From contig CBDDPY010000002.1 of the NCBI GenBank assembly GCA_965232515.1, positions 3,488,001 through 3,552,000 on the forward strand: a stretch of DNA of 64,000 bases, given 5' to 3'. The stretch comes from Alphaproteobacteria bacterium (GTDB taxonomy: Bacteria; Pseudomonadota; Alphaproteobacteria; GCA-2731375). The notes under the pieces are model-generated. The model was given only the letters and a program-made list of their open reading frames with translations. It was not told the DNA's origin and made no database searches. Shown here piece by piece: positions 1 to 64,000 of this stretch. Both the position numbers and the translations under genes were made by a program. Within the stretch, counting starts at the first letter, position 1. Each line of letters starts with the position of its first letter.

Positions 1-616
1 GCGGCGACCGGATCACCGAACACACGCCGCATCACGCCTATCCCGGCTGCTATGCGCTCTCGAAGGTCCTCGAAGAGGTGATGCTCGAGCAGTTCGGCCT
101 GCAGTACGGGATCGACTGGTGCTGCCTGCGCGCGCCGTGGATCATGGAAAAGGACGATTTCAAGTTTTCGCTGTCGTTCGGCGACGACGTCTCGGCGGGC
201 CCGTCTGGAAGGATCTGGTCGAGCCCGAGGCCGCCCGCCGATACGCGGCGGCCGGGACGGTTCCGATCCTGCTCGACACGACCGGACGGCCGCTGACGCG
301 GAACTTCGTGCATCTGTCCGATCTTGTCGATGCCATCTTTTGCGCGCTCGACAATCCGAACGCGCGCCAACAGCTGTTCAACATCTGCATGGACGCGCCC
401 GTCGACTATGCCGAGGTCGGCCGCTATCTGAACCAGACGCAAGCGCTGGACAACGTCGAGATCGCCAGCGACTACCACAGCAATTGGATGGACAACGCGA
501 AGGCGCGCGCGGCGCTCGACTGGGCGCCGCGGTACGACCTGCACCGCCTGATTGACGAGGCCTGGGCCTATCGCCGAAGCGCCGACGATCCGCGCAAGAT
601 CTGGTACCCGGGCTGA
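1..616 (+). pseudogene. NAD-dependent epimerase/dehydratase (extended SDR), 5'-truncated by the window, with an apparent 1-nt frameshift near 190-192
   Basis: The frame starting at nt 3 reads GDRITEHTPHHAYPGCYALSKVLEE (SDR YxxxK). The protein continues in another frame as GGPVWK...RNFVHLSDLVDA...FNIC...DNAKARAALDWAPRY. Restoring one T (gtc-[t]tc-ggc) joins the frames. Could be a sequencing error. Confidence 0.7.
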
Positions 617-669
617 CATCAACCGGCCTGTTTCAGGCCAGACAAAAACGACGACCAGGGAGAGACATC

Positions 670-1650
670 ATGAAAGCAAGCATCAGAACGCTGGGATTGG
701 CCGCGGCGATCGCGCTGATGGCCGGCACCTCGGCGGCCGCGGACAAGACGCTGGCGATTGTCGTCAAGGCGATGGACAACCCGTTCTTCGACCTGGTTCG
801 CGACGGCTGCAAGAAGGCGGCCGGCGAGCTCGACGGCATCGAGTGCCTGTATATCGGGCCGTCGACCCACACCGAAGCCGATCAGTTGCAGATCATCGAG
901 GACCTGCTGACGCGCGGCGTCGATGCGATGGCGATTTCGCCGTCGAACGCGCCGGTGGTCGCCAAACTGCTGAAGCGGCGCAAGCCGTCCATTCCGGTCA
1001 TCACGATCGACGCCGACGTACTGCCGAGCGACGCCGCGGTTCGCAAGCTGTATCTGGGCACGAACAACTATGACCTCGGCGTTCGGCTGGCCGAATACCT
1101 GCAGGAATTGAAGCCGAACGGCGGGTCGGTCTGCCTGGTGCTCGGCGGCCCGGCCGCGGACAACATCAACCAGCGCGCACAAGGCTCGCGCGATGTGCTG
1201 TCGGGCCAGAAGGGCATCGACCGCCTGACCGGCCAGAACGGCTGGACCGAAATCGACGGGTGCCCGCTCTACACCAACGACGATGCGGCGCTGGGCGTGC
1301 AGATGATGACCGACGTGCTGACCGCGAATCCGGACCTGGATGCGTTCATTCTCGAAGGCGGCTGGCCGCAATTCGCACCGCAGGCCTATGCCCAGATGAC
1401 CGATCTGCACATGGACAAGATCAAATCCAAGAAGCTGGCCATCGTGGTGTCCGACACGCTGCCGCCGCAGATCACCGCGTTGAAACAGGGCCGGAGCCAC
1501 GTTCAGGTCGGGCAGCGGCCTTATGAGATGGGCTACCGCGCCATCTACGTGATGAACGACATGCTCGCGGGCAAAAGCTTCGACGGCGATATCTATACCG
1601 GCCTGGACGAATGCACGCCGGCGAACGTCGACAGCTGCCTCGCCAAATAG
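670..1650 (+). CDS. Sugar ABC transporter substrate-binding protein (RbsB/Peripla_BP_4 family)
   Basis: Signal peptide; VVKAMDNPFF, GVDAMAISP, PVITIDAD, LGTNNY and QRPYEMG motifs; RBS GGGAGA. Confidence 0.9.
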   Translation: MKASIRTLGLAAAIALMAGTSAAADKTLAIVVKAMDNPFFDLVRDGCKKAAGELDGIECLYIGPSTHTEADQLQIIEDLLTRGVDAMAISPSNAPVVAKLLKRRKPSIPVITIDADVLPSDAAVRKLYLGTNNYDLGVRLAEYLQELKPNGGSVCLVLGGPAADNINQRAQGSRDVLSGQKGIDRLTGQNGWTEIDGCPLYTNDDAALGVQMMTDVLTANPDLDAFILEGGWPQFAPQAYAQMTDLHMDKIKSKKLAIVVSDTLPPQITALKQGRSHVQVGQRPYEMGYRAIYVMNDMLAGKSFDGDIYTGLDECTPANVDSCLAK

Positions 1651-1701
1651 GTCTCCACGTTGCCCGGGCCTTCCCAGACGCCCACGGCAACCAACTTCAG
1701 C

Positions 1702-1733
1702 CAGGGCGCGGCGATGCCGCGCCCTGTTTTTTT
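1702..1733 (+). terminator. Intrinsic terminator
   Basis: CAGGGCGCGGC-gat-GCCGCGCCCTG 11-bp stem followed by T7, downstream of the binding-protein gene. Confidence 0.85.
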
Positions 1734-1787
1734 GCGTTTCGATCCGAACTGGCGCCGCGCGCGACGGCGCATAGCCGCCACCGATCG

Positions 1788-2699
1788 TCAGGCCTGCGCC
1801 ACTGCCAGCCGTTCGTCCTGCGCTTCCAGCGGCAGGAAGTCGTAGCCATGCAACTTATTGACGTTGGCCAATTCCGCTTGATTAAGCGCATGGAACGGCC
1901 GCTCGCTTTTCTTTAGCAGTTCCAGATTTTCCGAAAACACCTTCCAGTCGGCGTCCGAGCGATAATGCTGCTGGTTCGGCACCACGTCCCAGCGGCTGTC
2001 GGCGCCTTTTTCGGCAAAAGCCACCACGCCCATTTCGGTATCGACCGTGATGTTCGGGATCGGCGGCTGGTCTTTGGAAAAGGCGTCGTAGTCGAAGCTC
2101 CAAATCAGCCAAGGCGTATCGGGCGCGAGGATCACATGATAGATCTTACAGTCCGAAAACCGGTTCATGACGAAATAGTCCAGGAACCAATGCGCCGTGA
2201 AAATCAGATACGGAAGGTGATGGTTGCTGGCCTGGTTTATCGTGAAAACGCGCCCGTTCGGCTTCAACAGACGCGCGATGTTGCGCATCGCATCGCCCGG
2301 GCTGAACACATTGTCGAAGGTGCTGCCGTCGATGATGAAATCGGCGTATTCATCCAATTCATCCGGTATCGGCCGGTTCAGGTCATGGATGATATTGGCG
2401 CCTTCGTAGTCGCTGTGATCGAGCCAGGCGATATCGGTGGCGCCGAGCAACCGGAAGAAGGAATCGTCGGTGATGTATTCCTCGTCCTGATGCTGTCCCG
2501 CGGCCACTGTCTGCCGGTCAACCTCCAGATCGTCGATGCCGATGTCGCCCGTGTCGACGCCGAACTCATGCGCCATGTCCATCGCTTGCTGACGCGACAG
2601 TTGGACGGTCTGCCGGCCGATAAGAAGCAGCTTTCCCCGGATCGGGCGGTAAAGATGCTCCCGCATGATCATCTCGGCGAGTGTTCTGGCGATACCCAT
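1788..2699 (-). CDS. Class I SAM-dependent methyltransferase-like protein
   Basis: LDHSDYEGANIIHDLNRPIP...ADFIIDGSTFDNVF...NIARLLKPNGRV fits a methyltransferase fold. Visibly more AT-rich than the flanking genes. Start chosen at MGIART. Confidence 0.65.
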   Translation of the reverse strand: MGIARTLAEMIMREHLYRPIRGKLLLIGRQTVQLSRQQAMDMAHEFGVDTGDIGIDDLEVDRQTVAAGQHQDEEYITDDSFFRLLGATDIAWLDHSDYEGANIIHDLNRPIPDELDEYADFIIDGSTFDNVFSPGDAMRNIARLLKPNGRVFTINQASNHHLPYLIFTAHWFLDYFVMNRFSDCKIYHVILAPDTPWLIWSFDYDAFSKDQPPIPNITVDTEMGVVAFAEKGADSRWDVVPNQQHYRSDADWKVFSENLELLKKSERPFHALNQAELANVNKLHGYDFLPLEAQDERLAVAQA

Positions 2700-2879
2700 G
2701 ACAACGCACCCTTCCGTGCAAACGTCAAAAACGTTCAGCAGGATTTCCGGGTCGTCCGTCAGCCAACACCGTCGGCGCCGAAGCGCCATTGCGCTGGCCC
2801 ACGATCGGGCCATCGAACCGCTGTGGACGGCGGAACCCCCACTGAACCACCCACAACCACAGGCAATATTCTTGTTCGC

Positions 2880-2894
2880 TTAATTTAGGATTAA
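2880..2894. promoter_or_regulatory. Candidate CtrA binding site (TTAA-N7-TTAA)
   Basis: TTAA-tttagga-TTAA in an AT-rich intergenic patch about 180 nt upstream of the methyltransferase-like gene. Confidence 0.35.
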
Positions 2895-3079
2895 GGCGGG
2901 CATTAAGCGGTCGCCAAATATCGGAAACGCTTACCGTCGCAACCGCCTGAAGCCGCAACGGTCGTAGGGCGAGGCCGCATTGCAAACTTGGCAATAGACA
3001 AGGTGAGGTATGTCCTCATTCGCAAGCCGCCTTCCCTAAAGCTACGGCTTCGCGCAGGCAGGCGCTCGAAGAGCGAAGG

Positions 3080-3155
3080 TGGTGCCCAGGGGCGGAATCG
3101 AACCACCGACACGCGGATTTTCAGTCCACTGCTCTACCAACTGAGCTACCTGGGC
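3080..3155 (-). tRNA. tRNA-Phe(GAA)
   Basis: Reverse complement is GCCCAGGTAGCTCAGTTGGTAGAGCAGTGGACTGAAAATCCGCGTGTCGGTGGTTCGATTCCGCCCCTGGGCACCA: cloverleaf, GAA anticodon, encoded CCA. Confidence 0.97.
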
Positions 3156-3247
3156 GCCGGCTCGGCGGACCGGCGGGGCCGGTTCGCGAGGACGAGGTTG
3201 TTTACGGGAATCGGTTCGGCCTGTCCAGAGCTTCCGGACCACTGCGG

Positions 3248-3472
3248 TCAGCGATCGTCGGCCTCGTCGCGGTCCGCCATCAGACGCTCGATATCTTCCG
3301 CATCGACGTCGTCGGGCGGTTCGACGGCGGGAATCGCATAATTGCCGCCGAACCAGCGGCCGAGATCGACGTCGGCGCAGCGGCGCGAGCAGAACGGGCG
3401 GTAGCGCGCCACCGCTGGCTTGCCGCAGATCGCGCAGGCCTTGAGCGGCGTATTGTCGTTGGCGCCGCTCAT
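3248..3472 (-). CDS. yacG: DNA gyrase inhibitor YacG
   Basis: CAICGKP...YRPFCSRRCADVDLGRW zinc-finger motif; start overlaps the stop of the RNase G gene. Confidence 0.92.
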   Translation of the reverse strand: MSGANDNTPLKACAICGKPAVARYRPFCSRRCADVDLGRWFGGNYAIPAVEPPDDVDAEDIERLMADRDEADDR

Positions 3473-4920
3473 GCCGGGCCGATCCTGTAGTCGGCGCGGC
3501 CGCAGGCCGTATCGGCGTGCAGCGTCACGGCGCAGCCGAGCCGGTTGGCGAGCGCCTGGGTCAGCCGGTCGTCGTCGTCGCCGAGCCGGGCAATGATCTC
3601 CGGCGCGGCCGAGATCAGCAGCGGCCGGCCGGGCAGCGCCGCGGCCTCGGCCTCGGCCCGGCGCAGCAGGCCCGAGGTGACCGCGGCGACGGTCGGCTGC
3701 CGGCCGCCGGCAGCGATATCGGGCACCGGCTCGGTCAGCAGATGCGCGAGCGGCTCGCGCACGCGGCGGCGGGTCATCTCGACCAGACCCAGCTCCGACA
3801 TGCCGGCGACCCGGATCGGCGCCCTGTCGCGGGCGAGCGCCTGGCCGAACGTCTCGAGCAACCTGTTGACGTTGCCCTCGGCGTTCATGCGCATGAAGTC
3901 GACCACGACGATGCCGCCGATGTCGCGCAGGCGCAGCTGCCAGGCGATCTCCTCGGCCGCCTCCAGATTGGTCCGAAGCGCCGTCTCCTCGGCGTCGACG
4001 CCGGCGGTGTAGCGGCCGGAATTGACGTCGATGGCGGTCAGCGCCTCGGTCGCCTCGATGACGATGGCGCCGCCCGACGGCAACGGCACGCGCGGCTGCA
4101 GCGCCTCGTCGATATCGCCCTCGATATCGTAGCTGTCGAACAGTAGCGCCGGTCCCTGATGGCGCTGCAAGCGATCGACGGACCAGGGCAGGGCGCCGGC
4201 GCAATAGTCGCGCAGCCGGCCGAGCGCGGCGCCGTCGTCGACCGCGACGCGCTGCACATCGGGCGACATGTGGTCGCGTAAAGCGGCGCAGACCGGATCG
4301 ATGCCGGCCTCGATGCAGGCCGGCGGCTCGGCTGCGTCCAGACGCGCCGAGATATCGTTCCAGCTCTCCACGAGATGGGCGGCCTCGTCGCGCAGGTCTT
4401 CGGCGTCGACGCCGACGGCCGCGGTTCGCAGGATCAGGCCGCCACTACCGCCGAGCCCGTCGACGGCCGCCGCCAGCCTGTCGCGTTCGGTCGCGTCGTC
4501 GATCCGCCGGGAGATGCTGACGCCGCGCCGCCAGGGCGCCAGCACCAGATGCCGGCCCGGCAGCGTGATGTCGGTGGTCAGCCGCGGGCCCTTGTCGCCG
4601 ATCGGTTCTTTCGTGACCTGCACCAGGACGGCCTGTCCTTCGTGCACGGCCTCGGCAATGCGCGGCCGGTCGCCAACCGATCCGACACCGTCGGCGTAGC
4701 GGGCGTCACGCGCCGGCAGAAAGCCGCTGCGATCGAGGCCGATATCGACGAAGGCCGCCTGCACGCCGTTCGCCACATGCGTGACCCGGCCGAGATAAAG
4801 CCGGCCGACCATGGCCGTGTCGCCGGCCGGCGCGAAGATCAACTCGGCCAGGCGGCCGTCGTCGAGCAGCGCAATCCGCGTTTCCAGCAGGCCGACATTG
4901 ACCAGGATCTCGTCGGTCAT
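3469..4920 (-). CDS. rng: Ribonuclease E/G family protein
   Basis: S1 domain (YLGRV...AAFVDIG), [42 protein letters not shown]. Confidence 0.92.
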
Positions 4921-5573
4921 GCCGGCGCCGCCTCCGCTGTCGCCATTTCGTGCACCGGAAAGCCTAGACCGTTCAGCAGGGCCGCGGTCTCGTACAGCGG
5001 CAAACCGACGACGTTTGAATAAGAGCCGTTCAGCGCGCGCACGAAGATCGCGGCGCGGCCCTGAACGGCGTAGCCGCCGGCCTTGCCGCGCCATTCGCCG
5101 CTGTCGAGGTACCAGTCGATGTCATCCGGCGTGAGCCGCTTGAAAGTGACGGTCGTCGTGACCAGACGGGTCGTCCGGCGGTTGCCGGGCGCGATCACAT
5201 GCACGCCGGTCAGCACGCGATGGCGGCGGCCCGACAGCAGATTCAGACAGCTCCGCGCCTCGGCCGGTTCGTTCGCCTTCGGCAGGATGCGGCGGCCGCA
5301 GGCCACGACAGTATCGGCCGCCAGCACGAAGGCGTCGCCATGGGCGCAGCCGTCGACCGCCGCGGCCTTGGCCTCGGCCAGCCGCCGCGCCAGATCGACC
5401 GGCCGCTCGCGCGGGCGCGGCGTCTCGTCGACATCCTTGGGCGCCACCGCGTCCGGCGTCACGCCGATTTGCCGCAGCAGCGCCAGCCGGCGTGGCGAAG
5501 CCGAGGCTAGAACCAGTCGTGGGCGCGGAGCGGCGTTATCGGCGGGCGCTGCCGGCACGGCAGAAACCGACAT
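4917..5573 (-). CDS. maf: Maf-family nucleoside triphosphate pyrophosphatase
   Basis: [41 protein letters not shown]. Confidence 0.95.
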
Positions 5574-5791
5574 TATTTGAAGCGGTAGGTGATCCGACCC
5601 TTGCTCAGGTCATAGGGCGTCATCTCGACCAGCACCTTGTCGCCGGCGAGCACCCGGATGCGGTGCTTGCGCATCTTGCCGGCCGTGTGGGCCAGAACTT
5701 CGTGATCATTGTCGAGCTTTACGCGAAACATCGCGTTCGGCAGCAGTTCGGTGACCGTGCCGGGAAATTCGAGCAGTTCCTCTTTCGCCAT
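5573..5791 (-). CDS. infA: Translation initiation factor IF-1
   Basis: [28 protein letters not shown]...[23 protein letters not shown]. Confidence 0.98.
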
Positions 5792-5877
5792 TCCCTATCC
5801 TTCTTTTGTCCCTAAGCGACCAGGAAGATGCGAACGATAGGCCAAAAAAGCAAGCGATTTGGTTGGTAAACAGGCGT

Positions 5878-6330
5878 TCACGTCGCCGATCCGCCGCCGT
5901 TTTCACCGTTCAACAGCCGGGCGCGGATGCGCTGAAGCAGCCCGTCACGAACCTCGCGATAAGACTCCAGTATCCGCTCGCGGCTGCCCTGCGTGATGGT
6001 CGGGTCGAAGGTCGGCCAGTATTCGACCTCGCAGGCCATGGTGCGGGTCATCTCGACCGCCTTGTGCTGAGCTTCCGGCGTTAGCGAGATGATGAGGTCG
6101 AACGAGCTGTCCTCGAGATCGTCGAAGCTCTTCGGATTGTGCCGCGAGAGATCGATATCGATCTCGGCCATCACCGCGACGGCGAAGCCGTCGAGCTCGC
6201 CGGTACGCACGCCGGCGGAATCCACGTAGACGCGGTCGCCGGCCAGGTGTTTGGCGATCGCTTCCGCCATGGGCGAGCGCACGGCGTTGAGATTGCAGGC
6301 GAAAAGCAGGCTGCCGGGGAGCGTCGACAT
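5878..6330 (-). CDS. Low-molecular-weight phosphatase / ArsC-like protein
   Basis: LFACNLNAVRSPMAEA P-loop motif, DSAGV; usual alphaproteobacterial position between UPF0262 and infA. Confidence 0.88.
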   Translation of the reverse strand: MSTLPGSLLFACNLNAVRSPMAEAIAKHLAGDRVYVDSAGVRTGELDGFAVAVMAEIDIDLSRHNPKSFDDLEDSSFDLIISLTPEAQHKAVEMTRTMACEVEYWPTFDPTITQGSRERILESYREVRDGLLQRIRARLLNGENGGGSAT

Positions 6331-6357
6331 CTTTATGAGCGGCCCTTCGGGCCGCGG

Positions 6358-6440
6358 CTCGACCCGTCCCACTCCCCCACCCGACCACCCATTGAGCATA
6401 CTTCCGTGGGTGGTCGGGTTGGGGAGCGGGACGGGTCGAG
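6358..6440. repeat. Long intergenic inverted repeat (34-bp arms, 2 differences, 15-nt loop)
   Basis: CTCGACCCGTCCCACTCCCCCACCCGACCACCCA ... TGGGTGGTCGGGTTGGGGAGCGGGACGGGTCGAG; a small GCGGCCC/GGGCCGC hairpin lies next to it at 6339-6355. Confidence 0.85.
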
Positions 6441-6465
6441 TACAGTCAACATAGACCTCACCTCC

Positions 6466-6942
6466 TCACCCCCGGATCTGCAGGACGCAGACCAGCGTGA
6501 ACAGGCGGCGCGAGGTGTCTTCGTCGATCTCGATCTTGTCGGCGAGGCGCTCGCGCAACAGCTCCGCGCCCTCGTTGTGCAGGCCCCGGCGGCCCATGTC
6601 GATGGCCTCGATCTGCGACGGCGAGGCCGTCTTGATGGCCTGGTAGTAGCTCTCGCAGATCGTGAAATAGTCTTTGATGATGCGGCGGAACGGACTGAGC
6701 GGCAGCAGCACGCGGCCGAGCGGCGCACCGTCGGCGTCGCCGATGGCCATGACCAGCCGGTTCTCCTCCATGCCGAGCTCGAGGCTGTAGGGGCCCTGAT
6801 AATCGCCGACCGGCCGGAAGCGGTTCTCCTCCAACAGGTCGTACATGGCGACGCGGCGCTCGTGCTCGATGTCCGGTGAACGCCGGATCACCGTGCGCTC
6901 GTCGAGCGCGATGTGCACGATGCGCTGGTCGTCCGACACCAT
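6466..6942 (-). CDS. UPF0262 family protein
   Basis: EHERRVAMYDLLEENRF, LSPFRRIIKDYF, IEAIDMGRRGLHNEG, RRLFTLVCVL. Confidence 0.92.
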   Translation of the reverse strand: MVSDDQRIVHIALDERTVIRRSPDIEHERRVAMYDLLEENRFRPVGDYQGPYSLELGMEENRLVMAIGDADGAPLGRVLLPLSPFRRIIKDYFTICESYYQAIKTASPSQIEAIDMGRRGLHNEGAELLRERLADKIEIDEDTSRRLFTLVCVLQIRG

Positions 6943-6988
6943 GCGCCCCGGTCAGCGGCCCAAACGGTCGAGCGCGCCAGGCATCGGC

Positions 6989-8290
6989 TCAATCCCGACG
7001 GTTCAGCCGGATGGCGATGGAGCGAGCGTGCGCCGGCAAGCCCTCGGCCTCGGCCAAGGCGATCGCGGCCGGGCCGATCTCAGCCAATGCGTCGGCGTCA
7101 CAGCGGATCAGGCTGGTGCGCTTGACGAAATCGAGCACGGACAGGCCGGAGGCGAAGCGCGCCCGCCGCGCCGTCGGCAGCACGTGGTTCGGTCCGCCGA
7201 CATAGTCGCCGACGGCTTCCGGGGTGTGCCGGCCGAGGAAGATGGCGCCGGCCTGGCCCACCTTGGCGGCCAGCGGCTCGGGCGCCGCGATCGCCAGCTC
7301 CAGATGCTCCGGCGCGATGGCGTTGATCAGATCGGGCGCCTCGCTCATCAGATCCTCGACGACGATCAATGCGCCGTGGTCGCGCCAGCTTTCGGCCGCG
7401 ATATGGCTGTCGGGCGCCGCGGCGAGCTGAGCCTCGACGGCGGCAGCGACGGCCTCAACGAAGGCGGCATCGTCGGTGATCAGGATCGACTGCGCGGCGG
7501 TATCGTGCTCGGCCTGTGACAGCAGGTCGGCGGCGATCCAGGAAGGGTCATTCTCCGCGTCCGCCACCACCAGGATCTCGGACGGGCCGGCGATGGTGTC
7601 GATGCCGACGTCGCCGAACACCTGCCGCTTGGCCGTGGCGACATAGGCGTTGCCGGGCCCGACGATCTTGTCGACGGGCGCGATGGTATCGGTGCCGTAG
7701 GCGAGCGCGGCCACGGCTTGGGCGCCGCCGACGCGATAGATCTCGTCGATGCCGGAGATACGGGCGGCCGCCAGCACCAGCGGGTTGAGCGTACCGTCCG
7801 GCGTCGGCACGGTCATGGCGACGCGCGGCACGCCGGCGATCCTGGCCGGCAGCGCGTTCATCAACACGGACGACGGATAGGCCGCGAGCCCGCCCGGCAC
7901 ATAGAGCCCGACCGCGGCGATCGCGGTCCAGCGATGGCCGAGCTCGACGCCGCTCGCGTCCGTGAAACGGTCGTCCGACGGCATTTGGCGGGCGTGAAAC
8001 GCTTCGATGCGGTCCGCGGCGAATTTCAGCGCGTCCAACGTCTCGGGCTCGCATTCGGACCAGGCGGCATCGATCTCGGCTGTGGTGAAACGCAGCCGGT
8101 CAGCGGTGTAGGCGACGCGGTCAAAACGTTCGGTCAGTTCCAGCACGGCGGCATCGCCGCGCGCCCGGACGTCGGCAACGATGTCGGCAACGACGTCCGC
8201 GACATCGCTCGCGGTCTCGCGCTTTTCCGCCAGCAGCGCCGCGAAGGCGTCGGCGAAGCCGGCGTCGGTGCTGTTCAGCCTATGCGGCAT
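6989..8290 (-). CDS. hisD: Histidinol dehydrogenase
   Basis: [63 protein letters not shown]. Confidence 0.97.
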
Positions 8291-8942
8291 CGAGGGCCTC
8301 GCCAATGCGGCCGATCCAATCGCCAATCTGCTCGGGCCGGGTCTTGAAGGCGGCGCGGTTGACGATCAGCCGCGAGGTGATCTCGGCGATCGTCTCGACC
8401 TCGACCAGGCCGTTCGCGCGCAGCGTCGCGCCGGTGCTGACCAGGTCGACGATGCGCCGGCACAGGCCCAGGCCGGGCGCCAGCTCCATGGCGCCGTTCA
8501 GCTTGATGCATTCGGCCTGCACGCCGCGGGCGGCGAAGTGGCGGCGGGTGATCTCGGGATACTTGGTGGCGATGCGAATGTGGCTCCACTGTGCCGGATC
8601 GTCCTCGGCCAAGAGCTCGGCCGGCTCGGCGACGGCAAGACGGCAGTGGCCGACCTTCAGATCGAGCGGCGCATAGAGCTCGGAATAGTCGAACTCCATC
8701 AGCACGTCGTTGCCGGCGACGCCGATCTGCGCCGCGCCGAACGCCACGAACGTGGCCACGTCGAAGCTGCGCACGCGGATGATGCTGACATCAGGGTCGC
8801 GCGTGGCGAAACGCAGCTGACGGGAATTGGGATCGTCGAAGGCCGGCTCCGGCTCGAGGCCAGCCCGGCGCAGGATCGGCATCACCTCGCCGAGGATCCG
8901 CCCCTTGGGGAGCGCAATGACCAGGGGGTCGTTGGCGCGCAT
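8280..8942 (-). CDS. hisG: ATP phosphoribosyltransferase (short form)
   Basis: [42 protein letters not shown]. Confidence 0.96.
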
Positions 8943-8961
8943 CGGCTGGTCATTCCCCCGT

Positions 8962-9420
8962 TCAGGCCGGCGCGTCGTCGGGATGTTCCGGCCGGTTCGG
9001 CGTCGGCCAGGAATCGCCGATATCGGCCAGGTGACAATCGATCACCTCGGCCTGCAGCAGCACGGCCCCGCCGCCGGCGAAGGTCAGCGTGATGTCGACG
9101 CCGGTCTCAGTCTCGGCTGCCGTCAACGCCAGCAACGGCAGCAGGCCGCCGCGATCGTCCTGGGCGATGTTCTGAACGCGCACGTTCAACACGCTGTCGA
9201 AATGCACGCCGCAGCGGATGCGCTCGCCGCCCTCGGCCATCTTGTTGTTGGCGCGGGCGTGCACGCGCTCCCACATGAAGCGGTTGACCATCAGAACGAA
9301 GCGGCGCTGGCCGCGCTGATAGGTCATGTCGGCCACCCGCGTCAGGCCGTCCTGCAGGCAGGACGAGATCACCGCCAGATCGTCGGCGTCCTGCGCCTCC
9401 AACTTCATCAACGCCGCCAC
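8962..9420 (-). CDS. DUF2948 family protein
   Basis: [18 protein letters not shown]...[13 protein letters not shown]...LTFAGGG; usual position between murA and his genes. Confidence 0.85.
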
Positions 9421-9433
9421 GGTCCCCCCACAA

Positions 9434-10723
9434 CTACTCGCCTTTGACCCGCTCGATCTCGGCGCCGCAGCCGGCGAGCTTGGCTTCCAGATCGGCATAA
9501 CCCCGGTCGAGATGATAAACCCGATTGACGACGGTTTCGCCCTCGGCCGCGAGTCCCGCCAGTACCAGAGAGACCGAGGCCCGAAGATCGGTCGCCATCA
9601 CCGGCGCGCCGGACAGCCGCTCGACGCCGCGCACCATGGCCACGGGCCCCTTCACCTGGATGTCGGCGCCCATGCGGGCGAGCTCGGGCACATGCATGAA
9701 GCGGTTCTCGAAGATCGTCTCGGTGATCATCGCCGCGCCCCTGGCGACCGTCATCAGCGTCATGACCTGGGCCTGCAGGTCGGTCGGAAAGCCGGGATAA
9801 GGTTGGGTCGTGACGTCGACCCCGCTCAATGCGGATCCGTTGCGCGAGACCTTCAGGCCACGCTCGGTCAGGTCCAAAGCCACGCCGGCCTCGTTCAGGA
9901 TGCCGACGGCGGCTTCCATCAGGCTGCTGTCGGCGCCGATCAACTCGACCGTGCCGCCGGTCATCGCCGCGGCCATGGCGTAAGTCGCGGTCTCGATGCG
10001 GTCGGGCAGCACGCTGTGATCGGCGCCGTGCAGGCGTTCGACGCCCGTGATGTGCAGCATGTCGGTGCCGATGCCCTCGATGCGCGCGCCCATGGCGTTG
10101 AGACAGGCGGCGAGGTCGCCGATTTCGGGTTCGCGGGCGGCGTTCTCCAGCACGGTCTCGCCGCGCGCCAGGGTCGCCGCCATCAGCAGGTTTTCGGTGG
10201 CGCCGACCGAAACCATCGGAAAGCGCACCACGGCGCCGGTCAGCCCCTTGGGGGCGCGCGCGGAGATATAGCCGTCGTCGAGGTCGATCTCGGCGCCGAG
10301 TTGGGCCAGGCCCTTCACGTGCAGGTCGACCGGCCGGGTGCCGATGGCGCAGCCGCCCGGCAGCGAGACGATGGCCTGGCCGAAGCGCGCCAGCAGCGGT
10401 CCCAGCACCAGCACGGAGGCCCGCATCTTGCGCACGATGTCGTAGGGCGCGGTCAGGTTGTGGATATCGTCGGCGCGCAGCTTGACGACGCGACCGGTAA
10501 CACCGCCCGCCGGGTCGCCGCCGTTGAGCTCGACCGCGAGCCCATGCTGCGACAACAGCTGCAGCATGGTGTGGATGTCGGCGAGATCCGGCAGGTTGCG
10601 CAGCGTCAGCGTTTCGTCGGTCAACAGGCCGGCGGCCATCAGCGGCAGGGCGGCGTTCTTGGCGCCGCCGATCGCGATCCGGCCGTTCAGCGGCCGACCG
10701 CCGCGAATACGGATTTTATCCAT
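9434..10723 (-). CDS. murA: UDP-N-acetylglucosamine 1-carboxyvinyltransferase
   Basis: [59 protein letters not shown]. Confidence 0.98.
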
Positions 10724-10866
10724 GTGGTTCCCCAAGGCGCGCGGCTCGGGCCGGCGTCCCGCATCGTGCTCGCGGCGGGACTATTACCGCATTGCAACAT
10801 GTAATGAAACCGCCATCTGCCGGCCCGACAGACGCGGCCAGCGGCGCATTATCAGCGGCAATGCGG

Positions 10867-11037
10867 CTATTTTTTGACGTCGCCGTCGGCCGGCGTGTCG
10901 GCGGCGGCCGCATCCGCCCGCCCGCGCCCCTGCGCCTTGCGCCGCTGCAGGTTGTCGCGCAACGCCCGCGCCAGCCGTTCCTCACGTTCGCGGCGGGCGG
11001 CCTGCTTTGCGCTTTCCTTGTCGTTTTTGCTCGTCAT
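10867..11037 (-). CDS. Small conserved hypothetical protein
   Basis: REERLARALRDNLQRRKAQ resembles the small basic proteins found upstream of murA in alphaproteobacteria. Confidence 0.65.
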   Translation of the reverse strand: MTSKNDKESAKQAARREREERLARALRDNLQRRKAQGRGRADAAAADTPADGDVKK

Positions 11038-11176
11038 GCTCGGTTCCAGGCGTATCGTGCCGGCTCGAACCTGCCCCGCCGAACTCCCGGCGGTCAAGTG
11101 GACGCCTGTCAGGCGATCCTTGTATTCCCGCCTTGCACGCCACCCGGCCCTATGGCAGTTTCCGCGCCACACCTGC

Positions 11177-11251
<75 letters not shown>

Positions 11252-11318
11252 TCTAATCCCTTAACTCTCTTCACATATCGCCGACAACCCCGCGACGCGC
11301 GTTCGCGCCAAATGACGC

Positions 11319-11333
11319 GAACACCCCATGAAC
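11319..11333. promoter_or_regulatory. Candidate alphaproteobacterial LexA (SOS) box GAAC-N7-GAAC
   Basis: GAAC-accccat-GAAC about 70 nt downstream of the tRNA-Thr 3' end. Confidence 0.35.
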
Positions 11334-11589
11334 TGACGCAAAACCAAAGGGAAGTTAAGCGGAAGATGTTTGCGCAATGTTGGCAGGCCCCGGCGCTAGC
11401 ATCATGGCCTTGGCGATGCGTTGCAGATGACGGCCGATCCCCTGCCCGCGCCGCTATTGCATTGAGTAGAGCCCGCCACGCTGGACGATAACGCCCAACA
11501 GGTCCGGCGGGCGTTCGCATATCGGTGCATCCCTCTGAGCGTCCTGTGGCGTCCGCCAGAGCCGGCCCGAGCGCAGCAGGTGTCCCCGA

Positions 11590-11797
11590 CGCTGCCCTCA
11601 TACTGCCGCAGCACGATCGCGGCGATCACATGGCCATGTCTGACCTCGATCCACAGCGCGTTTCGGTCTCCAATTTCCTTGTTCTTCGCCGGATCGAAGC
11701 TCGGATTGATGTCGGCCCTTGCCCGCCGTATGCAATCGACCCAGTTTCACAGGTCATGCTCGGCCGTCACGGTCAGGCCCTTCGCCTCAACGCGTCT
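11590..11797 (-). pseudogene. Degraded hypothetical gene remnant
   Basis: Minus frame reads RRVEAKGLTVTAEHDL*NWVDCIRRARADINPSFDPAKNKEIGDRNALWIEVRHGHVIAAIVLRQYEG: protein-like, with an internal stop and no clear start. Boundaries approximate. Confidence 0.3.
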
Positions 11798-11875
11798 AGG
11801 TGAAAGCGGTTTACACGGTAGAAGATATCGAATTCACTCATACACTCTTCTTAGGCGCAAATCATTGGGGATCAG

Positions 11876-12454
11876 ATGGGTTTTGATTTTCGCGCAATTG
11901 AAGAAAATGCAGACCTAAGAAAGCTCAATCTGGCGTGCGGACAAGACGTCCGGCCCAGGGAAGCGAATTGGATAAATACAGACGCAATTTCTAGAAACGA
12001 CGTCGACAAGCTTGATATCTTCGACTTGCCATGGCCGTTCGAATCCGCCTCATTCGATTATGTTCTGGCAAAACACATACTTGAGCACGTGCCGCACAAC
12101 GTCGAGAAGTTCGGTTACGAGCGGAATTTCTTTTTGGAATTCATTGAAGAGATCTGGCGCGTCCTACGGCCCAATGGAATCCTGCACGTGGAGGTGCCAC
12201 GCGGCCTGTCATCTATGGCCAACGCGTTCGACCACAAGCGCATTATCACCCCGGAGACCTTCCATGCCTTCTTCGGCAGCGAATGGTCCTACCAGACGCA
12301 TTGTCAGTTTGCGCTGGTCGAGACAACAAATTCAGATACTTGGCGTTTCAAGGCGTTGCGTTTTCTGATGCGCAAAGGCTTCAGTGTCGATATCACGCAT
12401 TTGCGAACCGGTAATCAGCGCTTTTTTCTGCGGAAGGTGGTCGCGGAAAATTAG
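11876..12454 (+). CDS. Class I SAM-dependent methyltransferase (Methyltransf_11-like)
   Basis: KLNLACG, WINTD, PWPFESASFDYVLAKHILEHV, EIWRVLRPNGILHVEVP; visibly lower GC than the core genes. Confidence 0.8.
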   Translation: MGFDFRAIEENADLRKLNLACGQDVRPREANWINTDAISRNDVDKLDIFDLPWPFESASFDYVLAKHILEHVPHNVEKFGYERNFFLEFIEEIWRVLRPNGILHVEVPRGLSSMANAFDHKRIITPETFHAFFGSEWSYQTHCQFALVETTNSDTWRFKALRFLMRKGFSVDITHLRTGNQRFFLRKVVAEN

Positions 12455-12510
12455 CCTGCACTCACCGGCTGAACCTATTCACAAACGGCGCAATTCGGTC
12501 TGATTGCGGG

Positions 12511-12650
12511 ACGCGCAACCTGTACAACGCGACCACCAGCGTCGAAGCGATCCGGCGGCTGTTCGACGTCACCAATTCGCCGAACCTACAAAAACTCGGC
12601 GACATCTATCCCGGTCGCCAGACGGTCGCGGTCTATGAGCCGGACGGCAC
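12511..12650 (+). pseudogene. SOS response-associated peptidase (SRAP/YedK) N-terminal remnant
   Basis: acg-cgc-aac-ctg-tac is a decayed ATG-TGC-AAC-CTG-TAC (MCNLY), followed by NATTSVEAIRRLFDVTNSPNLQKLGDIYPGRQTVAV; similarity ends after about 45 codons. Confidence 0.6.
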
Positions 12651-12912
12651 TGCATCTTCCCTCCCTCTGATTTGTCGAGTGGAAAGGTCCCGAGGGTTCG
12701 AACACCAAACACGCCTTCAGCATGCCGTCCGTTGAGCGGTACCGCATCGCCGGGGGCTTGGGCGCTCCGGGGGACAATGGCCACAATCCGGGCTTGCCGC
12801 GCTCAACAATCGTAAGGCCGACTAACGAACTCGTGACCGAATAACGCCACCGCCTGCCAGCCTGCGCCAAAACGGCCCATAATCCGCAGCGTCGTCATTT
12901 GCCATCACTTCG

Positions 12913-14451
12913 CTAACTCCCCGCGATGCGGCGGTCGTGGCCCGACCAGTGGGGTTCGCGGAGGTCCTTGCGTTTGATTTTGCCGACCGGGCTTTTGGGG
13001 AGCGGGTCGGTGCGGAATTCGACGCGGCCGGGCTTTTTGTAGGAGCCGAGGCGGTCGGTGCAGAGGTCGATGATTTCCTGCTCGGATACCGGCGTCTCGC
13101 CGTCGGTGACGCAGACGGCCATGGGCGTTTCGCCCCAGCGCTCGTGCGGCACGCCGAAGACGGCGACCTCGACCACGGCGGGATGGTCGGTGATGACGTT
13201 CTCGAGCTCGGCGGGCCAGATGTTGTAGCCGCCGGAGATGATCATGTCGTCGGACCGGTCCAGCATGTAGAGATAGCCGTTCTCGTCCAGCATGCCGATG
13301 TCGCCGGTCAGCACCCAGCCGTCGACCAGGCGCTCGGCCGTGGCTTCGGGATTGTTCCAGAAACCGACCATCTGGCCGTCGGTTTTGGCGGCGATCTCGC
13401 CGGCCTGGCCGGGCGGCAGCGGCTTGTTGTCGTCGTCGCGGATCTCGAGCTGGGCGAACGGCAGCGCGAGACCACAGGAACGCAGCGGCGTCGAGCCGTC
13501 GACGTCGGCGAACCATTGCCGCGGGCCCATCATGGCGACCGGCAGCACCTCGGTCTGGCCATAGCCCTGATAGAGCACGTCGCCGAAGATCTCGCGGCCG
13601 GTGAGCGCGGTGTCGTCGGCGATCGGCGCCGCCGCGATCAGCAGGCATTTCAACTTCGACCAGTTGCGTTCGCGCACGCCCGGCAGATGGTTGAGGGCGT
13701 TCAGCATGGTCGGGACCAGGAACATATAGGCGATGCCCTCGCCCTCCATGACGTCCAGCGTCTCGACCGGATCGAAATGGTCGAGCATGACGTTGCAGCC
13801 GCCGCCGAGCCAGACCGGCACGAACAGATAGCCGGAGCCGTGGCTGATCGGCCCGAGATGCAGGCAGGGATCGCCCGGCTCGACCGGCGGATAGAGATAG
13901 AACCAGTCGCGCCCGGCGGCGAGCCAGGCGCGATGCGTATAGGCGACGCCCTTGGACTGGCCGGTGGTGCCGCCGGTATGGCGGATGATGTAATTGTCGT
14001 CGGGATCGATCTCGAGGTTGGGATCGATATCGGAATGGCCGGCGAGCCAGGCCTCGTAGCCGTCGTCGCGCACGACGATGTGCCGGAGATCGTCGAGCTC
14101 GGCATCGATGCCGTCGACCTCGTGCGCGTACTTGTCGGCGACGATCACCGCCCGGCAGCCGGTATGGCCGAGCATGTGCAGATGCGCCTCGCGGCCGTTG
14201 CGCGGATAGAGCGGCACGCGCACGACATTGGCGACGGCGGCGCCCAGAAAGATGTCAGCCGACTCGACGCAATTGTCTTCCAGCACGCCGACGCGATCGC
14301 CGGGCTTCAGGCCCATGGCGATCAGCGCGTTGCCCATGCGCACGCCGCGCGCCCAGGCCTCGGCGAAGGTCAGCCGCCGGCCGCCGGCGACGATCGCCTC
14401 CCGCGTGGGATAAAACTGCGCGGCGCGGCGCATCTGCGTGCGCACATCCAT
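12913..14451 (-). CDS. AMP-dependent acyl-CoA synthetase/ligase
   Basis: HTGGTTGQSKG P-loop, YQGYGQTE, GWVLTGDIG, DRSDDMIISGGYNIWPAELE, LPKSPVGKI. Confidence 0.92.
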   Translation of the reverse strand: MDVRTQMRRAAQFYPTREAIVAGGRRLTFAEAWARGVRMGNALIAMGLKPGDRVGVLEDNCVESADIFLGAAVANVVRVPLYPRNGREAHLHMLGHTGCRAVIVADKYAHEVDGIDAELDDLRHIVVRDDGYEAWLAGHSDIDPNLEIDPDDNYIIRHTGGTTGQSKGVAYTHRAWLAAGRDWFYLYPPVEPGDPCLHLGPISHGSGYLFVPVWLGGGCNVMLDHFDPVETLDVMEGEGIAYMFLVPTMLNALNHLPGVRERNWSKLKCLLIAAAPIADDTALTGREIFGDVLYQGYGQTEVLPVAMMGPRQWFADVDGSTPLRSCGLALPFAQLEIRDDDNKPLPPGQAGEIAAKTDGQMVGFWNNPEATAERLVDGWVLTGDIGMLDENGYLYMLDRSDDMIISGGYNIWPAELENVITDHPAVVEVAVFGVPHERWGETPMAVCVTDGETPVSEQEIIDLCTDRLGSYKKPGRVEFRTDPLPKSPVGKIKRKDLREPHWSGHDRRIAGS

Positions 14452-14660
14452 GACATTCCTCCCAAAACAGACTGGTTCCCGGCGGCCGAGTTTAAGCGGA
14501 ATTCAATCGGCGCGCAGCACGGGACGGCGACGCGGCGATGGATTTGCAAACATTTCATCCGATGCACCCGACCGCGACCGGAAATTTCAACGCCACACCA
14601 AAAATAGAAAATATATTTGCATTTACTACTTAATCGTGTGTCTCTAAAAGTTGCCGCCTT

Positions 14661-14747
14661 GGTCGGGCCGGGGTTGTTGGCTTATCGCTCCCCAAGCATC
14701 GTGCTTTCAAAGCACAACGTGGCGCCAGCGACGAAACACGCCCGACC
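14661..14747 (+). ncRNA. Y RNA-like element 1 (minimal central domain)
   Basis: GGTCGGGC pairs with GCCCGACC; GTTGTTGGC pairs with GCCAGCGAC; has the shared TTATCG after the upper stem and ACACGCCC on the 3' side; small GTGCTT/AAGCAC hairpin. Confidence 0.7.
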
Positions 14748-14798
14748 GGGACAGGTTTTTGGAGTTCGGGGACGCGTCACGAGAGATGTCGTCCTGAA

Positions 14799-14926
14799 GT
14801 CCGGGCCGGAGAAGCAGGTTTATCGTTAACCTAATGGTCGGCGGTTCGATTCCGCCTCCGAACACTGGTTCGGATAGCTCAGTTGGCAGAGCACTAGGCT
14901 TACCTGGTTCACAAACACGCCCGGGC
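14799..14926 (+). ncRNA. yrlA: YrlA-class Y RNA (circularly permuted tRNA mimic)
   Basis: Closing stems GTCCGGGC/GCCCGGGC and GAAGCAGGT/ACCTGGTTC enclose a T-arm (GGCGG-TTCGATT-CCGCC), a loop-closed acceptor-like stem (TCCGAAC-ACTG-GTTCGGA) and a D-arm (TAGCTC-AGTTGGCA-GAGC), in T-A-D order; about 600 nt upstream of a Ro60 gene. Confidence 0.88.
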
Positions 14927-14969
14927 ACCGAAACCGCCTGAAGGCAGTTGGGTTGAGACGGAGGATGGC

Positions 14970-15086
14970 ATGACGAATACGCGATTTATCGACGGCTGGT
15001 CGAAAACGCCGTCGACGTACGTCGCCACGTCCGTTCGCGAGACCTGGCTGAATACGTCGGCCGGCAAACCGAATTATCGGTACTGA
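14970..15086 (+). CDS. Putative 38-aa small protein inside the Y RNA array
   Basis: GGAGG Shine-Dalgarno 5 nt upstream of ATG; MTNTRFIDGWSKTPSTYVATSVRETWLNTSAGKPNYRY*. Confidence 0.4.
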   Translation: MTNTRFIDGWSKTPSTYVATSVRETWLNTSAGKPNYRY

Positions 15087-15191
15087 CGACCGGCCGCTGA
15101 TCCGCGCGACAGCACAACATCACCGCAGCAAACCGGCAGGCCCAGGTTGGGCCTGACTGATCGGTCGGCGTCCCGCGTCGACAGATCCACG

Positions 15192-15321
15192 AGGTTTGGG
15201 CCGAAGGGTCAGGCTTATCGTAGCGACGAAAGGGCGGAAAGCCCGTCGCAGCGTTCCACCGAGGACGTGAGTCCCGTGAACGCGGGCGAAGACCGCCTGG
15301 TCCGCCGACACGCCCAAGCCT
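15192..15321 (+). ncRNA. Y RNA-like element 3 (non-tRNA multi-hairpin domain)
   Basis: AGGTTTGGGC/GCCCAAGCCT and GGGTCAGGC/GCCTGGTCC stems; GGGCCGAAG, GGCTTATCG and ACACGCCC motifs; internal hairpins GCGAC/GTCGC, GGGC/GCCC and GGAC-GTGA-GTCC. Confidence 0.75.
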
Positions 15322-15365
15322 TGCCGCGGCGACAGTGCGACGCGCACGCAATCCAAACATGAACC

Positions 15366-15505
15366 GGCGGTCCGGGCCGGCAGATCAGGCTTATCGTAGC
15401 CATAAGGCAACTGGTGTTTGGCCAGTGTAGGCGCCCCACCGAGGGCGCGAACCCCCCGTGGATGCGGGCGATGCCCGCCTGATCGAACGACACGCCCGGA
15501 CCGCC
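15366..15505 (+). ncRNA. Y RNA-like element 4 (non-tRNA multi-hairpin domain)
   Basis: GGCGGTCCGGGC/GCCCGGACCGCC (12 bp) and GATCAGGC/GCCTGATC stems; GGCTTATCGTAGC and ACACGCCC motifs; ends 17 nt before the rsr ATG. Confidence 0.75.
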
Positions 15506-15522
15506 CCGTTGGGGTAGAGACG

Positions 15523-17136
15523 ATGACTTTGCGAGATCTGTTTTCGCGGCGCCGGACGCCGCAGCACGAAGCTTTGCCCGGCCAGGTGGCGAACGCGGCC
15601 GGCGGGCATGCCTTCGCCGTCGATGACTGGGACCGGCTCGACCGGTTTCTGGTGCTCGGCAGCGAGGACGGCACGTTCTACATCGCGCCGCGCGCATTGA
15701 CGCGCGAGAACGCCGAAGCCGTCGAACGTTGCCTGGCCGCCGACGGCGCGCGGGTCGTTGCCCGCGTGGTCGAAATCTCCGATGCCGGCCGCACGCCAAA
15801 GAACGACCCGGCGCTGTTCGTGCTCGCCATGGCGACGGCCAGCGACGATCAGGCGACCCGACAGGCGGCGTTGGCCGCGCTGCCCCAGGTGGCGCGGACC
15901 GGCACGCACCTGTTCCACTTCGCCGAGTTCGTCGAGGGCTTTCGCGGCTGGGGCCGCGGCCTGCGGCGGGCGGTTGCAAGCTGGTACGGCGATCAGCCGA
16001 TCGACCGGCTGGCGCTGCAGATGGTCAAGTACCGGCAGCGGGACGGCTGGTCGCACCGCGACCTGTTGCGGCTCGCGCACCCGGTCACGGCCGATCCGCA
16101 GCGTCGCGCGCTGTTCGAATGGGCCCTGCGTGGCGGCGGCGCCCCCGCGTTGCCAATGTTGGCGCAGGGGTTCGATGCGGCGCAGGCACCGGGGGCCGAC
16201 GTGCCGGCGCTGATCCGGCGGCACGGCCTGCCGCGTGAGGCGTTGCCGACCGACGCGTTGAACGACGTCGCGGTCTGGGCGGCGCTGCTGGAACGGATGC
16301 CGATGACGGCGACGATCCGCAGCCTCGCCAAGATGTCGGCGGTCGGTCTGCTGCGGCCGATGAGCGAGGCGGCCGCCCAGGTCGCGACGCGGCTGGGCGA
16401 CGGCGAAGCGCTGCGCAAGGCGCGGGTGCATCCGCTGGCGCTGCTGGTGGCGCAGTCCGTCTACGCGCAGGGCCGTGGCTTGCGGGGCAAGCTGGAATGG
16501 GAGCCGGTCGCGGAGGTGATCGACGCGCTGGACGCCGCATTCTACCGGGCCTTCGCCAACGTCGAGCCGACCGGCAAGCGGCTGCTGCTGGCGCTCGACG
16601 TGTCCGGCAGCATGACCTGGGGCCAGGTCGCGGGCTCGCCGCTGACGCCGCGTGAGGCCGCCGCCGCCATGGTGCTGGTCACCGCGGCGACGGAGCGCCA
16701 CGTGCGCACCGTCGGCTTCTCGTCGGCCGGCCGGCTGCAGTCGCGGGGCATGTTCGGTGGCAGCCGCGCCGACCACGGCCTGGTGTCGTTGCCGATCTCG
16801 CCGGGACAGCGGTTGGCGGACGTTCTGCGGATCACCGCCGATCTGCCGTTCGGTGGCACCGACTGTGCCCTGCCGATGCTGTACGCATTGGATCGGGGAC
16901 TCGAGGTCGACGCGTTCGTGGTCTACACGGACTCGGAGACCTGGGCCGGGAAGATCCACCCGGTGCAGGCCTTGCGCGACTACCGGCGCAAGACCGGTAT
17001 CGCGGCAAAGCTGGTGGTGGTCGGCATGGTGTCGAACGGCTTTTCGATCGCCGATCCGGACGATGCCGGCATGCTGGACGTGGTCGGCTTCGACGCCGCC
17101 GCGCCAGCCGTCGTCGCCGACTTCATCCGGCGTTAG
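15523..17136 (+). CDS. rsr: Ro60 / TROVE-domain RNA-binding protein (Rsr)
   Basis: RLDRFLVLGSEDGTFY, RTGTHLFHF, KYRQRDGWSHRDLLRLAHP, KARVHP, vWA MIDAS LALDVSGSM, GGTDCALPM, YTDSETWAG, SIADPDDAGMLDVVGFD. Confidence 0.96.
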   Translation: MTLRDLFSRRRTPQHEALPGQVANAAGGHAFAVDDWDRLDRFLVLGSEDGTFYIAPRALTRENAEAVERCLAADGARVVARVVEISDAGRTPKNDPALFVLAMATASDDQATRQAALAALPQVARTGTHLFHFAEFVEGFRGWGRGLRRAVASWYGDQPIDRLALQMVKYRQRDGWSHRDLLRLAHPVTADPQRRALFEWALRGGGAPALPMLAQGFDAAQAPGADVPALIRRHGLPREALPTDALNDVAVWAALLERMPMTATIRSLAKMSAVGLLRPMSEAAAQVATRLGDGEALRKARVHPLALLVAQSVYAQGRGLRGKLEWEPVAEVIDALDAAFYRAFANVEPTGKRLLLALDVSGSMTWGQVAGSPLTPREAAAAMVLVTAATERHVRTVGFSSAGRLQSRGMFGGSRADHGLVSLPISPGQRLADVLRITADLPFGGTDCALPMLYALDRGLEVDAFVVYTDSETWAGKIHPVQALRDYRRKTGIAAKLVVVGMVSNGFSIADPDDAGMLDVVGFDAAAPAVVADFIRR

Positions 17137-17200
17137 GACGGTGTGACTGTCCGCCGCCCGTGGTGTTCGACAACCCCGTCGCGCACCACGGGCGGCGGCG

Positions 17201-18733
17201 TCAGCCTTCGCTGCGGTTCCACGCGCCGGTGAAGCCGAGCGGGCCGCCCTCGGCGGTGACGCCGATGGCTTCGTGCGGCGGGCGGCAGACGACGTTCTTG
17301 CCCTTCCACGGATTGGCCCAGATCGCCACGCCCTTCGGCTTGCCGGCTTGATCGACGCGCTTGTTGACGACGTGCAGGCCGCGGATGGTGATCCGGCCCA
17401 TGGCGATGTCGGAGACATCCGGATTGGTCTGGGCCCGACGCGTCATCCAGGCGCAGAGATTGGCCTCGCCGTAGTTTTTGTCGGTGCGCGGCGAGCCGTC
17501 CTTCAGGTTCGCCTTGTCCGTACCGAAGCCGATGGCCAGCCATTGCGGGCCGTTCGGCTTCACGCACCTGACCTCGCGGATCACGGTGGCGCCGCCCTGG
17601 GGCACCTCGATGCAGGCGCCGGCGGACGCCTCGTAGACGCCGCCCTGGAAGTAGTTCACGGCGCAACGGCTCTTGGCGCCATGCGCCATGACGTTGTTGA
17701 CCGAGGTGACGTCGACCATCACCAGCATCGGGCAGAACCGCTTGCGGCGCCAATCGCCCGAGGCATAGATGCCGTGCGCGCCGTTGGAGTTGGCGCAACC
17801 GTCGAGCCGCGTGTTGAACAGCATCACCCAGCGCCCGGTCGTGCGCACGCAATTGTCCATGCCCTTGATGGTCATGTCGATCAGCACCAGCCGCGAGTCC
17901 CGCCGGCTGGTGGCGCCGATGCCAGCGGTGTATTTGCCGTAAGCCTTGCCGGCCACCGTGAAGCCTTCCATGGTCATGATGCGGTCGGCGTTGTGGCTCA
18001 GACAAAAGCTGCCGCCGCCGGGCCAGCCGTCGCGACAATCGATGACGGTCGGCCGCGTCTTGTCCTGCGCCCGCAGGCGCGACGCATTACGGGCGAACGT
18101 CTCGGTCGCGATCTTGCCGTTGGCGTTCTGATGCTGGCCGATGACGCGGATCGAATGGGTGCCGGGCAGGATCGCGATGCCGCCGTCCTTGGTCCGCCAG
18201 CTTCGCCACTGCCGGTCCGCCTGCAGGATCGAACCGTTGACACCGCGCATGCCGGCATACTGCGGATTCGACCTCAGATCGGCCACACAGGCCCAGGGCT
18301 TGCCGCAATCGACCGTATCGGGGCCGGGACGGCCGAGCCGCAAATACGGTTTCACGAGCGCGAGCACCGTCCGCTCGTTCTCGGTGCCGGCGATGGGCGG
18401 CCCGGCATCGACCACCACCGGCGCGGCGCGGCCGGTCACCACGGCCGGCCCCGGCGGGGCCGGTTTTTCAGCCTTCGGCGGCTCAGCCGCGGGTGGCGCC
18501 GCGGGTGCGTCGCGCTCAGCGGACGCGGCCGGTTGCTCGACCGGCACCGGCGTCAGCAGGAATTCTCCCTCGAGGCGATAGCGTTTGCCATCGATGGTGA
18601 CCTCGAGCTGAGACTGCGCCACCGCGCCCTGCCAACCAAGCGCCAGCAGCAGCAAGCCGCCAATGCCGGCCCAACGCGCGCGCCGCCAGACAAGCGAAAG
18701 ACTGGCAAGAAATATCATTGAACACCGTGTCAT
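17201..18733 (-). CDS. Exported protein with a probable right-handed parallel beta-helix (pectin-lyase-like) domain and Pro/Ala linker
   Basis: Signal-peptide-like segment ending AVA-QS; PAAAPPAAEPPKAEKPAPP linker; DNCVRT, GAHGIYASG, HGAKSRCAVNYF and IEVPQGGATVIR segments resemble beta-helix proteins. Start uncertain. Confidence 0.55.
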   Translation of the reverse strand: MTRCSMIFLASLSLVWRRARWAGIGGLLLLALGWQGAVAQSQLEVTIDGKRYRLEGEFLLTPVPVEQPAASAERDAPAAPPAAEPPKAEKPAPPGPAVVTGRAAPVVVDAGPPIAGTENERTVLALVKPYLRLGRPGPDTVDCGKPWACVADLRSNPQYAGMRGVNGSILQADRQWRSWRTKDGGIAILPGTHSIRVIGQHQNANGKIATETFARNASRLRAQDKTRPTVIDCRDGWPGGGSFCLSHNADRIMTMEGFTVAGKAYGKYTAGIGATSRRDSRLVLIDMTIKGMDNCVRTTGRWVMLFNTRLDGCANSNGAHGIYASGDWRRKRFCPMLVMVDVTSVNNVMAHGAKSRCAVNYFQGGVYEASAGACIEVPQGGATVIREVRCVKPNGPQWLAIGFGTDKANLKDGSPRTDKNYGEANLCAWMTRRAQTNPDVSDIAMGRITIRGLHVVNKRVDQAGKPKGVAIWANPWKGKNVVCRPPHEAIGVTAEGGPLGFTGAWNRSEG

Positions 18734-19137
18734 GGTCGCGCCGACGGTCTCTTTCGACCTTTCAGGCCGGACCGTCGTGTTGCCAGACAGTATAACCGGA
18801 ACCGCGCCGATCGCGACCTCAGCGGATATGACTGGATGTGGGAAGCGGCGCGGCTGCAACAAGTTTTGTTTGGTATTTTATATAAATACAAATCGTCTCT
18901 TTAATAAAAATTCAATTTTTCTTAAATGATCTCTAATTTCACAAGTATTCTTGCATCAAAATCAAACAATCACGGCTCAAAGCGGGACGTTTTTCTGACA
19001 CAAATTGTACCATCTCGTATCGGCAATGTCCGGAAATCCCAGGATTCCGGGGTTCGGCCGTTTGGCCCGCCACCTGCAATGATAGCGGTTGGGAGCCGCA
19101 CGGGTGCGGCGTTCGGTTAACGGAGGGCAGCAGAGCC

Positions 19138-19515
19138 ATGCAGGCACAGAACCGCCAAATTCTCGACTATTTCGGTTTCCTCCGGACGCTGAACCACGTC
19201 GACCCCGTTGCCGGCGACCGCCTGGCCGCGCAGCTCGACGACGATCTGTGCTACGAGTTCAGCAGCGCCCAGCACGAAGTCGATGGCGCCCTGGAAATCC
19301 ATACGACGGAATCGGTCAGGACCGCGGCAGATACGGCGCCGCAGATCAGCGTGCACCGGATTTTGCAGGTCGAACGGGGCCGGAACTGCCGGATCGATCG
19401 GGAAAAGATCGTCATCGACGGCTATTTCGACGACATCGACCGCCTGGGCTCGTCGCTGTTCACCTTCCTGACGGAACACGGGTTCGACCGGGTCGCGGGC
19501 GACGCGACCGCTTAG
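19138..19515 (+). CDS. Hypothetical protein (125 aa)
   Basis: GGAGGG upstream, GC-rich third positions, no motif recognised. Confidence 0.6.
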   Translation: MQAQNRQILDYFGFLRTLNHVDPVAGDRLAAQLDDDLCYEFSSAQHEVDGALEIHTTESVRTAADTAPQISVHRILQVERGRNCRIDREKIVIDGYFDDIDRLGSSLFTFLTEHGFDRVAGDATA

Positions 19516-19571
19516 GCCGAACCGCTCAATCGCGGCCGGCGAGGCGGTCGGCCGCGTTCGTTTGCTAAACC

Positions 19572-19599
19572 AACCGTAAATCCCGTTTTACGGTTTTTT
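19572..19599 (+). promoter_or_regulatory. Inverted repeat AACCGTAAA-N6-TTTACGGTT plus T-run (operator or weak terminator)
   Basis: Perfect 9-bp arms about 100 nt upstream of the SGNH-MBOAT operon. Confidence 0.45.
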
Positions 19600-19691
19600 A
19601 TTCGTTCTCGCGCATACTTCCGACGAATTCGGAACCGGCGCATTCGTTCGCCCAGTATTCAAATTTGAGCCGATAGTAAAAGAGGCGACAG

Positions 19692-20918
19692 ATGCAAGCC
19701 ACCGCGCGCGGCGCCCTGCCAGCACCGAGCAATCCCGACGACTCGCAAGATCACGACGTTGCCCAGGCGCCGGAAGGCTCCGACATCTCAGCCATTGGCG
19801 CGCTGTCGGCGCAAGACGGTGAGAGCGAGATCGGCCCCGGCCAATATGTCTTTCTGATGGCGCTGGTTATCGTCGGCGTGCTGACGGGCGTCGCCTTCGC
19901 CAATCACAACCTCACCCCCCTGATCTATCAGGAGCCGGCGCAGGCCGAGGTCGCCCAGACCCTCCATGGCGGCCAGAATTACGCGCTCTACGACCTGAAC
20001 TTCGAGATCCGCGGCGTCCGCCGGCATCAGATCCGGCTGATGACCAAAACGCCCGAGTTGATCATCCTGGGCGCCAGTCACTGGCAGGAAGCGCATGCCG
20101 GCCTGGTGCCGGGCGTGGACTTCTTCAACGCCCATGTGCACCGGGATTACTACGACGATCCCATCGGCATGGTCGGCCACCTGCTCGACTACAACCGCCT
20201 GCCGAAGACTCTTGTGATCAGCGTGCGCGACGCCACCTTCACGCCGGTCGCGGAGCGGACCGACTATCTCTGGCTGGGCGGCATCCCGTCCTTCCGGGCC
20301 ATGGAACCCCGCCTCGGCCTGCCGAAACGGCCGTGGTACGAGGACTACCATCTGCAGCCGGTGCTGGACCTGTTCTCCCTGCGATTGGCCATCACCGGCG
20401 GCTTGCGCGAGCTGCGCGCGGAGAACCGGCCCGGCCCGACGGATGCCGATTTCGCCGAGGACCTGGACATCTTCATGGCCGACGGCTCGATCCGCTGGTC
20501 GGGCGAGCACCTCGCCGCCTTCACGCCTGAATATGTCCGCGACCGGGCGCTGGAAATGGCCCAGCACGTCCGCCGGCATCCGCCACGGATCAACGCCGAC
20601 ACGGTCGACGCCTTCCGCCGCATGCTGGCGCTGCTGCAGAACCACGACGTCGATGTTGTGCTGGCCCATCCGCCGTTCAATCCGCAGTTCCACGACGCCG
20701 TCGCCGGCAGCGACTATGCCGATCACCTGAACGCCGTCGAGGCCCTGACCCGGGATCTCGCCGCGCAGTACGGCGCCCGCACCGCCGGCAGCTTCGATCC
20801 CGCCCGGGTCGGCTGCACGGCCGACATGTATATCGATTCCGAGCACAGCCGGCCGGTCTGCCTGCAGAAACTGCTGACGCAGGTCGTGTCCGGCCGCTCA
20901 CAGGCGCCGTCGCTTTAG
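19692..20918 (+). CDS. Membrane-anchored SGNH-like acyltransferase (DltD/AlgJ/AlgX-like)
   Basis: One N-terminal TM helix; LIILGASH (GxS block I-like) and C-terminal MYIDSEH (DxxH); directly upstream of an MBOAT gene. Confidence 0.65.
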   Translation: MQATARGALPAPSNPDDSQDHDVAQAPEGSDISAIGALSAQDGESEIGPGQYVFLMALVIVGVLTGVAFANHNLTPLIYQEPAQAEVAQTLHGGQNYALYDLNFEIRGVRRHQIRLMTKTPELIILGASHWQEAHAGLVPGVDFFNAHVHRDYYDDPIGMVGHLLDYNRLPKTLVISVRDATFTPVAERTDYLWLGGIPSFRAMEPRLGLPKRPWYEDYHLQPVLDLFSLRLAITGGLRELRAENRPGPTDADFAEDLDIFMADGSIRWSGEHLAAFTPEYVRDRALEMAQHVRRHPPRINADTVDAFRRMLALLQNHDVDVVLAHPPFNPQFHDAVAGSDYADHLNAVEALTRDLAAQYGARTAGSFDPARVGCTADMYIDSEHSRPVCLQKLLTQVVSGRSQAPSL

Positions 20919-20943
20919 CCGGCCGCCCGTTGGAGCAACCGTC

Positions 20944-22467
20944 ATGCTTTTCCATTCCGTTGAGTTCATTCTGGGCTTTCTGCCCATCTGCTTCATCATC
21001 TTCGCGATCGTGCACCGCACGGCCGGCAAGCGGGCGGCGCTGGCGTGGCTGGCGCTGGCGTCGATTATCTTCTATGCGCAATGGAGCCTGGCGCATGGCG
21101 CCTTGCTGGTGGGTTCGGTCGGCACGAACTACCTGTTCAGCCGGGCCATGCTGCGCACCGATCAGCAGCCGAAGCTGCGACAGGCGATCTTTATCCTCGC
21201 GATCGCGGCGAACCTCGCCCTGCTCGGCTATCTGAAGTACACGAACTTCCTGATCGACAATATCAACGCGCTGACCGAGGCGAACTATCACTATGTCGCC
21301 GTGCTGGCGCCCGTCGGCATCTCGTTCTTCACCTTCATCCAGATCGGCTTCCTGGTCGAGGTCTACAACCGCCAGGTCTCGCGCCTGTCGATCGTCGACT
21401 ATTTCCTGTTCGGCTCGTTCTTCGGCTACGTGACCGCCGGTCCGCTGGTCCTGCAGCGCGACATGACCTCGCAGTTCGAGCGCAAAGACGACAAGGTGCT
21501 CGATCTGTCGCGAATCTCGATCGCGATCACGGTCTTCGGCTTCGGCCTGTTCAAGAAGATGGTGCTGGCCGACAGCGTCGCGCCCTATGCCGACGCAGTC
21601 TTCAACGGCGTCGCCGACGGCGCGCTGCCATCGACCAGCCTGGCCTGGATCGGCGCGCTGGCTTACACCGTGCAGCTCTATTTCGACTTCTCCGGCTATT
21701 CCGACATGGCGCTGGGCGCCGGCCTGCTGTTCGGCTTGAAGCTGCCGTTCAACTTCAATTCGCCGCTGAAAGCGACCAGCATCACCGATTTCTGGCGCCG
21801 CTGGCACATGACGATGACGCGGTTCTTCACCAACTATCTGTATTCACCGCTGGCCGTCGCCGCGACCCGGCGGGCCATGGCCAACAAGTCTTCGAAGGCT
21901 CAGCGATTTGTCGCCTCCGTCGCCGTGCCGGTGTTCTTCACCTTTCTGCTGGCCGGCATCTGGCACGGCGCGGGCTGGACCTTCGTCATCTTCGGCGCGA
22001 TCCACGGCCTGGCCATGGCGATCAATCACGCCTGGCGCCAATCCAAGGCGCCGACGCTGCCGGCGCCGGCGGGCTGGCTGCTGACAATGTCGGTGGTCAT
22101 TACCGGCCTGGTGTTCTTCCGGGCGCCGGACGTGTCGACCGCGCTGGTCATCCTGACCGCGATGGTCGGCGCCGGCGCCGACGCCAGCGGCTGGGTCGCG
22201 ACCGTCAACGTGCCGACTGTGTCCTATCCAGACGCCGTCGCCGTCATCACGCTGCTGGCCGCCATCGCCCTGATGATGCCGAACACGCAGCAGATCCTGT
22301 ACCGCCACAAGATCAGCTCGGACCCGGCCGACTACGAGGAGCTGTCGTTGTCGAAGTGGCTGCTCTGGCGACCGACGCTGCGCTGGGCGGCAACCTGCGG
22401 CATCGTCGTCGCCGTGGCGCTCGGCCTGGCGACCGGCGAGACCGCGTTCATCTATTACCAGTTCTGA
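20944..22467 (+). CDS. MBOAT family O-acyltransferase (AlgI/DltB-like)
   Basis: PVGISFFTFIQI, GLFKKMVLAD, QLYFDFSGYSDMALG, NFNSP, DFWRRWHMT, GIWHGAGWTF; C-terminus AFIYYQF. Confidence 0.95.
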   Translation: MLFHSVEFILGFLPICFIIFAIVHRTAGKRAALAWLALASIIFYAQWSLAHGALLVGSVGTNYLFSRAMLRTDQQPKLRQAIFILAIAANLALLGYLKYTNFLIDNINALTEANYHYVAVLAPVGISFFTFIQIGFLVEVYNRQVSRLSIVDYFLFGSFFGYVTAGPLVLQRDMTSQFERKDDKVLDLSRISIAITVFGFGLFKKMVLADSVAPYADAVFNGVADGALPSTSLAWIGALAYTVQLYFDFSGYSDMALGAGLLFGLKLPFNFNSPLKATSITDFWRRWHMTMTRFFTNYLYSPLAVAATRRAMANKSSKAQRFVASVAVPVFFTFLLAGIWHGAGWTFVIFGAIHGLAMAINHAWRQSKAPTLPAPAGWLLTMSVVITGLVFFRAPDVSTALVILTAMVGAGADASGWVATVNVPTVSYPDAVAVITLLAAIALMMPNTQQILYRHKISSDPADYEELSLSKWLLWRPTLRWAATCGIVVAVALGLATGETAFIYYQF

Positions 22468-22495
22468 CCCCGCGTACTGCCTGGGAGATCATGTC

Positions 22496-23701
22496 ATGAC
22501 GATCGTCATCGACCTGCCACGACAAATCGACGAAACGCTCGCCGCCGACATCGAGAAGGAGTCGGTGTTCGTGTCGCCGCATCTGTCCACGCTGCGGGTC
22601 AACCCCGACCGCACCAACATCGCCGCCGAGCTGACCGATCCCATGTGGGACGCCGACGTGCGGGAAAAGCTCGGTCGGTTCCTTGACGCCATGCTGAAGC
22701 GGGTGCATCAGTTCGACACCAAGGTCTTCCTGCAGACCGAACGTCGCGATCCGAACCCTTTTCACACAGATGTGCACGGCGAGCTGAAACGCCGCGGTTG
22801 GCTCTACGACTTTGGCGGCGGCCATGTATCGCTGGCCGGCCCGGCCCTTAACCTGGCGCGGGCCATCGACGCGGCCGCGGCCGACCTCTATCGGCAGAAT
22901 TTCCCGTTCGAGGAGCGCCAGTATCCGGCCCTGATCCGGGCCGATCTGCTGGCGCGCTGCGGCTATTTCGAATCGCACCCCAATGCCGTCTGCTTTGTCG
23001 GCCACATCATCGAGGACTTCGACGCGATCGAGAACTTCCGCGTCACCAACAGCAATGTCGACGAGACCGTTCTGCCGCCGAAGGATCACGTGCACCTGCC
23101 GGGCATGTGTCTGAACCCGGCTGCCTGCTTCCCTTGCTACCCGTCGCTGCAGGGCCAGAAGATCGCCGACGACGGCCGCGTCCTGTCCTGGAACGGCCGG
23201 GTCTTCCGCTTTGAATCCCGCAACGTGTCGGGCCTGGACCGGCTCTGGGAGTTCGGCGTCCGAGAGATCGTGTTCATCGGCACCGAGGACTTCGTCACAC
23301 GGAGCCGGGAGCGGGCACTGCCCCTGGTCGCGAAGCTGGCCGAGACATTCGACCTCGCCTGCCAGGTCGAAACCGCGGCCGATCCGTTTTTCGCCACGGT
23401 CTCGGCGGCAAAAACCTTCTGGCAGCAGGCCCAGGAGGTGAAGAACGAGATCATGGTGCCGATCGGCGTTCGCGAGGACGGCAGCGAGCGGCGGCTGGCC
23501 TGCGGCTCAGTCAACCTGCACGGCAACTTCTTCGGCGAGCGCTTCGACATCACCGATAGCGAGGGCTTGGCCGCCTTCACGGCCTGCATCGGTCTCGGCA
23601 TCGAGCGCTGGGTGCTGGCGGCGTTCGTGCAGCACGGTTTCGATCCCGAACGCTGGCCGAGCCAGGTGCGCGACCTTGTGTTCGCCGGAACCAACCCCTG
23701 A
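22496..23701 (+). CDS. Class II aaRS homolog: SerRS-like amino acid:[carrier protein] ligase
   Basis: LNPAACFPCY, motif 2 FRFES...RLWEFGVREIVFIG, ACGSVNLHGNFFG, motif 3 TACIGLGIERW; lacks the bacterial SerRS coiled-coil arm; next to a carrier protein gene. Confidence 0.85.
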   Translation: MTIVIDLPRQIDETLAADIEKESVFVSPHLSTLRVNPDRTNIAAELTDPMWDADVREKLGRFLDAMLKRVHQFDTKVFLQTERRDPNPFHTDVHGELKRRGWLYDFGGGHVSLAGPALNLARAIDAAAADLYRQNFPFEERQYPALIRADLLARCGYFESHPNAVCFVGHIIEDFDAIENFRVTNSNVDETVLPPKDHVHLPGMCLNPAACFPCYPSLQGQKIADDGRVLSWNGRVFRFESRNVSGLDRLWEFGVREIVFIGTEDFVTRSRERALPLVAKLAETFDLACQVETAADPFFATVSAAKTFWQQAQEVKNEIMVPIGVREDGSERRLACGSVNLHGNFFGERFDITDSEGLAAFTACIGLGIERWVLAAFVQHGFDPERWPSQVRDLVFAGTNP

Positions 23702-23757
23702 CAGGTGGCCGACGGCCGGCCTGTTCACTACCAACCGAAGCAGAAAGGCTTTGCGCT

Positions 23758-23988
23758 ATGTCAGCTTTGCATCAGATCGTGGCAGACGTCCTGGAAATGT
23801 CGGTCGCCGAGGTCAGTGACGAAACCAGTCCGACCACGGCCAAGAGCTGGGACAGCATGAAGCACATCGAGCTGGTCCTGGCGCTGGAGACCAATTTCGG
23901 CGTCAAGTTCGCACCGTCGGAGATCATGCTGATCAACTCGCTCGGCGCGGCGCGGGATCTGCTGAGCCAAAAAGGCGCGGCGGTCTAA
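23758..23988 (+). CDS. Acyl/aminoacyl carrier protein
   Basis: 76 aa, WDSMKHIELVLALETNFGVKF phosphopantetheine attachment motif. Confidence 0.92.
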   Translation: MSALHQIVADVLEMSVAEVSDETSPTTAKSWDSMKHIELVLALETNFGVKFAPSEIMLINSLGAARDLLSQKGAAV

Positions 23989-24081
23989 CCGGGCCGGCCA
24001 CGCCGGCCGGATTCCAGAACTGATCCCTTCGTTTCCGATTTCCGTTTCGGGGCCCGCGGGCCCCGACGCCCGGAGCAACGG

Positions 24082-25599
24082 CTAGCCGACAACGAGCGCC
24101 GCCGGCGCGACGATGCGGTCCTTCGGCAGCAGGATGCGCGCCGTCGTGCCGACGCCCGGTTCGCTCTCCAACTCGAAGCTGCCGCCGTGCAGCTCGGCAT
24201 ACCATTTCACCAGCGGCAGGCCGAGACCCGTGCCCTCGTAGTGACGGCTGAGCTCGCTGTCGGCCTGGCCGAAGGGCGTCAGACACTTTTCAATGTCCTC
24301 GGCGGCAATGCCGATGCCGGTGTCCCGCACGGTGAATTCGAGACCGCCGTCGCCTGCCCGATCTACCTCGAGGGTGACGGTGCCGTTGCCCGGCGTGAAC
24401 TTCACGGCGTTCGACAACAGATTGATCAAGGCCTGGCGCAGCGCCCGTTCGTCACCCTGGACCGCGTGCAGATCGGACGCAATCCGCGACTCCACACGGA
24501 CGCCTTTGTCGTCCGCCTGAGGCGCCGTCTGGCGCAGGCAAAAGGACACCAGCAGCTCGAGGTCGACGGCCGCTTCATGAATCTCGGTCATGCCGGCCTC
24601 GATCTTGGACAGGTCAAGGATGTTATTGATGATGCCGAGCAAATGCTCGCCGCTGTGGTAGACGTCATCGATATAGACACGATACTTCTCGTCGCCGAGC
24701 GGTCCGTGCAGCTCCTGCATCATGATTTCCGAGAAGCCGATGATCGCGTTCAGCGGCGTGCGCAGCTCGTGACTGACATTGGCGAGGAACGCCGACTTCG
24801 CCCGGTTGGCCGAATCCGCCGCCTCCTTCGATCGCACCAGCTCGATTTCGGCCGCCTTGCGCTCGGTAATGTCGAGGCAGATCAACACATGCATGCCCTG
24901 CGGCGCCGCGTTGTGGCGCACCTCGAGGATGTGCTCCTGCGGGGTTGTAACCTCTTGCGCGCCCTCCGACTGCAGCGCGGCGATATCGACCAAGCCGAGC
25001 AGGGCATCACCGACCGGCTTGTCGGCGCCCGACGAAACGGCGCTCTCGTCGCTCTCACCGGCGCCGGATGCATCGAGTTCCAGCAGATCCCGCAAACGGC
25101 TGTTGCAGGCAACCAGTCGCATGCCGCGGTCGAAGGCCGCAATGCCCGCGCCCGTATGCTCCAACGTCGCGGTCAGCAATGCCGTACGCTCGGCCAGGTC
25201 GGCCCGGTTGCGGGCCTGCACGATGGCGTAGCGGATGGTCCGTTCCAGAATTTCCGGCGACAGGCTGCCCTTCTCCAGGAAGTCGGCTGCGCCGGCTTCG
25301 GACGCCTCGACGTCGATTTCCCGGTTCGCCAGGCCGGTCAACAGGATCAGCGGGACCTGGCAGCCCTCGGCAACCGCCGCGCGGATGAAGGCCAGACCGG
25401 TCTCGGCGCCGATCCGGTAATCGACGAGACCGATGTCATACATCTCGGCTTCGAGCTGGCTGCGCGCTTCGTCGAAGCTGCGGACCCAGGTCAGGTCCAG
25501 ACTGAACAGCTTGGAGTCGCTGAGCAGATCGTCCAGCAACAGGTAGTCGTCCTCGTCATCCTCGACGAGAAGGCAGCGTATGCGCGCGGCTTCACTCAT
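24082..25599 (-). CDS. Hybrid receiver-PAS-histidine kinase (PleC/DivJ-like kinase core)
   Basis: N-terminal REC (LLVEDDEDD...VDYR...FLEKG); AKSAFLANVSHELRTPLNAIIGFSEIM; NLLSNAVKFT, DTGIGI, GTGLGL. Confidence 0.93.
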   Translation of the reverse strand: MSEAARIRCLLVEDDEDDYLLLDDLLSDSKLFSLDLTWVRSFDEARSQLEAEMYDIGLVDYRIGAETGLAFIRAAVAEGCQVPLILLTGLANREIDVEASEAGAADFLEKGSLSPEILERTIRYAIVQARNRADLAERTALLTATLEHTGAGIAAFDRGMRLVACNSRLRDLLELDASGAGESDESAVSSGADKPVGDALLGLVDIAALQSEGAQEVTTPQEHILEVRHNAAPQGMHVLICLDITERKAAEIELVRSKEAADSANRAKSAFLANVSHELRTPLNAIIGFSEIMMQELHGPLGDEKYRVYIDDVYHSGEHLLGIINNILDLSKIEAGMTEIHEAAVDLELLVSFCLRQTAPQADDKGVRVESRIASDLHAVQGDERALRQALINLLSNAVKFTPGNGTVTLEVDRAGDGGLEFTVRDTGIGIAAEDIEKCLTPFGQADSELSRHYEGTGLGLPLVKWYAELHGGSFELESEPGVGTTARILLPKDRIVAPAALVVG

Positions 25600-25637
25600 C
25601 CGTTCTCTCTACGCGTCGCCTACAGAGGATCGGCGGA

Positions 25638-26099
25638 TCAGGCGTGCCGCACGCAACCCGGCGGCAGCTGGACGATCTCGATCCAATAATTGCTGAGGAT
25701 TCGCACGACCTCGACCAAGCCTTCGAACGTTACCGGCTTGGTGATGAAGGAGTTCACGCCGGTGACATAGGTCCGCAGGATGTCTTCTTCGGCCTTCGAC
25801 GTGGTGACGACGACGACCGGTATCGTGCGGAACCGCTCATCTTCTTTCATCTGCCGCAGCGCCTCACGGCCGTCCATCTTCGGCATGTTGAGGTCGAGCA
25901 GAACCAGGCCCGGATAGGGTTGGCCGTCGAGATGCGCCCAATCGCCTTCCCGGCGCAGATAGGCGAGGAGCTGCTCCCCGTCCTCGACAAAGTCGAGGTG
26001 ATTGCCGATGCAGTTCTCCTTGAACGCATCCTCGATAAGCATCCGGTCGTCCGGATCGTCGTCAGCGACCAGAATCGAGATGGAATCCCGTCGGTTCAT
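25638..26099 (-). CDS. Single-domain response regulator (Rcp1-like)
   Basis: ILVADDDPDD, LLDLNMPKMDG, IPVVVVTTS, NSFITKPV, YWIEIVQLP. Confidence 0.93.
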   Translation of the reverse strand: MNRRDSISILVADDDPDDRMLIEDAFKENCIGNHLDFVEDGEQLLAYLRREGDWAHLDGQPYPGLVLLDLNMPKMDGREALRQMKEDERFRTIPVVVVTTSKAEEDILRTYVTGVNSFITKPVTFEGLVEVVRILSNYWIEIVQLPPGCVRHA

Positions 26100-28078
26100 T
26101 GCATTTCCGTCCCTTGCTCGTGCTTGAGGGGCAGCGTGAGGATGAACGTGGCGCCCTCGTCCTCGACGCCGCGGGCCTCTATGGCGCCGTAGTGGCGTTC
26201 AACGATCTTCCGGCAGGTCGCCAGTCCGATTCCGGTGCCCTCGTAGGTGCCACGTCCGTGCAGGCGCTGGAAGATCCCGAAGATCTGTTCGGCGTATTTG
26301 GCATCGAAGCCGATGCCGTTGTCGGCGATGCTGATGCGGCAGGCCTCGGCGTCCGCGCGCGCGACCGGTCCCTCGCCGTCCGATGCGATCAGCTCGGCCG
26401 TGATCTCGACCCGCGACGGCACGCCGTCACGGCGGAACTTCAGCGCGTTGCTGATCAAGTTCTGGAACAGCTGCCGCATCTGAACCGCGGACGCCTCTAT
26501 ATCGGGCATTTCGGCGACCTCGACCGTCGCCTCCGTTTCGGCGATGCGGATTTCCAGATCCGACAGAACCTCCTCGATGACCTTGTTCAGGTCGATCGGC
26601 TCGAACGGCTCGGTCCGCGAGGTCACGCGCGAATAGGTCAGCAGGTCGTTGATCAGCTCGTGCATGCGCCCCGCGGCGTCCTGGATGCGGCCGATATAGA
26701 GCTGACCGTCCTCGCTCACCTGGTCGCCGCACTTTTTGACCAAGCGGTCGCTGAAGGCCTGAATCTTGCGCAACGGCTCCTGCAGGTCGTGCGAGGCGAC
26801 GTAGGCGAATTCCTGCAGTTCCCGGTTGCGCCGTTCCAGCGCCTCGGCATGCTTATGAAGACTGGCTTCGGCCTGCGCCCGGGCGGTGATGTCCTCGTAG
26901 GTGGCGACCGAACCGCCACCGGCCATGGGCTGATGCAGCACGGCGATAACGCGGCCGTCGCCCAGGCGCTGCTCGATGATCGACTGCTGCCGCTGCGCGG
27001 CCTGGCTCGGCCGCTCGGCCAACGCCCGGCCAGCTTCGTCGCGCCGGTAATTGCCCAGCGAAATGCTGTATTCCATGATGTCGCGCAGCCGGATGCCGGG
27101 CTTCACGACGTCGGGCGAAAACCCGTACATGTCCAGGTAGCGTTGATTGCAGACGATCAGACGCTGGTCCGAGTCGAACAGGCAAAGCCCCTGGGCCATG
27201 TTGTTCAAGGCCGTGTCGAAGTGCAGATTCTGCACCTTCAACACCTCGCTCAATCGCGTCAGTTCGGCTTCGCGCCGCTTCAACTCGGTAATTTCGGAAC
27301 GAATGCTGACAGTGTTGCCGTCGCTGGTGCTGGTTTCGCTGCAATGCAGCCAGCGCCCGTCGCCCAACTGGATTTCGAAGCTGTCGCGGCGTCCACGAAT
27401 GGCGTCCTTGCGCAACTTCAGCAAGCTCTCGGCCGACTCGTATTCGCTGGAATACTGTCCTAGCGCGAAGGCGTCCCGCAGCAAACTCTTGTAGCGGGAG
27501 CCGGGCAGCAGGCGGTCGGCGATCACCGGGTGATAGTCGCGATAGCGCTCGTTGCAGAACATCAACCGGTCGTCCTGATCGAACAGGGCGAAGCCGTCGG
27601 CCATGCAGTCCAGCGCATCCAGCACTTCGGCACGGGCCGCGACCGCGGCATGCTGGCGCAGAAACTGGTCGAGCGCATCGTCGGCATCCTTGCGGGCGCA
27701 GACCCGGATCAGACCGCCGCCGTAAAGCGGCGCCGTGACGGTGGTGATCGTGCAATCGTCCCGACGCGCCCAGTCCTCTCGGAAGGGTTGCGCCTTGTGA
27801 GCCTGGTCGATCAACCGGATCGTCTGCCGCTCGGTCTCGCCCAGGCTCAATTGTCCACGCGCGGCGGCGAAGCGAAGAAAGTCCTCATACGCCCGTCCAC
27901 GCTGGGCGAAGGCGACCGGCAGTTCGAGCAACTCGAAAAAGTCGTGGTTCCACGCCGTCAGCCGCAGACCGGAATCAAACAGCGCCATGCCGACATCGAG
28001 ACGGTCATCGGCATCCGACGCGAGCGTCCGGTTTTCGGCCGGCCGCTGAGTGGACCTGATGGGACGGATCGCGACCAT
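26096..28078 (-). CDS. Multi-PAS sensor histidine kinase
   Basis: Three PAS-fold segments (GMALFD, GFALFD, GLCLFD); EFAYVASHDLQEPLRKIQAF H-box; QNLISNALKF, DNGIGF, GTGIGL. Start approximate. Confidence 0.92.
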   Translation of the reverse strand: MVAIRPIRSTQRPAENRTLASDADDRLDVGMALFDSGLRLTAWNHDFFELLELPVAFAQRGRAYEDFLRFAAARGQLSLGETERQTIRLIDQAHKAQPFREDWARRDDCTITTVTAPLYGGGLIRVCARKDADDALDQFLRQHAAVAARAEVLDALDCMADGFALFDQDDRLMFCNERYRDYHPVIADRLLPGSRYKSLLRDAFALGQYSSEYESAESLLKLRKDAIRGRRDSFEIQLGDGRWLHCSETSTSDGNTVSIRSEITELKRREAELTRLSEVLKVQNLHFDTALNNMAQGLCLFDSDQRLIVCNQRYLDMYGFSPDVVKPGIRLRDIMEYSISLGNYRRDEAGRALAERPSQAAQRQQSIIEQRLGDGRVIAVLHQPMAGGGSVATYEDITARAQAEASLHKHAEALERRNRELQEFAYVASHDLQEPLRKIQAFSDRLVKKCGDQVSEDGQLYIGRIQDAAGRMHELINDLLTYSRVTSRTEPFEPIDLNKVIEEVLSDLEIRIAETEATVEVAEMPDIEASAVQMRQLFQNLISNALKFRRDGVPSRVEITAELIASDGEGPVARADAEACRISIADNGIGFDAKYAEQIFGIFQRLHGRGTYEGTGIGLATCRKIVERHYGAIEARGVEDEGATFILTLPLKHEQGTEMQ

Positions 28079-28375
28079 GAAGGAACCCATAGAACAGTTC
28101 AGGCCCGTTTGACCGGCGGAAAGGCCCAACGGGCCAGCGCGCCAGCCCCGCCGATACGCCGGGCTTTGACATGAGGGGAATCTAGTCGACCGTGCTTAAA
28201 GATGCCCTAATCAGCGCACGGCAATCGCAGGATTCGGAAAAAAATCACAATCGGAAGTTGATAAACCGTTCAAATCGAACGGCAGCGCCACTAAACCGTG
28301 CCACTGCTGAACGCATTCTTAATGGTCGTCCGACAGAATGGCGCTCGTCAGTTTCGCAAGATGTGAGAGGCAGGA

Positions 28376-29518
28376 ATGCCTTCGCAGGGAAAGCGGCAGA
28401 AGCGGCCGCCTGCTGTTGGAGATGCCCCGTCTTCCCTGCCATCCGCCGGGAACCAGACGGATGATTCCGATCATGCCGGATCGGGCGACGGCCTGTGGCA
28501 TCAAGCCAGGACCGAGCTCGCCGACAATGAGATCGGCCGCCGGTTGATCAGCACCGACGCGGACGACAAGGGCTCGGCCAATCTTCGTTACTATGGCCGT
28601 TTCGTCGTCTTCGGCGGCGTCATCGTCGGCTTCGCGGTGCCGGCGATCTCGGAGGCGCTTAAGCCCTTCTTGTCGGTCCTGCTGATCGCCACCCTGGTAT
28701 TCGGGTTGCTGCAGGTCGACTTCGAGCGTCTCGCCGGCTTCCGCAAACAGGTCTGGCCCATCACGGGCCTGCTCTTCGCCGTTCTGCTGCTGCTGCCGGT
28801 GTTCGTCGCGCTTGAGGCCAAGGTTGTCCTTGTGGCCTACGGTCTGCCACAGGGGATCGCCGACGGATTGATTTTGGCGGCCCTGTCGCCGCCGCTGCTG
28901 GCGGCGCCAGCCATTGCCTTCCTGCTTGGCCTGGACTCGCTGCTCGCTTTCGTGGTCGCCATGATCGCCCACCTGCTGGCGCCGTTGACCGTGACGTTCC
29001 TGGCGCAATGGCTGGTCGGGCCGCACCTGCAAATCGACTCGGCGGAGCTGATGTCCCGGCTGACCGTCATCATCGGCACAGGCTTCATCATCGGTCTGAC
29101 GCTGCGACGGATTCCGCTGACCGCACGTGTCAGCAAGGCGAATCGCGGCCTTATCGACATCCTGTCGATCGCGACCCTGACGCTGCTGGCCGCGGCCCTG
29201 ATGGATGGTGTCGCAGAGATCGCAATCCGCGACCCGCAATACGTCCTTATCGCCGTGGCCTGCGGATTTCTGCTCAATCCGCTGCTGCAACTCCTCGGCG
29301 CCTTCCTGTTCGTGAAGTCGGGATTCGAAATGTCGCTGACGGTCGGCCTGCTGGCCGGCTATCGAAATGTCGGCCTGCTGATCGCGGCACTGGCGGGCGG
29401 CGCCGACCAGGAGGTCATCGCCTTTCTGGCGATCGTCCAGATCCCCGCCTTCGTCATTCCGATGCTGTCAGGCCCCGTCCTGAAGAAAGTCAAAACCATC
29501 GGCTTCGACAGACCCTGA
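28376..29518 (+). CDS. Bile acid:sodium symporter-like membrane protein
   Basis: About 10 hydrophobic helices; LSPPLLAAPA and GYRNVGL segments. Start uncertain. Confidence 0.6.
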   Translation: MPSQGKRQKRPPAVGDAPSSLPSAGNQTDDSDHAGSGDGLWHQARTELADNEIGRRLISTDADDKGSANLRYYGRFVVFGGVIVGFAVPAISEALKPFLSVLLIATLVFGLLQVDFERLAGFRKQVWPITGLLFAVLLLLPVFVALEAKVVLVAYGLPQGIADGLILAALSPPLLAAPAIAFLLGLDSLLAFVVAMIAHLLAPLTVTFLAQWLVGPHLQIDSAELMSRLTVIIGTGFIIGLTLRRIPLTARVSKANRGLIDILSIATLTLLAAALMDGVAEIAIRDPQYVLIAVACGFLLNPLLQLLGAFLFVKSGFEMSLTVGLLAGYRNVGLLIAALAGGADQEVIAFLAIVQIPAFVIPMLSGPVLKKVKTIGFDRP

Positions 29519-29615
29519 GCGGCCAAGCGGCATCGCATTAGCGGTAACGAATTCTCAGGCGGATACGGGTAATAGTTGCTGATGGAGACCTCTGGCTGAA
29601 CGGACTGGCACCCGG

Positions 29616-30206
29616 ATGTCCGCGCCTGGAAAGTCGAATCCCGCCACCAGCCTCGCCGCCGGCGAGTATGCCGCGATCGAGTGGTATTGCACCGAGCAGG
29701 GCATGGATGTGCCGAAGTTGATCTGGTCGCCGGCGCCGGAAAACCTCGAACACAACCCTCTGCGCTTTCTGATGGACTATTGGCAGCGCCTACGGCAGGC
29801 CGACGGCCTGCCCCGCGCGACCGCGATCGACCCCGTCGAAATGCGACCCGCATTGGGCAATGTGATGCTGCTGGACGTCCTGGACGGCGGCACCGACTTC
29901 CGCTACCGCCTCTACGGCAGCAAGATCGCCGAACGCGCCGGATTCGACATGACGGGCAAGCGCGTGTCGGATATCGGCACCAGCACCGCCGTCGCCACGT
30001 TCTTCACCTATGTCTATCAGGCCGTCCTCAAGCGCCGCGAGCCGATCTATACGGAGCACCGGCCACCCGCGGCGATCCGGGTCACCAAATGGTACCGCCT
30101 GATCCTGCCGCTAGGCGACGCGGATGGTGCGATCAACCGCTTGCTTGTCGGAAACATCCCCGGCGATTGGCGGCCATCGCCGGCCACCAACGACACGCGA
30201 GACTAG
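29616..30206 (+). CDS. PAS-domain (PAS_5-like) protein
   Basis: DYWQRLR..GLPRATAIDPVEMRPALGNVMLLDV...FRYRLYGS...RLILPL. Confidence 0.82.
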   Translation: MSAPGKSNPATSLAAGEYAAIEWYCTEQGMDVPKLIWSPAPENLEHNPLRFLMDYWQRLRQADGLPRATAIDPVEMRPALGNVMLLDVLDGGTDFRYRLYGSKIAERAGFDMTGKRVSDIGTSTAVATFFTYVYQAVLKRREPIYTEHRPPAAIRVTKWYRLILPLGDADGAINRLLVGNIPGDWRPSPATNDTRD

Positions 30207-30238
30207 CCAAACCGGCCGCGCCGGCGTCAGGTTGCCGT

Positions 30239-30553
30239 TCAGACCTTGCCGGACACCGCCTGGCTGAGCTCTCGCCCGAGCGCATTAGCCCGCTCCGGCG
30301 TGACGTCAAAACTGACCGCCAATCCAATCCCCAGTCCGCGTACGATCCGCACGTCGAAGCGGCCCATGCCGTCGATCTCGAGCACCGCGCGGCTCCCGGG
30401 CGACAGCGTCAGTGGTGTCATGATGGCAGCGCCGCCCACCGACATGTCCAAGAGCGAGCAGCGATATTCCGCGCCGTCGACCTCGAGGCGGGCATCGCTC
30501 ATCATCGAGATACGCTTGTGCTTCCGCTGGTCGGCCAAGCCGATATACGCCAT
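30239..30553 (-). CDS. Stand-alone PilZ-domain protein
   Basis: QRKHKR (RxxxR) and DMSVGG (DxSxxG) c-di-GMP motifs; GAAGGGGAG RBS. Confidence 0.85.
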   Translation of the reverse strand: MAYIGLADQRKHKRISMMSDARLEVDGAEYRCSLLDMSVGGAAIMTPLTLSPGSRAVLEIDGMGRFDVRIVRGLGIGLAVSFDVTPERANALGRELSQAVSGKV

Positions 30554-30686
30554 TGCCAGCTCCCCTTCCGTTGCCAGCCCATATTCAGCTCCGGCCGACA
30601 GCATGACAGATGGAAGCTTGCCAAATGGTTGACGCGTCGAGGCGCGCGAGAAACCGCCTGGGCGAGCGGTCGTCGGCGCTCGCCTG

Positions 30687-32504
30687 TCAAGCGGACTCGG
30701 CCGGCGGCAGCGCCGTCTCGGCCACCGGCGCCGCAGCGATCCGATCGACCGGAAACCGCACGATGGCGTCGGTGCCCTTGCCGACGCTGCTGCGCAAGGC
30801 GAAGCTGCCGCCGTGCAGATTGACCAGAGAGCGCACGATCGGCAAGCCAAGGCCGGTGCCGCGATGACGCCGCGTAAACGGATTTTCGCCTTGTTGGAAC
30901 GGCTGCTGCACCATTTCGATCTCGGCCTCGGGAATGCCGACACCGGTGTCCGATACGCAGAACTCGTAGCCGCCGTCGTCCAGCGGCCGCGCCGATACCG
31001 TCACGGCGCCCCCGTCGGGCGTGAACTTCACCGCATTCGACAGAAGATTGACGAAGATTTGCCGAAACAGCCGTTCGTCGGCGATCACCGGCGGCGCCGC
31101 CGGCGGCAACGACAATTCGATGCCAATCTTCTTGGCGTCGGCCTTGGTCCTGACGATCTCGACGGTTCGTTCGAGCGCCGGAGCCGGATCGAATGTCGTG
31201 TCGTGCAGGTCCGTCTCGCCGGCCTCGATCTTGGACATGTCGAGAATGTCGTTGATCACCGACAGCAGATGGCTGCCGCTCTGATGGATGGCGTTGACGT
31301 ATTCGCGGTATTTCGACGAACCGAGATGTCCGAACAACTCGCCGCGCATCAACTCTGAAAAGCCGATGATTGCGTTCAACGGCGTGCGCAGTTCGTGGCT
31401 CATATGGGCCAGAAAGTCCGTCTTCGCGCGGCTCGCGAACTCGGCCTTCTTGCGCGCCTCTGCCTCCTGCCGGCTCGACGCGTCGATCGCCGCCGCCATG
31501 GCGTTGAACGACAGCTCCATCTCGCGCAGCTCGCGGGGCTCGTGCCAGCCGATCGAGCGCACCCTGGCGGAGCGGTCGCCGCCGGCCATTTTCTTCGCCG
31601 CCTCGGCAACCGCCTGGACCGGCCGGGTCAGATAGCCCGAGAGTATCCAGCTGACCGCGGCGGCGGCGGCAAAGCCCAGGGCGACAACGCCGAGCGCCGA
31701 GCGGCGGATGGTTTCGGCCTTTTCACGCAACTCGGCGACGGGCTGCGGAATCATCACGCCCCAACCGTTCGAGGCAACGGCCGTGAACCCGGCGATCATC
31801 TCCTCCTTCAGCGCCGGGGAGTAGAAGGTCGCGGTGCCGGTCTCCCGCTGCAACATGCGCCGTACGGGTTCCAGGTCGGACATGTCCCGCATCGTCTCGC
31901 GCCATTCCGGCAGCGGGTGCGCCAGCACACGGCCGGTGTGATCGACGATCGCCGCGTGACCGCCGCGGCCGAAGGCGATGTCCTCGCCCAACTCGATGAA
32001 ATACTCCGTGGTCACGGCGCCGACGGCCAGAAATCCCTCGATTTCGGTCACCAGATACAGTGTCGGCCGGCCGTCGGGGCCCGCCATCACGCCGCTGAAG
32101 CGAACGCTACCGGGCTCCACCAGCTGTTTGAACAGCGCCAGACGCTGTGGCGGCACGGCAACCGGACAGGGGTAACGCTCGTCACCCAGCGAACCGACGA
32201 TGCGGCCGTCCTCCGGCCGGGCGATGCAGAGGTGCCGGAAGGTCAGATTCGACAGCAGTTCGCCCGTGCCGTCGATGGTCTTTCCATGCACGAGATTAAC
32301 GGCCAGAACCCGAAAGCTGGACTTCACGTCGCGGTCGTAGCGTTCCAGCGCCGCGCTGAGGTTCTGAGCCAGCAGCAGATGCCGGTCGGTGACGTTTTCG
32401 AATTCGTTCTGAAGTGCCTGTGAGTGCGGCCAAACGCCGAAAAAGATCACCGGAATGACGGTGACCATGGATAGTGCCGCGAACAAAATATACCGGAGCC
32501 TCAC
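30687..32504 (-). CDS. Cache-HAMP sensor histidine kinase
   Basis: Two TM helices, Cache (AIVDHTGRVLAHP), HAMP, AKTDFLAHMSHELRTPLNAIIGFSE, G-boxes. Confidence 0.92.
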   Translation of the reverse strand: MRLRYILFAALSMVTVIPVIFFGVWPHSQALQNEFENVTDRHLLLAQNLSAALERYDRDVKSSFRVLAVNLVHGKTIDGTGELLSNLTFRHLCIARPEDGRIVGSLGDERYPCPVAVPPQRLALFKQLVEPGSVRFSGVMAGPDGRPTLYLVTEIEGFLAVGAVTTEYFIELGEDIAFGRGGHAAIVDHTGRVLAHPLPEWRETMRDMSDLEPVRRMLQRETGTATFYSPALKEEMIAGFTAVASNGWGVMIPQPVAELREKAETIRRSALGVVALGFAAAAAVSWILSGYLTRPVQAVAEAAKKMAGGDRSARVRSIGWHEPRELREMELSFNAMAAAIDASSRQEAEARKKAEFASRAKTDFLAHMSHELRTPLNAIIGFSELMRGELFGHLGSSKYREYVNAIHQSGSHLLSVINDILDMSKIEAGETDLHDTTFDPAPALERTVEIVRTKADAKKIGIELSLPPAAPPVIADERLFRQIFVNLLSNAVKFTPDGGAVTVSARPLDDGGYEFCVSDTGVGIPEAEIEMVQQPFQQGENPFTRRHRGTGLGLPIVRSLVNLHGGSFALRSSVGKGTDAIVRFPVDRIAAAPVAETALPPAESA

Positions 32505-32905
32505 GAGAACCTCCCTCGGCAGCGTGATGGTCGGGCGGCGGGCCTGCGATCAACCTGCTGGGCGGCTGTCGTTACGCTGCGATCCGAACATCACAACGAC
32601 GAACCAGCACATCGATTCTCAATCGGGCACCAAACGTACCCTACCTCGACACCTGTCATTTGTTTGCATTGCTTTCCCCTTATTCCGGCAAACCTCTGAC
32701 AAATCGCGGGCTTATGTCAACATTTGTCGATTGCCGCGCGCCTTCGCGCCAGCGGCGTCGCCCCGGACGAACACACCCTGGCCGTCGCCTCCGTGCCGCC
32801 CCCGGCGGAGTCGCGGCAGCGTCCGCACGGCCGGTATCATTAATAAAACCAAAACCTTTGTCGGCGACAACTCGGTAGGGGCTCGTTAACGAAGGAACGC
32901 CGGCA

Positions 32906-34117
32906 GTGTCGAATATCGAGGAATTGCAGGCTCGCGTCGTCTCCGCCGAAGCGCGTCTGGCGCTGATCGGCGAGGAACATCAACGGTATAGCGACCGGCT
33001 GGTCTCGTTGATGAGCGTGGCTGAAGCGCAGATCAGCGAACAGTCGGCCGAGGCCGCCATGCGCCAGGCCGCCCTCGACGCCCTGCACCAAGAGAACGAG
33101 CAACTGCGCTCGATGCTGCACACCCTGCTGTTGACCGTCGAGGCCGGCAACGGCAAGGCGCTGGCCGCCACCATGCACGACCTGGAGGCGAAGTTCAGCG
33201 CCATGCTGGCGACGAAGGCCGACGCGGCACCGACGCCCGAAGGCGACGAACCGCCGGCCGCCGTCGAGGCGTCGGATGCCGACACCGAGGCGGACGCGCC
33301 GGCCGACGAGGCGCCCGCATCGGATGCCGACGCGGCCGTGTCGGCGCTCGATGACGCCGAGCCCGAAGCTGCCGGCGTCGACGTCGCGGAAGCCGAAACC
33401 GTTGAGGCCGAGGCTGCGGAAGCTGAGGTGGCGGCGGCCGAAGTTCCGGACGTCCAGGTCGCCGAAGACGATGTCGCGGAAAACGAGCCCCACGCCCCCG
33501 CCGAGCTCGTTGCCGACCCGGAGGAAGCTCTCGACGATACCTTGTCCGACGGCCTTGACGCGACCGGCGACGCGGATACGGACGCCGTGGCCGCCATGGA
33601 GCCGGCCGATGACGGCGATGTCGCCGGCGACGACGCGGTCGCCCTGGCGGACGCCGAAGACGAAATAGCCTTCGAGGAAGAACCGCTGATCGACGAGGCC
33701 GAGCAAACGCCGGCCGTGGATGCCGCCGAGGCCGAGCCGCCCGCAGCGGCGTTGACCGAGCCGACGGCCGAAGAGAGCGATCCGGATGCCATCGGCGCGG
33801 AACCGTTGGCGGACGAGACGCCTGAGACGGCCGAGCCAGCCGAGGCCGATGCGCTGATCCCGGACGACACCGAGCCGGCGGACGCCCTGTCGGCGGATTC
33901 CGAGCCGGCGGACGTCGCGGCCGACGAGCCGGCCGCCGAGGGCGACAATGCCGCCGATGCGTTGTTGGCCATGCATGCCGAGGAAGATCCGCAATCGGCC
34001 GACCTGGGCTTTGCCGACGCACCGCCGGCGGCCGAAGACGAATCGCCGATGAAGCAGATTCTCCACGGCGTGCGCCAGCAACTCGCCGATTCCGACCGCC
34101 CCGCCGCCGTCGGCTAG
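32906..34117 (+). CDS. Hypothetical protein: N-terminal coiled coil, long acidic A/D/E/P-rich disordered region, short C-terminal helix
   Basis: GAAGGA RBS; heptad-like first ~100 aa; about 270 aa dominated by A/D/E/P; ends ESPMKQILHGVRQQLADSDRPAAVG. Confidence 0.75.
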   Translation: MSNIEELQARVVSAEARLALIGEEHQRYSDRLVSLMSVAEAQISEQSAEAAMRQAALDALHQENEQLRSMLHTLLLTVEAGNGKALAATMHDLEAKFSAMLATKADAAPTPEGDEPPAAVEASDADTEADAPADEAPASDADAAVSALDDAEPEAAGVDVAEAETVEAEAAEAEVAAAEVPDVQVAEDDVAENEPHAPAELVADPEEALDDTLSDGLDATGDADTDAVAAMEPADDGDVAGDDAVALADAEDEIAFEEEPLIDEAEQTPAVDAAEAEPPAAALTEPTAEESDPDAIGAEPLADETPETAEPAEADALIPDDTEPADALSADSEPADVAADEPAAEGDNAADALLAMHAEEDPQSADLGFADAPPAAEDESPMKQILHGVRQQLADSDRPAAVG

Positions 34118-34222
34118 CGGAAAACACCAACGTCCGACCGGACGGCCGGAATTCTGGCCGTCCACCGACATCACCTGCTACCCTGCCGCCGGCAACGAGC
34201 GGCAGTTGGTGACGATATCGGC

Positions 34223-35428
34223 ATGACAGCGACCGTGGAAACGGGCGGACGGGACCTGCGCGTGATCGGCTTGATCGGCGCCGGCCATTTCCTGAGCCAC
34301 TTCTACATGCTGATCCTGCCGCCGCTGTTTCCGGTGCTGAAGGCCGAGCTCGGCGTCGGCTACGCGGCGCTGGGGCTGCTGGCCACGACGTTTGCCGTGG
34401 TCTCGGGCGTCACCCAGATCCCGGTCGGCTTTCTGGTCGACCGGTTCGGGGCGCGGCCGATCCTGATCGCCGGTCTGGTTCTCGAATCCGCCGCCATCAT
34501 CGGCATGGGCCTGACCGGCTCCTACTACTGGTTGCTGGTCTTCGCCGCCGTCGCCGGTCTCGCCAACAGCGTCTACCACCCGGCCGACTACGCCATTATC
34601 TCGGCCAACATCGGCGAGCGCCGGATCGGCCGCGCCTTCAGCCTGCACACCTTCTGCGGTTATGCCGGCAACGCCGCCGCGCCGCTGACGATCCTGGCGG
34701 CGCACCAGCTGTGGGGCTGGCAGAACGCCTTGATCGCCGCCGGTTGCGTCGGGTTGGTCGTCGCGCTGGCCATGCTGTTGAACGCCGATGCGCTCGACAG
34801 CAACAATGGCCGGTCAGACGGCAAGCCGGAGGCGACGACGGGACCGGCGGCCCCCAACGGCGCCCGCCTGCTGCTGTCGGCGCCGATCCTTATGTGTTTC
34901 CTGTTCTTCGTCATGCTGGCGATGTCGTCGAGCGGCCTCAGCAATTTCGGCATCGCCGCCTTTGTCGCCGTGTTCGAGATGCCGCTGACCGACGCCAGCG
35001 CGGCGCTGACGGCATTTCTGGTCGGCGGCGCCTTGGGCATCCTGCTGGGCGGCATCATCGCCGACCGCACGACCCGGCACGCGAGCGTCGCCATGGCCGG
35101 CTTCGGCGCCACCGCCTGCCTGATTCTTTTTGTCGGCAATGTCGCCATGCCGATCCTGGTCCTGATCGGCGTGCTCGGCCTGGCCGGAATCCTGCACGGC
35201 ATGATCATGCCGTCGCGCGATATGCTGGTGCGGGCGGTCACCCCGCCCGGCTCGATGGGCAAGGTGTTCGGCTTCGTGTCGACCGGATTGAACGTCGGCT
35301 CGGCGATCACGCCGGCGATCTTCGGATGGATCATGGATCGCGGCGATCCGCAGATCGTGTTCTGGCTGTCGGCGTTGTTCATGTTCGGCGCGCTCGGCAC
35401 CGTGGTCGCCGCCAAGGCCACGCGGTAG
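34223..35428 (+). CDS. MFS transporter (Fsr-like)
   Basis: About 12 TM helices; GFLVDRFGAR motif A; SVYHPA; GGIIADR. Confidence 0.9.
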   Translation: MTATVETGGRDLRVIGLIGAGHFLSHFYMLILPPLFPVLKAELGVGYAALGLLATTFAVVSGVTQIPVGFLVDRFGARPILIAGLVLESAAIIGMGLTGSYYWLLVFAAVAGLANSVYHPADYAIISANIGERRIGRAFSLHTFCGYAGNAAAPLTILAAHQLWGWQNALIAAGCVGLVVALAMLLNADALDSNNGRSDGKPEATTGPAAPNGARLLLSAPILMCFLFFVMLAMSSSGLSNFGIAAFVAVFEMPLTDASAALTAFLVGGALGILLGGIIADRTTRHASVAMAGFGATACLILFVGNVAMPILVLIGVLGLAGILHGMIMPSRDMLVRAVTPPGSMGKVFGFVSTGLNVGSAITPAIFGWIMDRGDPQIVFWLSALFMFGALGTVVAAKATR

Positions 35429-35576
35429 CGGCGAATCTACCTCGATTTGGGAAGAATCCTCGAACGCCATCGTCAGGGTTGAGATTCATTAGGAACAACT
35501 TTAGAAATTCGTGTGACGTATGAGTTGCGTCGTGCGGTCTGCGATGTCGCGGATCGTAATTTTGGGGGTCAAAGAA

Positions 35577-36350
35577 GTGAGCAGTTTAGATCGCATGCTC
35601 GGCTTGCTGTCGCTGTTCGACGACAAACGTCCCGTTTGGACCGTCGAACAGGCCGTCGAGTCGACGAATTACTCCCGCAGCACCGTATATCGCTATTTCA
35701 AGAGCCTTTGCGGAATCGGCTTGTTGGATCCGATATCGGGCGGCGGCTACACACTTGGGCCTGGCATCATTGCGCTCGATCGACGCATTCGAACGCAGGA
35801 CCCGCTGTTGTCACTGGCACAGCCGGTTGCGGCCGGTCTGATGCGGCAGAGCGGCGAGAGCGTTCTGCTGTACCGCACCTATGGCGACTGTGCCATCTGC
35901 CTGCACCATGAGCAGGCGCCGCATGATCGATCGGAGGAGTCGCGCCGCGGCGTCACCTCGCCGATCTATCTTGGCGCCAGTGGCAAGGTGATGCTGTCGC
36001 GCACGCCGACGCGCCGCCTGCGCACGCTGCACCGGCGGAACCAACGGGAACTCGCGGATGCCGGTCTCGGTCAGGAGTGGAGCGAGTTTCGCAGTCGCCT
36101 GCTGACCATCCGGCGGGCCGGCCATTTCGTCAGCCACGGCGAATTGCGGCCGGGACGGATCTGTGTCGCGGTGCCAGTCAGCGACGCGCAACAACGCGTC
36201 GTGGCAAGTCTGTCGCTGTGCATGCCGGCCGAACGCTATCGCGAGGACCGGTTGTCGGTCTATCTGGGATCGCTGCAGAACGCCGCCGACAAGATCGTCG
36301 GCGGGCTCGACCGGCAGATGTCGGGGATCGGGCTGTCGAAGTCGGCCTGA
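35577..36350 (+). CDS. IclR family transcriptional regulator
   Basis: SSLDRMLGLL...RSTVYRY HTH; GASGKVML; IRRAGH..SHGE...CVAVPV. Start could also be 35520 or 35544. Confidence 0.9.
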   Translation: MSSLDRMLGLLSLFDDKRPVWTVEQAVESTNYSRSTVYRYFKSLCGIGLLDPISGGGYTLGPGIIALDRRIRTQDPLLSLAQPVAAGLMRQSGESVLLYRTYGDCAICLHHEQAPHDRSEESRRGVTSPIYLGASGKVMLSRTPTRRLRTLHRRNQRELADAGLGQEWSEFRSRLLTIRRAGHFVSHGELRPGRICVAVPVSDAQQRVVASLSLCMPAERYREDRLSVYLGSLQNAADKIVGGLDRQMSGIGLSKSA

Positions 36351-36422
36351 CCACGGCAACCAGCGGCGCCGGCCAAGGTCGAGCCAATAGCGAACCGGCG
36401 CCCGCGGACGGCGCAGGAAGGG

Positions 36423-37505
36423 TTATTGCCCGTTGGTCGACAGATCGATGTCGGCGCCGACGGCGTCGGTCACCGACGTGTAGCCGTCCGCGCGCACGAG
36501 ATCGGCGAGTTCGCGCTTGATGCGGCGAACCAACCCCGGTCCCTGAAAGATCAGCGCGGTGTAGAGCTGCACCAGCGTGGCCCCGGCGCGGATCTTGCGA
36601 TAGGCGGCGGCGCCGGAATCGACGCCGCCGACGCCGATTAGCGGCAGCCGCCCGGCGCTCGCCCGATAGAATCTGCCCAGCACATCGGTCGAGAGGTCGA
36701 GCAGCGGGGCGCCGCTCAAGCCGCCCTGCTCGTCGCGGCGGCTGTCACGCAGGTCGTTGCGAAGCCCGATCGTGGTGTTGCCGACGATCGCGCCGTCGAC
36801 GCCGACGTCAAGCGCGACCTCGGCAATCTCGACGATCTCCCGCTCGCCGATATCGGGCGCGAGCTTGACAAAAACAGGCGTCAGCCGCGGCGCCTTGCGG
36901 CCGTGCCGGTCCCGCGCCGACAGCACGGCCGACAGCAACCGCCGCAGACGATCGCCGGCCTGCAGATCGCGCAGGCCCGGCGTGTTCGGACTCGAGATGT
37001 TGACGGTGAAATAGTCGACCAGGCCATGCATGGCGGCGATACCGGAGACGTAATCGGCGACGGGATCGTCGCTGTCGCGGTTGGCGCCCAGATTGGCCCC
37101 GACGACGCCCGTGGCCATGCGCCCACGCAGCCGTTCGGCCGCCGCCGCCAATCCATGATTGTTGAATCCCAGCCGGTTGATCACGGCGCGGTCGCGCGAC
37201 AACCGGAAGATCCGCGGCCGCGGATTGCCCGCCTGTGGCCGCGGCGTAATCGAGCCGACCTCGACGAAGCCGAATCCCAAGGCCAGCATCCGCTCGGGCA
37301 CCTCGGCATCCTTGTCGAAACCGGCCGCCAATCCGATCGGGTTGGGCAGATACATGTCGAACAGGCGCGTCGCCAGGCAGGCGTCATCCACCGAACGGTC
37401 GCGCGGCACCAGCCCCAGGGACAAGGCGCCGATCGTCAACCGGTGCGCGGTCTCGGGCTCGACCAGATGCAGCAACGGTAGGGCCGCGCGCCAAAAATCA
37501 GGCAT
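36423..37505 (-). CDS. pyrD: Quinone-dependent dihydroorotate dehydrogenase
   Basis: PETAH, NPIGLAAGFDK, GNPRPRIFRL, NRLGFNN, VNISSPNTPGLR, KLAPD, GGLSG, LVQLYT. Confidence 0.96.
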   Translation of the reverse strand: MPDFWRAALPLLHLVEPETAHRLTIGALSLGLVPRDRSVDDACLATRLFDMYLPNPIGLAAGFDKDAEVPERMLALGFGFVEVGSITPRPQAGNPRPRIFRLSRDRAVINRLGFNNHGLAAAAERLRGRMATGVVGANLGANRDSDDPVADYVSGIAAMHGLVDYFTVNISSPNTPGLRDLQAGDRLRRLLSAVLSARDRHGRKAPRLTPVFVKLAPDIGEREIVEIAEVALDVGVDGAIVGNTTIGLRNDLRDSRRDEQGGLSGAPLLDLSTDVLGRFYRASAGRLPLIGVGGVDSGAAAYRKIRAGATLVQLYTALIFQGPGLVRRIKRELADLVRADGYTSVTDAVGADIDLSTNGQ

Positions 37506-37649
37506 CGGCGCGACCAGATGATCGCGTTCCTGTGTTTCCTCTTCCCTCTGCTTTTGTTCTCAACACGTCACAGATATCGCACCGGACATCCCTGAATTTT
37601 CCTAGTATTTCTTATTATTCCAAGCGACGGCGGTCTTATATAAGGTGAC

Positions 37650-38297
37650 GTGATGCTGACGCACAAGAGCATCTGGGCGGCGATCGATGCTCTCGCCACC
37701 GAGCATGGTCTGTCCGTCTCCGGGCTCGCGAAAAAGGCCGGCCTCGACCCGACCACGTTCAACAAGAGCAAGCGGGTCTCGCGCGAAGGCAAGCCGCGTT
37801 GGCCGAGCACCGAGAGCGTCGCCAAGATCCTCGACGCCACCGGCAGCACGCTGCCCGACCTGGTCACCCACATCGCCCGCACCGGCGACGGCATGCGGTT
37901 TTCCGGCCGGCGCATCCCGTTGATCGCCATGAACCACGCCAGCACGTCGGCCAGCTTCGACGAGCACGGCTATCCGGTGTCCGGCTGGGAAGACGAGATG
38001 GACTTCCCCGACATTTCCGATCCGCACGCCTTCGCCATGGAGATCACCGGTGACAGCATGTATCCGGTGCTGCGCGAAGGCGATTACGTCATCGTTTCGC
38101 CCCAGGCCGATCCCCGCCGCGGCGACCGCATCGTCGTGAAGTCGCGTCATGGCGACGTGATGGCGAAGGAACTGGTGCGGCGCACCGCGAACCGCATTGA
38201 GCTGCGGTCCATCAATCCGGGCTATCCGGACTTCACGCTGGAAGCCGACGAGGTGGCGTGGATGTCGCGCATCGTCTGGATCGGCCAGCAGGGCTGA
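37650..38297 (+). CDS. XRE-type HTH regulator with S24 peptidase domain
   Basis: SGLAKKAGLDPTTFNKSKR...RWPSTES; EITGDSMYP and VMAKEL Ser/Lys dyad. Confidence 0.9.
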   Translation: MMLTHKSIWAAIDALATEHGLSVSGLAKKAGLDPTTFNKSKRVSREGKPRWPSTESVAKILDATGSTLPDLVTHIARTGDGMRFSGRRIPLIAMNHASTSASFDEHGYPVSGWEDEMDFPDISDPHAFAMEITGDSMYPVLREGDYVIVSPQADPRRGDRIVVKSRHGDVMAKELVRRTANRIELRSINPGYPDFTLEADEVAWMSRIVWIGQQG

Positions 38298-38458
38298 TTT
38301 GGCCGGCCGATAGCGCCGTTTCTTAACCAATCGGTCATTGGGATAAACCCAGAATTCTGAAACAAACCGTCACCTCGCCGGGCTGGCGGTCGGGCAGGCC
38401 GCACGTTATGTTGCCGGCAAATAAGCCACGCGCGTTGCGCGAAAATGGAGACGGGCCA

Positions 38459-39304
38459 ATGGACAGTATCTGTTACGTGGACGGTGAGTGGATCGAGGGC
38501 AACCCGAAGTTGACCGGGCCGATGAACCAGGCATTCTGGCTCGGCACGACAGTGTTTGACGGCGCGCGGGCCTTCGACGGCTGCGCGCCCGACGTCGACC
38601 AGCACTGCGAACGCCTGATCAATTCGACCCGCAGCCTGATGATGGAGCCGACCATGACGGCGGCGGAGATCACCGAGCTGTGCCTGGAAGGCGCACGCAA
38701 GTTCGAGAATGGCGCCGAGCTCTATATCCGGCCGATGTACTACGCGTCCGGCGGGTTCCTGCTGCCCGATCCCGAGACGACAACGTTCGTGCTCGCCGTC
38801 TACAAGTCGCCGATGCCCGACTTCTCCGGCATGGGTGTCTGCCTGTCGTCTCGTCGGCGACCGGCCCGCGAGATGGCGCCGACCGACGCCAAGGCGACGT
38901 GCCTCTATCCCAATACGGCGCGCGCCCTGAAGGAGGCGCAGGACCGGGGCTTCGACAACGCCGTGATCCTGGACGCCAACGGCAACGTCGCCGAGTTCGC
39001 GACCTCGAACCTGTGGATCGTCAAGGACGGCATCGCCAAGACGCCGGCCGTGAACGGCACCTTCCTGAACGGCGTTACCCGCCAGCGCACGATCCAGCTC
39101 CTGCGCGACGACGGCGTCGAAGTGCAGGAGACGACCGTCACCTTCGCCGACGTGATGGACGCCGACGAAGTGTTCAGCACCGGCAACTACGGCAAGGTGA
39201 CGCCGGTCATCCGCGTCGAGGATCGCGACCTGCAGCGCGGCCCCGTCACCAACAAGGCCCGCGACCTCTACTGGGACTACTCGAAGACGACATCGGCGCT
39301 CTAA
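38459..39304 (+). CDS. Branched-chain amino acid aminotransferase (class IV)
   Basis: VFDGARAF, LYIRP, AKATCLYPN, GNVAEFATSNL, FLNGVTRQ, ADEVFSTG. Confidence 0.9.
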   Translation: MDSICYVDGEWIEGNPKLTGPMNQAFWLGTTVFDGARAFDGCAPDVDQHCERLINSTRSLMMEPTMTAAEITELCLEGARKFENGAELYIRPMYYASGGFLLPDPETTTFVLAVYKSPMPDFSGMGVCLSSRRRPAREMAPTDAKATCLYPNTARALKEAQDRGFDNAVILDANGNVAEFATSNLWIVKDGIAKTPAVNGTFLNGVTRQRTIQLLRDDGVEVQETTVTFADVMDADEVFSTGNYGKVTPVIRVEDRDLQRGPVTNKARDLYWDYSKTTSAL

Positions 39305-39417
39305 CCGTCGCCGCCGGTTTGTCGGCATCAAACGATCGGTGATATGCTCGTTCCCGATCTGATGGGACCGTGGTCCGGCTGAGTCCACCTGGTCCCGAGC
39401 AGGCCGGGAGACGGGGC

Positions 39418-40587
39418 ATGGACCAGCATTCGCAACCCGCGACGGCGCCGACGCGCGCGCAGTATGGCGCCGATATGGCCGACTATCTGCGCGACGGCGA
39501 GCGGCGGGCCAAAGAGATCGGCAACCGTGGTCCGGTTCGCTTCGACGCCGATGGCAAGCTGCATCCCGACATTTTGACCGCTTACTGGCGGCGCGGATTT
39601 TATGTCTTCGAAGACGTGATCGGTGCGGACGAGATCGCCGAGCTGCGCGCCGACGCCAACGACATGATCGAGCGGGCGCCCGTCCGGCCCGGCGCCGCGG
39701 TCGATGCGCAGGGCCGACCGGCGCTCGGCCGCGACTACGCACGCGAACCCTATACCTTCATCAAGCCGCTGTCTGACCCCTGGGGCGGCACGGACAAGCT
39801 GAACGGCCGGCATCCGAGCCAGATGACCCAGCCAACGCCGGACGCGGACGCGCCCGAGGATGTGGTCTATCTGATGTACGGCATGTGCCAGGCCATGCCG
39901 GCGGGCCTGCGTGTCTACGGCCATCCGGCGCTGCTGGCCATCGCCGAGGCGATCAACGGCCCCGACTTCGTGCCCTACAACGATGCGATCTTCGTCAAGC
40001 AGCCAGGGCTTGGCGGCTCGGTCGCCTGGCACCAGGACGGCGTGACGCACTGGGAGTCGCCCGACTGGGACGAAGGCATTCACGGCTTCAATTTTCAGGT
40101 TCAGCTCTATCCGACGACGGCCGCGAACTGCCTCTGGGTGATGCCGGGCACGCACAAGCTGGGCCGCATCGACATCAAGCGGCTGGTCGCCGAGAACGGC
40201 GGCAGCGACCGGCTACCGGGGGCCGTACCGCTGATCTGCGCCCCTGGCGACGTCACCATGGTCAACCGCCAGATGCTGCACGGTTCGTTCGCGAACACCT
40301 CGCCCGATATCCGGATCTCGCTCACCTTCGGCTTCCACCGCCGGACATCGGTGCTGGGCCAGCGCGGCAGTCTCAGCATGAGCGCCGATGAGGTCTACGA
40401 CGAACAGCGCATCTTCGAGCGCGCGTCCGTGATCGCCGTCGCCATCGACGCCCGCCGCCAGCGTTTTCCCGACGAGGCGCCCTTCCGCTACCAGCCGTTC
40501 GCCGGCCTGGAAGACGACTTCGCCTTCAGCGACGACACCTTCGAGCGGGTGATCCGCGACTACAACACCAAGGATCTGGCGATTTAG
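39418..40587 (+). CDS. Phytanoyl-CoA dioxygenase (PhyH) family Fe(II)/2OG enzyme
   Basis: VKQPG...WHQDG (HxD), CLWVMPGTHK, LHGSFANTSPDIR. Confidence 0.88.
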   Translation: MDQHSQPATAPTRAQYGADMADYLRDGERRAKEIGNRGPVRFDADGKLHPDILTAYWRRGFYVFEDVIGADEIAELRADANDMIERAPVRPGAAVDAQGRPALGRDYAREPYTFIKPLSDPWGGTDKLNGRHPSQMTQPTPDADAPEDVVYLMYGMCQAMPAGLRVYGHPALLAIAEAINGPDFVPYNDAIFVKQPGLGGSVAWHQDGVTHWESPDWDEGIHGFNFQVQLYPTTAANCLWVMPGTHKLGRIDIKRLVAENGGSDRLPGAVPLICAPGDVTMVNRQMLHGSFANTSPDIRISLTFGFHRRTSVLGQRGSLSMSADEVYDEQRIFERASVIAVAIDARRQRFPDEAPFRYQPFAGLEDDFAFSDDTFERVIRDYNTKDLAI

Positions 40588-40607
40588 CAGACATCGGCGA
40601 CCGCCGA

Positions 40608-40698
40608 CTGGATGCCCGAGTCAAGCCCGGGCATGACGATAAATTGTTGAATTTGCTATAATTTCGTCATTGCCGGGCTTGACCCGGCAATCCAGGGC
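40608..40698. repeat. REP-like doublet (two inverted palindromic units), copy 1
   Basis: CTGGATGCCCGAGTCAAGCCCGGGCATGACG, an AT-rich spacer, then CGTCATTGCCGGGCTTGACCCGGCAATCCAGGGC. Confidence 0.85.
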
Positions 40699-40751
40699 AG
40701 CAGTGCACCGAGCGTCGATAAGCTCTCTCGCTGCCTGTCACGTCAGCGCGT

Positions 40752-42362
40752 TCAAACCGCCTTGCTGGCGGGGCGATCGTCGGCGGCGAGGTCTTCGCCG
40801 GCGAGCGCGCGGCCGATGAGAACAGCGGTTTCGTGAATGCCGTAGAGGGCGACGAACGAGCCGAAGCGCGGACCCTGGCTCTGGCCGAACAGCACCTCGT
40901 AGAGGGCGCGGAACCAGTCGCGCAGGTTCTCGAATTCATGCCGCTTGCCGATCTCGTAGATCTCGTTCTGGATCGTCTCGGCGGACGCGACCGGGTCCAT
41001 CTCCAACAGCGCCTTGTGCAGATCGTCGAGCGCGGCACGCTCGCGGGCGTCCGGCTCACGATAGGTCTTGTTGGGCAGCACGAAGTCCCGGTAGTAGTTC
41101 AGCGCATAGCCGACCAACCGGTCGAGGATCGGATGGTTCGCGGGCGTGGCGCCCGGCACGTAGCGCTCGATGAAACCCCAGATCACTTCCTTGTCGTCGC
41201 TGTGCGCGGCGCCGACTAGGTTCATCAGCAGGCTGAAGGTCAACGGCACGTCTTCTTGCGGTGCGGCACCGCCATGGATGTGCCAGACCGGATTGGCGAG
41301 GCGCGCGTCGTCATCCTGTTGGGTGTACTTGCCCAAGTGCGTCAGGTAATCGTCGACGGCGCGCGGAATGACGTCGAAATAGAGCCGCTTCGCCTTACGC
41401 GGGGCCTGGAACATGTAAAGTGAGAGGCTCTCGGGCGCGGCGTAGCGCAGCCATTCCTCGATGGTCAGGCCGTTGCCGCGCGACTTCGAGATCTTCTCGC
41501 CGTTCTCGTCCAGGAACAGTTCGTAGTTGAAGCCCTCGGGCGGCCGGCCGCCGAGGATCTGATCGATACGGCTCGACAGCTTCACTGAGTCGATCAGGTC
41601 CTTGCCCGACATCTCGTAGTCGACGTCGAGCGCGTACCAGCGCATGGCCCAGTCGGCCTTCCATTGCAGCTTGCAGCGGCCGCCCGTGACCGGCGTCTCG
41701 ACCTTCGATCCGTCCTCGTCTTCGTAGACGATGGTGCCGGCGGCCTCGTCGCGCTCGATCACCGGCACCTGCAGCACGCGGCCGGTCTTGGCGCAGACCG
41801 GCAGGAACGGGCTGTAGGTCGCCCGCCGCTCCGGCCCCAGCGTCGGCAGGATCACCTGCATGATCTTGTCGTAGTGCTGGAGCACGCGCAGGAGCGCGTC
41901 GTCGAACCGGCCCCCGAGATAACAGTCGGTCGAGCTGACGAACTCGTACTCGAAGCCGAAATCGTCCAGGAACGCCTGCAGCCGGGCGTTGTTGTGATGC
42001 CCGAAGCTCTCATGCGTGCCGAACGGGTCCGGCACCTTGGTCAGCGGCTTGCCCAGGTGCTGTGCCACCATCTCGCGGTTCGGGATGTTGTCAGGCACCT
42101 TGCGCAGGCCGTCCATGTCATCGGAAAAGGCGAACAGCCGGGTCGGCAGGTCCGAGAGCTGCACGAAGGCATGGCGCACCATGCTGGTGCGGGCGACCTC
42201 GCCGAACGTGCCGATATGCGGCAGGCCGGACGGCCCGTAACCCGTCTCGAACAGCACGTAGCCCTTCTCGGGCGCGCCGTCCTTCAGACGGTCGAGCAGC
42301 TTGCGGGCCTCCTGGAACGGCCAGGCGTTGCTTTGCAACGCGGTGTCGGCGTTTTCGGGCAT
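40752..42362 (-). CDS. lysS: Lysine--tRNA ligase, class I
   Basis: [17 protein letters not shown] (HIGH-like), [12 protein letters not shown] (KMSKS-like), GPRFGSF. Confidence 0.96.
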
Positions 42363-42470
42363 GGGCGGTCGGTTCCGAATGATTCGCGGGGCGCACCATA
42401 CCGCAGCCGCGACCGGCGTCAACGCTCGAGGCGGCGATGCAGATTAGGCATATCGGGCTATAGTCCGCCC

Positions 42471-45221
42471 ATGTCGGACCCTGTCGAAGAGCCCAGCCAG
42501 CGGATTGCGCCGCCGGACGCCCCCGCCCTGATCGTCGGGCCGCGCCAGGCGGTCTGGCTGAGCCCCGACGGCGAGGTCGAGGAGCTGGCGCCGCAGGCGG
42601 TTCCGGCGCGGCTGCAGCAGACGCCGCCGCTGGTCTGTCACGGGCGCGCCGTGGCGCGACGACTGGGCATCCCGCGCTTCCGCGCCTACGACCTGCTGGA
42701 GCTCTTCGCCTTCGCGTTGCCGGCGCGGTTCTGCCTGCCGACGCCAGGCGGACTGGCGGCCGCGCTCGGCCTGCCGCCGCCGGTCGGGCCGGAGCAGGCC
42801 GCGCTGACGCTGCTGCAGGCGTCCGAGCATCTGTTGCGCATGCTCGCCGCCGGCTTGCCAGATCAGGACAACGCGGCGGCCATCGCCGCCGCCATGCGAC
42901 AGGCCGGCTGGCTCTGGGGCGAGGCCGTCACCACGGCGCTGGGGCCGCCGCGCAAGAACGTCGGACCGTTCAACGGCCTCGATGTCTGGAACCGGTTGCC
43001 GACCTGGGAGGAACCCGCGCCGCCGACGCCGTCCGGCGATACGGCCGTGGGCGAAGACGAGGCCCGCGCGCGGCTCGCCGAGCTGCTGGACGAGAACGCC
43101 GAGCCGCGGCCGCAGCAATCCGACTATGCCGCCGCCACGGCCGCCGCCTTCGCGCCGCGCAACGTCGCCGGCGCGCCCAACATGGTGCTGGCCGAGGCCG
43201 GCACCGGCGTCGGCAAGACCTTGGGCTACATCGCGCCCGCGAGCCTGTGGGCCGAGCGCAACGACGGCACGGTCTGGATCTCGACCTATACCCGCAACCT
43301 GCAGCGCCAGGTCGATCAGGAACTGGACCGGCTGTACCCCTCGCCCACGGCCAAGACCGCCAAGACGGTCGTGCGCAAGGGCCGGGAGAACTATCTCTGC
43401 GTGCTGAACCTGGAGGACGCCGTCAAATCGGGCGGCGGCCGGCCGGCCGACACGGTCGCCGCCGGGCTGATGGCGCGCTGGACAGCGCACACCAGCGGCG
43501 GCGACATGACGGGCGGCGACTTTCCGTCCTGGCTCATCGGCCTGTTGGGGCAGAACCGCACGCTGGCGCTCGCCGACCATCGCGGCGAGTGCATCTATTC
43601 CGCCTGCCCGCACTACCGCAAATGCTTCATCGAGCGCGGCATCCGCAAGGCGCGCTCGGCCGACATCGTCATCGCCAATCACGCGCTGGTCATGGTGCAG
43701 GCGGTGCTGGGCGGCGAGGACCACCACCTGCCGCTGCGTTACGTCTTCGACGAGGGTCATCACGTCTTCGACGCCGCCGACAGCGCCTTCGGCGCGCATC
43801 TGAGCGGCAGCGAGAGCGCCGAGATGCGGCGCTGGCTGCTGGGCAGCGAGGCAGGCCGGCGCGGCAGCCGGGCGCGAGGGCTGGCGAGCCGGATCGGCGA
43901 TCTGGCGGCCGGCAGCGAAGCGGCCGAGAAGGCGCTCGACGAGGTGCAGCGGGCCGCCCGCGTGCTGCCGGCAGACGGCTGGCTGAAGCGCTTGGCCGAG
44001 GGTGCGCCGGTGGGGCCGACCGAAACCTTCCTTGACCATGTCCGCGCTCAGGTGCTGGCGCGGAGCGACAATCCGAACAGCCGCTATGACCTAGAATGCT
44101 CGACCGGCGAGCCGGTGCCGGGCCTGCTGGACGCGGCGGCAACGCTCGGCGAGGCACTCGCCCGCCTGGAACGGCCGATGACCGAACTGATGCAGCGTCT
44201 CGCCGCGCGCCTGGACGAGGAGGCCGACGAACTCGATACGCCGACGCGCGTGCGCATCGAGGCCGGCGTGCGCGGCCTGAAGCGCCGGGCCGAGATGGTC
44301 GTCGGCGCCTGGCGGCAGATGCTGCGCCAGCTCGGCGGCGAAACGCCGGCGGCCTTCGTCGACTGGTTCGGCGTCAGCCGCAGCGACGGCCGCGAAACCG
44401 ATATCGGCATGTATCGCCACTGGGTCGATCCGACGATTCCCTTCGCCGGCGAGCTGTTGAGCCGCGCCCATGGCGTGCTGGTGACGTCGGCGACGCTGCG
44501 CGACAATCCGCCCGACGCCCCCGACGACTGGACGTCGGCCGAGGTCCGCACCGGCGCGCTGCACCTGCCGCTGCCGGCGCAACGCGCGAGCCTCGCCTCC
44601 CCGTTCGACTATGCCGGCCAAACGCGCGTCTTCATTGTCAACGACGTGCAGCGCAACGACGCCGACCAGGTGGCCGCCGCCTATCGCGAGCTGTTCAAGG
44701 CGGCGGGCGGCGGCGCTATCGGTCTGTTCACCGCGATCCAGCGCCTGCGCGCCGTCCACGACCGCATCGCCGAGCCGCTGGACGCGGCCGGCATCCCGCT
44801 CTTGGCGCAGCATGTCGACGCCATGGACACCGGCACGCTGGTCGACATTTTCCGGGCCGAGACGGATTCCTGCCTGTTGGGCACCGATGCCGTGCGCGAC
44901 GGCGTCGACGTGCCGGGACGGTCGTTGCGGCTGATCGTCTTCGACCGGGTGCCCTGGCCCCGACCCGACCTGCTGCACCGGGCCCGCAAGGCGGCCTTCG
45001 GCGGCAGCGCTTATGACGACATGATCACGCGCCTACGGCTGAAGCAGGCTTATGGCCGGTTGCTGCGGCGGGCCGACGATACCGGGGTTTTTGTCATGCT
45101 GGACGCGCGGACGCCGACCCGACTAACGACGGCCTTCCCGGACGGCGTCGAGGTCAACCGGGTGGGCCTGGCCGACGCCATCGCTGAAACGGCAGCGTTC
45201 CTCGGCGGCGAGACCGCTTAA
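42471..45221 (+). CDS. DinG-family ATP-dependent helicase
   Basis: EAGTGVGKT Walker A, KGRENYLC, Cys cluster ECIYSACPHYRKC, DEGHH, TSATL, GVDVPG, LKQAYGRLLR. Confidence 0.93.
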   Translation: MSDPVEEPSQRIAPPDAPALIVGPRQAVWLSPDGEVEELAPQAVPARLQQTPPLVCHGRAVARRLGIPRFRAYDLLELFAFALPARFCLPTPGGLAAALGLPPPVGPEQAALTLLQASEHLLRMLAAGLPDQDNAAAIAAAMRQAGWLWGEAVTTALGPPRKNVGPFNGLDVWNRLPTWEEPAPPTPSGDTAVGEDEARARLAELLDENAEPRPQQSDYAAATAAAFAPRNVAGAPNMVLAEAGTGVGKTLGYIAPASLWAERNDGTVWISTYTRNLQRQVDQELDRLYPSPTAKTAKTVVRKGRENYLCVLNLEDAVKSGGGRPADTVAAGLMARWTAHTSGGDMTGGDFPSWLIGLLGQNRTLALADHRGECIYSACPHYRKCFIERGIRKARSADIVIANHALVMVQAVLGGEDHHLPLRYVFDEGHHVFDAADSAFGAHLSGSESAEMRRWLLGSEAGRRGSRARGLASRIGDLAAGSEAAEKALDEVQRAARVLPADGWLKRLAEGAPVGPTETFLDHVRAQVLARSDNPNSRYDLECSTGEPVPGLLDAAATLGEALARLERPMTELMQRLAARLDEEADELDTPTRVRIEAGVRGLKRRAEMVVGAWRQMLRQLGGETPAAFVDWFGVSRSDGRETDIGMYRHWVDPTIPFAGELLSRAHGVLVTSATLRDNPPDAPDDWTSAEVRTGALHLPLPAQRASLASPFDYAGQTRVFIVNDVQRNDADQVAAAYRELFKAAGGGAIGLFTAIQRLRAVHDRIAEPLDAAGIPLLAQHVDAMDTGTLVDIFRAETDSCLLGTDAVRDGVDVPGRSLRLIVFDRVPWPRPDLLHRARKAAFGGSAYDDMITRLRLKQAYGRLLRRADDTGVFVMLDARTPTRLTTAFPDGVEVNRVGLADAIAETAAFLGGETA

Positions 45222-45288
45222 GCGATAACCCTTGTCGCGGGCGCGCGACGTTCATATGTTGCGGCCAGATTTCGTTCAGGAGAGCCTT

Positions 45289-45705
45289 ATGAGCGACGAC
45301 TTATTGAGTCCGCATGCCGCCCTCATCCACGTCATGGTGCTGATGGCGGCGGCGGACAGCGACATGACCGACCGCGAGCTGAAGCGGATCGGCGATATGG
45401 TACAGAATCTGCCTGTTTTCAGCGATTTCGACGCGAAAGAACTGGTGGAAATCGCCGAGGAATGCGCCGAGCGTCTGTCCAAGGACGGCGGCCTCGACGG
45501 CGTGCTGGATCTGATCACCGGCTCACTGCCGGCGAAGCTGAGCGAGACCGCCTACGCGCTGGGCTGCGAGATCGCCGCGGCCGACCTGCATGTCGAGCAG
45601 GAAGAAATGCGCCTGCTGCAGATGCTCCGCGAACGGCTCGACATCGACCGCCTCGCCGCCGCCGCCATCGAACGCGCCGTCCGCGCCCGCCACATGACCC
45701 TCTAA
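45289..45705 (+). CDS. TerB family protein
   Basis: ALIHVMVLMAAADSDMTDREL...ETAYALGCEIAAADL..EQEEMRLL; AGGAG RBS. Confidence 0.85.
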   Translation: MSDDLLSPHAALIHVMVLMAAADSDMTDRELKRIGDMVQNLPVFSDFDAKELVEIAEECAERLSKDGGLDGVLDLITGSLPAKLSETAYALGCEIAAADLHVEQEEMRLLQMLRERLDIDRLAAAAIERAVRARHMTL

Positions 45706-45717
45706 GCGTTCCCGTCC

Positions 45718-46335
45718 CTACAATCGATCCAGGAAATCGGCGACGGCTGCGATGCCGTCGGCCCAGTTCTCGGCCTCGGTACGGCCGGAGGCCTTGCGGG
45801 GCTTGAGGTCGTGGTTGCCGTCGGGCAGCCATTCAAGGGTTATTGACGGCGCCAGCGCGTAGCCGGCGACATCCGCCTTCGTGCCCATGGGATCGCGCTC
45901 GCCCTGTGCGATCAGGCACGGCGTCGTCAGCGCTTCCAGATGCGCGGTGCGGGTCTTTTCCGGCTTGCCCGGCGGATGGAAGGGATAACCGAGGCAGACC
46001 AGGCCGCGCACGCCGGCCTCGTCGGCGATCAGGCTCGCCATACGGCCGCCCATGGACTTGCCGCCGATGACGAGATTTTCAGAGCCCAGCGTCGCGATCA
46101 CCTGACGCCAGGCGTCGAGCAGCACCGGCTGCCGGTCCGGCGGCCGTTTGCGGCCGGATTCGCGCCGTTGGGTCATGTAGGGAAATTCGAAACGCGCCAC
46201 CCGATGGCCGCGCGCGCCGATGCCGGCGGCGAAGGCGTCCATGAACGGGCTGTCCATCGGCGCGCCGGCGCCGTGGGCCAACGCCAGCGTCAGACGCGCA
46301 TCCGCCGGGCCGTCGAAGATCATCTGCGCAAGCAT
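45718..46335 (-). CDS. Alpha/beta hydrolase (KANL3/Tex30-like)
   Basis: LAHGAGAPMDS, GGKSMGGR nucleophile elbow, LGYPFHPPGK, QGERD, GNH. Confidence 0.88.
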   Translation of the reverse strand: MLAQMIFDGPADARLTLALAHGAGAPMDSPFMDAFAAGIGARGHRVARFEFPYMTQRRESGRKRPPDRQPVLLDAWRQVIATLGSENLVIGGKSMGGRMASLIADEAGVRGLVCLGYPFHPPGKPEKTRTAHLEALTTPCLIAQGERDPMGTKADVAGYALAPSITLEWLPDGNHDLKPRKASGRTEAENWADGIAAVADFLDRL

Positions 46336-46429
46336 GTCGCCGCATCCCTACCCTTCATTATTCGCACGTGCAACGCCGGCGGCTTTGTGCAGGATAGCCG
46401 GCAAAATATATGAGTTCGGAGGGGTGTCG

Positions 46430-48133
46430 ATGGCGGGTAACGGCCATGTCGAGTGCGATGTTCTGGTGGTGGGGTCAGGCGCCGGCGGGTTCGCGGCGGC
46501 GCTGACCGCGGCGCATCACGGCGCCGATGTGATCCTGACCGAAAAGGCGCCGGAATTCGGCGGCACCACGGCCTATTCGGCCGGCGTGATCTGGATTCCC
46601 TGCACCAGCCATGCACAGCGGGCCGGCATCGCCGACAGTCCCGAAGACGCGCTGACGTATCTGCAGAACGAGGTCGGCAACCGGCTCGACCGCGACAAGG
46701 CCGAGGCGTTTGTCGAGCACGGGCCGCGCATGCTGGATTTCTTCGAGAGCCACAGCCACGTGCGCTACACGCTGATGGACAACTGGGCCGACTATCACCC
46801 GGACCTGCCGGGCGGCGCCAATGGCGGCCGGTCGCTGCTGCCCGACCAGTTCGACGGCCGCCTGCTGGGCGAGCGGTTCCGGCAATTGCGGGCGCCGCTC
46901 AGGACGATGATGATCATGGGCGGCATGATGGTGGGCCGCGACGACCTGCCGCATCTCCTGAACATGACGCGCTCGGCCCGCTCTGCGGCCTATGTGGCGC
47001 GGATCATGGCGCGGCACGCCATGGACCGCTTGCGATTTCCGCGCGGCACCCGGATCGCCAACGGCAACGCGCTGATCGCCCGCATGGCGCTGACGGCCTT
47101 CGAGCAAGACCTGCCGCTGTGGCTGTCGTCGCCGCTGACGCGCCTGCTGACGGAGGACGGCAAGGTCGTCGGCGCCATCGTCGACCGCGACGGCGTCGAG
47201 ACCGAAGTGCGCACGCGTCAGGGCGTGGTGCTCGCCGCCGGCGGCTTCCCGCAAAGCGCCGAGATGAAGGCGCAGCACTACGACCATGTCCGGGCGGGCA
47301 AGAACCACACCTCGCTGCCGCCCGACTCCAATGCCGGCGACGGCGTGCGGCTGGCGCAAGCCGCGGGCGCCGGCTTCGCCAACGACGCGGCGCATCCGGC
47401 TGCCTGGACGCCCGTCTCGCTGGTGCCGCAGCCGGACGGCGGCACGGCGCCGTTCCCGCATTTCGTCGACCGCGGCAAGCCGGGCGTCATCGCCGTCGAC
47501 CGCCACGGCAAGCGCTTCGCCAACGAGGCCGATTCGTACCACGACTTCGTGCCGGGTATGTTCGAGGCCTGCCGCGACGACGACAAGATCGAGGCCTATC
47601 TGATCACCGACCACCGGGCGATCCGCCGCTATGGCCTGGGCGCGGCGCCGCCGGCCCCTGGCCGGCTGGGGCCGCATCTGCGCTCGGGCTATGTGCAGCG
47701 AGGACAGACGCTCGCCGAGCTGGCATCGAAGCTGGGCGTCGACGGCGGCGGCCTGACCGCCACCGTCGAGCGCTTCAACGGCCCGGCGGCGCGGGGCGAG
47801 GACCCGGAGTTCCACAAGGGCAACAACGCCTACAACCATTTCAACGGCGATCCGAAGCACGGCCCCAACCCCTGCGTCGCACCGCTGGAGACACCGCCCT
47901 TCTACGGACTGCGCATGGTGCCGGGCGAGCTCGGCACCTTCACGGGCCTGCGCACCAACCGGTACGCCCAGGTGCTGAACGATGACGGCGCGCCGATCCC
48001 CGGGCTTTATGCGGCCGGCAACGACATGGCGAGCGTCATGGGCGGCACCTATCCCGGCGCCGGCATCACCATCGGCCCGGCTATGACCTTCGGCTATATC
48101 GCCGGCTGCCACATTACGGGCGCGGATACGTGA
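46430..48133 (+). CDS. FAD-dependent oxidoreductase (3-ketosteroid-dehydrogenase-like, FAD_binding_2)
   Basis: VVGSGAGG, GGTTAYSAG, GVVLAAGGF, GKRFANE, IPGLYAAGN, YPGAGITIGPAMTFGY. Confidence 0.9.
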   Translation: MAGNGHVECDVLVVGSGAGGFAAALTAAHHGADVILTEKAPEFGGTTAYSAGVIWIPCTSHAQRAGIADSPEDALTYLQNEVGNRLDRDKAEAFVEHGPRMLDFFESHSHVRYTLMDNWADYHPDLPGGANGGRSLLPDQFDGRLLGERFRQLRAPLRTMMIMGGMMVGRDDLPHLLNMTRSARSAAYVARIMARHAMDRLRFPRGTRIANGNALIARMALTAFEQDLPLWLSSPLTRLLTEDGKVVGAIVDRDGVETEVRTRQGVVLAAGGFPQSAEMKAQHYDHVRAGKNHTSLPPDSNAGDGVRLAQAAGAGFANDAAHPAAWTPVSLVPQPDGGTAPFPHFVDRGKPGVIAVDRHGKRFANEADSYHDFVPGMFEACRDDDKIEAYLITDHRAIRRYGLGAAPPAPGRLGPHLRSGYVQRGQTLAELASKLGVDGGGLTATVERFNGPAARGEDPEFHKGNNAYNHFNGDPKHGPNPCVAPLETPPFYGLRMVPGELGTFTGLRTNRYAQVLNDDGAPIPGLYAAGNDMASVMGGTYPGAGITIGPAMTFGYIAGCHITGADT

Positions 48134-48145
48134 TCGTGCGCCGTG

Positions 48146-48236
48146 GCCCTGGATTGCCGGGTCAAGCCCGGCAATGACGAATTTGTCGTAATTTCAATAC
48201 CTTGACCGTCATGCCCGGACTTGATCCGGTCATCCA
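48146..48236. repeat. REP-like doublet, copy 2 (inverted relative to copy 1)
   Basis: GCCCTGGATTGCCGGGTCAAGCCCGGCAATGACG is the exact reverse complement of 40665-40698; the spacer and second unit are also similar. Confidence 0.85.
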
Positions 48237-48308
48237 GGCATGTGAAATCCGGCATCGCCGATCGGCCATTGGCGTGCCGACCCGCTGTCTGTGCTATAGG
48301 CTTGGATT

Positions 48309-49397
48309 ATGGAACCGCCAAACGAATTGTTGCCGGTCTCGGTGATCACCGGCTTTCTGGGCAGCGGCAAGACGACGCTGCTGAACCGGCTGCTACAGCA
48401 TGCCGACATGGCCGATACGGCCGTGGTGATCAACGAATTCGGCGAGATCGGCATCGACAACGCGCTGGTTGAGCAGTCGGACGACGACGTCGTGCTGATG
48501 AGCAGCGGCTGCCTCTGCTGCACGATCCGCGGCGAGCTGGTCGACACCTTGCGCAATCTCTATATCCGCCGGGCCAAGAACGAGGTGCCGGAATTCCGCC
48601 GGCTGGTGATCGAGACCACGGGGCTCGCCGATCCGGCGCCGATCCTGCACACGCTGATGGCGGATCCGTTCCTGGTCATGCGCTATCGTCTGGACGGGGT
48701 GATTACGACGGTCGACGCCGTGAATGGCGACGCCACGCTCGACAATCACGCCGAGTCGGTAAAGCAGGCCGCCGTCGCCGACCGCGTGCTGATCACCAAG
48801 TCGGACCTGGCGGACGACGACGATATGGCGGCGTTGAGCGACCGGCTGCGGCAGCTCAACCCGGCGGTCAGCGTGCGCCGGATCCAACATGGCGAGATCG
48901 ACCCGGCTGATCTGTTCAACGCCGGCCTCTACAACCCCGAGACAAAGAGCCTCGACGTGCAGCGCTGGCTGAAGGACGAAGCCTATGGCGAGGGTCATGC
49001 GCACGATCACGACGATGACCATGGGCACGACCACGCACACGGCCACAACGACGTCAACCGGCACGACGACAGCATCCGCGCCTTCTGCATGTATTTCGAC
49101 GAGCCGCTGTCCTGGCAGGCGCTGGCCACCTGGATGGAGCTGCTGGCGACCTATCGCGGCGACGACCTGCTGCGGGTGAAGGGTATTCTGAATCTGTTCG
49201 AGACGGACAAGCCGGTGGTGATCCACGGCGTCCAGCATCTGTTTCATCCGCCGGTGACGCTCGAAGCCTGGCCGGGCGAGGATCGGCGCAGCCGTATCGT
49301 CTTCATCACGCGGAATTTACCGCGGGAGACGGTCGAGGATATGCTGAGCGCATTGACCGATCCGCCCGGTAGTGGTGGCATCAAGGTTCACACCTGA
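48309..49397 (+). CDS. CobW/COG0523 GTP-binding metallochaperone
   Basis: GFLGSGKTT, GCLCC, ETTGLADP, TKSD, His/Asp-rich tract, LRVKG. Confidence 0.93.
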   Translation: MEPPNELLPVSVITGFLGSGKTTLLNRLLQHADMADTAVVINEFGEIGIDNALVEQSDDDVVLMSSGCLCCTIRGELVDTLRNLYIRRAKNEVPEFRRLVIETTGLADPAPILHTLMADPFLVMRYRLDGVITTVDAVNGDATLDNHAESVKQAAVADRVLITKSDLADDDDMAALSDRLRQLNPAVSVRRIQHGEIDPADLFNAGLYNPETKSLDVQRWLKDEAYGEGHAHDHDDDHGHDHAHGHNDVNRHDDSIRAFCMYFDEPLSWQALATWMELLATYRGDDLLRVKGILNLFETDKPVVIHGVQHLFHPPVTLEAWPGEDRRSRIVFITRNLPRETVEDMLSALTDPPGSGGIKVHT

Positions 49398-49432
49398 TTT
49401 TTTTGGGGATTTCGATAGGGGGCTTGTGGGAC

Positions 49433-51004
49433 ATGTACACAAGAATGATGGCGGCTGCGCTGGCGCTGGGACTTCTGGCGGGCGGCGCGCAGGCCGAAAG
49501 CTTCCGCTGGTCGTCGAAGGGCGACGCGGCGACGCTCGATCCGCACGGCCTGGCCGAGGGCCTGACGCTCGGCTTCCTGGGCAACGTCTATGAGGGCCTG
49601 CTGCGGCGGGGCAAGGATCTGGCGCTGGAACCGGCCCTGGCGACGAGCTGGGAATCGGCCGGCGCCGACGTCTGGCGCTTCAAGCTGCGCAGCGGGGTCA
49701 AGTTCCACGACGGACGGCCGTTCACCGCCGAGGATGTGAAGTTCTCGTTCGAGCGGGCCAGCGCCGAGGGCTCGGGCATCCGCTCGATGGTCGGCTCGAT
49801 CCGCGAGGTGAAGGTGGTCGACGATCTGACCGTGGATGTCGTCACCAACGGACCGGCGCCGATCCTGCCTGAAGAAATCTCGAACTGGCTGATCATGTCG
49901 GCGAGCTGGGCGGCGGAGAACAAGGCGACGGACGCCGCGAGCGTACGGCGCGACGTGCAGAACCACGCCACCACGAATGCCAACGGCACGGGCCCGTTCC
50001 GCATCACCTCGCGCGAGCAGGACGTGCGCACCGAGCTGGCGCCCAACGGCGCCTGGTGGGACACGCCCGAGCACAACCTGACCAAGGCCACGGTGTCGCC
50101 GATCATGGCGGATGCCACGCGCATCGCCTCGCTGCTGTCGAGCGAAAGCGACATGGTCTATCCGGTGCCCGTGCAGGATATGGACCGCATCGTCAAAACC
50201 GACGGCGTGAAGCTGCTGAGCGGACCGGAGCTGCGGACGATCTTCCTCGGCATGGATATCAGCCGCGACGAGCTGATCTATTCCAACATCAAGGGCAAGA
50301 ACCCGCTGAAGGACGTGCGCGTGCGCAAGGCGCTCTATCAGGCGATCGACGTCGGCGCCATCAACAAGAAACTGATGCGCGGCCAGGCGACGCCGACCGG
50401 CCTGATGATCGGCCCCGGGATCAACGGCTTCGATCCGGCGCTGAACGACCGCTACGCCTACGACCCGGCGGCCGCGAAGGACGGTCTCGCCGCGGCCGGT
50501 TACGGCGACGGCTTCGAGCTGGGCCTGGACTGCCCGAACAATCGCTATGTGAACGACGAGTCCATCTGCAAGGCCGTGGTCTCGATGCTGGCCAAGGTCG
50601 GCGTCAAGGTCCAGCTCAACGCCATGCCGAAGGCGCAGTACTTCAAGAAGCTGCGCGAGCTCGACACCAGCTTCTATCTGCTCGGATGGACCTCGGGCAC
50701 CTACGACGCCCACCATCCGTTGCGCTTCCTGATGTCGACGCCGAACAAGGAAAAGCGGCTGGGCTCGTGGAACTTCGGTGGCTACTCCGACGCCCGCACC
50801 GATGAGCTGGTGGCGGCCATCGGCCGCGAGCTGGATCCCGCGCGGCGGCAGGAAATGATCAACGAGGCCTTCACGATCCACAAGCAGGCCGTCGGCCATA
50901 TCCCGCTGCATCAGCAGTCGCTGGCCTGGGGCGTGAAGGAAAACGTCGACCTGGTGCAACGGGCCGACAACTTCTTCAACCTGCGCTGGGTGGTTGTGAA
51001 TTAG
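49433..51004 (+). CDS. ABC transporter substrate-binding protein, family 5 (DppA-like)
   Basis: Signal peptide; TLDPH, LEPALATSWE, FKLRSGVKFHDG, GTGPF. Confidence 0.92.
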   Translation: MYTRMMAAALALGLLAGGAQAESFRWSSKGDAATLDPHGLAEGLTLGFLGNVYEGLLRRGKDLALEPALATSWESAGADVWRFKLRSGVKFHDGRPFTAEDVKFSFERASAEGSGIRSMVGSIREVKVVDDLTVDVVTNGPAPILPEEISNWLIMSASWAAENKATDAASVRRDVQNHATTNANGTGPFRITSREQDVRTELAPNGAWWDTPEHNLTKATVSPIMADATRIASLLSSESDMVYPVPVQDMDRIVKTDGVKLLSGPELRTIFLGMDISRDELIYSNIKGKNPLKDVRVRKALYQAIDVGAINKKLMRGQATPTGLMIGPGINGFDPALNDRYAYDPAAAKDGLAAAGYGDGFELGLDCPNNRYVNDESICKAVVSMLAKVGVKVQLNAMPKAQYFKKLRELDTSFYLLGWTSGTYDAHHPLRFLMSTPNKEKRLGSWNFGGYSDARTDELVAAIGRELDPARRQEMINEAFTIHKQAVGHIPLHQQSLAWGVKENVDLVQRADNFFNLRWVVVN

Positions 51005-51188
51005 CTCGCAATGTCACCGCGCCGCAACCACCTAGGTTTAAGGGTGAACGCGGCGTCGAACGGATGTAGCGTATGTTAGCGACGGCTCACATGCGGGCCG
51101 GCGCTCTCAGGTATCGACATCAGCGTTTCCCCGGCCTGGCGCCGGGTATCGGGCATGAAATCGACAGCAGAATAGAGGGAGAGGACGT

Positions 51189-51851
51189 ATGACACTCCGT
51201 ATCGGCAGTGAAGCCCCCAACTTCAGCGCGGAGACCACGGAAGGCACGATCGACTTCCACAACTGGATCGGCGACGGCTGGGCCATCCTGTTCTCGCATC
51301 CCAAGGACTTCACGCCGGTCTGCACGACCGAGCTTGGCTACATGGCCGGGCTGAAGTCCGAGTTCGACAAGCGCAACTGCAAGATCCTCGGGCTCAGCGT
51401 CGACCCCGTCGACAACCACAAGGAATGGTCGAAGGACATCGAGGAGACACAGGGGCACGCCGTCAACTATCCGATGATCGGCGATCCCGAGCTGAAGGTG
51501 GCGAAGCTCTACGACATGCTGCCGGAAGGCGCCGGCGAGACGTCGGAAGGCCGCACCGCGGTCGACAACGCCACCGTACGCACGGTGTTCCTGATCGGCC
51601 CGGACAAGCAGATCAAGATGCAGCTCACTTATCCGATGAGCACCGGCCGGAACTTCGACGAGGTGCTGCGCGTCCTGGATTCCTGCCAGCTGACGGCCAA
51701 GCACAAGGTGGCGACGCCGGTGAACTGGAAGCAGGGCGAGAACGTGATCATCGTGCCCGCCGTCTCCGACGAGGAGGCCAAGGAGAAGTTCCCGGGCGGC
51801 TGGGAAGCGCCGAAGCCGTATCTGCGCATCGTCCCGCAGCCGCGCGACTGA
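51189..51851 (+). CDS. 1-Cys peroxiredoxin (Prx6)
   Basis: FSHPKDFTPVCTTE, YPMSTGRNFDE, VATPVNW. Confidence 0.95.
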   Translation: MTLRIGSEAPNFSAETTEGTIDFHNWIGDGWAILFSHPKDFTPVCTTELGYMAGLKSEFDKRNCKILGLSVDPVDNHKEWSKDIEETQGHAVNYPMIGDPELKVAKLYDMLPEGAGETSEGRTAVDNATVRTVFLIGPDKQIKMQLTYPMSTGRNFDEVLRVLDSCQLTAKHKVATPVNWKQGENVIIVPAVSDEEAKEKFPGGWEAPKPYLRIVPQPRD

Positions 51852-51878
51852 TACGTCAGGTCGTTACCAACGACTGAT

Positions 51879-51992
51879 GGCGCATGCTTCGAGACGGCCC
51901 CTGCGGGGCCTCCTCAGCATGAGGCTGGAGCTGGATATCGGGTTCTGACCTCACCCTGAGGAGCGGCAACGCCGCGTCTCGAAGGGTGCGCC
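51879..51992. repeat. Second REP-like inverted doublet between convergent genes
   Basis: GGCGCA..CTTCGAGACG...CTCCTCAGCATGAGG ... CCTCACCCTGAGGAG...CGTCTCGAAG.GTGCGCC, each half with an internal hairpin. Confidence 0.8.
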
Positions 51993-51993
51993 T

Positions 51994-52596
51994 TTAGACC
52001 GCGTCGGGGCCGAGGAGCGCGATGCGCATCCGATCCTTGAGGTGCGCGCCGTCCTTCGGCGGCATGACAAAATCTTCCATCTCGGCCCGGATCTTGACGT
52101 TGTAGAAGACCGGGCCCGCGGCCTCGCGGATCACCGGGATCGCGGCTTCGAACTCGGCCTCGTCCGCCGCCCGGCCGACGACCGGGAATCCGGCGGCCGC
52201 GGCCATGCCGGCCAGATCCACATCGCCGGCGGTGTGCGTCGTCTGCATGCCGGTCTCGCCGTAACGCTCGTTGTCCTGCACGACGATCGCCAGGTTGGCC
52301 GGCCGTTGCGCCGCGATGGTGGCGAGCGAGCCCACGCCCATCAGCATGTCGCCGTCGCCAGTCAGCACCAACACGCGCCGTGTCGGTTGCGCCAGGGCCA
52401 GGCCGAGACCGATTGCCGCGGCGCCGCCCATGGCGCCCCAGAGCGGGAAGTTCAGCGGCGTGTCGCCGGCCGCCGTGATGTCCCAGGCCGGCGCGCCAAG
52501 GCCGCCGACCACCAACATGTCGCCACGGTCGGCCAGCAGGCGGGCGGCGACATCCCGGCGGCGCAGGGGATAGTTCTCGGCCCGGTTCCGATCCAT
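51994..52596 (-). CDS. ThDP-binding decarboxylase beta subunit (ComE/Ppd-like)
   Basis: WGAMG, LTGDGDMLM...QDNERYGETGMQ ThDP motif. Confidence 0.85.
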   Translation of the reverse strand: MDRNRAENYPLRRRDVAARLLADRGDMLVVGGLGAPAWDITAAGDTPLNFPLWGAMGGAAAIGLGLALAQPTRRVLVLTGDGDMLMGVGSLATIAAQRPANLAIVVQDNERYGETGMQTTHTAGDVDLAGMAAAAGFPVVGRAADEAEFEAAIPVIREAAGPVFYNVKIRAEMEDFVMPPKDGAHLKDRMRIALLGPDAV

Positions 52597-52609
52597 CGCG
52601 TTGCCCGCC

Positions 52610-53155
52610 CTATTTGCCGAAGCTCTTGGCGCCGATGACGCGCTGCGAGATCAGCACCGCGACGGCCGCCGGTCCCTCGAAGGCCATGCGGGCCGCGGCC
52701 GCGACCGTCTCGCCCATGCGCGCGGCGTCGTCGACGGGCATGGTGATGACGCCCGACAGTTCCAGGACCTCCGGCGTCGCCTGCCCCATCGGCACCTGCC
52801 AGGGATTGAACTCGCCCCACTGGCCGCGCATGGTCACCAGCATCAGCAGCGGAAAGCGGCAGGTCTTGGTGAAGGCCAGCATGTTGATGCAATTGCCGAC
52901 GCCGCTGCTCTGCATCAGCATGGCGCCGCGCTGACCGCCGAGCCAGGCACCGCCCAAGAGCGCCATGCCCTCCTCTTCGGTGGTCAGCGGCACCGTCGTG
53001 ATTTCGTTCGACGCGATGCAGCGGTCGATCAGACGGCTGTGCCCGGCATCAGGCACGTAGGCGACCTGCGCTACGTCGTAGTCGCGCAGCACGGCGAAGA
53101 TCTCGTCGGACCAGTTGTTGTCGGTGTTACGCAAAGGCCGGTTACTCCCCGCCAC
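52610..53155 (-). CDS. Sulfopyruvate/phosphonopyruvate decarboxylase alpha subunit-like
   Basis: YVPDAGH, TTEEEG, LMQSSGVGNCIN, TMRG, NPWQVPMG. Confidence 0.85.
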   Translation of the reverse strand: MAGSNRPLRNTDNNWSDEIFAVLRDYDVAQVAYVPDAGHSRLIDRCIASNEITTVPLTTEEEGMALLGGAWLGGQRGAMLMQSSGVGNCINMLAFTKTCRFPLLMLVTMRGQWGEFNPWQVPMGQATPEVLELSGVITMPVDDAARMGETVAAAARMAFEGPAAVAVLISQRVIGAKSFGK

Positions 53156-53481
53156 GCATTTTAAGACCGCCGGCCCGCACTGCCTAGTGCCGGATCAGGC
53201 GATCGCTGAGGGCGTCGGCTCGTACCTGCGTTAGCCACTGACGATAGCACGGTTCCGCAATGCGAGGTGTGCAAATGCTTTTCCCAACCACGAACCTGTC
53301 ATGACGGCACGGTTGCGGCGGCATTGATTGTGAGCGGCAACGTGGGAGGGGCGCCATTCCCTCATGCGGCAGGTGCCCTCGCGGGCACCCCGGCGGCAGG
53401 CGACTTTCCGACCGTCCACGCTACCTCGCGACAGGTAACATTGAGCACGTCGGTACTGTCAACGTTCATTCAGTCGAGCGA

Positions 53482-54966
53482 TCAGGTCAGGAGCAGCGCA
53501 TTTTCGGCAAGTTGCGACAGCGCCACCTCCAAGGCCGCCGGCAACTGATCGGGCGCGAGATCGATCAGGCCGGTCACCCGTCGCCGCTCCAGCATCGCCA
53601 GCAGCGCCGCCCGGTCCTGCGCGCCGTCGAGATGGCGCAGCACCTCGGCCGTCAGCGCGTCATCGATGGACACGCTGCGGTGGCGCTGGTTGGTCACCGC
53701 CTGGCCGTCGCGGATCTGCGTCCGTACCAGCGGGCTCGCCGTGGGCCGGTCGCCGGCCTCAGCGACGAACGCGGGTGCGCGGGTCGACAGGCCAACGAGG
53801 TTACGTCCGAACAGCTCTAGCAGCAGCGCGGCGACACCCTCGCCGTCGAGCATATCGGCGCAGGGCGCTGTGCCGAGGGGTTCATCGGCGAGCCGCAGCA
53901 GCGCCGCCTTATGCGTCGCCTCGGCGACGCCGATGCGCGCGCCCTCGGGGCTGCGGAACCGCAGCTCGGCCTCCGGCGGAATCACGGCCGGCCCGGGCAG
54001 CGGCCGCAACGTCGACTCGACCCAGAGATCGGTCAGCGCCGCCGCTTGCGGTTCGGCCGACGGCGCGGCGTCGGCGCGGCAGAGCAGCGTTTCGCGGAAC
54101 GACCGGTGCAGCCAGAAATCGATGTATTGCTCGCGGTCGACGCGGTCGCGGGCCGTCGCCAGGATCTGCCGCACCTCGTCGGGGAAGTTCAGGCTATAGG
54201 AGGCGCCGACATTGGCCTCGCTCAGATATTGCAGGCCGGCCGCGTCAGCGCGTGCAGCGAAGTCTCGGAAATAGACCGGGTGGTTCTCGGTCTCCATCAG
54301 GTCGTGCAGCAGGAACGCATCCGACAGGGCGTCGACGTTCTGCGTCTCGCGCTGCAGCAGGGCCGAGACCGCTGGATCACCGGCCTGATAGGTGCCGGTC
54401 AGCGCATGCAGGATGGCGCGGGCCTGTGTGGCCCTCGTGGCCGGATCGTCGAAGCGGCCGGCATGGTGCAGCATCAGGCCGCGGACCGACTCGCGCAGAT
54501 GCCAGCCGGGATAGGTGTTGAAGCTGACATAGGCGACGCCGCCGGGCCGCAGGCAATCCCGGCAGAGCCGCAGCAGCCCGTCCTGGACCTCCGGCGGCAC
54601 CCAGGAAAACACGCCGTGGGCGATGATGTAGTCGAAGTCGCCGGTGTCGCCCGGCGCCATGATATCGCCGGTCCGGAACGCAATGTTGCTTAGCCCCAGA
54701 TCGTCGACGGCGGCCTGCGCGTCGGCGATCTGGCGTGGCGAGATGTCGATGCCGAGGAATTCGCTGCCGGTCAGGTCGCAGGCCATGGGCAGCAGGTTGC
54801 CACCGCCGCTGCAGCCGACCTCCAGCACCCGGGCCTTGTCGATGGGCGCGGGCGTCAGGCCGTGGAGCCGGCCCAGCACGGCCAGCCGGTCGATATGCGA
54901 CATCGGGATCGGACGGCTGTCGTAAGGCGCGTCCTCGTAGCTCTGTTTCAGGATCTCGGTCGACAT
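53482..54966 (-). CDS. SAM-dependent methyltransferase with methyltransferase regulatory domain
   Basis: RVLEVGCSGGGN, FDYIIAHGVFSWV, YVSFNTYPGW, HPVYF, EQYIDF..RSFRETLLC. Confidence 0.88.
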   Translation of the reverse strand: MSTEILKQSYEDAPYDSRPIPMSHIDRLAVLGRLHGLTPAPIDKARVLEVGCSGGGNLLPMACDLTGSEFLGIDISPRQIADAQAAVDDLGLSNIAFRTGDIMAPGDTGDFDYIIAHGVFSWVPPEVQDGLLRLCRDCLRPGGVAYVSFNTYPGWHLRESVRGLMLHHAGRFDDPATRATQARAILHALTGTYQAGDPAVSALLQRETQNVDALSDAFLLHDLMETENHPVYFRDFAARADAAGLQYLSEANVGASYSLNFPDEVRQILATARDRVDREQYIDFWLHRSFRETLLCRADAAPSAEPQAAALTDLWVESTLRPLPGPAVIPPEAELRFRSPEGARIGVAEATHKAALLRLADEPLGTAPCADMLDGEGVAALLLELFGRNLVGLSTRAPAFVAEAGDRPTASPLVRTQIRDGQAVTNQRHRSVSIDDALTAEVLRHLDGAQDRAALLAMLERRRVTGLIDLAPDQLPAALEVALSQLAENALLLT

Positions 54967-55245
54967 GGGACGGTTCGCGGACGGCTGGACTGGACGCTTC
55001 GGCGGCGCCATGTTAGCGTAATTCGGCGTTCAAGGAGACGCGCCAATGGATATGGTCAAACACCCGCGCAAGTTCGTCTGCTGCCTCTGGTGACGCGTCG
55101 ATAGACGCCGCGCGCACGCGCGACATATCCGGATTTCCCAATCCAATTCTTCATAAGGCACTGTATTTCATCAGTGTTTTGATTATGTGAGCGATGCCGG
55201 CGCAAGGCTTTGCGCGGGCTCTCGTTCCAGCCAGAGGCACAGCAC

Positions 55246-57426
55246 ATGACCTATTCCTTCACCAGCCGGACGGGCGTCCGCATCGAGCGCCAGACCGAGT
55301 TGCTGGACTTCGAGACCGGCGTCGATTTTCTGGTCGATCAGCTCGATGGCCAGCGCGGCATCTTTCTCTCCTCCGGCGTCGAGGACCCCGACCGCTACTC
55401 GCGCCTGGACTTCGGCTTCGTCGATCCACCGCTGGAGTTGGTCTCGCGCGACCGACGGATGACGATCAACGCCCTCAACCCACGCGGCGAAACCCTGCTG
55501 CGCATCCTGACGCCCGCCTTCACCGGCGACACCGCGGTCGAGGTCATCGAGCAATCCGACCGCCGGCTGACCCTGGAAGTGCCACCGTCGACGACCGTGT
55601 TCCCGGAAGAAGAGCGCAGCCAGCAGCCGTCCGTGTTCACGCCGATCCGGTCCCTGCTGGCCGATTTCGAGGGCATCGAGGACGGGTTCCTCGGCCTCTA
55701 CGGCGCTTTCGGCTACGACCTGATCTTTCAGTTCGAGGCCATGGCGCTGACCCAGGACCGCAGCGGCGGCGCCAAGGACATGCATCTGTTCCTGCCGGAC
55801 CGGATCTATGCCCTGGATCGGGCGAAGGAGCTGGCCCGCGTCTTCCGCTTCGAGTTCGCCCGCGACGGCGACGACACCGCCGGCCTGTCGGAAGCCCCGT
55901 TCACGCCGGTCACGGCCAGCACCGCGGCAGTAACCGGCGGCGAGATCACCTCGGACCATACGGCCGACGCCTATATGGCGAACGTCGACGCGGCGCGGGA
56001 GCGGATGCATGCCGGCGATATCTTCGAGGTGGTGCTGTCGCGTAAGTTCTCCAGCCCGTTCAGCGGCGCGCCGTCGGCGCTCTACCACCTGATGCGGCGG
56101 GTCAATCCCAGCCCGTATGAGTTCTTCTGCCAGTTCGGCGACGAGCAGCTGATCGGCGCCTCGCCCGAAATGTTCGTGCGCATCGATGGCGACCGGGTCG
56201 AATCCTGCCCGATCTCGGGCACCATCCGGCGCGGTGAGAACGCCATGGAGGACGCCGACCGCATCAAGCAGCTCTACAACTCGGACAAGGACGAGGTCGA
56301 GCTGACCATGTGCACCGACGTCGACCGCAACGACAAGTCGCGGATCTGCGTGCCGGGCTCGGTGAAGCTGCTGACCCGCCGGTTCATCGAGCGCTATGCC
56401 GGCCTGTTCCACACCGTCGATCATGTCGAGGGCCGGCTGCGGCCGGGCTTCCGCGGCCTCGACGCGTTCCTGAGCCATATGTGGGCGGTGACGCTGACCG
56501 GCGCGCCGAAACGCATGGCGGTGCGCCTGGTCGAGCGGATGGAGACCTCGGCGCGCGGCTGGTACGGCGGCGGCATCGGCACCATGCTGCTGAACGGCGA
56601 TGTGAATACCGGCATCACCATCCGCACCGTGCACCTGCATGACGGCGTCGCCGACTACCGGGCCGGCTCGACGCTGGTCTACGATTCGATTCCGGCCGAC
56701 GAGGAAGCGGAGACACGCATCAAGGCGACGGCCTTCTTCAACGCCATGGCCAACGTCGGCAAGCCAGTCGCCAAGCCGGCCGCAACGACGCCGGCCGGCG
56801 GCTACGAGGGCGTCTCGATCGTCATGGTCGACAACGAAGACTCCTTCGTGCACACGCTGGCCGACTATTTCCGACAGACCGGCGCCGATGTCCGCACCTA
56901 CCGCGCCGGCACGCCGTTCGAGACCCTTGTCGGCGGCGACCCGGACCTGGTCGTGCATTCGCCAGGTCCCGGCCGGCCGGCCGATTTCGGCGTGCCCGAA
57001 CTGGTCCGGCGCCTGGCCGAGCATGGCGTGCCGCAGTTCGGCGTCTGCCTGGGCCTGCAGGGCATCGTCGAGGCCTTCGGCGGGGAACTGGCGGTGCTCG
57101 ACGTGCCGCGGCACGGCAAGACCTGGACGGTCGACCATGACGGCGACGGCATCTTCGACGGCCTGCCGAACCCCTGCACCGTCGGCGCTTATCACTCGTT
57201 GGTGGCGGTGCGCGATGCCCTGCCCGAAACATTAGAGGTGACGGCGACCAACGGCGACGGTCTGGTCATGGCGGTGCGGCACCGCAGCCTGCCGGTCCAG
57301 GCGGTGCAGTTCCACCCGGAGTCGATCCTCAGCATGCAGGCCGCGACCGGCCATCACATCGTCCGCAACGTCCTGCGTGAATTGATCGATCCGGCAAGGC
57401 GGGGGACAAGGTCGGCGGCGGAATAG
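55246..57426 (+). CDS. trpE: Anthranilate synthase, fused TrpE-TrpG
   Basis: GLYGAFGYDL, NPSPY, GASPEMF, PISGT, ELTMCTDVDRND, TGAPK; GATase part DNEDSF, SPGPG, GVCLG, QFHPES. Confidence 0.93.
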   Translation: MTYSFTSRTGVRIERQTELLDFETGVDFLVDQLDGQRGIFLSSGVEDPDRYSRLDFGFVDPPLELVSRDRRMTINALNPRGETLLRILTPAFTGDTAVEVIEQSDRRLTLEVPPSTTVFPEEERSQQPSVFTPIRSLLADFEGIEDGFLGLYGAFGYDLIFQFEAMALTQDRSGGAKDMHLFLPDRIYALDRAKELARVFRFEFARDGDDTAGLSEAPFTPVTASTAAVTGGEITSDHTADAYMANVDAARERMHAGDIFEVVLSRKFSSPFSGAPSALYHLMRRVNPSPYEFFCQFGDEQLIGASPEMFVRIDGDRVESCPISGTIRRGENAMEDADRIKQLYNSDKDEVELTMCTDVDRNDKSRICVPGSVKLLTRRFIERYAGLFHTVDHVEGRLRPGFRGLDAFLSHMWAVTLTGAPKRMAVRLVERMETSARGWYGGGIGTMLLNGDVNTGITIRTVHLHDGVADYRAGSTLVYDSIPADEEAETRIKATAFFNAMANVGKPVAKPAATTPAGGYEGVSIVMVDNEDSFVHTLADYFRQTGADVRTYRAGTPFETLVGGDPDLVVHSPGPGRPADFGVPELVRRLAEHGVPQFGVCLGLQGIVEAFGGELAVLDVPRHGKTWTVDHDGDGIFDGLPNPCTVGAYHSLVAVRDALPETLEVTATNGDGLVMAVRHRSLPVQAVQFHPESILSMQAATGHHIVRNVLRELIDPARRGTRSAAE

Positions 57427-57427
57427 C

Positions 57428-59194
57428 TCAGGCGGTCGGCAACGCCGGCCGCTCCCGCTCCAGCACTTCCATCGTATGCCGGTAGCCGGTCTCGATGGCG
57501 GCGTCGAACGTGCCCCAGTCGCGGATGCCGATGTCGTCCAGCGGCGGCTCGATCAGAAGGTCGACATGGGCACGGGAGTCGCGGGTCTGCGCCGAGCTGC
57601 TGACGGTGGCGGCGCGCATCAGCAGGCTGACGATGCCGGGCGCGTGCCCGCGCCGGAGGTTCATCAGGTTGCGCAGCATGCCGGTCTCGAAACTGTCGAT
57701 CTCGGCCGAGACCGACCAGTCGGCGGCGACGTCGACGCCGATGATGGTGCCGTGCATCATCTCGTTCATGACGTCGGCCGGCAGGGCGTTCATGACCGCG
57801 CCATCCACCAGCACCGTGCCGGCATCCACGACGGGCGGCAGCACGCCGGGGATGGCGATGCTGGCGCGCAGGGCCCGCCACAGCGGCCCGGTGCGATGCA
57901 CGCGCGCGCTGCCCGCCGTCAGGTCGGACGACAGGCAGAAATAGGGCAGCCAGAGATCCTCGATCAGCGTTTCGCCGAAATGCGTGCGCAGGCGCCGAGT
58001 CGCCTTGCCACCCTTGATCAGGGCCACCAGCGGCAGCGTGTAGTCGTTCAGCGGATCGCTGGCGACGAAGGCGGCATGCATGCGCGCGCGCAATTCGTCG
58101 TCGTCCCACTGGAAGGCGAGGCCGGCGGCGATGATCGCGCCCATGCTGGCGCCGCCGACGAAATCGAAGGTGACGCCATATTCGCGCAACGCCTTGACGA
58201 CGCCGATATGACCGAAACCGCGGGCGCCGCCGCCGGACAGCACCAGGCCGACGGCCTTGTTGCTCAACAGGCGGGCCAGTCGCGCAAGGTCGCCCCCATG
58301 GCCGCGGCGAAGCTGGCAGCGGCAGGTCGGACCGTAGCGGTCGAGCCAGGCCTGGCCCGCCCTGGGCATGCCCGTTTCCGATTCCTGCAGCAGCACCAGC
58401 TCGGCTGCCGGCAGGCCGGCCCGGTCAAGCAGCTCGGCCGCGGCCAATTCCGGCGGTGGCGCTTCGTCGGCGTCCGCCAGCAGCACGACGCGGTCGGCCT
58501 GGCGGAGGCAGAGGCGCGACCAGGCGGTCGCGTCGCAGTCGGCGCGATAGAGGATCAGGTCATGCGCCGACTCGATGGCATGAAACCAGTCCTCGGTATG
58601 CACGGCCGCGCTGGCGTCCAGAAGATGCACGCGTTGCCCGTCGGCCGACAAGGTCTCCGACAGCGACCGCGCGAGCTCGGCGATCGGCACCGACGGCGTC
58701 AGCGGCAGCAGCGCGATCGTGCCCGGCGCCGGCGGGTGGTCCTTGACCACCGTCAGGCGCTGCAGCCGTTCGACCAGTTGCCGCGCGATCGGCATCATTG
58801 CCGCCGGATGCTCGGCCATCAGCCGGTCGAAGCCCGGCTTGCCGAGACGCAGCAGTGAGGTATCGCGGAGCGCCCGAATGCTGGCGCTGCGCGGAGAGCC
58901 GGAAATCATCGCCATCTCGCCGACGGTCTCGCCGACGCCGAGCCGGGCGATGAGCCGGGAGCCGTCCGCGCCGTCGCTGACGAAGACGCCCAGGCTGCCC
59001 GACGTGACGATGTATAGGGCATTGGCCTCGGCGCCTTCCTCGAACAGCGTCCAGCCGCCCGGCAGGCTGAACCATTCGAGCTCGGCGCCGACCCGACGGA
59101 CCAGGCCGCCGTCCGCGCGGTCGAACAGAAACAGCTCCTGGAACAGGCGGTAGAGCCGCAAAACGGTGTTCGGATGGCTGTCTTCCTGGGTCAC
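57428..59194 (-). CDS. Patatin-like phospholipase with cNMP-binding domain (NTE family)
   Basis: cNMP motif GETVGEMA...PRSASIRA; GGGARG, GASMG, DGA. Confidence 0.92.
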   Translation of the reverse strand: MTQEDSHPNTVLRLYRLFQELFLFDRADGGLVRRVGAELEWFSLPGGWTLFEEGAEANALYIVTSGSLGVFVSDGADGSRLIARLGVGETVGEMAMISGSPRSASIRALRDTSLLRLGKPGFDRLMAEHPAAMMPIARQLVERLQRLTVVKDHPPAPGTIALLPLTPSVPIAELARSLSETLSADGQRVHLLDASAAVHTEDWFHAIESAHDLILYRADCDATAWSRLCLRQADRVVLLADADEAPPPELAAAELLDRAGLPAAELVLLQESETGMPRAGQAWLDRYGPTCRCQLRRGHGGDLARLARLLSNKAVGLVLSGGGARGFGHIGVVKALREYGVTFDFVGGASMGAIIAAGLAFQWDDDELRARMHAAFVASDPLNDYTLPLVALIKGGKATRRLRTHFGETLIEDLWLPYFCLSSDLTAGSARVHRTGPLWRALRASIAIPGVLPPVVDAGTVLVDGAVMNALPADVMNEMMHGTIIGVDVAADWSVSAEIDSFETGMLRNLMNLRRGHAPGIVSLLMRAATVSSSAQTRDSRAHVDLLIEPPLDDIGIRDWGTFDAAIETGYRHTMEVLERERPALPTA

Positions 59195-59273
59195 GTCCGG
59201 CGCCCGCCCCCGCGCGTTTTCGCCGATGATAGCGCGAAGCCGGGAGGCGACGCCAAGCGCGGGTTGGGCGGGG

Positions 59274-59723
59274 CTACGCGGCGAACAGGCCCATGGCGAC
59301 GGCGATGACGACGGCGTAGCGCACGCTCTTGCCGACCATCACCAGCGGCAGGAACAGCCAGAAGTTCACCCGCAGCACGCCGGCGACGACGGTCAATGGA
59401 TCACCGACCCATGGCAGCCAGGACAGCAGCAGCGACCAGAGGCCGTAGCGGTTGAACCAGTCGGTGGCGCGGTCGAGCTGCTTCCGTTTCAGCGGAAACC
59501 AGCGGCGGTCCCGGAAATGCACGAGATACCGGCCCAGACCCCAGTTGATCGTCGCACCGGCGGTGTTTCCGGCCGTGGCGACGATCAGAACCAGGGCCGG
59601 ATCGAACGCGTCCGAGGCCGACATCGCCGCGGTCGCCAGCTCCGAATAGAACGGCAGCAGCGTCGCGGCCAAGAACGCGCTGGCAAACAAGCCGGCATAG
59701 CCGGCGACGAAGAGATCCATCAC
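59274..59723 (-). CDS. YqaA/DedA (VTT domain) membrane protein
   Basis: SAFLAATLLP.SE, GNTAG, LLSWLPWVGDPLTVVAG, GKSVRY. Confidence 0.88.
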   Translation of the reverse strand: MMDLFVAGYAGLFASAFLAATLLPFYSELATAAMSASDAFDPALVLIVATAGNTAGATINWGLGRYLVHFRDRRWFPLKRKQLDRATDWFNRYGLWSLLLSWLPWVGDPLTVVAGVLRVNFWLFLPLVMVGKSVRYAVVIAVAMGLFAA

Positions 59724-59886
59724 GAGGCGATCAATTCAAGCGTTGAAACGGCCGAAGGCCCATGCCGACCCCGATTGCCGAATGGCGCCGGATACTGCAC
59801 CGGGGGACGCGGCAACGGCCAGTGACCAAAATGGTCGCCTGATTTATGGTTCGGGCGATATGCATCAATCTGTTGTGGAGGGAATC

Positions 59887-60210
59887 ATGCTGCTCGACGT
59901 CCGTACCTATACCTGCCGGCCCGGTACCATCAAGCAACATCTGGCGCTATACGAGAAAATGGGCAAGGAGCCGCAGACGCGCCATCTGGGCCAGCCGCTC
60001 GCCTATATGGCCACCGAAACCGGCAATCCGAATCAGTACATCCACATCTGGGTGTATGAAAACGCCGGCGACCGCGAGGCCAAGCGCAACGCCATGTGGG
60101 CCGATCCGGACTGGCTCGCCTATACGCAGGAAAGCGCCAAGCTGGGCGCGCTCGTCGAGCAGGAAAACAAATTGATGAAGCCGGTCGACTTCTTTCCAGC
60201 CCCGCGCTGA
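59887..60210 (+). CDS. NIPSNAP family protein
   Basis: DVRTYTCRPG, ETGNPNQYIHIWVY, ADPDW, QENKLMKP. Confidence 0.88.
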   Translation: MLLDVRTYTCRPGTIKQHLALYEKMGKEPQTRHLGQPLAYMATETGNPNQYIHIWVYENAGDREAKRNAMWADPDWLAYTQESAKLGALVEQENKLMKPVDFFPAPR

Positions 60211-60298
60211 ACGACGATCAACCGCGACGCTTCCGCGACGGCGGTCGCCAATATGGCCGCCGTCGCTGAACCCGCCCCTTTTCGCACCGCATACCGAC

Positions 60299-60775
60299 TT
60301 GTCGACGAAATCACCCCACACGGACGAGAATCCGCTCCGGATCGACGACTCGCCGTTTTTTCAGCTCATGCGCGTCGTCAATCTGACGGCGAAGCCGTTC
60401 TTCACCAGGTTCGGCAAGGACCATGACCTGTCGATCAACGAATGGCGGGTGCTGATCGCGCTGGCCAACCGCGGTTCGATGGCGGCACACGAAATCTCGG
60501 CGCTGACCGGCATGGACAAAATGAACGTCAGCCGCGCCGTGCGCCGGCTGGCGGCGAAGGACCGCCTCGCACGCACGGCCGATACGCAGGACCGGCGACG
60601 GACGCTGTGCAGCCTGACGGACGAAGGCCGGCGCGTCTATATGGCGATCGCGCCGAACGCCAAACGGCGGGTGACGGCCCTGTTCGCCGGCCTGAGCACG
60701 GCCGAATCCGAAACCTTGTCCCGCCTGCTGGCGAAACTGGAACGCACCGCCGAGGGCTTGGGCCCCAACGATTGA
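60299..60775 (+). CDS. MarR family transcriptional regulator
   Basis: LSINEWRVL, MDKMNVSRAV, DRRRTLCSLTDEG. Confidence 0.9.
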   Translation: MSTKSPHTDENPLRIDDSPFFQLMRVVNLTAKPFFTRFGKDHDLSINEWRVLIALANRGSMAAHEISALTGMDKMNVSRAVRRLAAKDRLARTADTQDRRRTLCSLTDEGRRVYMAIAPNAKRRVTALFAGLSTAESETLSRLLAKLERTAEGLGPND

Positions 60776-60781
60776 ACCGGA

Positions 60782-61570
60782 CTAGAAGCCGTAGAGGTCC
60801 GGCAGGGCGGCGTCCCCCCATTCCACCGGCCCTTCCGCCCAGGCCAGCAGGTAGCAGCCGGCCCGGCTGCGCGCGGCGACGTGGTCGCCGGGCCCGGCGG
60901 TGACGAAGCAGTCGGCGTGCGCCGTCGCGTCCCCGACCTCGATGTCTCCGGCCAGCACGAACCAATCGACCACGGCGCTGTTGCGGTGCGCGGGAACCTC
61001 GGCGCCAGGCTGCAAGCGCAGCGTCACGAACCGATGGTCTGTCTCGGCCGGCGCGTAGTCGAAGATCGTCTGCCGGCTGACGCGGGGGACCGAGGTCGGA
61101 ATCTCGCGCAGATCGGCGACGGTCACGTTGATGTCAGGCCGGATTTCCGGGCTGATCTCCTGGAACGCCGACCGGGTGGCGCCGGTATGCAGCTGATGCA
61201 GCGTTTCGGCGTCTTCCGGATAGATCACCGGCGCCTCCAGCCGCGCGGCCAGCAGGCAGCCGTCGTAGGACACCGCGTCGTGGGTGTCGCCGCGCAGATT
61301 GATGCCGGCCTGGCCCTGCACCGCCGAGTCGCCGAAATCCGTCAGCGATCCGGAGAGGAAATAGCTGATCGCGACACCCTGGTGCTGGTGCAGGCCCGAC
61401 CGGACTTCCGGATCGAACCGGATCAGGCCGAGATACTTGCCGCGCTCCGTATCGGCGTAGACGACCTTCTGATAGAGACCCGACTTGCCGGCCTCGGCCC
61501 AGGGCATGGACGCCATGTCATGGATCACCGGCGCGCCGTCCGTCCGAGGCCATATCACGGATTGCGTCAT
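60782..61570 (-). CDS. Tandem cupin (ChrR-like) protein, possible dioxygenase
   Basis: HQHQG...LSGSL...GDTH in the first domain and AHRN...VLAGD...GDH in the second; AAGGAGG RBS. Confidence 0.7.
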   Translation of the reverse strand: MTQSVIWPRTDGAPVIHDMASMPWAEAGKSGLYQKVVYADTERGKYLGLIRFDPEVRSGLHQHQGVAISYFLSGSLTDFGDSAVQGQAGINLRGDTHDAVSYDGCLLAARLEAPVIYPEDAETLHQLHTGATRSAFQEISPEIRPDINVTVADLREIPTSVPRVSRQTIFDYAPAETDHRFVTLRLQPGAEVPAHRNSAVVDWFVLAGDIEVGDATAHADCFVTAGPGDHVAARSRAGCYLLAWAEGPVEWGDAALPDLYGF

Positions 61571-61605
61571 GGGCCCTCCTTCCGTGTCGCTGCGCCCGAG
61601 CCTGC

Positions 61606-61642
61606 TTGACAGGCGCGGTGACAATAGTAACAATTGTTACTA
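61606..61642 (+). promoter_or_regulatory. Sigma70-type -35 (TTGACA) and 18-bp perfect palindrome operator
   Basis: TTGACA at 61606-61611; TAGTAACAATTGTTACTA at 61625-61642, between the divergent cupin and dctP genes. Confidence 0.7.
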
Positions 61643-61718
61643 ATTAACATAGCGCGTGACGAACCGGTCCGGCAAGTAGAACACGCCGGCCGACATAGGG
61701 GACACTGGGGAGACGTCG

Positions 61719-62714
61719 ATGACCATCAGGAAATCCGCCTTGGGCTTGGCCGCGTTGGCCATGTCCGCAAGTCTGAGCTTGCCCGCGCAGGGAGCCGACG
61801 TGACGTTGAAGCTGGCGCACGTGGCGCCGCCGACGAGTTCGTTCCAGATCGCCGCCGAGAGCTTCGCCGGCCATCTCGACCGGCTGTCGGGCAGCAGCAT
61901 GGCCGTCGATATCGTGCCCGGCGGCGCGCTCGGCAACGTGCCGCAACTCTGGGCCCAGTTGCGGGCCGGCAGCCTGGATCTGCATCTGATGGATATCGGC
62001 GGCGTCATCGCCATCAAGGAAGCGCGGCATTTCTTCATCGTCTTCGCGCCCTATCTGTTCCGCGACCAGGACCACTGGCGCAGGTTCGTGGCCAGCGACA
62101 CCTTCGCCGGCATGATGGCGAAGGCGGAGGACGCCATCGGCTTCAAGTATCTCGGCTATGTCGGCGACCGTTCCCCCCGGGCGCTCTCGACCAAGGGTAA
62201 GGCCGTTCGCACGCCCGACGACATCAAGGGCATGAAGATCCGCACGCCGCTGATTCCGGCGATCACCAAGACCTTCGAGGTCTGGGGCGCCAATCCGACG
62301 CCGATCAAGGCGGCCGAGCTCTACACCGCGCTGCAGACCGGCCTGGTCGATGGCCAGGACAACGGCATCTTCGACGTCGTCGCCGCCGGCTATACCGAGG
62401 TGCAGGACTACTTCACGCCGCTCGACTATCTGCATTCCGGCATGGGCGTCTGGATGAGCGGCGCGAAATGGCAGTCGCTCACCGAACAGCAGCAACAGTG
62501 GGTGCGGCAGGCGGCCGACGCCGCCTATGCCGACGCCAGGGCGGTCTACGACAAGGAGCTGAAGGAAGCCTTCGCCGCGGCCAAGGACAAGGGCCTGACC
62601 ATCGTCGAGCCCGATGTCGCCGCCTTCCGCGCCGCCTCCCGGCCGGTGATCGAGGGCATGGACGGCAAGGCCTGGCCCGCCGGCATGTACGACGACATCA
62701 ACGGCATGAAGTAG
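61719..62714 (+). CDS. dctP: TRAP transporter substrate-binding protein DctP
   Basis: Signal peptide; GGALG, GMKIRTP, GANPTPI..AELYTALQTGLVDGQDN. Confidence 0.93.
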   Translation: MTIRKSALGLAALAMSASLSLPAQGADVTLKLAHVAPPTSSFQIAAESFAGHLDRLSGSSMAVDIVPGGALGNVPQLWAQLRAGSLDLHLMDIGGVIAIKEARHFFIVFAPYLFRDQDHWRRFVASDTFAGMMAKAEDAIGFKYLGYVGDRSPRALSTKGKAVRTPDDIKGMKIRTPLIPAITKTFEVWGANPTPIKAAELYTALQTGLVDGQDNGIFDVVAAGYTEVQDYFTPLDYLHSGMGVWMSGAKWQSLTEQQQQWVRQAADAAYADARAVYDKELKEAFAAAKDKGLTIVEPDVAAFRAASRPVIEGMDGKAWPAGMYDDINGMK

Positions 62715-62739
62715 CGCCGACGAAGGTTAAGCTTCGCCG

Positions 62740-63225
62740 ATGCGGGCGGAGACGGTTCGTAACTATCTGACGCGCGGCCTGACGCCGCTGATTGGTGCGT
62801 CGCTGCTGGTCATGCTGCTGCTGGCCTTCACCCAGGTCGTGCTGCGCTATGCGTTTGCCGCGTCGCTGCTCTGGGTCGAAGAAGTCTCGGTGATGCTGCT
62901 GAGCTGGATGGCCTGGCTCGGCGCCATCCAGCTCTGGCTCGACCGGGGACACCTGCTCGTCGATCTGTTGCCTAAAGAGCGCGCGGCCGGCCTGCGAAAC
63001 GCCATCGCCATTGGCGTCAATGCACTTGCGATCGTGGGCGGCATCGCGCTCGCCATCGTCTCCATGGAAACGCTCACCGCTTTCGGCGGCATCGAGATGG
63101 GCAGCCTGGAGATCGACGCGTCGATCAAATACTACCCCGTGGTGGCCGGCGGCATTGGTCTGGCGGCGGCCGGTGGCATCGAGCTCTGGCGCCTGCTGAG
63201 CCGCGCGGACAACGGCGCGCCATGA
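62740..63225 (+). CDS. dctQ: TRAP transporter small permease DctQ
   Basis: Four TM helices; QVVLRY, WVEEVS, HLLVD. Confidence 0.9.
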   Translation: MRAETVRNYLTRGLTPLIGASLLVMLLLAFTQVVLRYAFAASLLWVEEVSVMLLSWMAWLGAIQLWLDRGHLLVDLLPKERAAGLRNAIAIGVNALAIVGGIALAIVSMETLTAFGGIEMGSLEIDASIKYYPVVAGGIGLAAAGGIELWRLLSRADNGAP

Positions 63226-64000
63226 TCGCCGAGCTCACTGTCCTGTTCGGCGTCATGCTGCTGGGCCTCGGCCTTGGCGTGCCGGTGTTCTTCGCCATGG
63301 GTCTCGCCAGCGCCGCCTATGCGCTGGTCTTCTGGCCCAAGCTGCCGGTGATGGTCATCGGCCAGGGCTTTGTGCAGGGCCTCGACAGTTACAACTACGC
63401 CGCCATCGCGTTCTTTTTCCTGGCCGGCGAGATCATGAATACCGGCGGCATCAGCCGGCGGCTGCTGGACCTCGCCCGCGCCGCCGTCGGCCACATCCGC
63501 GGCGGCCTCAGCCACGTGAATATCCTCGCCAGCATGGTGTTCGCCGGCGTCTCCGGCTCGGCCGTGGCCGACGCGTCTGCCATCGGCTCGGTCATGGTGC
63601 CGGCGATGCGGCGCGAGGGCTACACGCCGGCCTACGCCGCCGCGGTGACGGCGGCGTCCGCCACCATCGGCCCGGTGATCCCGCCGTCGATCCCGTTGGT
63701 GGTGTTCGGCCTGTTCGCCGGCGCCTCGATCGGCAAGCTGTTCCTGGCCGGCGTCATCCCAGGCCTGCTGATGGGCGCGTTCCTGCTGGCGGCGTCATAT
63801 CTGATCAGCCTGCGCCGCGGCTATCCGTCGACCGCATGGCAGGGCTGGCGGCGTCTTCTGCGGACCGCCGGCAACGCGTTGCTGGCTCTGCTGATGCCGG
63901 TGATCGTCGTGGTCGGCCTGGTCGGCGGCATCGCCACGACGACGGAACTGGGGGCCGTCGCCGCGGTCTACGCCATCGTCGTCAGCGTCGGCCTCTACCG
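63222..64000 (+). CDS. dctM: TRAP transporter large permease DctM (runs off the window)
   Basis: FFFLAGEIMNTGG, GHIRGGLSHV, GVSGSAVADA, GPVIPPSIP. Confidence 0.92.
   Translation, partial: MIAELTVLFGVMLLGLGLGVPVFFAMGLASAAYALVFWPKLPVMVIGQGFVQGLDSYNYAAIAFFFLAGEIMNTGGISRRLLDLARAAVGHIRGGLSHVNILASMVFAGVSGSAVADASAIGSVMVPAMRREGYTPAYAAAVTAASATIGPVIPPSIPLVVFGLFAGASIGKLFLAGVIPGLLMGAFLLAASYLISLRRGYPSTAWQGWRRLLRTAGNALLALLMPVIVVVGLVGGIATTTELGAVAAVYAIVVSVGLY

What the first reader, a model, noticed from the sequence alone, without database searches (positions are those of the whole stretch)
14661..17136. Ro60 locus with a tandem array of four Y-RNA-like modules carrying different central domains
Seen: the ~860 nt upstream of rsr hold four elements with one scaffold, 5'-GGGCCG..[upper stem]GG(C/T)TTATCG...[complement]..ACACGCCC-3' (14661-14747, 14799-14926, 15192-15321, 15366-15505). 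Stem sequences differ between copies but pairing is kept, which is the covariation expected of a selected RNA structure rather than a recent duplication. Established: bacterial Ro60 orthologs (Rsr) bind Y RNAs through the terminal stem, and the other Y RNA module recruits effectors (Deinococcus Yrn1 tethers PNPase; Salmonella has YrlA and YrlB). Inference: this is a modular RNP system in which one Ro60 ring can load four interchangeable adaptors (tRNA mimic, two of an unrecognised fold, one minimal). No rtcB/rtcA/rtcR genes lie beside it in this window.
Basis: partly seen in the sequence, partly recalled or inferred. Interest (0 to 1): 0.9.

Follow-up and report, generated by a model that had tools for sequence, protein, structure and literature searches.

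The report
Four Y RNA genes before rsr
Four small structured RNA genes lie in a row in front of a bacterial Ro60 (rsr) gene, sharing the stem that Ro60 proteins grip but carrying different middle parts, and such rows of 3 to 11 turn out to be the usual arrangement next to related rsr genes.

Summary
Four elements lie at 14659-14749, 14797-14928, 15192-15321 and 15368-15503 (+), ending 19 nt before rsr (15523-17136; TROVE + Ro60 vWA). They share GGGCCG-N8-GG(C/U)UUAUCG and ACACGCCC: 4 matches against 0.02 expected, and these are the only 4 in the 7.39 Mb genome.

A covariance model built only from other genomes finds exactly these four in the 64 kb window. Their stems pair in 69 of 72 cells, and 10 of 18 pair positions change on both sides.

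They are best read as Y RNA genes. Element 2 is a YrlA-type tRNA mimic, below Rfam's threshold (35.2 of 69 bits). Elements 3 and 4 are paralogues with a three-hairpin core that matches no Rfam family. Element 1 is short.

The array is not exceptional. Across 60 sources I found 171 such elements, up to 11 per locus, all on the rsr strand, with strong covariation. The scaffold closely resembles that of Deinococcus Yrn1 and of nematode sbRNAs, including the UUAUC motif. Binding and expression are not shown. Verdict: a new variant of a known kind, of moderate interest.

The parts
14589..14658 (+). Conserved A/T-rich block directly upstream of element 1; putative promoter or operator of the array (inferred).
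   Evidence: 66 of 70 columns are identical to L001, against 18 of 29 in the stretch just before it (alignment). The sigma-70 consensus scan found no site here, so the role is inferred from conservation and position only.
14659..14749 (+). Element 1: short Y RNA (91 nt), made of the scaffold, a pyrimidine-rich stretch after UUAUCG and one small hairpin.
   Evidence: R1 35.9 bits, the only R1 hit in the window and in the genome. R2 42.2 bits. Rfam nematode sbRNA model RF01656 25.0 bits against a gathering score of 38. 96.7% identical to L001, against 86.8% at rsr third codon positions.
14797..14928 (+). Element 2: YrlA-type Y RNA (132 nt), made of the scaffold plus T arm, a 7-bp acceptor-like hairpin and D arm.
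   Evidence: R2 58.7 bits. Rfam YrlA RF02553 35.2 bits, E 1.2e-5, model positions 23-85 of 114, at 14832-14896; the gathering score is 69. Fold. Its centre is only 57% identical to L001. In an RNA-library contig of a relative it shows no difference from the window over 14799-14921.
15192..15321 (+). Element 3: Y RNA (130 nt) with a three-hairpin centre of unknown family. It is the only copy with the exact GCCGAAG Ro-binding motif.
   Evidence: R2 39.0 bits. No Rfam match on this strand at E<=10. Consensus fold shared with element 4. 90.8% identical to L001.
15368..15503 (+). Element 4: Y RNA (136 nt), a paralogue of element 3. Its lower stem ends 19 nt before the rsr start codon.
   Evidence: R2 42.7 bits. 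RNAfold z -5.5. 98.5% identical to L001. Shared fold with element 3.
15523..17136 (+). rsr, the Ro60 orthologue (537 aa).
   Evidence: Pfam vWA_Ro60 9.3e-62 and TROVE 9.6e-45. PDB relatives: human RO60 9nen (407 bits), D. radiodurans Rsr 2nvo (403) and Xenopus Ro60 1yvp (388). It is the only TROVE gene in the genome.

Best explanation
The 865 bases before rsr encode four Y RNAs. Each begins and ends with the same two-helix scaffold.

- The lower stem ends in GGGC paired with GCCC.
- Next come a bulged C and a G that pairs with the C or U just 5' of GCCC.
- An asymmetric internal loop follows: CG(A/G)NN on the 5' side, and 8-9 nt ending in ACAC on the 3' side.
- The upper stem is 8 bp and closes on GG(C/U)-UUAUCG.

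The Rfam consensus of the Rsr-bound Deinococcus Y RNA opens with the same lower-stem motif, upper stem and UUAC. By homology, each of the four RNAs is therefore expected to dock on the outer face of the Rsr ring. The variable centre would project from the ring as the second module, which gates or recruits.

- Element 2: a tRNA-like module (T arm, 7-bp acceptor-like hairpin, D arm).
- Elements 3 and 4: two paralogous three-hairpin modules.
- Element 1: a short hairpin with a pyrimidine-rich stretch.

The array and rsr are most likely transcribed together from the conserved A/T-rich block before element 1 and then cut into separate RNAs. This happens in M. smegmatis and D. radiodurans.

Shown here: the four elements, their shared and covarying scaffold, the linkage to rsr, conservation above the neutral rate for elements 1 and 4, and the tRNA-like core of element 2.

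Inferred: Rsr binding, co-transcription and processing, and distinct effectors for each RNA.
For: - Scaffold statistics: 4 matches against 0.02 expected, and these are the only 4 in the 7.39 Mb genome.
- Independent model R2 finds exactly the four elements.
- Covariation among the four copies: 69 of 72 cells paired, 10 of 18 pair positions with double changes.
- Covariation across relatives: 68 elements with 92.6% paired and 16 of 18 pairs with double changes, slid controls 34-46%; 150 elements with 91.5% paired and 18 of 18, slid controls 36-44%. G12 pairs with the base before GCCC in 68 of 68 elements, leaving C11 bulged.
- Linkage to rsr: 68 of 68 R1 hits and 156 of 156 R2 hits are on the rsr strand. 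By position, 171 hit intervals lie upstream of rsr, 0 inside it and 3 downstream.
- Among 41 related genomes, R2 hits and TROVE genes above the cut-off occur in the same two genomes only.
- The Rfam consensus of the Deinococcus Y RNA starts with the same GGGCCGAAG, upper stem and UUAC. Chen et al. 2014 report Rsr protection of G7, G8, C9, G11 and A12 of that RNA (PMC4201824, passage).
- Element 2 aligns to the T arm, AS hairpin and D arm of the YrlA model.
- Elements 1 and 4 are 96.7% and 98.5% identical to L001, against 86.8% at rsr third codon positions.
- A 242-nt contig from an RNA library (X14) covers only 14679-14921. All 14 of its substitutions fall in the spacer 14764-14798.
Against: - There is no direct evidence of transcription, RNA ends or Rsr binding. 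The RNA-library contigs may stem from DNA. In run X4 the whole locus, including the divergent neighbouring gene, lies at a flat depth of about 6. Two poly(A) runs gave no reads and are no test.
- No element reaches the gathering score of any Rfam Y family: YrlA 35.2 of 69, RF01656 25.0 of 38, no RF00019 or RF01053 hit at E<=10.
- The consensus scan found no sigma-70 promoter and no + strand terminator.
- Three of the four copies have G where the published GNCGAA motif has its first A.
- The centre of element 2 is only 57% identical in the closest relative, L001, and scores 15.8 bits against YrlA there. That module is therefore not uniformly constrained.
- 7 related rsr loci with 3 kb of upstream sequence showed no element.
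Confidence: 0.85

Rival explanations
1. The four structures act in cis as a long rsr leader. Rsr would bind its own 5' UTR at four sites to control its translation or stability, and no separate small RNAs would be made.
For: All four lie on the rsr strand with no predicted terminator between them. Element 4 ends 19 nt before the start codon. In related loci the last element ends a median of 66 nt before rsr, and often 19-36 nt.
Against: In L049 the elements lie downstream of rsr, so their position relative to the start codon is not fixed. In M. smegmatis and D. radiodurans, Y RNAs encoded upstream of rsr are released from a precursor as stable Rsr-bound RNAs (PMC4201824). Different conserved central modules, such as a tRNA mimic, are not needed for a plain operator. 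The two roles do not exclude each other.
Confidence: 0.1
2. Only one or two of the copies are working Y RNAs. The others are decaying duplicates that keep a stem by descent.
For: The tRNA-like centre of element 2 is 57% identical in L001 and has lost its T-loop and D-loop identity there. Element 3, at 90.8%, is only slightly above the 86.8% seen at rsr third codon positions.
Against: Pairing is kept through double changes at 10 of 18 stem positions among the four copies. Decay would not do this. Elements 1 and 4 are conserved above the neutral proxy. L001's element 2 keeps the same secondary structure. In the X14 relative, element 2 shows no difference while the spacer before it has 14 changes in 35 nt. 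Arrays of 3 or more are the rule in related loci: 36 of 46.
Confidence: 0.08
3. The elements are copies of a dispersed repeat or a small mobile element (REP or MITE type), or tRNA pseudogenes, that lie next to rsr by chance.
For: They are direct repeats with paired ends. Element 2 contains tRNA-like arms.
Against: The motif occurs nowhere else in the 7.39 Mb genome. R1 and R2 hit only the rsr neighbourhood and only the rsr strand in 60 sources. No hits occur in 39 related genomes that lack a TROVE gene above the cut-off. ARAGORN calls no tRNA here.
Confidence: 0.01

Closest known systems
Deinococcus radiodurans Yrn1/Yrn2 (Rfam RF01053) upstream of rsr
   Same: The RNAs are encoded upstream of rsr on the same strand, several per locus; four small RNAs a-d were reported there, two of them accepted as Y RNAs (PMC4201824). 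Both strands of the Ro-binding helix are kept. The Rfam consensus begins with the same lower-stem motif ending in GGGCCGAAG, then an upper stem and UUAC. The model is of one RNA tethering Rsr to an effector, PNPase.
   Different: The window's elements do not reach that family's score: no hit at E<=10, and L001's element 3 scores 21.6 of 80 bits. The central modules differ. No tRNA gene is interleaved here. PNPase recruitment is untested.
YrlA / YrlB of Salmonella Typhimurium and Mycobacterium smegmatis (Rfam RF02553)
   Same: Element 2 has the same order of T arm, acceptor-like hairpin and D arm. Like M. smegmatis YrlA, which is cut by RNase P, it has a 7-bp acceptor-like stem (PMC4201824). 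As in M. smegmatis, the locus is upstream of rsr and is not beside rtcBA/rtcR. A conserved YUAY after the stem is noted for YrlA RNAs (PMC4201824 section 6).
   Different: The score is 35.2 bits against a gathering score of 69, and only the tRNA-like core aligns. According to the paper, only the 5' strand of the Ro-binding site is recognisable in those species. Here both strands are conserved and covary. There are four RNAs here instead of two. No rtc genes are adjacent.
Nematode stem-bulge RNAs and vertebrate Y RNAs (Rfam RF01656, RF00019)
   Same: The architecture matches: a lower stem with a bulged C, an internal loop, an upper stem, then UUAUC at the start of the loop. The consensus printed for RF01656 and that of my bacterial model R1 agree in CGGNCCGRAG, UGGGUUAUC, CCCA and CAACUUGNCCG. 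Six bacterial minimal elements from related loci pass RF01656's gathering score of 38, with 39.6-43.1 bits.
   Different: The window's own best score is 25.0 bits, for element 1. RF00019 reaches only 29.2 of 38 bits on one related element. The eukaryotic RNAs are single Pol III genes, whereas these form an array beside rsr. In eukaryotes the upper stem and UUAUC are ascribed to DNA replication (PMC4726728), and nothing suggests such a role here.
Thermus phage phiLo Yrl1/Yrl2 upstream of phage Ro60
   Same: Two Y-RNA-like sequences with a CGAA motif lie upstream of the Ro60 gene (PMC12135203, passages).
   Different: That locus has two RNAs and is phage-borne. I did not compare the sequences.

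Membership tests
Bacterial Y RNA (Rsr-associated ncRNA) | Encoded within about 4 kb of rsr on the same strand | tested here: met
   All four elements lie 19-864 nt upstream of rsr on the + strand.
Bacterial Y RNA (Rsr-associated ncRNA) | Ro60-binding motif near the 5' end (GNCGAAN0-1G, resembling GGUCCGA) | tested here: inconclusive
   Element 3 has GCCGAAG exactly. Elements 1, 2 and 4 have GCCGGGG, GCCGGAG and GCCGGCA, with G at the first A. In the aligned rows of related elements that I read, CGGAG appears more often than CGAAG (not counted). GGGCCG occurs in 126 of 150 elements.
Bacterial Y RNA (Rsr-associated ncRNA) | 5' and 3' ends pair into a stem with a bulge, supported by covariation | tested here: met
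   69 of 72 cells paired and 10 of 18 pair positions with double changes among the four copies. 91.5% paired and 18 of 18 across 150 elements. Bulged C11 with G12 paired in 68 of 68.
Bacterial Y RNA (Rsr-associated ncRNA) | Bound and stabilised by Rsr in vivo | not testable with these tools
   This needs RIP or Northern blots in wild-type and rsr-deleted cells.
YrlA (Rfam RF02553) | Reaches the Rfam gathering score (69 bits) | tested here: not met
   Element 2 scores 35.2 bits, E 1.2e-5. Elements 1, 3 and 4 have no match at E<=10. There is no hit at the gathering threshold in the window.
YrlA (Rfam RF02553) | tRNA-like module in the order T arm, acceptor-like hairpin, D arm | tested here: met
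   Met for element 2 only. It aligns to model positions 23-85 of 114 with T-loop UUCGAUU and D-loop AGCUCAGUUGGCAGAGC. The fold shows a 7-bp hairpin between them.
Nematode sbRNA ceN72-3_ceN74-2 (RF01656) / vertebrate Y_RNA (RF00019) | Reaches the Rfam gathering score (38 bits for each) | tested here: not met
   Element 1 scores 25.0 bits on RF01656. There is no RF00019 match at E<=10. Six related bacterial elements do pass RF01656.
Nematode sbRNA / vertebrate Y RNA | UUAUC motif at the start of the loop after the upper stem | tested here: met
   All four copies have UUAUCG directly after the upper stem. Across 150 related elements, 110 have UUAUC and 33 have UUACC.
Deinococcus_Y_RNA (RF01053) | Reaches the Rfam gathering score (80 bits) | tested here: not met
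   No match in the window at E<=10. L001's element 3 scores 21.6 bits, E 0.37.
Ro60 / Rsr protein | TROVE ring domain followed by the Ro60 vWA domain | tested here: met
   TROVE 9.6e-45 and vWA_Ro60 9.3e-62. Matches 2nvo, 1yvp and 9nen at E <= 1e-114.
rsr-yrlBA-rtcBA RNA repair operon (Salmonella type) | rtcB, rtcA and the activator rtcR beside rsr | tested here: not met
   RtcB is about 793 kb away. RtcA and RtcR were not found in the genome, which is 96% complete.

The most novel reading that the evidence does not exclude
Bacteria that carry this clade of rsr encode whole batteries of Y RNAs, 3 to 11 per locus. All are built on one scaffold that matches the animal Y RNA/sbRNA scaffold almost position by position: the bulged-C lower stem, the UGGG/CCCA upper stem and the UUAUC loop motif. 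Only the central module is exchanged between copies and between strains.

If true, three things follow.

- Bacterial and animal Y RNAs are homologous, or were transferred together with Ro60. A 2015 review calls the bacterial RNAs 'not homologous' with the vertebrate ones.
- The upper stem and UUAUC, ascribed in animals to DNA replication, would be ancient features tied to Ro60.
- In 15 of 51 loci the Y battery and rsr are embedded in arrays of 5-22 tRNA genes. This points to a combined tRNA supply and RNA surveillance cassette that has not been described.
Probability: 0.35. Interest if true: 0.75.

Novelty: new variant of a known kind. Interest (0 to 1): 0.55.

Why it matters
Only a handful of bacterial Y RNAs have been characterised. 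The published genome-wide search relied on the tRNA-like domain, and its authors state that the other Rsr-bound RNAs 'eluded bioinformatic discovery' (PMC4201824).

A model of the Ro-binding scaffold alone recovers those other RNAs. It found 171 elements in 46 of 60 sources, with many kinds of central module. This turns 'what do Y RNA modules recruit?' into a comparative question: modules can be clustered and correlated with gene content.

The locus also offers a compact test system: four RNAs and one protein in 2.5 kb. The near-identity of the bacterial consensus to the nematode sbRNA consensus bears on the origin of Y RNAs and on the meaning of the UUAUC motif.

For this window alone the finding is a good but fairly typical example of a known class.

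Tried and rejected
- Rfam at gathering thresholds found nothing in the region; the window's 2 hits are both tRNAs.
- The consensus scan gave no sigma-70 promoter and only minus-strand terminator-like sites.
- BLAST of the central domains of elements 1, 3 and 4 against the 59 loci found them only in L001. The three-hairpin module could therefore not be traced beyond the genus in this sample.
- MAFFT put short and long elements out of register, so I built two separate models. Model R1, built from minimal elements, finds only element 1 in the window, even with filters off. The longer elements needed R2.
- My first 3'-partner search chose partners by their complementarity, so it cannot serve as evidence of pairing. 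I used it only to pick seeds.
- The regex classes of central modules (37 minimal, 32 T-arm only, 25 tRNA-like, 24 other, 7 D-arm only, of 125) are crude and no more than a rough guide.
- The fifth 5'-motif-like site at 15059 was rejected.
- The 38-codon ORF at 14970-15086 is open in L001 too, but it differs at 11 non-synonymous against 2 synonymous codons. I do not count it as a conserved gene.
- Sequencing runs: X21 and X24 (poly(A) RNA) gave no reads, which is no test. X4 covers the whole locus at flat depth, so it does not show specific transcription.
- Pfam found nothing in the ORFs just downstream of rsr.
- Literature: searches returned no paper that describes Y RNA arrays of more than four, UUAUC in bacterial Y RNAs, or rsr inside tRNA arrays. 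Two tRNA-array surveys contain none of the terms TROVE, Ro60, Y RNA, Rsr or RtcB.


Full report
**What is there.** The ORF at 15523-17136 (+) encodes a 537-aa Ro60 orthologue, with Pfam TROVE at 9.6e-45 and vWA_Ro60 at 9.3e-62. It is about equally similar to human RO60 (9nen, 407 bits), D. radiodurans Rsr (2nvo, 403) and Xenopus Ro60 (1yvp, 388). It is the only TROVE gene in the 7.39 Mb genome. The gene upstream (12913-14451) is an AMP-binding enzyme on the opposite strand. The ORFs just downstream have no Pfam match.

The 865 nt before rsr hold four elements that begin GGGCCG-N8-GG(C/U)UUAUCG and end ACACGCCC. This pattern occurs 4 times in the window against 0.02 expected, and 0 of 100 shuffles reached 4. 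In the whole genome it occurs 4 times forward and 0 times reverse, all at this locus. Each element folds better than its shuffles, with z from -2.7 to -5.5.

**Independent detection.** I fetched 59 loci that encode relatives of this Rsr, at 49-93% identity and from many phyla. From these I built two covariance models that contain no sequence from the window or from its closest relative, L001.

- R1 was built from 13 minimal elements. It finds element 1 as its only hit in the window (35.9 bits) and in the whole genome.
- R2 was built from 34 longer alphaproteobacterial elements, with only the two scaffold helices annotated. On both strands of the 64 kb window it gives exactly four hits: 14797-14928 (58.7 bits), 15368-15503 (42.7), 14659-14749 (42.2) and 15192-15321 (39.0).

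**Covariation.** Among the four copies, 69 of 72 stem cells are standard pairs. 11 of 18 pair positions carry more than one pair type, and 10 of 18 show changes on both sides.

| Set | Cells paired | Pairs with double changes | Slid controls |
|---|---|---|---|
| 68 R1 matches | 92.6% | 16 of 18 | 34-46% |
| 150 best of 156 R2 matches | 91.5% | 18 of 18 (693 cells changed on both sides) | 36-44% |

Both alignments were fitted to the models and include their seeds, so they lean towards the structure. The gap to the slid controls, and the window's own four copies (which were not seeds), argue that the helices are real. The G after the bulged C pairs with the U or C just before GCCC in 68 of 68 elements. 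This gives a bulged-C helix.

**Linkage to rsr.**

- All 68 R1 hits and all 156 R2 hits are on the rsr strand.
- Of the unique hit intervals in the two alignments, 171 lie upstream of rsr, 0 inside it and 3 downstream. All 3 downstream intervals are in L049. The sequence searched was comparable on both sides: 151 kb upstream and 190 kb downstream.
- In 41 genomes around the window's own, R2 hits occur only in G000 and its congener G001. TROVE above the cut-off occurs in exactly the same two.

The cassette is therefore patchy and travels as a unit.

**Identity.** The Rfam consensus of the Rsr-bound D. radiodurans Y RNA begins with the same lower-stem motif ending in GGGCCGAAG, then an upper stem and UUAC (printed). 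Chen et al. 2014 report that Rsr protects G7, G8, C9, G11 and A12 of that RNA, and that Y RNAs upstream of rsr are processed from a common precursor in M. smegmatis and D. radiodurans (PMC4201824; passages, sections 5 and 6). I therefore read the four elements as Y RNA genes.

- **Element 2** carries a YrlA-type tRNA mimic. It aligns to positions 23-85 of the 114-position YrlA model (T arm, hairpin, D arm) at 35.2 bits, E 1.2e-5. This is below the gathering score of 69 because the flanks differ. Its acceptor-like hairpin has 7 bp. The paper links that length to RNase P cleavage of M. smegmatis YrlA.
- **Elements 3 and 4** are paralogues with a common predicted fold of three hairpins. The fold has 38 pairs, but only 5 show a double change among four sequences, so support is weak. 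They match no Rfam family on their strand at E<=10. BLAST found their centres only in L001.
- **Element 1** is short, at 91 nt, with a pyrimidine-rich stretch after UUAUCG. It scores 25.0 bits on the nematode sbRNA model, whose gathering score is 38.

No rtc genes are adjacent. RtcB lies about 793 kb away. RtcA and RtcR were not found.

**Conservation.** Identity to L001, whose Rsr is 93% identical:

| Segment | Identity to L001 |
|---|---|
| Element 1 | 96.7% |
| Element 4 | 98.5% |
| Element 3 | 90.8% |
| Spacers | 85-96% |
| rsr third codon positions | 86.8% |
| Element 2, whole | 70.5% |
| Element 2, centre | 57.3% |

L001's element 2 keeps the same secondary structure. It has lost the T-loop and D-loop identity, and its YrlA score falls to 15.8 bits.

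By contrast, a 242-nt contig from an RNA-seq library of a relative (X14, depth 22) covers only 14679-14921. All 14 of its substitutions lie in the spacer 14764-14798, and none in elements 1 or 2. So the scaffolds are stable while one central module has been replaced or has diverged fast in one lineage.

A 70-nt A/T-rich block before element 1 (14589-14658) is identical to L001 in 66 of 70 columns. It is my candidate promoter region. The sigma-70 consensus scan found nothing there.

**Expression.** The evidence is weak. The X14 contig suggests that elements 1-2 are more abundant than the rest of the locus. In X4, however, the whole locus, including the divergent neighbouring gene, lies at a depth of about 6, which could be DNA. 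Two poly(A) runs gave no reads and are no test.

**The wider picture.** Merging the R1 and R2 matches gives 171 elements in 46 of 60 sources. The 6 weakest R2 hits are left out, because the alignment holds only 150 rows. Of the 14 sources without an element, 7 have 50 nt or less of sequence upstream of rsr.

| Elements per source | 1 | 2 | 3 | 4 | 5 | 6 | 8 | 11 |
|---|---|---|---|---|---|---|---|---|
| Number of sources | 7 | 3 | 13 | 11 | 6 | 3 | 2 | 1 |

Four copies is thus near the middle of the range. The maximum is 11, in L035.

GGGCCG is present in 126 of 150 elements, UUAUC in 110 and UUACC in 33. Central modules range from bare hairpins of 62-76 nt to tRNA mimics and other conserved types. 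One example is a two-hairpin module shared by several Rhodomicrobium-like loci. The sample is biased towards relatives of this Rsr.

**Relation to animal Y RNAs.** Six minimal elements from related loci pass the gathering score of the nematode stem-bulge RNA family RF01656, with 39.6-43.1 bits against 38 (which gave 103 hits on 20 loci, the rest tRNAs). One element reaches 29.2 of 38 bits on vertebrate Y_RNA. The RF01656 consensus and the R1 consensus share CGGNCCGRAG, UGGGUUAUC, CCCA and CAACUUGNCCG.

[quoted passage not shown] Chen et al. did note a conserved YUAY in YrlA RNAs and a metazoan-like helix in the Deinococcus RNAs. The resemblance is therefore partly known. Its extent, and the arrays, did not appear in the papers my searches returned. 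I could not see the supplements of PMC4201824 or two reviews.

**Verdict.** The mechanism (Rsr loading, different effectors, co-transcription) is inferred by homology.

Noticed in passing
L011, L018, L019, L020, L023, L028, L031, L032, L033, L037, L038, L040, L041, L047, L049: In 15 of 51 related rsr loci scanned with ARAGORN, rsr and its Y elements lie among 5-22 tRNA genes. With one exception (L032), these are on the rsr strand, usually in the order tRNA array, Y elements, rsr. The window itself has no such array. Two tRNA-array surveys do not contain the terms TROVE, Ro60, Y RNA, Rsr or RtcB.
   Followed up: partly
L029:180-247, L055:1671-1736, L043:2879-2943, L027:1429-1496, L023:2855-2925, L021:330-398: Six bacterial minimal Y elements pass the Rfam gathering score of the nematode sbRNA family RF01656 (39.6-43.1 bits against 38). 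Automatic annotation would therefore label them as nematode sRNAs.
   Followed up: partly
window 14970-15086 (+): A 38-codon ORF with a GGAGGA site 5 nt upstream lies in the spacer between elements 2 and 3. It is open in L001 as well, but differs at 11 non-synonymous against 2 synonymous codons. It is probably not a conserved protein.
   Followed up: partly
L001:2275-2405 versus window 14797-14928: The central module of element 2 is 57% identical between the two closest genomes, while the other elements are 91-98% identical. An RNA-library relative has the window's version of element 2 but a diverged spacer before it. This mosaic pattern suggests module replacement or recombination within the array.
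   Followed up: partly
window 14589-14658 (+): An A/T-rich block directly before element 1 is identical to L001 in 66 of 70 columns, against 18 of 29 just upstream of it. No sigma-70 consensus was found there.
   Followed up: no
L003:2794-2867, L009:2839-2912, L012:509-587, L016:2396-2471, L059:2336-2411: ARAGORN calls odd tRNAs (for example Asp with anticodon ATC) that overlap YrlA-type Y elements found by R2. These are probably miscalls of the tRNA-like modules.
   Followed up: no
L035:1467-2972: One Rhodomicrobium MAG locus carries 11 scaffold elements in 1.5 kb before rsr. This is the largest array seen.
   Followed up: no
L049:4593-5012: In one Acidobacteria MAG, the three elements lie downstream of rsr instead of upstream, and are followed by 10 tRNA genes.
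   Followed up: no

Follow-up and report, generated by a model that had tools for sequence, protein, structure and literature searches.

The stretch of DNA analysed here, which we call the window, is 64 kb long and comes from Alphaproteobacteria bacterium GCA_965232515.1 (contig CBDDPY010000002.1, positions 3,488,001-3,552,000, forward strand). It contains rsr, the gene for a 537-aa orthologue of Ro60, and the predicted Rsr protein is intact, with both its TROVE and vWA domains recognised by Pfam. Between rsr and a divergently oriented gene for an AMP-binding enzyme is a non-coding stretch (14650-15510, plus strand), in which four Y-RNA-like elements stand directly upstream of rsr. The last two, elements 3 and 4, are paralogues of about 130 nt each that together span roughly 20 to 330 nt upstream of rsr on the same strand, at distances of about 203 nt and 20-21 nt, respectively. 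Neither rtcB nor rtcA is recognisable beside rsr, and the overlapping frames at 17201-18862 (one per strand) and the other ORFs tested at 19089-20918 have no Pfam match. The features of the locus are these.

12913-14451, minus strand: gene for an AMP-binding enzyme, divergent from rsr.
14622-14650, plus strand: candidate sigma-70-type promoter for the whole array, picked out by eye (TTTACT, 17 nt, TAAAAG).
14660-14748, plus strand: element 1, a short Y-like hairpin with a basal stem as in the other elements.
14798-14927, plus strand: element 2, a YrlA-type, tRNA-like Y RNA (RF02553, 35.2 bits).
15193-15320, plus strand: element 3, 128 nt, delimited by its fold, a four-sequence alignment, pair counts, RNAalifold and model R1 (154.1 bits).
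15369-15502, plus strand: element 4, 134 nt, delimited by its fold, the sister-genome alignment and model R1 (165 bits).
15523-17136, plus strand: rsr (Pfam vWA_Ro60 9.3e-62, TROVE 9.6e-45).
20944-22467: an MBOAT acyltransferase in the rsr neighbourhood.

Around the candidate promoter, whose -35 hexamer reads TTGACT in the sister genome, the DNA is AT-rich and conserved up to about 10 nt before element 1. This AT-rich stretch (14590-14658, plus strand) is unusual for a GC-rich region and nearly unchanged in the sister genome, where the DNA just upstream is far more diverged; from its sequence, it is likely the promoter of the array. A scan for consensus sigma-70 promoters and terminators called no plus-strand promoter or terminator, 14622-14650 included, and so showed no plus-strand terminator inside the array or between the array and rsr. 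The conserved -35/-10 pair before element 1 and the absence of a plus-strand terminator from the array suggest that the elements belong to one transcript. Close relatives of the organism occur in a few sequencing runs (93-97% alike where aligned), two of which are labelled RNA-seq. One of these, run X4, is from a related strain; its contigs cover 14643-15205 and 15191-15597, with DNA carry-over possible, and one is continuous from element 3 via element 4 into rsr. These RNA-library contigs, which show neither ends nor strand, are compatible with transcription of the array, not proof of it.

Between elements 2 and 3 there is an open frame of 38 codons (14970-15086, plus strand) with GGAGGA 4 nt upstream, and its length is kept in the sister genome. 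The two versions differ by 13 base changes (3, 5 and 5 by codon position) that produce 11 residue changes, and a search of the frame against Pfam gave no match. Judged by this pattern of change, the frame is without a coding signature.

In all four elements, built on a common plan, a 9-bp outer stem (NNNNNGGGC/GCCCNNNNN) is followed by 5' CCG(A/G) and by a second helix with GGYUUAUCG at its end; the upper part varies, and the 3' side carries CGACACGCCC or a close variant. The UUAUCG junction and 3' ACACGCCC are common to elements 1 to 4, and only the inner 3' half is peculiar to elements 3 and 4. As GGYTTATCG and the 3' CGACACGCCC also occur in the Y-like elements of other rsr loci, these sequences are, by comparison across loci, generic features of the Y stem and not specific to elements 3 and 4. 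Element 1 weakly matches RF01656, the model of nematode sbRNA (25 bits at E 0.015, with a cut-off of 38), in a match that runs at 14659-14748 on the plus strand through the GGUCGGGCCGG...GGCUUAUC...CCCGACC stem and reflects the cross-kingdom likeness of the Ro-binding stem and the UUAUC motif. The match of element 2 to RF02553, although it falls below the cut-off of 69 bits, spans both the T-arm and the D-arm. In the sister genome, element 2 (locus L009, 2276-2404) has the T-loop UGAAAAU for UUCGAUU and the D-loop AACUAA for AGUUGGC, so that the elbow partners have changed together, from GG with UC to CU with GA; this could be a compensated tertiary contact or decay.

The helices of elements 3 and 4, all on the plus strand, are placed as follows.

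15193-15201/15312-15320: element 3, basal helix P1.
15202-15203/15306-15307: element 3, basal helix P1b.
15207-15214/15295-15302: element 3, basal helix P2.
15216-15220/15287-15291: element 3, basal helix P3.
15221-15250: element 3, variable region H1, a long bulged hairpin (GCGACG...GGGC GGAAA GCCC...GUCGC).
15251-15268: element 3, hairpin H2, a 6-bp stem GCGUUC/GGACGU with the hexaloop CACCGA.
15273-15286: element 3, hairpin H3, CCCGU/GCGGG with the loop GAAC.
15369-15377/15494-15502: element 4, basal helix P1.
15383-15390/15477-15484: element 4, basal helix P2.
15392-15396/15469-15473: element 4, basal helix P3.
15397-15430: element 4, counterpart of H1, consisting of two different hairpins.
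15431-15448: element 4, hairpin H2, GCGCCC/GGGCGC with the hexaloop CACCGA, inside the match of model R2 (15429-15473, 65.6 bits).
15455-15468: element 4, hairpin H3, CCCGU/GCGGG with the loop GGAU, from the fold and RNAalifold.

What elements 3 and 4 share with each other and with neither of the remaining elements is an inner module of two hairpins, H2 (GCGYYC[CRCCGA]GGRCGY) and H3 (CCCGU[GNNN]GCGGG). The fold as a whole is a junction with three or four hairpins that is closed by UAUCG/CGAWG. To assess it, we aligned four sequences, namely elements 3 and 4 of the window and their two counterparts in the sister genome (L009, identical with G001). RNAalifold alone predicts P1 (9 bp), P1b (2 bp), P2 (8 bp), P3 (UCG/CGA, extendable to UAUCG/CGAWG), a short common core of H1, H2 and H3; the basal part further includes a 3' bulge ACAC and a 5' GGGCCG(A/G) stretch. 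Across the alignment 98.0% of the 152 cells are paired, a share that falls to 29-40% if the 3' partners are shifted by 1 to 3 columns. P1, P1b and P2 are paired in every cell. Both partners differ in four of the pairs, of which P1 has two and H1 and H2 have one each. The one in H2 (pair 66:77) goes from U-A to C-G, two further H2 pairs alternate between a wobble (G-U or U-G) and a G-C or C-G pair, and all 24 cells of H2 are paired. H3 is paired in 19 of 20 cells, shows no covariation and carries a C.A mismatch in element 3 of the sister genome; H3 and P3, both free of covariation among these four sequences, are consistent with the data and not proven by them. The G-U pairs 24:105 and 91:96 are present in all four copies and are compatible with the plus strand only. 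The covariation has a thin base, four sequences of two close genomes. Element 4 has an MFE of -82.7 kcal/mol (z = -5.19, with 0 of 200 shuffles folding as well); such shuffle statistics are not to be taken as probabilities. Its MFE stem is extended by CGGCGG/CCGCC to about 15506.

The sequence-only reading of this region had proposed that elements 3 and 4 form a new class of non-tRNA Y RNA, held together by conserved strings, and every string it quoted is present in its place in 15192-15505. The 15-mer CAGGCTTATCGTAGC, described as a common start, has exactly two copies in the 64-kb window, one at 15210 and one at 15386 (3 matches when up to 3 mismatches are allowed, against a shuffle mean of 0.99). 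The 27-nt CCCGTGNNNGCGGGCGANGNCCGCCTG pattern is likewise found twice, at 15273 and 15455, and never in 100 shuffles, and GCG(TT/CC)CCACCGAGG is found at 15251 and 15431. The absence of a T-loop and D-loop is also borne out, as GTTCGA does not occur on the plus strand of 15192-15505 and neither ARAGORN nor the Rfam tRNA model finds a match; the copies of GTTCGA near the array are at 14844, in the tRNA-like element 2, and at 15483-15488 on the minus strand. Two points of architecture need correction. The RNA does not start at the CAGGC... sequence, which forms the 5' strand of the second helix; the 9-bp outer stem that closes each unit lies some 17 nt further out. The conserved inner part was drawn as a bulged helix with a small hairpin; we rejected a GCGYYC/GRAYGC helix enclosing a hairpin, for which 20 of 24 cells are paired against 24 of 24 for H2, and in the modelled structure two side-by-side hairpins, H2 and H3, fit better.

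The basal stem, by comparison, is not private to these two elements. Model R1, built from the whole of elements 3 and 4, gave 17 further matches at E<=0.01 in 14 loci other than that of the sister genome when 59 rsr loci were searched, and all 17 lie upstream of rsr on its own strand. In the alignments shown, these matches align via the outer stems, and their inner part is either deleted or aligns badly, which indicates that the basal stem is the widespread stem of Y RNAs. The motif GNCGAAN0-1G near the 5' end is described in PMC4201824 as the presumed Rsr contact of bacterial Y RNAs, and the 5' GGGCCG(A/G) stretch, from its sequence and place, would correspond to this published GNCGAA/CGAA motif. 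In element 3 the fit is direct, with GCCGAAG at 15201-15207. Element 4 has GCCGGCAG at the motif place and, with CGAA absent, does not fit GNCGAAN0-1G. Most of the Y-like elements shown from other alphaproteobacterial rsr loci have GGGCCGGAG there.

Conservation was measured by aligning the window to the sister genome over the whole locus (Rsr 93% identical), with the identity of third codon positions in rsr (0.868) as a rough neutral yardstick; that of the upstream intergenic DNA is 0.821. Element 4 is identical at 132 of 134 positions and element 1 at 86 of 89, and both evolve more slowly than rsr third positions (binomial P = 1.3e-6 and P = 0.0017, respectively); by this yardstick both are constrained. 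The 20-nt spacer between element 4 and rsr is conserved as well, at 20 of 21 columns. Element 2 matches at 92 of 130 positions. Element 3 matches at 118 of 129, and its 11 differing columns do not make it significantly slower than rsr third positions (P = 0.07); 6 changes fall in the 43 nt of its H2-H3 segment (P = 0.66). Six of the 11 differences are in paired columns, and five of these six keep or improve pairing, the compensatory H2 pair among them; the sister copy has one C-G of H3 changed to C.A and the H2 loop changed from CACCGA to CGCCGA. This rate near that of third positions, together with the changes in H2-H3, indicates that element 3 may be under relaxed constraint.

Comparison of the two paralogues gives a different view of the inner module. 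Elements 3 and 4 agree at only 11 of 30 columns in H1, as against 14 of 18 in H2, 12 of 14 in H3 and 10 of 10 in UUAUCGUAGC. The divergence of H1 beside the retention of H2, H3 and UUAUCGUAGC implies that the duplication is old and that the module has been kept, at least in element 4. The sequence-only reading took the CCACCGAGG/CCCGTG motif for a docking site. In favour of that idea is the conservation of the module between old paralogues, and it is weakened by the sister copy of element 3, in which the loop varies and one H3 pair is broken. On this sequence evidence we infer that H2-H3 may serve as a docking site.

We find the inner module at a single locus of a single genus. In 40 relatives, R1 detected the sister genome and one 29.5-bit match in a further genome (G017), which we regard as spurious since it contains many non-canonical pairs and Rsr was not seen in that genome. 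The two elements of the sister genome score 158.6 and 133.2 bits with R1, and the next-best match among rsr loci scores 41.4 bits. Model R2, made of H2-H3 only, gives its four training copies 64.7-65.6 bits, and nothing above 16.3 bits (E 0.29) elsewhere in the window and in 58 other rsr loci; in the rest of its own genome the best other match reaches 21.9 bits (E 0.22). In the 7.39-Mb genome both models match this locus only, which argues that elements 3 and 4 are not a dispersed repeat. A search of 150 other genomes of the class with R2 gave no match at E<=0.001, at a sensitivity limited by scoring at most 41 first-look candidates per genome. The exact inner motifs co-occur only in the window's genus among the 59 rsr loci. 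An exact-pattern scan of metagenome contigs, of a kind that would miss diverged copies, returned 37 stretches, the best scoring 16.4 bits with R1 (E 0.11); these are chance matches in GC-rich coding DNA, as TTATC upstream or ACACGYCC downstream is seen in none of the 37, and Rsr likewise in none. Viral contigs gave no match, and blastn gave none in plasmids and phages.

The expectation that the motif should recur at related rsr loci therefore fails outside the genus (0 of 58 other loci), and within it the sister genome keeps both elements. Rsr itself is patchy: of 33 genomes of the family it was found in 2, which both belong to the window's genus, so that close relatives provide no further loci. 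The 59 loci come from a scan of Rsr relatives with one genome per species. Beyond the genus, the closest Rsr proteins show 62-66% identity and come mostly from alphaproteobacteria, and relatives are also found in Polyangia, Armatimonadota, Chloroflexota and Verrucomicrobiota. The patchy occurrence of rsr and the distant taxa among its relatives suggest, on sequence comparison, that the whole cassette of rsr and Y RNAs moves horizontally.

Among known families, elements 3 and 4 have no counterpart that we could detect, in line with the sequence-only reading, which recognised none. At the Rfam gathering threshold over the whole window, and at E<=10 over 14500-15600, the two elements match no family, including YrlA (RF02553), the tRNA models, metazoan Y RNA (RF00019) and nematode sbRNA (RF01656). 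A literature search, with the per-species predictions of PMC4201824 outside its reach, turned up no description of the module or of another family of non-tRNA Y RNAs in bacteria. Chen et al. (2014, PMC4201824) recognise bacterial Y RNAs by a position on the same strand as the Ro60 orthologue and no more than a few kb from it, and by ends that pair into a long basal stem, and elements 3 and 4 have both. The locus type, the basal stem and the UUAUCG junction are those of YrlA as represented by element 2, but elements 3 and 4 lack its T-arm and D-arm.

The closest precedents are the second, non-YrlA Y RNAs described in PMC4201824 as species-specific, namely YrlB of S. Typhimurium and M. smegmatis and Yrn2 of D. 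radiodurans. According to that account, homology searches had overlooked them, and BLASTN found YrlB orthologues in S. enterica serovars only. They have a Ro-binding basal stem with a GNCGAA-type motif, which element 3 shows too. Like elements 3 and 4, they are located beside rsr on the same strand and next to a tRNA-like Y RNA and are restricted to a lineage; as described, they differ in forming a single long hairpin in place of the junction of H1, H2 and H3. Yrn1 of D. radiodurans, which tethers Rsr to PNPase through an effector domain of three stem-loops (10.1101/312249), combines a Ro-binding stem with a multi-stem-loop effector domain, as elements 3 and 4 would, and offers a working model for them. 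A T stem-loop with pseudouridine is reported for Yrn1 in the same source, whereas elements 3 and 4 have no T-loop. Yrl1 and Yrl2 of the Thermus phage phiLo, recognised by their structure and CGAA motif (PMC12135203), are again hairpins upstream of a Ro60 gene that belong to no family and have one or two upper hairpins. They differ in being phage-encoded and in that their binding to Ro60 is demonstrated by EMSA and cryo-EM, as PMC12135203 reports; of our two elements, only element 3 has CGAA.

A second non-tRNA Y-like type came to light at other alphaproteobacterial rsr loci, where it recurs at the following positions.

L011, 1666-1770.
L013, 2096-2203.
L014, 1783-1889.
L016, 295-403.
L017, 2478-2588.
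L030, 2074-2181.
L043, 1550-1654 and 1954-2063.
L064, 2378-2484.

It has the same basal stem as elements 3 and 4, the GGAUUAUC junction and two conserved upper hairpins, but these are of a different sequence (GCGGGC..GCCCGC and AGCAUC-GNRA-GAUGCU, enclosed by GGGG/CCCC) and R2 does not score them. The two hairpins are preceded by GGAUUAUCCUCC; GAGGA can pair with the adjacent UCCUC or with the 3' strand. This type looks a better candidate for a real family than elements 3 and 4. A crude stem scan, noisy in such GC-rich DNA, further hints at arrays before rsr in several alphaproteobacterial loci, with about nine tandem Y-like units at L043 (1550-2971) and about seven at L014 (1645-2964), in which tRNA-like and other types are mixed.

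Taking together the genomic context, the common basal stem and what has been published on how rsr loci behave, by far the best reading of elements 3 and 4 is that they are Y RNAs. By analogy with characterised Y RNAs, they are very likely Rsr-bound, with a non-tRNA effector module restricted to their lineage. The description as Y-RNA-like and non-tRNA stands, being supported by their position on the rsr strand, the covarying basal stem and the lack of an Rfam match. The further claim of a new class does not, as the module is found only in the window's genus, in two genomes and in near-identical strains from a few runs. The pair matches no catalogued family and is a lineage-specific pair of paralogues, not a demonstrated class; on present sequence data, its inner module is new and private to one uncultured genus.

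We propose the following explanation, which we judge the most probable of those considered, with real room left for others: elements 3 and 4 are old paralogous Y RNA genes that are co-transcribed, processed and bound by Rsr, and that carry an apical effector module. A promoter near 14622-14650 would give a single precursor of elements 1 to 4 and rsr, and elements 3 and 4 would then be cut out of it in the manner of YrlA and YrlB of M. smegmatis, which are processed from one precursor upstream of rsr (PMC4201824). The basal part (P1, P1b, the ACAC bulge and 5' GGGCCG(A/G)) would be the module that binds Rsr (Ro60), and the apical part a multi-hairpin junction composed of the freely diverging H1 and the conserved H2 and H3. 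Y RNAs in the accepted model (10.1101/312249) bind the outer face of the Ro60 ring with their basal stem and use the upper module either to tether an effector, e.g. PNPase, or to gate the ring. Following the example of Yrn1 and PNPase, the apical module of elements 3 and 4 might tether Rsr to an effector protein or gate the Rsr ring. We infer that the two elements are transcribed as discrete small RNAs that would bind Rsr and dock a partner. A stronger version, in which H2-H3 is a dedicated docking module for a partner unlike those of tRNA-like Y RNAs, elements 3 and 4 found a third subfamily and element 4 also senses the supply of Y RNA in cis, strikes us as improbable.

Other explanations place the function elsewhere or deny it. 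Element 4, perhaps with element 3, could act mainly in cis in the 5' leader of rsr, where bound Rsr would feed back on the translation or stability of the rsr mRNA and H2-H3 would be needed for folding or processing. The close spacing agrees with this, since P1 of element 4 ends at 15502, or its MFE stem at about 15506, and the rsr ATG is at 15523; element 4 is the best conserved element, the spacer behind it is conserved too, no plus-strand terminator was called before rsr, and the RNA-library contig runs from element 3 through element 4 into rsr. But co-transcription followed by processing is the published norm upstream of rsr, as PMC4201824 describes it, so that such adjacency is expected in any case, and element 3 carries the same module 200 nt further upstream. 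We consider a mainly cis-acting role unlikely, and we put a history of decay at about the same low level. In that history elements 3 and 4 are degenerate duplicates of a YrlA-type RNA, with H2 a remnant of the T-arm, in which Rsr binding is kept, the module is functionless and element 3 is drifting. Element 3 does evolve at about the rate of third codon positions (P = 0.07), and tRNA-like modules change fast at this locus, to judge from the YrlA-like element 2, which has lost its UUCGA loop in the sister genome. H2 also resembles a T-arm in its stem length and in the CGA of its loop (..CCGAG versus UUCGAUU, by eye). The H2 loop, however, lacks both hallmark U residues, elements 3 and 4 contain no equivalent of a D-arm, and the YrlA and tRNA models do not match them even at E<=10. 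Decay is also at odds with the similarity of H2-H3 between paralogues whose H1 agrees at 11 of 30 columns, and with the strong constraint on element 4.

We regard it as highly improbable that the elements are no RNA genes at all but a repeat, mobile or due to chance, or a piece of antisense coding sequence. Long antisense open frames do cross the region (14986-15360, 15120-15674 and 15215-15979), as is usual in GC-rich DNA, but a Pfam search at E<=0.1 gave no match for any of the three, and rsr, itself a well-supported gene, is overlapped by two of them. The window and the sister genome differ by single-base indels near 15187 and 15228. The elements repeat at one locus only, and their pairing is specific to one strand, with G-U pairs and compensatory changes.

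Seen as a pair of Rsr-associated Y RNAs, elements 3 and 4 bring a modest practical gain, in that about 260 nt of conserved intergenic DNA, for which there was no other explanation, can be annotated and R2 is available as a small reusable covariance model. YrlB and Yrn2 are without family models, each having been seen in one lineage only, and few effector partners of bacterial Y RNAs are known besides PNPase. Against this background, a locus that carries three types of module on one Ro-binding stem, namely a simple hairpin, a tRNA mimic and a two-hairpin module present twice, provides a compact test set for the role of the variable module and for the speed of its turnover.

Follow-up and report, generated by a model that had tools for sequence, protein, structure and literature searches.

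A four-gene cassette in an alphaproteobacterial genome probably encodes a Dlt-like pathway that depends on a carrier protein and attaches a small amino acid, as an ester, to an acceptor in the periplasm or envelope. In such a pathway, an aminoacyl-tRNA synthetase paralog and a carrier protein would stand in for DltA, the core of the original prediction, which is upheld in silico by the co-conservation of the four genes, the DltD-like fold of the first product, a DltB-like MBOAT with a tyrosine motif, the zinc site of the ligase and the lack of a DltA equivalog. From gene linkage we infer the amino acid, the acceptor and the MBOAT's use of the carrier protein.

A conserved four-gene cassette

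The window, by which we mean the whole 64,000-nt stretch of DNA analysed, was checked for ORFs, and the four genes were confirmed on the + strand. The cassette and its upstream signals are:

19692..20918, + strand: DltD-like SGNH acyltransferase, 408 aa, with an N-terminal membrane anchor and a periplasmic catalytic domain
20944..22467, + strand: DltB-like MBOAT, 507 aa, with the terminal acyl-shuttle motif FIYYQF (Tyr504)
22496..23701, + strand: proposed amino acid:[carrier protein] ligase, 401 aa, class II synthetase-like
23758..23988, + strand: carrier protein, 76 aa, with Ser33 in W-D-S as the presumed phosphopantetheine site
19531-19556 and 19572-19595, + strand: two terminator-like hairpins, from a consensus scan only

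The genes are separated by 25, 28 and 56 nt, in keeping with the tight, co-oriented spacing of under 60 nt first noted for them, and a purine-rich, Shine-Dalgarno-like stretch precedes every ATG. The hairpins (19531..19595) appear to close an upstream 125-aa ORF and to mark the predicted 5' boundary of the transcription unit. Pfam, NCBIfam and structure-model matches support the identities originally given to the products: an SGNH-like anchored protein, an MBOAT, a SerRS-like enzyme and a WDS carrier protein.

The arrangement is far beyond chance. Gene order is kept across 80 alphaproteobacterial loci, with ligases 53-91% identical and median gaps of 17, 39 and 25 nt. The carrier-protein gene lies 3' of the ligase in 79 of the 80 (the sole miss is a contig end), the MBOAT gene is present in 77 (all three misses are contig ends) and the DltD-like gene in 72, seven of its misses being contig ends and one, L007, a real truncation and the only exception to the cassette order apart from contig ends. 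The gene-neighbourhood survey proposed with the original prediction finds the four genes strictly co-conserved. With all 80 loci coming from a single class, common descent rather than selection may account for part of this synteny. The cassette is scattered unevenly among relatives: it occurs in 4 of 41 genomes, the window's own being one of them, and in 3 of the 24 others from its family. This pattern suggests that the unit moves as a block. Full-text literature searches found no earlier description of the cassette.

A SerRS-like ligase as the probable counterpart of DltA

Judged by sequence, the ligase appears to belong to the superfamily of methanogen-type SerRS and amino acid:carrier-protein ligases, with their class II core, and it keeps the Cys-Glu-Cys zinc site of both. 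It matches the amino acid:[ACP] ligase model NF005479 (1.7e-45, 155.3 bits; cut-off 357) and the type-2 SerRS model NF002120 (1.5e-45, 155.8 bits; cut-off 611) equally well, and TIGR00415 at 124 bits (cut-off 489). Both ligase and MBOAT score under every curated family cut-off, which we count against a Dlt-like pathway.

Could the enzyme instead be a second seryl-tRNA synthetase, for example an antibiotic-resistant or stress paralog, with tRNA as its substrate and no connection to the carrier protein? The even match to type-2 SerRS would fit, as would the annotation of its relatives as seryl-tRNA synthetase at JGI, but we consider this very improbable. The SerRS alignment begins only near position 175 of the model's 518, which means that the enzyme lacks most of the N-terminal tRNA-binding domain. 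Further, a carrier-protein gene follows the ligase everywhere except at the one locus truncated by a contig end, the genome encodes a canonical bacterial SerRS elsewhere (526.7 bits against a cut-off of 301.65), and the ligase gene itself occurs in only the 4 of 41 related genomes that have the cassette. A full-length type-2 SerRS, of about 520 aa with an N-terminal tRNA-binding domain, was ruled out for this 401-aa protein with its scores below the cut-offs. The ligase retains a small conserved N-terminal domain (residues 1-67) of beta-alpha-beta-beta-alpha order. In a look-alike Atlas cluster, 17% of members carry PF18490 (tRNA_bind_4), which is a lead only.

Among the closest known parallels are the Bll0957-type ligases, which share the truncated methanogen-type SerRS core, the Cys-Glu-Cys zinc ligands and an adjacent carrier-protein gene. 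The window's ligase is about 30% identical to them but some 85 residues longer, with its conserved 67-aa N-terminal domain, and a quick tree places its clade apart from the characterised Bradyrhizobium-type enzymes. Membership of the NF005479/Bll0957 class was considered and set aside on the score (155 against 357 bits) and on this separate clade.

The genome offers no obvious DltA. An AMP-binding domain was absent from the four cassette genes and their flanks, and the DltA equivalog (TIGR01734) was not found in the genome, where the best of 51 ANL matches reaches 138 bits (cut-off 559.85). The ANL gene nearest to the cassette, on the - strand at about 12955-14439 of the window, is not conserved along with it.

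The carrier protein matches PP-binding (5.5e-6) through W31-D32-S33, and W31, S33 and H36 are invariant among 19 orthologs. Its best PDB match is 2lml, an uncharacterised ACP; DltC and the Bll0957 partner are absent among the 51 PDB sequences that it matched at E 0.01 or better, a mismatch counted against a Dlt-like pathway.

Membrane and periplasmic components

The DltD-like protein has a single hydrophobic anchor (residues 52-70) and its structure model matches DltD best. On that model it is predicted to be a membrane-anchored SGNH-fold transferase with a putative Ser129/Asp382/His385 triad. The MBOAT matches Pfam MBOAT (4.3e-25) and, below the cut-off of 375, the NCBIfam DltB model TIGR04091 (6.7e-51, 173.7 bits). 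DltB is its only NCBIfam relative and the only PDB match of its family profile (4e-43). H288, H341 and F502/Y504/F507 are invariant in the orthologs, and FxYxxF forms the C-terminal end of all 77 orthologous MBOAT ORFs. The window's protein also has two extra C-terminal hydrophobic segments (426-444 and 478-496). In DltX and in PatA, according to PMC12148441, the FxYxxF motif acts as an acyl-Tyr shuttle. The Dlt-like core of the original prediction stands in silico, although it had overlooked this DltX-type motif fused to the MBOAT, as well as the conserved transporter and signalling neighbours treated below.

The fused tail brings the cassette close to the O-acetylation systems PatA/PatB, AlgI/AlgJ/AlgX and WssH/WssI, with which it shares two extra MBOAT helices ending in FxYxxF, a separate periplasmic SGNH partner and a Gram-negative envelope. 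The MBOAT and DltD-like protein might then be an ordinary acyl-CoA-dependent O-acetylation pair of the PatA/PatB or AlgI/AlgJ kind, merely co-inherited with a separate ligase and carrier protein that could, for example, build a small aminoacyl-derived metabolite. The layout itself speaks for this, since MBOATs with a fused FxYxxF, such as PatA, use acetyl-CoA in pathways that, as far as that source describes them, lack a carrier protein (PMC12148441); the cassette MBOAT may likewise accept acyl-CoA. So does a second MBOAT/DltD-like pair in the same genome, which sits in a sugar-nucleotide locus without ligase or carrier protein, and so do the classical amino acid:carrier-protein ligases and most distant relatives, which operate without an MBOAT. 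Yet the second pair also shows ligase and carrier protein to be additions peculiar to this cassette, where both are invariant. The cassette keeps its order at median gaps of 17-39 nt down to 53% ligase identity, a link of the ligase to a carrier protein and an MBOAT has arisen in no fewer than three distinct ligase clades, with differing gene orders, and no other conserved cassette enzyme could use an aminoacyl-carrier protein. On balance, O-acetylation by an unconnected pair seems improbable, and we favour the carrier-protein-dependent pathway.

A proposed route for the aminoacyl group

We propose a model that begins in the cytoplasm, where the zinc site of the ligase would bind a small alpha-amino acid for adenylation with ATP. 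The ligase would then move the aminoacyl group onto the phosphopantetheine thiol at Ser33 of the adjacent carrier protein, doing the job of DltA. By analogy with known amino acid:carrier-protein ligases, glycine, alanine or serine is expected. The DltB-like MBOAT would receive the aminoacyl-carrier protein at its cytoplasmic face, and the conserved His341 may catalyse transfer to Tyr504 in the enzyme's own FIYYQF tail, which would lie on the periplasmic side and serve, like the tail of PatA, as a built-in DltX. Finally, the DltD-like protein would accept the aminoacyl group on Ser129 and hand it on to an acceptor hydroxyl.

A DltB-like MBOAT, an FxYxxF tyrosine shuttle and an anchored DltD-fold SGNH transferase outside the membrane are common to the cassette and the Dlt pathway of Gram-positive bacteria, and the carrier-protein thioester that is the Dlt donor is the donor we propose here from sequence. 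The two differ in the activating enzyme, which is a class II synthetase-like ligase in the cassette and the ANL adenylating enzyme DltA in Dlt; in the shuttle motif, fused to the MBOAT here and carried on the separate microprotein DltX there; and in the carrier protein, which is not DltC-like by sequence. The amino acid probably differs as well, an L-amino acid or glycine being more likely here than D-alanine.

Aminoacylation of this general kind has precedent in Gram-negative envelopes. In Vibrio cholerae, AlmEFG places glycine on lipid A by way of an aminoacyl-carrier protein; there the ANL enzyme AlmE is DltA-like, and transfer falls to AlmG, a homolog of lipid A acyltransferases at the cytoplasmic face, rather than to an MBOAT/SGNH pair. 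The dra locus of Bordetella pertussis is presented as a Dlt-type aminoacylation system in a Gram-negative bacterium in the part of PMC4448142 cited here.

Other arrangements of SerRS-like ligases

SerRS-like ligases recur with an FxYxxF-tailed MBOAT in three other arrangements: with a carrier protein and a GNAT gene (L112), with a carrier protein and a KASIII-like gene (L152), and with a convergent MBOAT at a locus where a carrier-protein gene was not detected (L149). A ligase-adjacent carrier protein is found in further subfamilies too (L112, L152, L155, L104). Among distant full-length ligase relatives from other classes, an MBOAT lies nearby in only 2 of 15 fetched loci, a rate counted against a Dlt-like pathway.

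The classical ligases keep different company. In seven sampled genomes, their neighbours are an acyl-CoA-dehydrogenase-like gene (6 of 7), a carrier protein (5 of 7) and DUF1839 (4 of 7), and every one of the seven adjoins a carrier-protein or acyl-CoA-dehydrogenase-like gene; no MBOAT and no DltD-like gene was found within 8 kb in any of them. A 2022 review, in the portion cited, gives the biological role of the Bradyrhizobium/Agrobacterium-type ligases as unknown (PMC9437257). The original prediction had hoped to supply a function for that class. This does not hold for the classical enzymes, which have no MBOAT nearby in the seven sampled genomes, but may carry over to a sister subfamily: as the ligase lies outside the characterised class, our finding suggests a function for its own subfamily rather than for the ligases already studied, and the cassette may reveal what these sister enzymes are for.

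The acceptor and the neighbouring genes

The related genomes are all from Alphaproteobacteria or other Pseudomonadota. To our knowledge, teichoic acids, the Dlt acceptor, are absent from Gram-negative bacteria, including Pseudomonadota, which makes them a most improbable acceptor for the cassette. Candidates are peptidoglycan, exopolysaccharide, LPS, periplasmic glucans and phosphatidylglycerol, the glycerol of which chemically resembles the Dlt acceptor. It is possible, if rather unlikely, that the pathway runs as proposed up to the DltD-like step and then modifies the head group of a membrane lipid, or a small molecule that is either periplasmic or secreted, in place of a polymer, as in tRNA-independent formation of aminoacyl-phosphatidylglycerol or of a signal sensed by neighbouring kinases. 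The absence of teichoic acid and the likeness of phosphatidylglycerol would suit such an acceptor, as would linkage of the cassette to kinases, REC-GGDEF-EAL and SBF genes, not to glycosyltransferases or polymer export genes. A polymer is favoured, in turn, by P0122, a close relative of the DltD-like protein (47% identity) that carries a peptidoglycan-binding SPOR domain, and by the characterised MBOAT/SGNH pairs, all of which target polymers in the account cited from PMC12148441.

Three neighbours outside the cassette proper recur with it, with Pfam domains as follows:

24082..25599, - strand: REC-PAS-HisKA-HATPase kinase
26096..28129, - strand: signalling histidine kinase with three PAS_7 domains
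28376..29518, + strand: SBF (bile acid:sodium symporter family) membrane transporter (PF01758, 2.8e-10)

Full-length relatives of the REC-PAS kinase (coverage >=0.7) adjoin the cassette in 29 of the 80 loci, and a REC-GGDEF-EAL gene, rather than a REC-PAS kinase, follows the carrier protein in 40. Orthologs of the PAS_7 kinase (41-57% identity, coverage >=0.7) adjoin it in 61, in varied orientation. The SBF transporter is recovered as an ORF cluster in 58 loci and by tblastn at coverage >=0.7 in 48. Conservation of SBF, PAS kinase and REC-domain genes, the last often GGDEF-EAL, suggests a connection of the pathway to the regulation of surface properties by two-component systems and c-di-GMP. 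In most other loci the SBF gene is co-oriented with the DltD-like gene and immediately upstream of it, and in a single database protein, P0140, SBF and a DltD-like domain are fused.

Layout of the cassette

The SerRS-like ligase at the centre of this analysis is embedded in a plus-strand cassette, together with the genes for a DltD-like SGNH protein, a DltB-like MBOAT and a carrier protein.

Features of the cassette and its upstream border
19531-19556 and 19572-19595: two terminator-like hairpins, closing a 125-aa ORF that precedes the cassette
19692-20918, plus strand: gene 1, DltD-like protein, 408 aa
20944-22467, plus strand: gene 2, MBOAT, 507 aa
22496-23701, plus strand: gene 3, ligase, 401 aa
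23758-23988, plus strand: gene 4, carrier protein, 76 aa

The original prediction described four tightly spaced, co-oriented genes, and all four ORFs were recovered on the plus strand, with gaps of 25, 28 and 56 nt and a purine-rich, Shine-Dalgarno-like stretch before each ATG. The gene downstream of the carrier-protein gene is convergent, on the opposite strand. Given the tight gaps, the upstream hairpins and this convergent neighbour, the cassette looks, from its sequence, like one transcription unit.

Two long, very GC-rich minus-strand ORFs of 675 and 553 aa occupy 15391-19515, and an AT-rich spacer at about 18860-18990 is followed by the 125-aa ORF. Neither long ORF matches a family at family cut-offs, the 553-aa ORF giving one faint NCBIfam match (E 0.0072). 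The 675-aa and 125-aa ORFs are kept only in the same-genus locus L006, and the 553-aa ORF has no match in any of the surveyed loci. We rejected this flank as part of the system, its conservation being limited to L006.

Co-conservation of the four genes

A locus scan with one genome per species returned 126 loci with a ligase relative. The best 80, all from alphaproteobacterial MAGs and with ligase identities of 53-91%, were kept and probed by tblastn with the four window proteins.

Cassette genes found beside the ligase in the best 80 of 126 loci
Carrier protein: 79/80; the miss, L066, is cut at a contig end
MBOAT: 77/80; three misses at contig ends, which also truncate two of the 77
DltD-like protein: 72/80; seven misses at contig ends and one real (L007)

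Gene order is identical throughout these loci, with median gaps of 17 nt between the DltD-like and MBOAT genes, 39 nt between the MBOAT and ligase genes, and 25 nt between the ligase and carrier-protein genes. This co-conservation is in line with the earlier reading of ligase, MBOAT and carrier protein as members of one putative Dlt-like operon. In the one real exception, L007, the MBOAT is reduced to its last 195 residues and no DltD-like gene was found despite 8 kb of sequence upstream. This decayed cassette (L007 7394-9478) occupies the same place as L003, and its ligase and carrier protein are still intact. The ligase is carried by 4 of 41 related genomes. Besides the window's own, these are 3 of the 24 further genomes from its family; the 16 that were sampled in other families have none. 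The unit is therefore patchily distributed.

Identity of the four proteins

Gene 1 has a single, weak match in Pfam (NonGDSL, 0.0019), and 772 relatives were found in a search of 1.84 billion representatives. An alignment of 35 relatives, 13 of which match Pfam DUF1574, has Ser129, Asp382 and His385 invariant. The AlphaFold model is confident (pLDDT 91, pTM 0.85): its N-terminus is disordered, residues 49-74 form a long helix, and a globular domain follows. The top ten Foldseek matches in the PDB are all DltD. The Z margin is small; the difference consists of about 65 extra aligned residues, which indicates that insertions of DltD are shared. Some DltD-like orthologs carry long basic, Pro/Ala-rich C-terminal tails (protein relatives P0122, P0124 and P0145; loci L018, L025, L055, L062, L070 and L074), and an L-[VI]-W-P-G-D motif recurs near the end of several others. 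Two domain additions were each seen in a single case: P0122 has a C-terminal SPOR domain, a peptidoglycan-binding domain, and the 819-aa relative P0140 has an N-terminal SBF domain.

Gene 2 matches Pfam MBOAT (4.3e-25), and its sole NCBIfam match is the DltB model (6.7e-51), at 173.7 bits well under the equivalog cut-off of 375. A profile from 20 orthologs retrieves DltB chains only from the PDB (4e-43), and two histidines, His288 and His341, are invariant. Past the DltB-like region lie two further hydrophobic segments (426-444 and 478-496), and the protein ends in FIYYQF; FxYxxF forms the C-terminal end in 77/77 orthologous MBOAT ORFs from related loci. A 2025 paper describes FxYxxF as an acyl-shuttle motif whose Tyr delivers the acyl group to the partner SGNH protein; Dlt has the motif on the microprotein DltX, and PatA and other MBOATs have it fused to them on two extra helices (PMC12148441). 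A complex prediction for MBOAT and carrier protein, both supplied as alignments, reached 0.12 against a mark of 0.32, which speaks neither for nor against binding.

The window's own genome offers an internal contrast to the cassette. A second MBOAT, ending in FIYFRF, lies in the fetched locus L164 (contig 2, 2938000-2955000) at 7525-8898 on the minus strand, downstream of a DltD-like/DUF1574-like protein (hhalign 96.4%). Neither a ligase nor a carrier protein occurs at this locus, where the pair is embedded among sugar-nucleotide genes (UDP-GlcNAc 2-epimerase, NAD-epimerase, SIS); it probably serves in ordinary O-acylation of a polysaccharide.

The ligase matches two NCBIfam models equally well, the amino acid:[ACP] ligase NF005479 (1.7e-45, 155 bits, cut-off 357) and the type-2 SerRS NF002120 (1.5e-45, 156 bits, cut-off 611). 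The same balance is found among PDB sequences, with Bll0957 at 1.6e-32 and Methanopyrus SerRS at 2.7e-32. Cys211, Glu240 and Cys364, which we take to be the zinc ligands holding the substrate amino group, are invariant in the family and align with Cys, Glu and Cys of both solved relatives. A small beta-alpha-beta-beta-alpha domain, conserved in the family but absent from Bll0957, makes up residues 1-67 and is perhaps left over from the N-terminal domain of SerRS; as a lead only, PF18490 (tRNA_bind_4) occurs in 17% of members of an Atlas look-alike cluster. The window genome has a single copy of the cassette-type ligase and a canonical bacterial SerRS elsewhere. A search for ligase forms of 703-2005 aa found none, which is weak evidence, and the 120 near-length matches listed, all of 371-412 aa, included no fusion of ligase and carrier protein.

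Gene 4 encodes a PP-binding domain (5.5e-6) in which Trp31, Ser33 and His36 are invariant across 19 orthologs; by sequence it is not DltC-like. An ANL gene 5 kb upstream was considered as a hidden DltA and rejected, being conserved in the same-genus locus only.

Relation to classical ligases

Could the cassette simply be the system of the classical amino acid:[carrier protein] ligases, those of the Bll0957 type characterised in Bradyrhizobium and Agrobacterium? Among 401 sampled genomes of the class, seven have a ligase above the NF005479 cut-off, and none of the seven has an MBOAT or DltD-like gene within 8 kb. Their neighbours are instead an acyl-CoA-dehydrogenase-like gene (6/7), a carrier protein (5/7) and DUF1839 (4/7). 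We placed 16 of the 83 window-type loci, counting the window, together with every other fetched ligase in a quick maximum-likelihood tree (45 rows). The window-type sequences group in a clade of their own (SH-aLRT 99), and so do the classical ones (100). As both neighbours and clade differ, we rejected this identification. The original prediction had offered the cassette as a function for this ligase class; that explanation is therefore limited to the sister subfamily represented by the window, and does not extend to the classical enzymes. The latter have a cluster of their own (L102-L108, e.g. L104 4396-9890), with carrier protein, acyl-CoA-dehydrogenase-like protein, ligase and DUF1839, to which L104 adds an ABC exporter; this may be the real clue to their function.

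Other ligases were also found beside an MBOAT.

Other loci with a ligase and an MBOAT
L112, 7382-11677: carrier protein, 422-aa ligase (34% identity), GNAT, MBOAT ending FIYFRF, weakly DltD-like 315-aa protein
L152, 1520-5798: ligase, carrier protein, KASIII-like gene, MBOAT ending FIYFQF
L149, 8001-10903: ligase with convergent MBOAT ending FIYFQF; carrier-protein gene not detected

The genome of L112 also contains a window-type cassette. L152 and L149 are the two loci with an MBOAT near the ligase among 15 fetched from other classes of the phylum, where the ligase profile matched in 43/401 sampled genomes; the remaining 13 have no MBOAT, and L155, the one of these examined, has a ligase followed by a carrier protein. 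The ligase-MBOAT link thus occurs in at least three ligase clades, though it is not universal.

A proposed mechanism

The best-supported model is that the cassette is a hybrid of Dlt and PatAB. What the sequences show directly is which domains are present, that the catalytic residues are conserved and that the genes are linked; each chemical step, the amino acid and the acceptor are inferred. The ligase would adenylate a small amino acid and load it onto the carrier protein, the MBOAT would shift the aminoacyl group onto its own Tyr504, and the DltD-like enzyme, through Ser129, would pass it to a periplasmic acceptor. Against this hybrid stand the family scores, all under curated cut-offs, a survey restricted to one phylum, and the use of acetyl-CoA by the fused-tail MBOATs that have been studied (PMC12148441). 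With a donor of the Dlt type and a fused shuttle of the PatA type, the cassette would depart from MBOAT/SGNH systems as now understood.

Structural and kinetic characterisation of SerRS-like carrier-protein ligases goes back to 2010. A full-text literature search, covering few subscription journals and no supplements, found no description of a synthetase-like ligase feeding an MBOAT. A 2022 review gives the role of the amino acid:carrier protein ligases as unknown (PMC9437257), the MBOAT/SGNH pathways other than Dlt are without a carrier protein according to the 2025 paper (PMC12148441), and the Bordetella dra locus has been described (PMC4448142). Our model would give this orphan enzyme group a biological context, with a sister subfamily locked into a pathway of understood logic, so that its function becomes directly testable.

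Neighbouring signalling and transport genes

Recurrent neighbours were found by ORF clustering and tblastn over the 80 cassette loci.

Recurrent neighbours of the cassette in the window
24082-25599, minus strand: REC-PAS-kinase; a REC-domain neighbour of such type in 29/80 loci
26096-28129, minus strand: three-PAS histidine kinase; orthologs (41-57% identity, coverage at least 0.7) in 61/80 loci
28376-29518, plus strand: SBF (bile acid:sodium symporter family) transporter; 48-58 of 80 loci, by criterion

In 40/80 loci a REC-GGDEF-EAL gene directly follows the carrier-protein gene. The order and strand of the kinase, REC and SBF neighbours vary between lineages, and the association persists. 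The three-PAS kinase and the REC-domain protein suggest a dedicated two-component and c-di-GMP circuit.

Taken together, the results allow a broader reading to which we give slightly less than even weight. The cassette would be the first MBOAT/SGNH acylation system other than Dlt to depend on a carrier protein. Its ligase, derived from a synthetase, would be intermediate in evolution between SerRS of the methanogen type and the truncated amino acid:carrier protein ligases, and would supply L-aminoacyl or glycyl groups. Carried over the inner membrane by the tyrosine tail of the MBOAT itself, these groups would be esterified onto a Gram-negative envelope component. The module would be wired to the dedicated PAS kinase and REC-GGDEF-EAL circuit, with surface aminoacylation switched by c-di-GMP, and the link between ligase, carrier protein and MBOAT would have been invented several times. 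Were this so, such repeated invention would suggest that envelope aminoacylation has a general route independent of tRNA. The proposed pathway itself predicts an amino acid attached by an ester bond to some envelope component of environmental Alphaproteobacteria, possibly under c-di-GMP control. This modification, perhaps so far unrecognised, could alter the charge of the cell surface, the behaviour of biofilms and resistance to cationic compounds.

In most loci the SBF gene directly precedes the DltD-like gene and is co-oriented with it (e.g. L014 4056-5009); the window's copy has shifted to a position 4.4 kb downstream. Substrate import and salvage are possible roles. A TRAP transporter (DctP/Q/M) occurs within 8 kb of the cassette in 35/80 loci (L008, L014 and 33 others), a proximity that may be inherited synteny and not a functional link. 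Just past the window's SBF gene, signalling genes continue with a PAS_5 protein at 29616-30206 and, on the minus strand at 30687-32504, a dCache-HAMP histidine kinase; the region is unusually rich in sensor kinases.
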